20,000 nt of DNA from an uncultured virus (IMG/VR IMGVR_UViG_3300020220_000032) (taxonomy: Duplodnaviria > Heunggongvirae > Uroviricota > Caudoviricetes). The translations under genes and the position numbers were made by a program. Shown one piece after another: positions 1-20,000 of the stretch (positions are counted from its first letter, which is position 1; the number at the start of each line of letters is the position of its first letter). The stretch covers positions 57,593 through 77,592 of the IMG/VR virus record IMGVR_UViG_3300020220_000032. One strand, given 5' to 3'. The notes below the pieces were generated by a model. It searched no databases. It was not told the origin of the DNA and was given only the letters and a program-made list of their open reading frames with translations.

Positions 1-568
1 TATCTATTGCACCTTTGCCACTTGACGGCCATCCAAAACGGCATGACCAATATCTTGCCTTATGTCTTGGTCCGGGAGATTGACAATTGTGACGAGCACG
101 AAATGATTTTCTACGAGCTGCATTACTTTTTTTAATACGCATGGTTTTCTTACCACCTTCGCCCTTGTGACCAAAGTTTACTTTTACGATATTACCATTT
201 GGTTTTTTTACATACACGGAAAATTTTTTTGGACCACCCGGTGTTCTGAATGGTTTACCTAATGATACTTTTCTACCACGATATTCTGCTTCATTCATCA
301 TATTAGGTTCACTTTCTTGTAAACGAAAATGTAATTCGGTGATTTTACCACAAGCATTTGTAGCATATCCTTCAAGTTGATAGCCAGGATTTACAATAGT
401 TTCTTTTACATTACGAAATCCACCACCTGCAGCTTTGTATGCTTTAACAAGAGCACCTGAAGCATATGCACTTGGCCATACTTTATATTTACTTTTAATT
501 CTCGATTTTATTCTCGAATAAAGTTTCTTATTAGTTGGAACTGCTCTTTCAATTATTACCGCTTTCAT
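1..568 (-). CDS. Basic two-domain phage hypothetical protein, 3' end runs off the window (absent from the ORF track)
   Basis: Manual translation from ATG at 568, which overlaps the upstream TGA as ATGA and has GGAG upstream: MKAVIIERAVPTNKKLYSRIKSRIKSKYKVWPSAYASGALVKAYKAAGGGF...EAEYRGRKVSLGKPFRTPGGPKKFSVYVKKPNGNIVKVNFG...ARRKSFRARHNCQSPGPRHKARYWSCRFGW. No stop before position 1. Confidence 0.85.
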   Translation of the reverse strand, partial: MKAVIIERAVPTNKKLYSRIKSRIKSKYKVWPSAYASGALVKAYKAAGGGFRNVKETIVNPGYQLEGYATNACGKITELHFRLQESEPNMMNEAEYRGRKVSLGKPFRTPGGPKKFSVYVKKPNGNIVKVNFGHKGEGGKKTMRIKKSNAARRKSFRARHNCQSPGPRHKARYWSCRFGWPSSGKGAID

Positions 569-885
569 AAATTTCTCCGTTTTCTTTTTGGTGGTTCATC
601 AATAATATCTTGCTCATCGTAATCTGAATAGTATTCATCACCTTCTCCATTTTCTATCTTTGTAAATTTGTTTGCAAATTGTTCTGATGCTACTGAAAAA
701 AGACTACCAACTACTATGTAAAGAAAACCATCGAATATAAATTGTTCAACTTTCTTATCATAAAAGGTTGATACTATTGCCATAAATATCATAACACCAA
801 AAGAAAAAAACATCATCACACGCTTGGATGATATTCTACCACTAAAACCACTAAAAGTTTGAGCAACTGGATTAAGTTTATTCAA
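565..885 (-). CDS. Small membrane protein with two predicted TM helices and an acidic-then-basic tail (holin-like size, function unproven)
   Basis: Hydrophobic segments VMMFFSFGVMIFMAIVSTF and FIFDGFLYIVVGSLFSVAS. TTG start preceded by AGGAG and overlapping the upstream stop. Confidence 0.7.
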   Translation of the reverse strand: MNKLNPVAQTFSGFSGRISSKRVMMFFSFGVMIFMAIVSTFYDKKVEQFIFDGFLYIVVGSLFSVASEQFANKFTKIENGEGDEYYSDYDEQDIIDEPPKRKRRNL

Positions 886-1495
886 CTCTTTCTCCTAAAT
901 CCTTTTCTAACTTTTCAATAAAGTTCTTTCTAAACTCTGCAAATTCATTTTCTATTTTTTCTAACATTTCTTCTTTGTTGAATGGAGTTTTCCATTTTTC
1001 AGTATCACCAAAATCATTTGAAAATTCCATGTTTGATAATTCGTTTGCAACTGCATCCTTGTCTTTTTCAGCTTCTGCTAACCAAGCCATTGCGTTTTCT
1101 TTCAATTTTCTTTTTTCATATTCATCCCACTTACCTTCCAATCGAATTTTGTGTTCCATTTCAACTACACAATCAAAACACATTCCATGAATGCGACGCA
1201 TTTTTTCATCTATCTTTTTTGGAAACATACATACACAATTTTCTTTTCTACAATTTGGAAAAGTATTTAAGTAATTATGTAACTCTTGTTGCCATTCTTT
1301 CCCAAGTTTTACTTTATACCCATTCTTTTGTTCCCACTCATTTCCATCTTCATCGAACCACTTGTCACCAATTTTGCGGGATATTTTATCTTCTGAATTA
1401 TCTCCAATATAACCTACCGCAATTTTGTTTTGACTTTCGTGTTCTCCCGCAAGAAGTTTTTTTACATCATTCAAATTATCAATTTTAATGTCCAT
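878..1495 (-). CDS. Hypothetical protein with a Cys cluster (possible Zn-binding) and helical/coiled-coil C-terminus
   Basis: Start moved to ATG 1495 (MDIKIDN), which is preceded by AAAAGGTTATGTT and avoids overlap with the upstream gene. Contains CRKENCVC...HGMCFDC and an E/K-rich C-terminal half. Confidence 0.7.
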   Translation of the reverse strand: MDIKIDNLNDVKKLLAGEHESQNKIAVGYIGDNSEDKISRKIGDKWFDEDGNEWEQKNGYKVKLGKEWQQELHNYLNTFPNCRKENCVCMFPKKIDEKMRRIHGMCFDCVVEMEHKIRLEGKWDEYEKRKLKENAMAWLAEAEKDKDAVANELSNMEFSNDFGDTEKWKTPFNKEEMLEKIENEFAEFRKNFIEKLEKDLGERVE

Positions 1496-1506
1496 AACAT
1501 AACCTT

Positions 1507-2250
1507 TTACTTTATTATTTCGTTGTAAACTTTGTTCCAAAATTTTCTTGTTATCATGTGGATTGGTCTTAAACCATTTTTATCGGATTTTACTTCTTTC
1601 ATTTTTCCACGTTTTGTATTGAACTTGGAAACAACCATATTGAATATCTCAACATCAAACCAACCAAATATAGAAATAAAACGAGACTTTAATTCAGCTA
1701 ATTTAGCACTTCTATCAGCCAAAGCAGAAAAAATACTTTTTTGTGTCATCTCGCCAAAACTTGGAATATTGTAACGAACATGATTAACAATCATATAATA
1801 TACATACGGATTTTGAATATCTTTGTATGCCAATTGACTACTACCATTCCAACACATCAATCTTTTGTAATCCTTCAACTTTGATACATCGTCTTTATCA
1901 ACCGCATAAATTACAATGGTGCTATCGTTATCAAATTGTTCGATAACATCTGTTGCATGAAATGGTGTATTTGATTTCATAATCCGCTTAACATTATGAC
2001 GACGCATAATTGCAGACTTTTCATCAAATGTTAGTGGTTTTTCTATTGGATCAGTGGTATCGTCTGTAACAATATAAACATTTTCTTTATCAAACTTACG
2101 GCAAATTCTATCATATTCTTCTCTATGATATATTGCCATCGGTTGAAATTTACCAGGATAAATTACAAGAACATCCTTATCTACCAAATCATTTTCATTG
2201 AATATGGCAAGGTTCATTTCCTTAATCAATTTTGTAATTTTGTTATTCAT
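1507..2250 (-). CDS. Cytidylyltransferase-like (HIGH/HxGH nucleotidyltransferase fold) protein with a degenerate motif
   Basis: VLVIYPGKFQPMAIYH matches the N-terminal signature YPGRFQPxHxGH, and PLTFDEK resembles the NadM-like P(F/L)SxxER segment. The first His and the Gly of HxGH are absent. Confidence 0.6.
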   Translation of the reverse strand: MNNKITKLIKEMNLAIFNENDLVDKDVLVIYPGKFQPMAIYHREEYDRICRKFDKENVYIVTDDTTDPIEKPLTFDEKSAIMRRHNVKRIMKSNTPFHATDVIEQFDNDSTIVIYAVDKDDVSKLKDYKRLMCWNGSSQLAYKDIQNPYVYYMIVNHVRYNIPSFGEMTQKSIFSALADRSAKLAELKSRFISIFGWFDVEIFNMVVSKFNTKRGKMKEVKSDKNGLRPIHMITRKFWNKVYNEIIK

Positions 2251-2704
2251 TTTCTGTTCCAGGTTTTACAGGCCAAGATATATTGAAAACATCAACTTGT
2301 AAAGTTATATCTCGTAGTAACTGACGATATAATTTCCATTCTTCTTTTTGTTCGTCTGTAAAAGGACTGTCAAGAACTTGTGTCCAATCACTTTCCATCA
2401 ATTGTATATTCCTACGAGCACGAACATTACCCCATTGGTTATCTATTTCGTTTTGTATATCTTGTTCTGATTTTTTTCTTACAGTTTGATATTCAACAAC
2501 TTCGTTTTCTTCAACAGAAAAATAAGAACCATCAATAATATCATCCACATCTTTTTGAGCTTCAACAAAACGATACGGATACCAACCATAAGTTTTCAGA
2601 GTTTCAACATCAAACAAATGAAAGTTTGAAACATTTGCCCAAATAATAGGTAATGGTCTATTACTTTCTTTAACTATACCATTTTCTACAAATGCATATC
2701 TCAT
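2243..2704 (-). CDS. Phage tail fibre assembly chaperone (Tfa / tail assembly chaperone-like)
   Basis: C-terminal signature WGNVRARRNIQLMESDWTQVLDSP...WKLYRQLLRDITLQ...ISWPVKP. Confidence 0.85.
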   Translation of the reverse strand: MRYAFVENGIVKESNRPLPIIWANVSNFHLFDVETLKTYGWYPYRFVEAQKDVDDIIDGSYFSVEENEVVEYQTVRKKSEQDIQNEIDNQWGNVRARRNIQLMESDWTQVLDSPFTDEQKEEWKLYRQLLRDITLQVDVFNISWPVKPGTENE

Positions 2705-2737
2705 TGGAAATTCCTTTGTTCATTAAATATCATATCA

Positions 2738-2745
2738 ATAAATAT
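2738..2745 (-). promoter_or_regulatory. Putative phage late-promoter motif ATATTTAT
   Basis: Lies 34 nt upstream of the chaperone start in a short intergenic gap. The same motif is at a similar distance before three other structural genes. Confidence 0.5.
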
Positions 2746-2747
2746 GA

Positions 2748-3533
2748 TTACTGAATTAAATTCCACAATTTCTTCCAATCAATATAAGGATCTAATTGTC
2801 TTTCATAACCCATATGAAGAGCAAGTGACGGTATTGGTGTAAATAACTTCACTTCCCAACGCCAAATATGATTGATAGTAGTTCCTTCTTGTATTTCATT
2901 TGCCTCACCCCACTCTGTCATGTATTCAGTTGCACAAGTATAAAATCTACTCCAGAACTTACGGACTATTTCAGGATTACACATAAAAGTAAATGTTGAA
3001 TACTTGTTTGTTCTCCAATGTCTATCTCTACCGAGAACAACGCGAGTTTCATCAATAAACTTTGGTAAGTAATTATCTGGATCATCGTATGGGTGAATGG
3101 CAACTTCTGTTCCTAAATTCGTTTTGAAACGAATGTAAGCGTCCACCATATCAAGTATTGCATTCGGATAATGTAGGTAATCATCTTCCACAAAATAAAC
3201 TAAATCGGCAGTAGATGAACGACCTCTATCAAATTGTGCATGTCCAGATGCATTCCATCCACGCAATTCTAATGGGTTAAACTCATATGTGTGTTTAGAT
3301 GTTTTGAAAATGTCATGTAACCCATCGATCAATTTTTGTGATGAATGGTCATCAAACCAAACAAAGTGAATCTTTCCATCATATTGTTCTGCAGACTGAA
3401 TCAATGACTTAATACACTTAATAACCAATGTAGTTTTATCAACACCACAATATCTTGGTGTTGGATTAGCATGAATATCTATGAAACTATGTGTCCGTAG
3501 AACAATATCTATGCTCAATCTATTGGAATCCAT
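2748..3533 (-). CDS. GT-A fold (GT2-like) glycosyltransferase
   Basis: FVWFDDHSS and LVYFVEDDYLH (DxD-like) motifs. TAATG overlap couples it to the upstream glycosyltransferase. Confidence 0.7.
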   Translation of the reverse strand: MDSNRLSIDIVLRTHSFIDIHANPTPRYCGVDKTTLVIKCIKSLIQSAEQYDGKIHFVWFDDHSSQKLIDGLHDIFKTSKHTYEFNPLELRGWNASGHAQFDRGRSSTADLVYFVEDDYLHYPNAILDMVDAYIRFKTNLGTEVAIHPYDDPDNYLPKFIDETRVVLGRDRHWRTNKYSTFTFMCNPEIVRKFWSRFYTCATEYMTEWGEANEIQEGTTINHIWRWEVKLFTPIPSLALHMGYERQLDPYIDWKKLWNLIQ

Positions 3534-4537
3534 TATTTTGCATATCCTTCTGCTAATTTTGTAAGTTCTTCACGTATTTTTTGGAAAGGAGCTTCCCATT
3601 CACCATATTTTTCTTGTCTGAACAGTCTAACAGTATCATACCAACGAGAAGTATTACCTGGAACAACCCACGAATAGTAAGGCATGATTGGCGTAACAAT
3701 CCATGTGGGTTTACCCATAGCACCTGCAAGATGTGCAATTGACGTGCATGATGTAATGATAACATCGCAACCTGCAATAATGTTAGCAGTTTCATCCCAA
3801 GACTTCATTTGTTCACGCATATCACCAAATGGAAGACCATCAACTAGATTTTCGTCACGCTGAAGTGAATAGAGTGTTGTATTTGGAATATCATGTAGGT
3901 TTATCATCAATTCTGGTGGAAATCTTCGGTGTTGTTCATCTTCAAATTCAGGAGAACCACTCCAACGAATACCAACTTTAAGATGATTTGGTTTTGAAAA
4001 CAATTTTCTTGGTTCAGTTGGAAAAATAAACGGTGAACCGTCTAAATCTTCGTATTCCATACCCAAAACATAAGCGGCAGACATAGCCGGAACCCAATAA
4101 TCATAGTGTGCACACATAATTACTTCATTGTCTACACAAATAAAACCGTGACGAGAGAATAATGCCTTTAATTCTGGTGCACAAGACACCAAAACTCTTG
4201 CACCCATCTCCTCAAATCTCTTAGCAAAACGAAAATTAAGAATTTGGTCTCCATAACCACCTTCACAACGGAAAAGAAGTGTTTTGCCCTCAAGCGGTTC
4301 ATCTTTCCATATGTTTCCTGGCAATGCAGGAAGACCAAAGACATCAATGAAACGACCATAATTGAAATGTTCAAATGCTTTTTGCATATTACCCTTACGC
4401 ATTTCGTGCCATCCTAAATTAAAAAGAACACGATAGTCATTTTGAGGTTGGTCTCTCAATATCTCCTCACTTCTTTCGGGTGCACCGTTAATGGCATAGG
4501 AAAGTGCTTCATCAAGTGGATGAATTTTTTGTTCCAT
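3533..4537 (-). CDS. TPR + GT9-like (GT-B) glycosyltransferase, FlmG/FlbA-like architecture
   Basis: Short N-terminal TPR-like helices (RVLFNLGWHEMRKGNMQKAFEHF), then W-x3-PLEGKTLLFRCEGGYGDQI, VGIRWSGSP, YSLQ, CDVIITSCTSIAHLAGAMGKPTW and WYDTVRLFRQ. Confidence 0.8.
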   Translation of the reverse strand: MEQKIHPLDEALSYAINGAPERSEEILRDQPQNDYRVLFNLGWHEMRKGNMQKAFEHFNYGRFIDVFGLPALPGNIWKDEPLEGKTLLFRCEGGYGDQILNFRFAKRFEEMGARVLVSCAPELKALFSRHGFICVDNEVIMCAHYDYWVPAMSAAYVLGMEYEDLDGSPFIFPTEPRKLFSKPNHLKVGIRWSGSPEFEDEQHRRFPPELMINLHDIPNTTLYSLQRDENLVDGLPFGDMREQMKSWDETANIIAGCDVIITSCTSIAHLAGAMGKPTWIVTPIMPYYSWVVPGNTSRWYDTVRLFRQEKYGEWEAPFQKIREELTKLAEGYAK

Positions 4538-4570
4538 AACATATAACCTTTTTATTCTTCAAAAGTATAA

Positions 4571-4602
4571 CAAATATACGAATAATTTACAATATAAACA
4601 AA
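4571..4602 (-). promoter_or_regulatory. Bacteroidota-type primary sigma promoter (-33 TTTG / -7 TAnnTTTG)
   Basis: Minus strand reads TTTG-TTTATATTGTAAATTATTCG (20 nt)-TATATTTG in the gap upstream of the TPR-GT gene. Confidence 0.7.
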
Positions 4603-4614
4603 CTTTATTTTTAA

Positions 4615-6792
4615 TTAGTATCTTTTTATACCAACAAAATGAAATCCCTTAGCACTAAAATCAACCCAAGTTGTTTCATTACCAATTTGAACTGGCGATG
4701 ACCTCGCAATAACTGTTCCGTCACCTAAATTACCGGATGTGTTTGATCCCCATAACCAAAGTGTTCCATCTGTTTTTTGTGCAATGAATTGTCCACCTGT
4801 ACTTATTGCTGCCTCTACCCTTTGCCAATTTGTATCGATACCAAGTTGAACTGGAGAACTACGATTTATTGCCCTATTAGTTTCAAATCCAGGTTCACCG
4901 GATTGATTGGCAGCTCCAGTAGTTAATATGTATCCATTATTTTGAAGTAATACTGTATGTTGTTCACCTATACTGGCAGAAACCCATGATGATAAAGTGC
5001 CAACTTGAACAGGACTACTACGATTTATAGTGTCACCTAATCCAAGCATAGCGTTTGCGTTCCTTCCCCATGCCCATAGAGTTCCATTTGTTTTTATTGC
5101 CATTGTAGAACTACCACCAACTGCACCGGATGCCCAATTTGTTTCAGTTCCTATTTGAACTGGACTACTACGGTTTGCTAAATCATTCAGTCCAAGTTGT
5201 CCTGTATTATTGAGTCCCCATGCCCAAAGAGTTCCATCTGATCTAACTGCAATCATATGAAAGGTTTGCATTAATGGGAGACCACCACCACCTTCACTAA
5301 TAAATGACCATGTTCTAGTTCCTATTTGCACTGGAGAAAGCGTAAAAGTAGTAGTTCCATCGCCATGGGCTCCGTATGAGTTTATTCCCCATGCCCATAG
5401 AGTTCCATCCGTCTTTAATGCAAATGCCTCTGCGAATAGTGATGAAACTTGAGACCAATTACTCAAAGTTCCAACTTGAACTGGACTGGATCTATTGTTG
5501 CTTGTACCATCACCGGTAGCAAAGTACCCCCAACCCCAAAGTGTACCGTTTGTTTTAACAGCATGAGAATGTAAATATCCAGAAGAAACTTGTGACCAAT
5601 TACTCAAAGTTCCAACTTGAACTGGACTAGATCTCCATATATCATCGTTTTGTCCTAAAGAACCAAAAATATTCGCGCCCCATGACCATAACGTATTATC
5701 ATTACGGACTGCTAATGTATGTAGATGATCTCCCCTTGATACATTATTCCAAATTCTAGTTCCAATTTGTGTTGGACTACTACGTGAAATGCCATCATTA
5801 TGACCAAGTACACCACCTGAGTTTGATCCCCAGGACCAAAGAGTTCCGTCATATGCTATCGCAAGTGAAGCTTCATCTCCGGTAGTAATACTTGTAAAAG
5901 TAGTATAAGTATCTACATAATTAGGTCTACTGCGGTCTCTAAGCAATCCCAATTGACCATTATCATTATTACCCCATGTCCAAAGAGTTCCATCGCCCCT
6001 AACTGCCATAGTCATAGAAAGACCCGCCGCAACATCTGTCCATGTTCTAGTTCCAACTTGAACGGGCGATGATTTACTTACTACGGTTACATCGCCCAAT
6101 TGTCCAGTTCCATTATTACCCCATGTCCAAAGAGTGGCATCGGAACGAATAGCGGCTGAATGAATTGCACCGGCGGAAACGGTTGTCCATGTTCGTGTTC
6201 CAATTTGAACGGGCGATGATTTACTCGTCTGGATTCCATCGCCCAATTGACCAAAAACATTAAAACCCCAACCCCAAAGCGTTCCATCTGTTTTTATAGC
6301 CATTGTATGTGAACGACCTGCAGAAACATCTTTCCAATTAGTTAGAGTTCCAATTTGAACTGGGCTACTTCTATTTGTTGTATTACTTAATCCAAGTTGC
6401 CCTGCACCATTTGAACCCCAACTCCACATTGTTCCATCATTTCTAACGGCAAGAGTATGACCATCACCTGCTGATCCAGACACCCAATTTGTATCATAAC
6501 CAATTTGAACGGGCGATGATTTAGTTCCTACGGTTCCAATACCTAATTGACCAACATTATTAGAACCCCAACTCCACATTGTTCCATCTGTTTTTATAGC
6601 CATTGTATGTGAACTACCTGCAGAAATATCTTTCCAATTGGTAAGAGTTCCAACTTGCACTGGACTTGAACGGTTTGTCAAATTATTCAGTCCAAGTTGT
6701 CCTGTATCATTGAGTCCCCATGCCCATATTTCATTTGAAAAAACGTAGGGATTGTATGATCTAGAAACATTTAATATAATATTTTTTATCAT
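4615..6792 (-). CDS. RCC1/BLIP-II-like repeat protein, 14 repeats (two 7-bladed beta-propellers); candidate fibre-tip or receptor-binding protein
   Basis: 14 copies of a ~50-aa unit GTLWxWGxNxxGQLGxxxxxxRSSPVQIGTxTxWxxVSAGxxHTxAIKTD. Directly follows a fibre gene. Confidence 0.88.
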   Translation of the reverse strand: MIKNIILNVSRSYNPYVFSNEIWAWGLNDTGQLGLNNLTNRSSPVQVGTLTNWKDISAGSSHTMAIKTDGTMWSWGSNNVGQLGIGTVGTKSSPVQIGYDTNWVSGSAGDGHTLAVRNDGTMWSWGSNGAGQLGLSNTTNRSSPVQIGTLTNWKDVSAGRSHTMAIKTDGTLWGWGFNVFGQLGDGIQTSKSSPVQIGTRTWTTVSAGAIHSAAIRSDATLWTWGNNGTGQLGDVTVVSKSSPVQVGTRTWTDVAAGLSMTMAVRGDGTLWTWGNNDNGQLGLLRDRSRPNYVDTYTTFTSITTGDEASLAIAYDGTLWSWGSNSGGVLGHNDGISRSSPTQIGTRIWNNVSRGDHLHTLAVRNDNTLWSWGANIFGSLGQNDDIWRSSPVQVGTLSNWSQVSSGYLHSHAVKTNGTLWGWGYFATGDGTSNNRSSPVQVGTLSNWSQVSSLFAEAFALKTDGTLWAWGINSYGAHGDGTTTFTLSPVQIGTRTWSFISEGGGGLPLMQTFHMIAVRSDGTLWAWGLNNTGQLGLNDLANRSSPVQIGTETNWASGAVGGSSTMAIKTNGTLWAWGRNANAMLGLGDTINRSSPVQVGTLSSWVSASIGEQHTVLLQNNGYILTTGAANQSGEPGFETNRAINRSSPVQLGIDTNWQRVEAAISTGGQFIAQKTDGTLWLWGSNTSGNLGDGTVIARSSPVQIGNETTWVDFSAKGFHFVGIKRY

Positions 6793-6801
6793 AACTTAAC
6801 C

Positions 6802-7905
6802 TTACACGTTTTGTGCACCGATAAAACCATACCAATTAGTTCCTTGATTTGTAGTAATAAAACCGTAAATATCTTTTTTACCGTTTGTGCTTGTTATCGC
6901 AGGAGCAGAACCGCCAGACCAAGTTACCGCAGAACCCCATTGCCAAGTATAAGGTATTCCAGTTCCAGTTGTAACGAGTGTAAAACTTCCTGCATAATCT
7001 GTTGGTGGTGGATTTGAAATTGTAAATGTATTTACATTATTATTCCAACTAACTTCAAATACATTTGCAGTGCTTAAATCTAATGTTAGACTTGTTGGTG
7101 TTCCACCAATTAAAACAGTTACTTCTCGTTCTTCAACATCGGTTAAACGAGCGGTAGCAGAAATATATGCACTACCAGTAACGTTAAATATCGTTCCGTC
7201 AAAATTTAGATTACTTTCAGCTACCGCTGCATTTGTAGTTCCATCGGATGTAAGTATTCTATTATCTGCAGGATTTGATACCGTATTGAATCCTGTTCCT
7301 GAGGTTCCTGATGAACCTGAAGCACCAGCAGCACCAGATGTTCCTGATGAACCAGAAGTTCCTGATGAACCTGAAGCACCAGTGGCACCAGATGTTCCTG
7401 ATGAACCAGAAGTTCCTGATGAACCTGAAGCACCAGCTGCACCAGTTGCACCAGTAGCACCAGAAGTTCCTGATGAACCTGAAGCACCAGTGGCACCAGT
7501 GGCACCAGCAGCACCAGAAGTTCCTGATGAACCTGAAGCACCAGTTGCACCAGTTGCACCAGTAGCACCAGAAGTTCCTGATGAACCTGAAGCACCAGTG
7601 GCACCAGTGGCACCAGCATGACCAGCAGCACCAGAAGTTCCGCTTGTTCCACGTGTTCCCGATGAACCAGATGAACCTGAAGCACCAGGAGGACCAATGG
7701 GACCAGGTGCACCAGATGTTCCTGATGTTCCACTTGTTCCAGATGGTGCTGCGATATAACTTGTTCCGTTTATTATTAAATTACCAATTATATCTATGGA
7801 ACCTGTTACACCAAGCGAACCAGATATTATAGATCCATTTGATGCCGTTACTGATGATAGGTGTGCCTGACTTCCACTTACTATTATTTTCTTCCAATTA
7901 GACAA
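6802..7905 (-). CDS. Collagen-like tail fibre protein
   Basis: TTG start with GGAG upstream. About 49 uninterrupted Gly-X-Y triplets ([15 protein letters not shown]), then an [17 protein letters not shown] segment and a C-terminal beta domain (LDLSTANVF...[12 protein letters not shown]...DIYGF) typical of phage fibres. Confidence 0.8.
7297..7740 (-). repeat. 9-bp-period Gly-X-Y coding repeat tract
   Basis: Repeated plus-strand units gcaccagaagttcctgatgaacctgaagcacca and gcaccagtg. Confidence 0.9.
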
Positions 7906-7937
7906 TCGGTAACTCCACGATTTATATGAATACTTCT

Positions 7938-7945
7938 ATAAATAT
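7938..7945 (-). promoter_or_regulatory. Putative phage late-promoter motif ATATTTAT
   Basis: 33 nt upstream of the fibre TTG at 7905, in the gap after the glycan cassette. Confidence 0.55.
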
Positions 7946-7951
7946 GTGATT

Positions 7952-9091
7952 TTATGATTTCAATAACTTTTCTATATGTGGTTTTACCATATCAAATGTT
8001 ATTGTTTTTGTACATTCAAATTGTCTTTCAGTTCCTTTGTGTTCAGGACACCAATTCCAATCTCCTGGATCTAATTTGTGAGTATTAAAACACCCATTAC
8101 AAACATTTGAATTAAATATTCTATAAACATTATCACCACTAAATTCAGAATACGGTTTACTAAAACCTGATATTAAAATTGTAGGAATGCCCAATGTCCA
8201 TGCTAACCAACTTAATCCAGATCCAATTCCAACAAAAAATTTACAGGATAATAATTCTTTTATCAGATTTTCTATAGATCCCTCTGGCAATTTTATTGCG
8301 CCATTTGGATGATAGTTTCCCATATAACCATCATTTTCTTTTGAAACTATTATGGTTTGATGATTATTTTCTGTTAAATAGTCCGTTAATTCTTGCCATC
8401 CAGTTGGATTATTCCAATACTTTGTTTGAGCAGTTCCATGTATACCTATTGCAACTTTATTTGATTTTTCAACAGAAGGTATATCTAATTTTGCACGAAT
8501 TTGTTTGAAATCTAAACCAAGTTGTGCACATGCAGTATATTGTAAATTTTGATGTCTATAATCTATTGGTGTAAAATCATAATTTGCTTTATCACCATCA
8601 TAATACCATCCAATTCTATACATGGCGTATAAATTATGAACAACTAATCCAGGTTGAACAAATTGGATGTTTGGGTAATTTTTTTCAAAAAGTTTATTCC
8701 AAAATGTAGAGCAAATCACTTCACAGTCCCATTTTTTTCTAAACTCCTCTACATATGGAAACCATGCCAAAGTATCACCCAACGCCTTTGAATCAAGCGA
8801 TATAAATACTCTTTTATTTTTTGCATCATATTTTTTATTAAAAATAATTTTATTTTCTTCATCATAAACTTTACAAGTATACTCTTCAAAATACTTTTTG
8901 CTTGTTTTTGCCCAAGAATTTGAAGATAATACCGTAGAGTAATCACAGTTATTATTTTTGTTCCAAAATTCAACTCTAAAATTTTTTTCAATCGGTGATT
9001 TTATTTCTACATATCCACCATCAACAAAATGATGTATAATTTGAATTTCATTTCTTATTATATTTTTGTTAAACTTAATATCGTCATACAT
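7952..9091 (-). CDS. Aah/TibC-family (autotransporter strand-loop-strand) protein O-heptosyltransferase homologue
   Basis: ALGDTLAWFPY (catalytic Asp motif), TAQTKYWNNPTGW, FFVGIGSGLSWLAW..G.P.ILISGFSKPYSEF, and the C-terminal iron-finger pattern VCNGCFN...WCPEHKGTERQFECTKTIT. Start moved to ATG 9091, which has GAGGT upstream and overlaps the previous stop. Confidence 0.85.
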   Translation of the reverse strand: MYDDIKFNKNIIRNEIQIIHHFVDGGYVEIKSPIEKNFRVEFWNKNNNCDYSTVLSSNSWAKTSKKYFEEYTCKVYDEENKIIFNKKYDAKNKRVFISLDSKALGDTLAWFPYVEEFRKKWDCEVICSTFWNKLFEKNYPNIQFVQPGLVVHNLYAMYRIGWYYDGDKANYDFTPIDYRHQNLQYTACAQLGLDFKQIRAKLDIPSVEKSNKVAIGIHGTAQTKYWNNPTGWQELTDYLTENNHQTIIVSKENDGYMGNYHPNGAIKLPEGSIENLIKELLSCKFFVGIGSGLSWLAWTLGIPTILISGFSKPYSEFSGDNVYRIFNSNVCNGCFNTHKLDPGDWNWCPEHKGTERQFECTKTITFDMVKPHIEKLLKS

Positions 9092-10196
9092 AATTACCTC
9101 TAACACAATCATTTATGAAAACATATTCATTAACATTTGAAGCAATAATGGAATCTTTTATACCGTGAAATCCTTTTATTAAATTTTTATCGTATGGGAT
9201 AAAGGATTGATGTCCCCACCCATAACCGTAATCATTCATATTAACAGTTTCGGCGTTATCCATATCATGTGTGTAAAAGAAATGTACACAATTCAAATTT
9301 ACTGTGTTTACAAAAAGATTATGTTCTTTCGGTGGTATTCCAAGTTTCCACAATAAACAATTTAATATCAATTCATCATGTAAAAATTCTTTTTTTCTTA
9401 TTTCATCTATACCGTTTGAAAAACAAACAGATTCCCATTCTTCAAATAAACTTTTGTGATTAGTGTTAAATGCCATAACATTTGTAACACCCTGTGGAAA
9501 TTTTTGTGTAGGTAATTTCATGTATTCTTGTAACAAAGGACCTGGAATATATTGATCACCAACCAATGTATAATCCCATGCATGTTTTTGTAACAAGGGA
9601 CCTGCATCTAATTCTGGAAGAAACCTAAACATATCATCTATATTGGGTCTAACTTGTATATCTGCATCAAGAAATACAACATTTTTATATCCCCTGCTTA
9701 ACAAATCTAAAAACAATTTTGGTTTCATAAATTGCATATATTGACCGTCTTTTATATCACCATCGACATAATAACTTATATTTTTTAAGTTTGGATAATC
9801 CAATTTACATTCATAATTTATCGAATAATGTATAACATCCGATGTTGAATATGAGTCCAATCCAAGTATCAATTGCTCGGCTAATGATTCAAAGTTTTCA
9901 TTTGAGTAAATTACATAGCACTTTGATTTATCATTTATATTTTTCTGATATATCAATTTGTGATTCTGATAGATGTTCAAATATACAACATCATCCATCC
10001 AATACAAATTAAAATTATTATTAGATACCGTAAAAATTTGTTCAACATTTGGTTGAAGTGTTGTCATTTGAAAAACAACATTGTGGTTAAAAACATTTTT
10101 CAAATTTATCAAACAATCGTTTAATGTTATGTTTGATATATTTTTTACAGTTAATAAACCATTTTCAAATTTACATTTTATTTTACTTCCAAGCAT
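9084..10196 (-). CDS. GT-A fold glycosyltransferase (GT8/GT77-like) with an N-terminal beta-rich domain
   Basis: FMKPKLFLDLL, VVFLDADIQV (DxD), HDELILNCLLWK and a late FHG(I)K motif. Confidence 0.7.
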   Translation of the reverse strand: MLGSKIKCKFENGLLTVKNISNITLNDCLINLKNVFNHNVVFQMTTLQPNVEQIFTVSNNNFNLYWMDDVVYLNIYQNHKLIYQKNINDKSKCYVIYSNENFESLAEQLILGLDSYSTSDVIHYSINYECKLDYPNLKNISYYVDGDIKDGQYMQFMKPKLFLDLLSRGYKNVVFLDADIQVRPNIDDMFRFLPELDAGPLLQKHAWDYTLVGDQYIPGPLLQEYMKLPTQKFPQGVTNVMAFNTNHKSLFEEWESVCFSNGIDEIRKKEFLHDELILNCLLWKLGIPPKEHNLFVNTVNLNCVHFFYTHDMDNAETVNMNDYGYGWGHQSFIPYDKNLIKGFHGIKDSIIASNVNEYVFINDCVRGNYV

Positions 10197-11760
10197 AAAT
10201 TATACCCCAAGTATGTGATACAATATAATCATCATCATTATTCCGTTCCCATTTTGCAAGTCTAAATCTAAAATCATTTTTTGCAAGTTTTTTTATTATA
10301 TTCATAACACGATAATTTTCATTCATATGAAACTCTATTACAAACTTTTTTATCCTTTTGATATTGTCATCTGTTATACTATTGAAAAATTCATACTCTG
10401 CACCCTCTATATCTATTTTTAGTAGATCTATTTCATATTCATCCACATACTTTTCAATCAAATTGTTTGGTGATATACATTCTACTTTTTTTTCTATTCT
10501 ATTATCCGATGAACCAAATACATTTGAATTAGAAATACTTGAAATACATGATCCGTTAATATCTTCATAAAAAGATGTAATACCATCATAAGAATGAATT
10601 GCCTTATTTATTATCTTTATCCTGTTATCTTTTCCGTATGAATTTTCAAGTATTCTTATGTTGGTAGAATCCGCATCTACCATGTAAACTTTTGAATTTG
10701 ATGCAATAAATGGTATACTAGACATACCATAGTTTGCACCAATATCAACATATGTTTTTATTTCGTTTGGTTCAATGTTAAATTCATCATACAGATTATA
10801 TTCGGAAAAATCTGAAAATTCGTTGTATTTTATGTCTTCAAATTTATGTTTTAAGAATTTTTTGTGTAACGGGTGTTTGTAATCAAAATCTATTATTCCG
10901 GTGTTCTTTCTTACCACTCTATCTGGAAAATAAATTTCAACATAATATCCGTTTTTAGCATTTGGAACATATCCAGAATGTGGTGGTACAAACCACCATG
11001 TAGATCCAGGAGTTATATTCGTATTGGTTTGAACATCAATTACGGTATCGCTGTAATAGTCAAATATACGAAATTTGTTTATAGTTTCATGTTTCGTATT
11101 GTTTGATATGTAAAATCTGTTTTCTTCTTTAGAATAGGTAAACGATATATCAGAATAATTGTAGAAAAGAATATCTATTTTGTTATCACCATAAAAAGTT
11201 TCTTTGTCTTTGAAAGAATATATTTCATGTAACAAATTTTTATCTATTACATTTTTTTCCCAACAATTTTCAAGAACATTATTTACACTAAACATAGAAT
11301 CTATTGAATCATAAAAGTCTATGTTTTTCAAAACAAAATTAACATTTGTGAAGAAAGAATTTGTACATAATATGTTATTTCCCCAATTACATGAAACAAA
11401 CTTATATTTGTATTCTTTAATCCAATCCTTGAACCTACTAACATCATTCAATTCTATGTCATAACATATCTTATACGCCCATTCTATTCCATTAGATTTC
11501 AAATGATTTAGTGAAATTTGTATTAAGTTATTTTCTGCAACTCCATGTGAATACCTTTTATCATCAACTACATTTTTTTGTTGATAAAAATAAAAATCAC
11601 ACATTTCTTGCATTTCAACCGGTAAAGGAGAATGACTTGCTATTACAAAGTAATAATTTTCTCTGCTAATAATTTCTACATTTTTTTTCAATAATTCATA
11701 ACCTTCTCTTGAATTATGAAAGTATGTTAATATAAATCCAATTTTAGTATCTTTCTTCAT
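10183..11760 (-). CDS. Multidomain protein: N-terminal GT-A-like domain, central beta domain, C-terminal FkbM-family SAM methyltransferase
   Basis: C-terminal YVDIGANYG, VDAD, LLKIDIEGAEYEF and KFVIEFH motifs. The N-terminal IASHSP..CDFYFY..N..HGVA..YDIEL region is only tentatively GT-like. Confidence 0.8.
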   Translation of the reverse strand: MKKDTKIGFILTYFHNSREGYELLKKNVEIISRENYYFVIASHSPLPVEMQEMCDFYFYQQKNVVDDKRYSHGVAENNLIQISLNHLKSNGIEWAYKICYDIELNDVSRFKDWIKEYKYKFVSCNWGNNILCTNSFFTNVNFVLKNIDFYDSIDSMFSVNNVLENCWEKNVIDKNLLHEIYSFKDKETFYGDNKIDILFYNYSDISFTYSKEENRFYISNNTKHETINKFRIFDYYSDTVIDVQTNTNITPGSTWWFVPPHSGYVPNAKNGYYVEIYFPDRVVRKNTGIIDFDYKHPLHKKFLKHKFEDIKYNEFSDFSEYNLYDEFNIEPNEIKTYVDIGANYGMSSIPFIASNSKVYMVDADSTNIRILENSYGKDNRIKIINKAIHSYDGITSFYEDINGSCISSISNSNVFGSSDNRIEKKVECISPNNLIEKYVDEYEIDLLKIDIEGAEYEFFNSITDDNIKRIKKFVIEFHMNENYRVMNIIKKLAKNDFRFRLAKWERNNDDDYIVSHTWGIIYAWK

Positions 11761-13363
11761 GGTAAACCTTATCTAATATGGAAATTCCTGATGCTTGTTT
11801 TGTTATTGGTTTTTCAAAAATACCGATTTTGTAATTATCTAATTTTTCAGCATATAATAAATCGGTAACATTCCATTTTTCATTTTCAAAAAGATTTTTG
11901 AATACATTGTATGATTTTTTTGGTATCAAATATGCATGTGCTCCATAAAATTTATTAACAACCCAATAATCTTTTTTCTTATCAATTATATTTGTATTAT
12001 TATGAAAACCAAATGAGAACATTAACAAATCTGTATCATTTAGCGTTTTGCACGCAAAATTTAATTTTTCAATAAATTCATCGTAACTCACATCAATAAT
12101 TGCATCACATTCAAATACAAGAATATAATCTTCATTTTTATTTATTCCATCTAATACTGCATTCTTGTGTGCAAGGTAGCATCCATAATGTCCAGGTGTC
12201 AATTTTCCACCAGGTTCAAAACTAATTTTATCTGGATATTCACACGTTTCTTTTGGTGGTAATTCGGTATATCTCCTGTTTACACATGGAATATACTCTA
12301 TTCCATAGTTTTCTAACTTTGATAAAGAAATCATAGAATCAACTTCTCTTTCAGTATCAATATCAGTAATCATGTGCATAGCAACTATATTTTTTTTATG
12401 CACTTTTTCTTTTAATTTGTTATTCATGTTTAATACATGCAATAATTTTTTAACATTATCATTTATATCTTTTGTTATGTAATTAACTCTATCATCGTAT
12501 TCATTACCGTATGTTTCTAATTTTTTTATGAAAGTTGGTAATCCGTATGACAATGCTTCCTTTACAACCAAAGGATTTAATTCAAGGTTTGATGTAAAAT
12601 AAAAAACATCAGCGGCTTTGTAAAATTTATCAACATTTTCTCTTTCACCATGCCATATACAATTTGATGGAAATTTATCCATTATCGGTTTCCAATAATT
12701 CTCAAAATTACCGGCTTGATTTCCAACAAAATGAAATTTAATTGGTTTATCTTGAAGTTTTCTTGCAAGTTCAATTAGTTCACCTTGATTTTTTCCCGGA
12801 GTAAATAAACCAACATTGAGTATATGCTTAAAATTACTATCAAATCCTAATTCTTTTTTAGCATCATCTTTATTATATTCATTTTTATCTATTGGATATT
12901 CCCAAATATCACAAAGTTCTTTTCCAAATTCTTCAATAAAAATATCTTTGCTCCAATTTGAAACAAGTATGAACTTATCTGCTGAATAAATTATTTCCTT
13001 TGGATTTGTATTTGATCCATGGGTTGTTACCACTATTTTATATTTTCTATTATCCGAATAAATTTTGTTCAAATCTTCGTTTACAATGAAAGATTGTGGA
13101 ATTTCTTGAAAATGAATAACATCGGGAGTTATCTCCAAAATAACTTCGTGTATATTTTTGTTGTGATGGGATAGACTGTAAAAATTATTTCCTAATAAAT
13201 TTACAATCTTATTTCGTTGAACGGTTAAAATTCCGCCTGTAATATCTTGGTATTCAAGACAATATACATCGTATTTATTTTTTATACTTTCTATAAATTT
13301 AAAGGTATATTGCGGTAGACCACCTGTGGAAAGATGTGGCACCACAAACAAAACTTTTTTCAC
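11744..13363 (-). CDS. Bifunctional glycosyltransferase: GT4 (GT-B) fused to a GT25-like domain
   Basis: GTG start. GT4 motifs VVPHLSTGGLPQY, NVGLFTPGKNQ and FYKAADVFYFTSNLELNPLVVKEALSYGLP (E-x7-E). GT25-like motifs GHYGCYLAH, LVFECDA and GAHAYLI. Confidence 0.85.
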   Translation of the reverse strand: MKKVLFVVPHLSTGGLPQYTFKFIESIKNKYDVYCLEYQDITGGILTVQRNKIVNLLGNNFYSLSHHNKNIHEVILEITPDVIHFQEIPQSFIVNEDLNKIYSDNRKYKIVVTTHGSNTNPKEIIYSADKFILVSNWSKDIFIEEFGKELCDIWEYPIDKNEYNKDDAKKELGFDSNFKHILNVGLFTPGKNQGELIELARKLQDKPIKFHFVGNQAGNFENYWKPIMDKFPSNCIWHGERENVDKFYKAADVFYFTSNLELNPLVVKEALSYGLPTFIKKLETYGNEYDDRVNYITKDINDNVKKLLHVLNMNNKLKEKVHKKNIVAMHMITDIDTEREVDSMISLSKLENYGIEYIPCVNRRYTELPPKETCEYPDKISFEPGGKLTPGHYGCYLAHKNAVLDGINKNEDYILVFECDAIIDVSYDEFIEKLNFACKTLNDTDLLMFSFGFHNNTNIIDKKKDYWVVNKFYGAHAYLIPKKSYNVFKNLFENEKWNVTDLLYAEKLDNYKIGIFEKPITKQASGISILDKVYHEERY

Positions 13364-13377
13364 AAAAAACCTTTTTA

Positions 13378-13557
13378 TTATTTTACATATAACTGTTGAA
13401 GTTTGTATACAAGGTCATATACAACTTGTACTTCTTTTCCTTGAAAAGTACATTCAGAAACTAACTTTAATAAAAATTCCAGTTCCTCCTTGGTAAAAGG
13501 AGGAACTGAAACGTTTTGTCTTTCTTTTAATGAATTTTCTTTATTTACTAAACCCAT
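13378..13557 (-). CDS. Small helical hypothetical protein (59 aa), first gene of the glycan cassette
   Basis: FTKEELEFLLKLVSECTFQGKEVQVVYDLVYKLQQLY. ATG 13557 is preferred over 13581 because 13581 lies only 2 nt from the promoter -7 element. Confidence 0.65.
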   Translation of the reverse strand: MGLVNKENSLKERQNVSVPPFTKEELEFLLKLVSECTFQGKEVQVVYDLVYKLQQLYVK

Positions 13558-13583
13558 AATATAGCCTATAATTTTTTTCATAA

Positions 13584-13614
13584 CAAATATAACAATTTTT
13601 AATAATATATCAAA
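13584..13614 (-). promoter_or_regulatory. Bacteroidota-type primary sigma promoter (-33 TTTG / -7 TAnnTTTG)
   Basis: Minus strand reads TTTG-ATATATTATTAAAAATTGT (19 nt)-TATATTTG. It shares the 12-mer TATATTTGTTAT with the site at 4567-4578. Confidence 0.7.
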
Positions 13615-13620
13615 GCAAAA

Positions 13621-14937
13621 TTATCCTATCCAAATGTACGCCTCTTTGGCGTCAATGTCAACACCGATTGTTCCGTATGCAGTTGCACCGCCGTATTGTG
13701 GAGCTGCAGGTGCATTACCAGTTGTCCATTGTTGTATTACACCCATAAATGCATCAGGTGCAATAGTAACTGCAGTTGGTGATAAATTATTTTGAAGTGC
13801 CCATCGGTCTGCATCGGCATCAACTCCCAAAGCATAGCCGGTTGTTGAACCTTGTTGAACAATTATACCACCATCGGTTGATGCATCTGATCCAGATGCA
13901 AAAAGAGCAAATTTGTCTTCAACTAAAAGATTTGTTGTATCCAGTGTTGTTGTTGTTCCACTAACAGTTAAATCACCAGATACAGTAAGACTTCCAGAAA
14001 CAGTTGCATTAGCGCCATTAAGAGTAATTGCAGTTGTTCCATTACTTGCCTTAATATCGTTACCACTAACTTTCAAATCACCAGCAACTTCTACATCACC
14101 GGTTCCACTAAATGTGAGGGCAGTTGTGCCACCATTCATCTTAATATCATTGCCACCAACAGTAATATCGCCTGTTAAAGTTACATCAACAAATGTTGGA
14201 CTGTCTCCTGTTTGTAGACCGGTATCAACATCTGTATTTACACCGTTAATTGTTGCACGGACTGTGCCTTGTGACGGTGAACTGAATGAAGAACCACTAA
14301 CTGTTCCACTTGGAAGAGCAGATACAACACCACTTGTAAATGTTGCTGAGTTTGTATCTAATGTAATGTTTGGGGTGCTTCCTTCACCACTTGTTGCAGA
14401 TGACAGAAGAGCACCAGAAGCAGATACAGTAGCAACATAATTACCTGTTGTATCTGTTCCAAGAGCAACCGAATTGGCTTGTATTGTTGCAACACCGGTT
14501 GATGCATCTATAAGAATATCGCCGCTAACACCTGCATATGATGATGAATTAAAGAAAGTTTGCATTGAACCAGAATTAACATTTAGTGTTTCACCACCAA
14601 CTGCGGATAAACCATTACCAGCAATATCAGTTAATAAATTTGATAATGTAATTTTCTTATTACCACTTGTTGCATCACCGGCATCATCATTTACAAAAAA
14701 TTTGTCTGAACCTGCAAGTGTTGTTTTTGCAGTTGTTGGGAATGATGGTGTTGCTGTTACACCTGATAATCCACTACCATCGCCTGTAAAAGATCCGGAA
14801 AAAGAACCAGAGAGTCTTGTAGATGCCGATGTAGTTTGAATTTGTTGATTAGTACCGACTAACACACCAACCGAAGCACTAACCGATGCTAATTCGGCCA
14901 CACTACCCGATACTATGATTTTTTTCCACGCTGCCAT
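13621..14937 (-). CDS. Ser/Gly/Thr-rich virion structural protein (tail fibre-like)
   Basis: Beta-repeat segments (GDITVGGNDIK / GDLKVSGNDIK / GDLTVSGTTTTLDTTNLLVEDK...DGGIIV). N-terminus WKKIIVSGS is shared with the 6802-7905 fibre. GGAG RBS. Confidence 0.7.
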   Translation of the reverse strand: MAAWKKIIVSGSVAELASVSASVGVLVGTNQQIQTTSASTRLSGSFSGSFTGDGSGLSGVTATPSFPTTAKTTLAGSDKFFVNDDAGDATSGNKKITLSNLLTDIAGNGLSAVGGETLNVNSGSMQTFFNSSSYAGVSGDILIDASTGVATIQANSVALGTDTTGNYVATVSASGALLSSATSGEGSTPNITLDTNSATFTSGVVSALPSGTVSGSSFSSPSQGTVRATINGVNTDVDTGLQTGDSPTFVDVTLTGDITVGGNDIKMNGGTTALTFSGTGDVEVAGDLKVSGNDIKASNGTTAITLNGANATVSGSLTVSGDLTVSGTTTTLDTTNLLVEDKFALFASGSDASTDGGIIVQQGSTTGYALGVDADADRWALQNNLSPTAVTIAPDAFMGVIQQWTTGNAPAAPQYGGATAYGTIGVDIDAKEAYIWIG

Positions 14938-14960
14938 TTAATTCTCCAAAATTAAGTTGT

Positions 14961-16505
14961 TTATATGAATAAATATAGATTACTTCCTGAAATAACTAAA
15001 CTTCCTGTTGAATCTATTATAGGAAGTTCATTTATAGATGGTAATACAAATTTTCCTTCAACGATAAGACTACCAGTTACATAAGCTGAACCAGTTAATA
15101 TAAAGGTGTTTACATCAAAAAATGAACTACCAGTAACAGACAATGAACCTGTTATCTGGTGTATATCGTCTAAACTATCACCAAATTTTGATGATCCAGA
15201 TACCAAAATTGTTTGATAATTAACTACCGATGATGATACCACATAAGTTCTTGCCGTTATTGTTCCGCCTACTAAAAGGTTTCCGTCAAAATTTGCATTT
15301 GTTGCATATAATGTTGAAAATCTAGGTGAATCACTTTCTGCCAAACCTAATACACTCCTTTGACCTGATCCAGAAACAATGTTTGTTCCAAATAAATGTG
15401 AAAGTGTTTGTGTAGAAGATGATACTATACCACTTGGTTTATTGAGTATATTATCCCAATAAACACTACCACTCAATTCACCATCAGTAACAAATCCTAA
15501 ATCTTGAATTTGCTGTGAAGATGAAATTACACCACCACCAAATATACCACTAAAAAGTGGAGCAGTAATTGTTCCTTGTGATGTAAGTGAGCCACTTAAA
15601 AATAATGAACCAGTAAATTGGTGTGTATCATCTATTGTGTCACCAAATTGAGTTGAACCAGATGCCTTAATTGATTGTATATCAACTATCGATGACGATA
15701 CCACATAAGTTCTAGCAGTAAGAGTTCCATCAATAAATGCATTACCATCTATTGTTAAATTACTACCAGATATATTTCCAAATACAACATTATCACTTGT
15801 TCCTAATCCAATAGAACTTCTTTGTGTAGAAGATGATACTATTCCCGTTCCACCTAATACTTGAACAGAACTTGATACAATTCCACTTGGTTTATTTACA
15901 ATTTCATCCCAAACACTTGAAGTAATAAATCCAAAGTTTTGTATTTGTTGTGAAGATGATATTGTGCCAGCAGCAACAAGATTTGTCAAACCACTACCAT
16001 CACCAACAAATGTTCCATATAATGATCCAGATACAAGTACAGAACCTGTAAACTGATGGGTGTCTAGTATATCGTTACCAAATATAGTTGAACCACTACT
16101 GAATGATTGGGTTACATTTATTACCGATGATGAAATAATTAACTGTCTAGCAGTTAAATCACCAGTTAGGGTAAGGTTATTAAATATTGGTGAATCCGTT
16201 GTAGCAAGACCAAGCACTCCTCTTTGAGCAGAACTTGATATTACATTTGTTCCAACAAGATGTGAAATGGTTTGAACGGATGAAGATACTACACCATTAG
16301 GTAATGATGCCGCACCGATATTGGTTAATTGTGAACCGTCACCCTTAAAATAGTAAGCATCAACAGTTCCAGATACAGCTAATAAAGTAACAAGAGATCC
16401 AGTTCCATCAAGAAGTGTTGAGTCATCAACAGGATCCGTTTGAAGTAATCTATAATAAGACTCGGAAACAAATAGATTGGTTAGGTCTCTTTGTGAACTT
16501 GGCAA
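14961..16505 (-). CDS. Ser-rich structural/fibre protein with three internal repeats
   Basis: Three copies of G(D/T)(L/I)TAR....SSS.........SGS..FG....D.HQ.TGS, plus repeated GIVSSSxQ and WDxIxNKPSG segments. TTG start. Confidence 0.7.
   Translation of the reverse strand: MPSSQRDLTNLFVSESYYRLLQTDPVDDSTLLDGTGSLVTLLAVSGTVDAYYFKGDGSQLTNIGAASLPNGVVSSSVQTISHLVGTNVISSSAQRGVLGLATTDSPIFNNLTLTGDLTARQLIISSSVINVTQSFSSGSTIFGNDILDTHQFTGSVLVSGSLYGTFVGDGSGLTNLVAAGTISSSQQIQNFGFITSSVWDEIVNKPSGIVSSSVQVLGGTGIVSSSTQRSSIGLGTSDNVVFGNISGSNLTIDGNAFIDGTLTARTYVVSSSIVDIQSIKASGSTQFGDTIDDTHQFTGSLFLSGSLTSQGTITAPLFSGIFGGGVISSSQQIQDLGFVTDGELSGSVYWDNILNKPSGIVSSSTQTLSHLFGTNIVSGSGQRSVLGLAESDSPRFSTLYATNANFDGNLLVGGTITARTYVVSSSVVNYQTILVSGSSKFGDSLDDIHQITGSLSVTGSSFFDVNTFILTGSAYVTGSLIVEGKFVLPSINELPIIDSTGSLVISGSNLYLFI
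14969..14976 (-). promoter_or_regulatory. Putative phage late-promoter motif ATATTTAT, inside the last codons of the upstream gene
   Basis: 32 nt upstream of ATG 14937. Confidence 0.45.
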
Positions 16506-16531
16506 TTATTCTCTCTCATTAGTTTTCTCAT

Positions 16532-16539
16532 ATAAATAT
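16532..16539 (-). promoter_or_regulatory. Putative phage late-promoter motif ATATTTAT
   Basis: 27 nt upstream of TTG 16505, in an intergenic gap. Confidence 0.55.
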
Positions 16540-16565
16540 AAAAAAACTGCTAATACATGAATTTT

Positions 16566-17141
16566 TTATGGATTATTATATGGAACCACTATCCAATATA
16601 CATCATCGGTCATTGGTGTTGCAGAATTACTATCAATGTTAAACCCGTCTATCCTCTTATTTGTTATAGAAAATGAACGAACATCAGTTTCAGGTGTTAA
16701 TGTAATAGAATATCCAATGGTCGAGTAACTTGATGAAAATGCAACAGAAGCGGTATAATTAAAACCTGTCATGTCAATTATCCATTCACCACTTGAAATT
16801 ACTCCTGATTTTATACTTGATACATACGATGATGTTCCTGCATATGAAGCAGTGCCATTTAATGAACCCGTAAATGATCCAGTATATGAACCGGTTCTAG
16901 ATGAAGATGCAAAATTGTCTAACCACCCAAGAGATCCAGAGTAATCATTAAATGAACCCGTAAATGATCCAGTATATGATGGATATGTTTCTGTATAGTT
17001 TTCATACGATTCTGACCACATTGATAGTGATCCCGAATACAATTGATATCCAGATTCAAGTATAATACTTCCGGTATCATCGGTTTCTATTATATTGATA
17101 ATATCTAATGTTGATATATTTTGTATACCGTATTGTGCCAT
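16566..17141 (-). CDS. Ser/Thr-rich hypothetical structural protein
   Basis: SYTGSFTGS occurs twice. The C-terminal beta-rich domain (VAFSSSYSTIGYSITLT...NKRIDGFNI...VYWIVV) resembles fibre-tip lectin-like folds (tentative). Confidence 0.6.
   Translation of the reverse strand: MAQYGIQNISTLDIINIIETDDTGSIILESGYQLYSGSLSMWSESYENYTETYPSYTGSFTGSFNDYSGSLGWLDNFASSSRTGSYTGSFTGSLNGTASYAGTSSYVSSIKSGVISSGEWIIDMTGFNYTASVAFSSSYSTIGYSITLTPETDVRSFSITNKRIDGFNIDSNSATPMTDDVYWIVVPYNNP
16861..16979. repeat. 29-bp exact direct repeat, copies 90 bp apart
   Basis: aatgaacccgtaaatgatccagtatatga at 16861-16889 and 16951-16979, in frame within the CDS. Confidence 0.9.
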
Positions 17142-17152
17142 AAATGTCTCTT

Positions 17153-20000
17153 TTAATATGAAATAACAACAACTACACCACTACCGCCTTTACCACCGGC
17201 ACCAGATTTACGACCATTTGCACTTATTGCAGATCCACCGCCACCGCCACCTCCGCCAAAATCGCCACCGGCTCCCCCTTGTGCTCCGTCTAAATTATTC
17301 CGTTTCCATCCTCCGCCGCCACCTAAACCTATTTTTACAAATAATGAACCACTATATGCTCCACCTGCACTAGCAGTTGCTGCAGTAGTTGTAGATAATC
17401 CACCTTTCCATAAACCAACTTGATCCAATCCATAAAATGGCGATGCAATGTTGTTATTAATAGTACCATTTGGATTTGATGCAATTATAGAACCACCATT
17501 TCCACCTGCAACATTTCTTTCACCCGTTTCACCGGTTGAACCACCGCCACCTCCACCGCCAGTGCAACCAATTAAATATACCGGAGCATTATGTCTAGAG
17601 TTAGCGTTTGTATCATTTGGAGTTTCGTTTTGATTGGCTGATACAATCACTCTTCCCGTCCCACCAGCAATTCCTGGAATAAATCCAAGTCCACCTATAG
17701 CAATACCGCTGTATACATCAACACCCATGGTCCCCCAATTGGTTTGTGTATCTGATACATTGTATTTATTTACATCTCTAACTTGAGATCCGCCTCCTAG
17801 TCCGGCAAAAGGAAAATCATATGTTCCTTGATCAGTAGTTATTCCTCTAGAACCGTTTATACCACCAGGAGCAATAAATCTACCAAATATAGATTTTCCG
17901 CCAGATTGACCATTATTACCATTAATAGCATCAGTTGCAGTAGCTGCAGTTACAGGAGCAGCACCATTTCCTCCACTTCCTACTTGATAAGATACAGTTG
18001 CAGCTAAATCCGATGCCCTAACAGTAGCAAATGTTATTGCTCCACCACCACCGCCACCTCCGCCAAATAATTTACGGCCTGGAGAAGTTCCACATAATGC
18101 TCCTGATCCACCGCCACCGCCACCGCCTATTAGTATAATATCAACTTTATTAACACCAGTTGGTTTTGACCAATAGTTGGATCCATTTGTATAAACTTGT
18201 AAATCAGTTATACCAGCATTCCCTATATCACCTGTTCTATAAAATTCAATTACACATTTTTCAGAATTTGATGGAAGTGTTGTTCCTGATATAGAAGTTA
18301 CTGTGTATTGATAATACGGTGAACTTATGTTTAATGTAGATACACTAAATATGAGTAGAAGTGAACTTTCATTGCTATTACTTCTAATTATGATAAATCC
18401 TTTTGTTGAACTAGTGGAATCATCCCATGTAGCCAAATAACTACCAACTGATGCACTATCAGCATTTGTTGAATTTATTGAAAGAGTATAGGTTGAACCG
18501 TTTGATATTGTTGCACTGTTTAGTCTAAATTGTCCTGAGCTAGGAATGGTATTTGTGGTTGTGTTAAAATTATATTCCAAACCACCCTTATCCCCTTGAA
18601 CACCAGATGTTCCTCTTGTTCCAGAACTTCCTGATGTTCCTCTTGTTCCAGAACTACCGGATGTTCCAGAACTTCCTGATGTGCCAGAACTTCCTGATGT
18701 GCCAGAACTTCCTGATGAACCTGATGAACCAGAAGTTCCACTTGAACCAGAAGTTCCTGATGAACCTGATGTTCCACTTGAACCAGAACTTCCTGATGAA
18801 CCTGATGTGCCAGAACTTCCTGATGTGCCAGAACTTCCTGATGAACCAGATGAACCAGAAGTTCCACTTGAACCAGATGTTCCTCTTGTTCCTGATGAAC
18901 CTGATGTACCAGAAGTTCCTGATGAACCTGATGAACCAGAAGTTCCTGATGAACCAGATGTGCCAGAAGTTCCTGATGAACCTGATGAACCAGAAGTTCC
19001 TGATGAACCAGATGTTCCTGAAGATCCAGATGTCCCACTATTTCCAGTTCTACTAAATTGTAATGCACATTGTTCATTTGAACTTGGTAAAGTTGCAGTC
19101 CCAGCATTCAAAATAGTTCCATTTATTTCAAGTCCTGTTGCAGAAGGATTACCACCTATATTATCCAATGATGTCACTTCAAAAACTATTACGGTTGTAT
19201 CACTATTTTCATTTCCTCTAATTAAGATATATCCCTTTTGAGTTGAATTTGAATCATCCCATGTTTCAATAAATGTTTCCATTGAAACTGTATTAACATC
19301 AAAATTATGTATGTATAATTGTGTTACTGATGATGGAGTTGCTGAATTAAATCTAAACTTACCGCTATTCAATCCTGTGCCAGTTGTTGATGAATTATCA
19401 AATCTGTATTGTATACCGGCTATATTACCTTGACTGCCACTTGTTCCTGCAGTTCCACTTGAACCAGAAGTTCCTGATGAACCAGAAGTTCCTGATGAAC
19501 CAGAAGTTCCTGATGAACCTGATGTTCCACTTGAACCAGAAGTTCCTGATGAACCTGATGAACCAGATGTTCCACTTGAACCAGAAGTTCCTGATGAACC
19601 TGATGTGCCAGAACTTCCTGATGTGCCAGAACTTCCTGATGTGCCAGAACTTCCTGATGAACCTGATGAACCAGAAGTTCCACTTGAACCAGAAGTTCCT
19701 GATGAACCTGATGAACCAGATGTTCCACTTGAACCAGAAGTTCCCGATGAACCTGATGAACCTGATGAACCTGTTGTGCCAGAACTTCCTGATGTGCCAG
19801 AACTTCCTGATGTGCCAGAACTTCCTGATGTGCCAGAACTTCCTGATGAACCTGATGAACCAGAAGTTCCACTTGAACCAGAAGTTCCTGATGAACCTGA
19901 TGTTCCACTTGAACCAGAAGTTCCTGATGAACCTGATGAACCAGATGTTCCACTTGAACCAGAAGTTCCTGATGAACCTGATGTGCCAGAACTTCCTGAT
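17153..20000 (-). CDS. Large fibre/spike protein, 5' end outside the window: (G-S/T-S)n - domain A - (G-S/T-S)n - domain A' - glycine-rich tip domain
   Basis: The frame stays open upstream of the track's TTG at 19372 (…GTAGTSGSQGNIAGIQYRFDNSSTTGTGLNSGKFRF…) to the window end. Two homologous ~125-aa domains share TWDDS.S..KG.I.IR and LPS..E.C...F.RTG. The C-terminus WSKPTGV..VDIILIGGGGGGG...GGSGVVVVISY is a typical phage Gly-rich domain. Confidence 0.85.
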   Translation of the reverse strand, partial: SGSSGTSGSSGTSGSSGTSGSSGSSGTSGSSGTSGSSGTSGSSGTSGSSGSSGSSGTSGSSGTSGSSGTSGSSGTTGSSGSSGSSGTSGSSGTSGSSGSSGTSGSSGTSGSSGSSGSSGTSGSSGTSGSSGTSGSSGTSGSSGTSGSSGSSGTSGSSGTSGSSGTSGSSGTSGSSGTSGSSGTAGTSGSQGNIAGIQYRFDNSSTTGTGLNSGKFRFNSATPSSVTQLYIHNFDVNTVSMETFIETWDDSNSTQKGYILIRGNENSDTTVIVFEVTSLDNIGGNPSATGLEINGTILNAGTATLPSSNEQCALQFSRTGNSGTSGSSGTSGSSGTSGSSGSSGTSGTSGSSGTSGSSGSSGTSGTSGSSGTRGTSGSSGTSGSSGSSGSSGTSGSSGTSGSSGSSGSSGTSGSSGTSGSSGTSGSSGSSGSSGTSGSSGTSGSSGTSGSSGTRGTSGSSGTRGTSGVQGDKGGLEYNFNTTTNTIPSSGQFRLNSATISNGSTYTLSINSTNADSASVGSYLATWDDSTSSTKGFIIIRSNSNESSLLLIFSVSTLNISSPYYQYTVTSISGTTLPSNSEKCVIEFYRTGDIGNAGITDLQVYTNGSNYWSKPTGVNKVDIILIGGGGGGGSGALCGTSPGRKLFGGGGGGGGAITFATVRASDLAATVSYQVGSGGNGAAPVTAATATDAINGNNGQSGGKSIFGRFIAPGGINGSRGITTDQGTYDFPFAGLGGGSQVRDVNKYNVSDTQTNWGTMGVDVYSGIAIGGLGFIPGIAGGTGRVIVSANQNETPNDTNANSRHNAPVYLIGCTGGGGGGGSTGETGERNVAGGNGGSIIASNPNGTINNNIASPFYGLDQVGLWKGGLSTTTAATASAGGAYSGSLFVKIGLGGGGGWKRNNLDGAQGGAGGDFGGGGGGGGSAISANGRKSGAGGKGGSGVVVVISY
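18584..19045 (-). repeat. (Gly-Ser/Thr-Ser)n coding tract, about 51 triplets
   Basis: 9-bp-period units such as cctgatgaa, ccagaagtt, ccagaactt and ccacttgaa on the plus strand. Confidence 0.92.
19427..20000 (-). repeat. (Gly-Ser/Thr-Ser)n coding tract, more than 63 triplets, continuing beyond the window
   Basis: Same 9-bp units, with higher-order duplications. Confidence 0.92.

Follow-up and report, generated by a model that had tools for sequence, protein, structure and literature searches.

A TibC/Aah-like enzyme cassette among Ser/Thr-rich collagen-like fibre genes of an uncultured myovirus: a candidate virion O-glycosylation system

Introduction

The closest described counterparts of the locus analysed here are the TibC–TibA and Aah–AIDA-I pairs of E. 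coli (BAHT, TIGR04414; PDB 4rap/4rb4), in which the gene for a transferase adjoins that for a Ser-rich repetitive surface protein. The key residues of TibC, as defined in sections of the structural study (PMC4358343), are Asp-110, Thr-226, Lys-230, Trp-305, Phe-368 and four iron-finger cysteines. The same sections describe the iron finger and a hydrophobic thumb as required for the dodecamer, and a highly conserved Arg-286 that contacts adenine N1, replacement of which (R286A) abolishes or largely diminishes activity.

Thr-rich collagen-like repeats that carry O-linked sugars are found in BclA of Bacillus anthracis and in the cuticle collagen of the vent worm Riftia. According to parts of PMC11923368, it is the collagen region of BclA that bears O-glycans, (Gly-Pro-Thr)10 passes from random coil to triple helix once its Thr residues are glycosylated, and glycosylated Thr can stand in for hydroxyproline as a helix stabiliser. 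The repeats of BclA and Riftia contain proline (GPT) and their sugars are rhamnose-based or galactose, whereas those described below are almost free of proline. To our knowledge, the enzymes that glycosylate them are unrelated to BAHT.

Among viruses, a mycobacteriophage system reportedly described by Freeman and colleagues in 2023 in Cell Host Microbe is said to glycosylate C-terminal extensions of the capsid and tail-tube proteins, reportedly with transferases from other families and no involvement of collagen repeats. It resembles the present case in that phage-encoded transferases would modify the phage's own virion proteins, as we propose here. Giant viruses (chlorovirus capsid glycans, mimivirus fibrils) also use virus-encoded multi-enzyme glycosylation of their own surface structures, but with other enzymes, other linkages and eukaryotic hosts; the mimivirus gene set also includes collagen-like proteins and an enzyme that modifies collagen. 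'Extensive glycosylation' of virion proteins is mentioned in a part of PMC12582341. In the literature searched we found no published proposal that pairs a TibC/Aah-like enzyme with collagen-like repeats. Here we analyse a stretch of 20,000 nucleotides (the window) in which such an enzyme and its companions are wedged between the Gly-Ser/Thr fibre genes of a phage, an arrangement suggesting that the phage probably glycosylates those fibres.

Results and discussion

Fibre genes and their collagen-like repeats

The window is the terminal part of a myovirus contig and its genes lie on the minus strand throughout. A large collagen-like fibre gene (17153..20000), its 5' end lost at the contig end, contains two Gly-Ser/Thr-Ser blocks of 64 and 51 triplets within the window, with a glycine-rich domain at the C-terminus; the product matches Pfam Collagen (116.4 bits), Gly_rich_2 (35.6 bits) and PHROG tail-fibre families. 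The counterpart stop-to-stop frame in the near-identical phage G001 runs to 2188 residues and 282 triplets. The fibre block continues with a Ser/Thr-rich protein of 191 aa (16566..17141; S+T fraction 0.30), for which model searches of Pfam, PHROG and NCBIfam matched no family, and with an internally duplicated, Ser-rich fibre protein of 514 aa (14961..16505), which is 51% identical, in two registers, to a protein of Microcystis phage Mel-JY01 annotated 'structural protein'. A weak Pfam match of the 514-aa product to the Chlorovirus glycoprotein repeat fell below the cut-off. Next to it is a 438-aa fibre protein (13621..14937) that partly matches the same Mel-JY01 protein, and the N-terminus of this 438-aa protein, …WKKIIVSGS…, recurs in a collagen-like tail fibre of 367 aa on the far side of the cassette (6802..7905; TTG start, 49 triplets). 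This smaller fibre matches Pfam Collagen (79.1 bits) and PHROG tail-fibre families, its C-terminal tip included. Further into the module are an RCC1-repeat (beta-propeller) protein of 725 aa (4615..6792; PF00415, 11 repeats, 396.7 bits) and, as last gene, a tail-fibre assembly chaperone (2243..2704; PF16778 64.2 bits, PHROG tail-fibre assembly families).

The earlier note on this DNA had placed more than 160 Ser/Thr-dominated Gly-X-Y triplets in the fibres on either side of the enzyme genes, and our count is 164: 49 at 6802-7905 and 115 at 17153-19999, in uninterrupted runs of 49, 64 and 51. The X and Y positions of both fibres are almost exclusively S, T or A; in the large fibre, X is S in 61 triplets and T in 50, and Y is S in 106. 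The small fibre has four prolines in its 49 triplets and the large one none in 115, Lys and Glu being likewise zero in the latter, such that the usual collagen stabilisers (Pro/Hyp or Lys-Glu/Asp pairs) are largely missing from the repeats of both.

A TibC/Aah-like enzyme from a separate branch of the family

The gene at 7952..9112, whose stop lies 46 nt upstream of the start of the 367-aa fibre, is predicted to encode a TibC/Aah-like O-glycosyltransferase, as the earlier note had proposed. Homology to TibC and Aah is full-length: the product scores 285.5 bits against NCBIfam TIGR04414 (cut-off 200), residues 24-382 spanning model positions 11-373 of 374, and aligns with TibC (4rap) at E 1.5e-60. 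The catalytic Asp-110 corresponds to D113, the sugar-binding Thr-226, Lys-230 and Trp-305 to T227, K231 and W302, and the iron-finger cysteines (TibC 339, 342, 358 and 370) to C338, C341, C355 and C367. The equivalents of these residues and of Phe-368 are unchanged in all 50 viral sequences, and their invariance among sequences just 42-65% identical argues for selection on activity. The hydrophobic thumb has a counterpart too, with Tyr/Met in place of Phe-265/Val-266.

Other features set this enzyme apart. Three of the four sugar-binding residues are kept in the branch to which it belongs, in which residue 300 is Gly or Ser. Arg-286 is replaced by Leu in 7952..9112, by L, V, I, T or A in 50/50 viral sequences and by L, V, I, M or T in all 25 aligned bacterial sequences of the same branch, while the 41 other genome sequences have 35 Arg, 5 Cys and 1 Thr at this position; the replacement holds throughout the branch, and the donor nucleotide may differ. 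The N-terminal barrel is merely 19% identical (17/90) to that of a TibC-like protein, against 36-43% for the catalytic lobes, and the product has no match to Pfam TibC_1st, although the TIGR04414 alignment spans the N-terminal beta-barrel region. Our tree places the window enzyme on a long, separate branch (SH-aLRT 100, length 0.77), apart from the autotransporter branch. The collagen-adjacent rows of the tree number 55 and all fall within this collagen-linked branch; the 42 rows elsewhere in the tree include no such case.

Enzyme and collagen-like repeat occur together in viruses and bacteria

To see how general the pairing is, we collected viral relatives of the enzyme: 130 stretches encode one, of which 79 loci were kept and dereplicated to 49 clusters at 90% identity. 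A Ser/Thr-rich collagen ORF is present at ≤10 kb from the enzyme in 37 of the 49 clusters; in 32 of these 37 the nearest one is ≤3 kb away, and in 10 clusters a collagen ORF starts on the same strand no more than ∼110 nt past the enzyme stop. The same detector was positive at 60 of the 79 BAHT loci (1,400 kb) vs none of 80 ribonucleotide-reductase-centred control loci from related phages (1,021 kb). Conversely, of Ser/Thr-collagen DNA loci sampled arbitrarily (77 loci on 66 contigs among the matches listed), at least 14, on at least 10 contigs, encode the enzyme. The remaining 12 of the 49 clusters have no detected collagen ORF, several of them despite full flanks (L023, L030, L035, L048, L067), and at some of these full-flank loci the neighbour is instead a giant tail fibre of non-collagen type. 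Among 40 chaperone-centred relatives, 28 encode homologues of the RCC1 protein; at 14 the collagen gene is present and no BAHT is visible, mostly on contigs too short to judge.

The pairing extends to bacterial genomes, where a Ser/Thr collagen ORF is adjacent in 20 of the 27 loci with an enzyme ≥40% identical to that of the window, and in none of 41 below that identity. The bacterial partners are small collagen-like proteins in ordinary chromosomal context; they look secreted, judging by eye from their signal-peptide-like N-termini. In Methylobacter luteus, for example, the enzyme and a small collagen-like gene adjoin Mfd, DUF2845 and CsiV. The pair is retained across lineages despite changed gene order and orientation, and its confinement to one branch points to a single origin followed by retention, not to many independent gains. 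Co-occurrence across genomes, earlier put forward as a check on the glycosylation idea, thus proved strong in both viruses and bacteria. Elsewhere in the family the partner is the familiar one: on plasmids the enzyme gene is immediately upstream of AIDA-I or an autotransporter substrate gene, and in Acidaminococcaceae it is upstream of an AIDA-repeat adhesin gene. Where the TibC/Aah partner is a beta-helical autotransporter, that in the window is a collagen-like Gly-X-Y repeat, in a phage; in line with the earlier statement that the window holds no autotransporter substrate, none of its 18 proteins scanned matched an autotransporter or AIDA family.

The enzyme cassette

The transferase is the last of a series of enzyme genes with an operon structure, described beforehand as a coupled cassette between fibre genes. 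Gene order agrees with this description, and the overlaps of 17, 14 and 29 nt indicate that the cassette is tightly coupled. Its first member is a small conserved ORF of 67 aa (13378..13581; tblastn matches in 11/79 BAHT loci), which holds a 16-bp hairpin (13512-13476) followed by a T run. The next gene (11744..13363) encodes a two-domain glycosyltransferase, GT4 (GT-B) then GT25; both assignments made by the earlier note exceed their cut-offs, Glycos_transf_1 (PF00534) at 58.8 bits against 26.4 and Glyco_transf_25 (PF01755) marginally, at 24.5 against 24. Homologues of the GT4 part are found in 67 of the 79 BAHT loci and of the GT25 part in 36. The following product (10183..11760) had been called 'GT-like+FkbM', a label of which only the second half stands: residues 336-499 form an FkbM-family methyltransferase domain (TIGR01444 68.1 bits, cut-off 37.7; PF05050 51 bits) with homologues in 41/79 loci, while the N-terminal 320 residues found no match in searches including Pfam, leaving 'GT-like' without support.

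The remaining enzyme (9084..10196), previously called GT-A, has no Pfam match and no PDB sequence match, and the call is borne out by its AlphaFold2 model (pLDDT 88.4), in which a predicted N-terminal beta-sandwich precedes a GT-A fold of the retaining, GT6/GT8-like kind. Foldseek against the PDB returned retaining GT6 enzymes and WbbM as nearest (E ∼3e-8, TM 0.4-0.5), and the DxD (D177, D179) is unchanged in 12 of 12 homologues. A language-model comparison pointed to a GT8 cluster at 0.92; membership of GT8 is a lead only.

Genes of the collagen-linked branch, in contrast to those of TibC and Aah, are as a rule joined, by fusion or coupling, to domains of the GT4, GT25 and methyltransferase kinds. 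Among 15 long ORFs scanned, a GT4 domain is fused to the BAHT-like part in 10, and others have GT2, GT32 or methyltransferase (FkbM or class I) domains, which indicates that these enzymes act in one pathway.

Genes directly 3' of the enzyme in 17 of the 79 viral loci (9/49 clusters) have RfaE kinase and adenylyltransferase as best match, and one of the 79 loci also has an HldD-like epimerase (190.7 bits). In the 77.6 kb of the present phage (44% complete) we found no ADP-heptose pathway genes. GmhA was absent both there and from a 137-kb near-identical contig, and the search for RfaE in the two gave just one unconvincing 11.7-bit fragment with stop codons.

What the cassette may modify

Given the association of enzyme and collagen in both viruses and bacteria, we consider a phage-encoded O-glycosylation system acting on the phage's own collagen-like fibres to be the best reading of these sequences, and a reasonably probable one. 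Comparative genomics strongly backs that part of the earlier proposal which set a BAHT-type cassette to work on the phage's own Ser/Thr fibres; for the acceptor, sugar, step order and purpose we infer the following scheme. The TibC/Aah-like enzyme would act in the cytoplasm of the host, late in infection, adding a first sugar, most likely heptose, to Ser/Thr hydroxyls of the repeats from a nucleotide-activated donor that the host supplies. The adjoining fibre proteins (6802-7905 and 17153-20000+) would serve as acceptors, the 367-aa fibre being the likeliest candidate. Extension of the glycan would then fall to the co-transcribed GT4+GT25 and GT-A enzymes, and its methylation to the FkbM enzyme. 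Given that proline and charged pairs are all but missing from the repeats, stabilisation or protection of the triple helix is a plausible role for the glycans.

Against this reading, the known BAHT acceptors, as described in portions of PMC4358343, are strand-loop-strand motifs of beta-helices and not triple helices. The single origin of the linkage, the replaced Arg-286, the lack of ADP-heptose genes in the sequence of this phage, the 12 viral clusters with no detected collagen ORF and the 14 chaperone-centred loci with collagen but no visible BAHT weigh against it as well. The cassette might instead target other virion proteins, with collagen genes merely frequent neighbours in the fibre module. 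Besides the RCC1 protein, the products of 14961-16505, 13621-14937 and 16566-17141 would be eligible, since these other fibre proteins of the window are Ser-rich (27-30% Ser+Thr) and probably beta-structured; moreover, at the collagen-less loci L023 and L030 the cassette still directly follows a giant tail fibre gene, and L048 has an orthologue of the 367-aa fibre without a detected collagen run. Yet the sole conserved bacterial partner is a small protein made largely of repeats, a collagen gene is immediately adjacent in 10 viral clusters, and frequent neighbourhood leaves the 0/41 of the canonical branch unexplained, so that we judge this alternative unlikely, if the most serious one.

Ranking behind it, and also unlikely, is the view that the transferases are auxiliary genes altering host lipopolysaccharide (LPS) or capsule during infection, e.g. 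blocking superinfection. Glycosyltransferases of the pelagimyophage host-recognition cluster are read as O-chain modification in a part of PMC7029224, many LPS enzymes belong to the GT4, GT25, GT8 and GT9 families, and the RfaE-like genes might equally supply LPS heptosylation; the TIGR04414 family, however, is known for transfer to protein serine, LPS heptosyltransferase models reach just 16.5-18.7 bits, bacterial loci outside phages link the branch to a protein repeat, and BAHT-like parts fused with GT4 and methyltransferase domains argue for one common substrate. That the enzymes glycosylate phage DNA, to which phage glycosyltransferases are often assigned (PMC10202952, in part), or are carried without activity in a hypervariable region is very improbable, as no DNA glucosyltransferase similarity emerged from Pfam, PHROG or NCBIfam searches and the invariant catalytic residues speak for selection on activity.

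Further candidate transferases downstream

Two more candidate transferases, absent from the earlier note, lie downstream of the cassette. The product of 2748..3533 (261 aa) is possibly a GT-A (GT2-like) transferase, a weak assignment (PF10111 17 bits, cut-off 27.3) with no PDB sequence match. That of 3533..4537 (334 aa, short TPR-like N-terminus) is a candidate second transferase of the GT9 superfamily: its own match to PF01075 is 13.9 bits, under the cut-off of 22, its hhalign probability against the BAHT profile is 4.7%, and its structure model (pLDDT 46) is unusable. Its profile recovers 33,248 representatives, and three long relatives that we scanned carry TPR repeats and match PF01075 (Glyco_transf_9) at 54-109 bits.

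Gene order of the fibre region

The source contig is linear, 77.6 kb long and 44% complete by CheckV, and the window is its final 20 kb. The remainder encodes a replication module and a set of myovirus genes (tail sheath, tube, tape measure, baseplate parts, major head protein, portal, protease and large terminase). Its major head protein shares 71% identity with that of Microcystis phage Mel-JY01 and 54% with those of the Flavobacterium 'immuto' phages, and the genes around the terminase are ordered as at the beginning of the Mel-JY01 genome. When the whole window was compared with phage records by megablast, the only match was a 43-nt repeat.

All real genes of the window lie on the minus strand, with families assigned by Pfam, PHROGs and NCBIfam. 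First in transcription order is a large collagen-like fibre gene (20000+ to 17153), its 5' end cut by the contig end, followed by a Ser/Thr-rich ORF of 191 aa and two fibre genes (16505-14961 and 14937-13621). A conserved 67-aa ORF (13378-13581) lies between these fibre genes and the transferases and heads the enzyme cassette, which comprises a GT4+GT25 protein (13363-11744), a protein whose N-terminal domain matches nothing and is followed by an FkbM domain (11760-10183), a GT-A enzyme (10196-9084) and an Aah/TibC-like enzyme (9112-7952; TIGR04414), the four genes overlapping by 17, 14 and 29 nt. A collagen-like fibre gene of 367 aa (7905-6802), an 11-repeat RCC1 protein (4615-6792) and two more candidate transferases (3533-4537 and 2748-3533) follow, with a tail-fibre assembly chaperone last of the fibre-region genes. 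The two candidate transferases were missed in the earlier note, whose central observation, an enzyme cassette set between Ser/Thr collagen-like fibre genes, is borne out by the family assignments, the overlaps and the Gly-X-Y triplets of the fibres (49 in the 367-aa fibre at 6802-7905 and 115 in the large fibre at 17153-20000+).

A tRNA search of the window was negative, and a promoter scan did no better than on shuffled sequence (68 sites versus 76.9 expected). The top terminator-like site of the scan is a hairpin with a 16-bp perfect stem and a T run (13476-13512, minus strand), which falls within ORF 13378-13581 and may be an attenuator or just coding sequence.

A collagen-linked branch of the TibC/Aah family

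The ORF at 7952-9112 scored 285.5 bits against the bacterial autotransporter heptosyltransferase (BAHT) model TIGR04414 (curated cut-off 200) and matched the TibC crystal-structure sequence at E 1.5e-60, upholding its description as an Aah/TibC-like enzyme. We aligned the window protein with 48 viral-contig cluster representatives and the Mel-JY01 enzyme (n = 50), placing residue numbers on a 406-residue TibC-like plasmid protein and taking residue roles in TibC from the available text of Yao et al. 2014 (PMC4358343). The 50 sequences do not vary at catalytic Asp-110, at Thr-226, Lys-230, Trp-305 and Phe-368, or at any of the four iron-finger cysteines. In every one of them the position of Arg-286, which in TibC contacts the adenine of ADP-heptose according to the same text (PMC4358343), is occupied by L, V, I, T or A; position 300 is Gly in 31 and Ser in 19. 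Identity to the TibC-like protein is 19% in the N-terminal barrel and 36-43% in the catalytic lobes.

A quick maximum-likelihood tree (118 rows; loci L266 and L278, from which no full ORF could be extracted, were left out) placed all 50 viral and 26 bacterial rows in a single branch (SH-aLRT 100, length 0.77), and the replacement of Arg-286 splits along the same line. All 55 collagen-adjacent rows fall within this branch and none among the 42 rows outside it, with the Mel-JY01 row scored as 'no collagen' despite its plus-strand collagen-like ORFs. The confinement of the collagen association to one branch points to a single origin followed by long retention rather than to repeated gains.

Linkage to Ser/Thr-rich collagen genes in viruses and bacteria

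A scan of viral contigs for relatives of the enzyme yielded 130 stretches, of which 79 loci were kept. With a collagen ORF defined by at least 8 triplets, runs of at least 6 and S+T making up at least half of the X and Y positions, 59 of the 79 loci carried such an ORF in their flanks (60 with a slightly stricter detector expression), as did 37 of 49 enzyme clusters at 90% identity. The nearest collagen ORF lay at most 3 kb away in 32 of the 37 positive clusters, and in 10 clusters it started on the same strand within about 110 nt past the enzyme stop. As a base-rate control, none of 80 ribonucleotide-reductase-centred loci of related phages (1,021 kb) had a collagen ORF. Among the 12 negative clusters, several have truncated flanks (L014, L036, L071, L072) and one (L011) carries a 93-triplet ORF with S+T slightly below the threshold. 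Five are negative despite full flanks (L023, L030, L035, L048, L067), two of them (L023 and L030) with a giant non-collagen tail fibre immediately upstream of the cassette.

In the reverse direction, a search with degenerate DNA for eight Gly-Ser/Thr-Ser/Thr triplets gave an arbitrary sample of at least 77 loci on at least 66 contigs; among the matches listed, the enzyme lay within 10 kb of 14 of 77 loci (10 contigs). As a control within fibre modules, 40 loci centred on the tail-fibre chaperone divided into 3 with both BAHT and collagen, 14 with collagen only and 23 with neither, a table that is not interpretable because most of these contigs (4-15 kb) end before the expected site of the enzyme. 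The contig studied here terminates within a collagen repeat (19384-20000) and many related contigs likewise stop in or beside such repeats; assemblies thus break there, and any census of neighbouring genes is biased.

Bacteria provide the cleanest control for the linkage. Scanning one genome per species with a profile gave 68 loci, and in 27 of them the enzyme shares 40% identity or more with that of the window (Methylobacter, Methylomicrobium and other Methylococcales, Polaromonas, a Binatia MAG, Bacteroidota MAGs and others). Of these 27, 20 have a Ser/Thr collagen ORF beside the enzyme gene; none of the remaining 41 does (Negativicutes, Caballeronia, alphaproteobacteria). Canonical loci carry the partners expected of them: AIDA-I or an autotransporter on plasmids and, in an Acidaminococcaceae MAG, an adhesin with AIDA repeats that follows a tandem pair of enzymes. 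The co-occurrence of BAHT homologues and repeats, proposed as a check in the earlier note, was thus found in both viruses and bacteria.

The bacterial collagen-like partners are 99-316 residues long with N-termini that, judged by eye, resemble signal peptides or lipoproteins, and three of four tested passed the Pfam Collagen cut-off. The collagen gene is placed directly upstream on the same strand or convergently downstream depending on the lineage, so the pair has outlasted rearrangement. In Methylobacter luteus IMV-B-3098 (L247 6917-9119) it lies between Mfd, DUF2845 and CsiV genes, and this locus is ordinary chromosome, not prophage. Four bacterial loci (L247, L253, L260, L249) are two-gene cassettes in normal chromosomal context, each pairing a small (Gly-Thr-Ser)n secreted-looking protein with an enzyme of the collagen-linked branch.

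Accessory enzymes and the sugar donor

Most viral relatives are fusion proteins, with GT4 preceding the BAHT-like part in 10 of 15 long ORFs scanned and FkbM or class I methyltransferase, GT2 and GT32 domains in others; the fused Mel-JY01 enzyme has 1226 residues. By tblastn, 67 of the 79 loci encode a homologue of the window's GT4 part, 36 one of its GT25 part and 41 one of its FkbM part. Together, the fusions and co-occurring homologues support the multi-step glycan synthesis pictured in the earlier note. The GT25 family includes animal collagen galactosyltransferases. Two of the initial domain labels were narrowed: the confident predicted model of 9084-10196 (pLDDT 88.4) shows the GT-A fold of retaining enzymes and lies closest to GT6 enzymes and WbbM, and the GT8 label finds no sequence-family match; in 10183-11760, called 'GT-like+FkbM', the FkbM part holds and the N-terminal half matches nothing.

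PDB sequence searches with 3533-4537, 9084-10196, 2748-3533 and the N-terminal 320 residues of 10183-11760 gave nothing useful. For 3533-4537 (minus strand, 334 aa) the predicted model was too low in confidence for use (pLDDT 46.2), and profile comparison with the BAHT alignment gave a probability of 4.7%. Its family has 33,248 representatives at E ≤0.001, including sulfotransferase fusions and proteins of 1,300-3,100 residues with 3-6 tandem domain copies among TPR repeats. It is present in 33 of the 40 chaperone-centred loci, and none of its best 120 relatives falls below 74% identity, a degree of conservation that is unusual in a fibre module.

The enzyme is followed immediately, in 17 of 79 loci (9 of 49 clusters), by genes that best match RfaE kinase (92-115 bits) and RfaE adenylyltransferase (103-109 bits), scores below the equivalog cut-offs, and one locus additionally has an HldD-like epimerase (190.7 bits). 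These genes favour heptose. Against it stand their absence from the available DNA of the window's phage and the replacement of Arg-286, by which the donor nucleotide may differ. Among five contigs (that of the window's phage and four large related ones), GmhA was found in none and RfaE domain II gave a sub-threshold match in one, classed by IMG/VR as a provirus; the window's own contig holds only an 11.7-bit RfaE domain II fragment with stop codons.

We rejected 1507-2250 (minus strand) as an RfaE-like candidate: it reaches only 20.7 bits, below cut-off, on a general cytidyltransferase domain, and its larger relatives look NMN-adenylyltransferase-like. The protein is nucleotidyltransferase-like with a seemingly degenerate H-x-G-H motif; 39 of 40 chaperone-centred loci carry a homologue, and the NMN-adenylyltransferase-like N-terminus of relatives of 921-1273 residues has the motif intact.

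Proposed function

Judged from sequence comparison, the predicted glycosylation system exists and is strongly linked to the repeats. We tentatively propose, as a reading that is possible rather than probable, that the collagen-linked branch, so far undescribed, is a dedicated collagen-repeat Ser/Thr O-glycosyltransferase of many large aquatic phages and some bacteria (Methylococcales, Polaromonas, others). Glycans would stand in for hydroxyproline or salt bridges, and proline-free (Gly-Ser/Thr-Ser)n would need glycosylation before it could form stable triple-helical fibres, a phage-borne folding-by-glycosylation that possibly uses a donor other than ADP-heptose. In the large fibre, X is Ser in 61 and Thr in 50 of the triplets and Y is Ser in 106, and proline, lysine and glutamate are absent from the repeats; the corresponding stop-to-stop frame of a near-identical phage spans 2188 residues with 282 triplets. 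With neither proline nor the Lys-Glu/Asp pairs known to stabilize bacterial and viral collagens, such repeats could have glycans as their stabilizer. According to the available text of PMC11923368, (Gly-Pro-Thr)10 stays a random coil when its threonines carry no galactose, and the collagen region of BclA carries O-glycans.

The cassette may instead target other Ser-rich fibres, which would suit the beta-helix preference of known BAHTs; the two-gene bacterial cassettes speak against these as the main target. They also speak against host LPS as the main target; the cassette may act on it, as the available text of PMC7029224 proposes for transferases from the host-recognition clusters of pelagimyophages. 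The proposal in the earlier note that the phage glycosylates its own fibres is partly supported: the linkage to the repeats is strong, while the chemistry and purpose stay conjectural.

If true, collagen-repeat glycosylation would give a function to an enzyme present on at least 130 viral contigs, explain the stability of proline-free, uncharged collagen repeats and add a second substrate class to the BAHT family; fibre glycan coats would bear on phage host range, protease resistance and immune recognition. We found no paper proposing BAHT-type glycosylation of phage collagen-like fibres in a search that left most subscription journals outside, and in the literature found, glycosylation of phage virion proteins was described only for mycobacteriophages. 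Transferases in phage fibre or host-recognition clusters are usually interpreted as modifiers of host LPS or DNA (PMC7029224, available text).

Other features of the fibre genes

The 367-aa (6802-7905) and 438-aa (13621-14937) fibres have a 15-residue N-terminal motif in common, which suggests that they are alternative fibres docking at one site. In the viral locus L048, the orthologue of the 367-aa fibre (6910-8325) has the same N-terminus and no detected collagen run. The RCC1 beta-propeller protein (4615-6792) is placed between the collagen-like fibre and transferases, and its version in L048 (8335-16857) has 2841 residues and 35 repeats. The 2342-residue tail fibre adjoining the BAHT-like cassette of the viral locus L023 (3-7031) has a sub-threshold match to an intein-splicing domain near its C-terminus (31.3 bits versus a cut-off of 35.8).

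No literature on Mel-JY01 was found. Its GenBank record (L001, PP395634.1) places CDSs at 1-651, 739-2298 and 9361-9898 on the minus strand. On the plus strand, an open frame (2-3049) of 1016 residues or more contains 181 Gly-Ser/Thr-Ser triplets and scores 220.6 bits against Pfam Collagen. The fused GT4-BAHT-like enzyme is encoded 1.7 kb downstream of this frame, and a second collagen-like ORF of 180 aa occupies 9444-9983. Since these frames run opposite the annotated CDSs, the fibre genes of Mel-JY01, a cultured phage, seem to have been annotated on the wrong strand.
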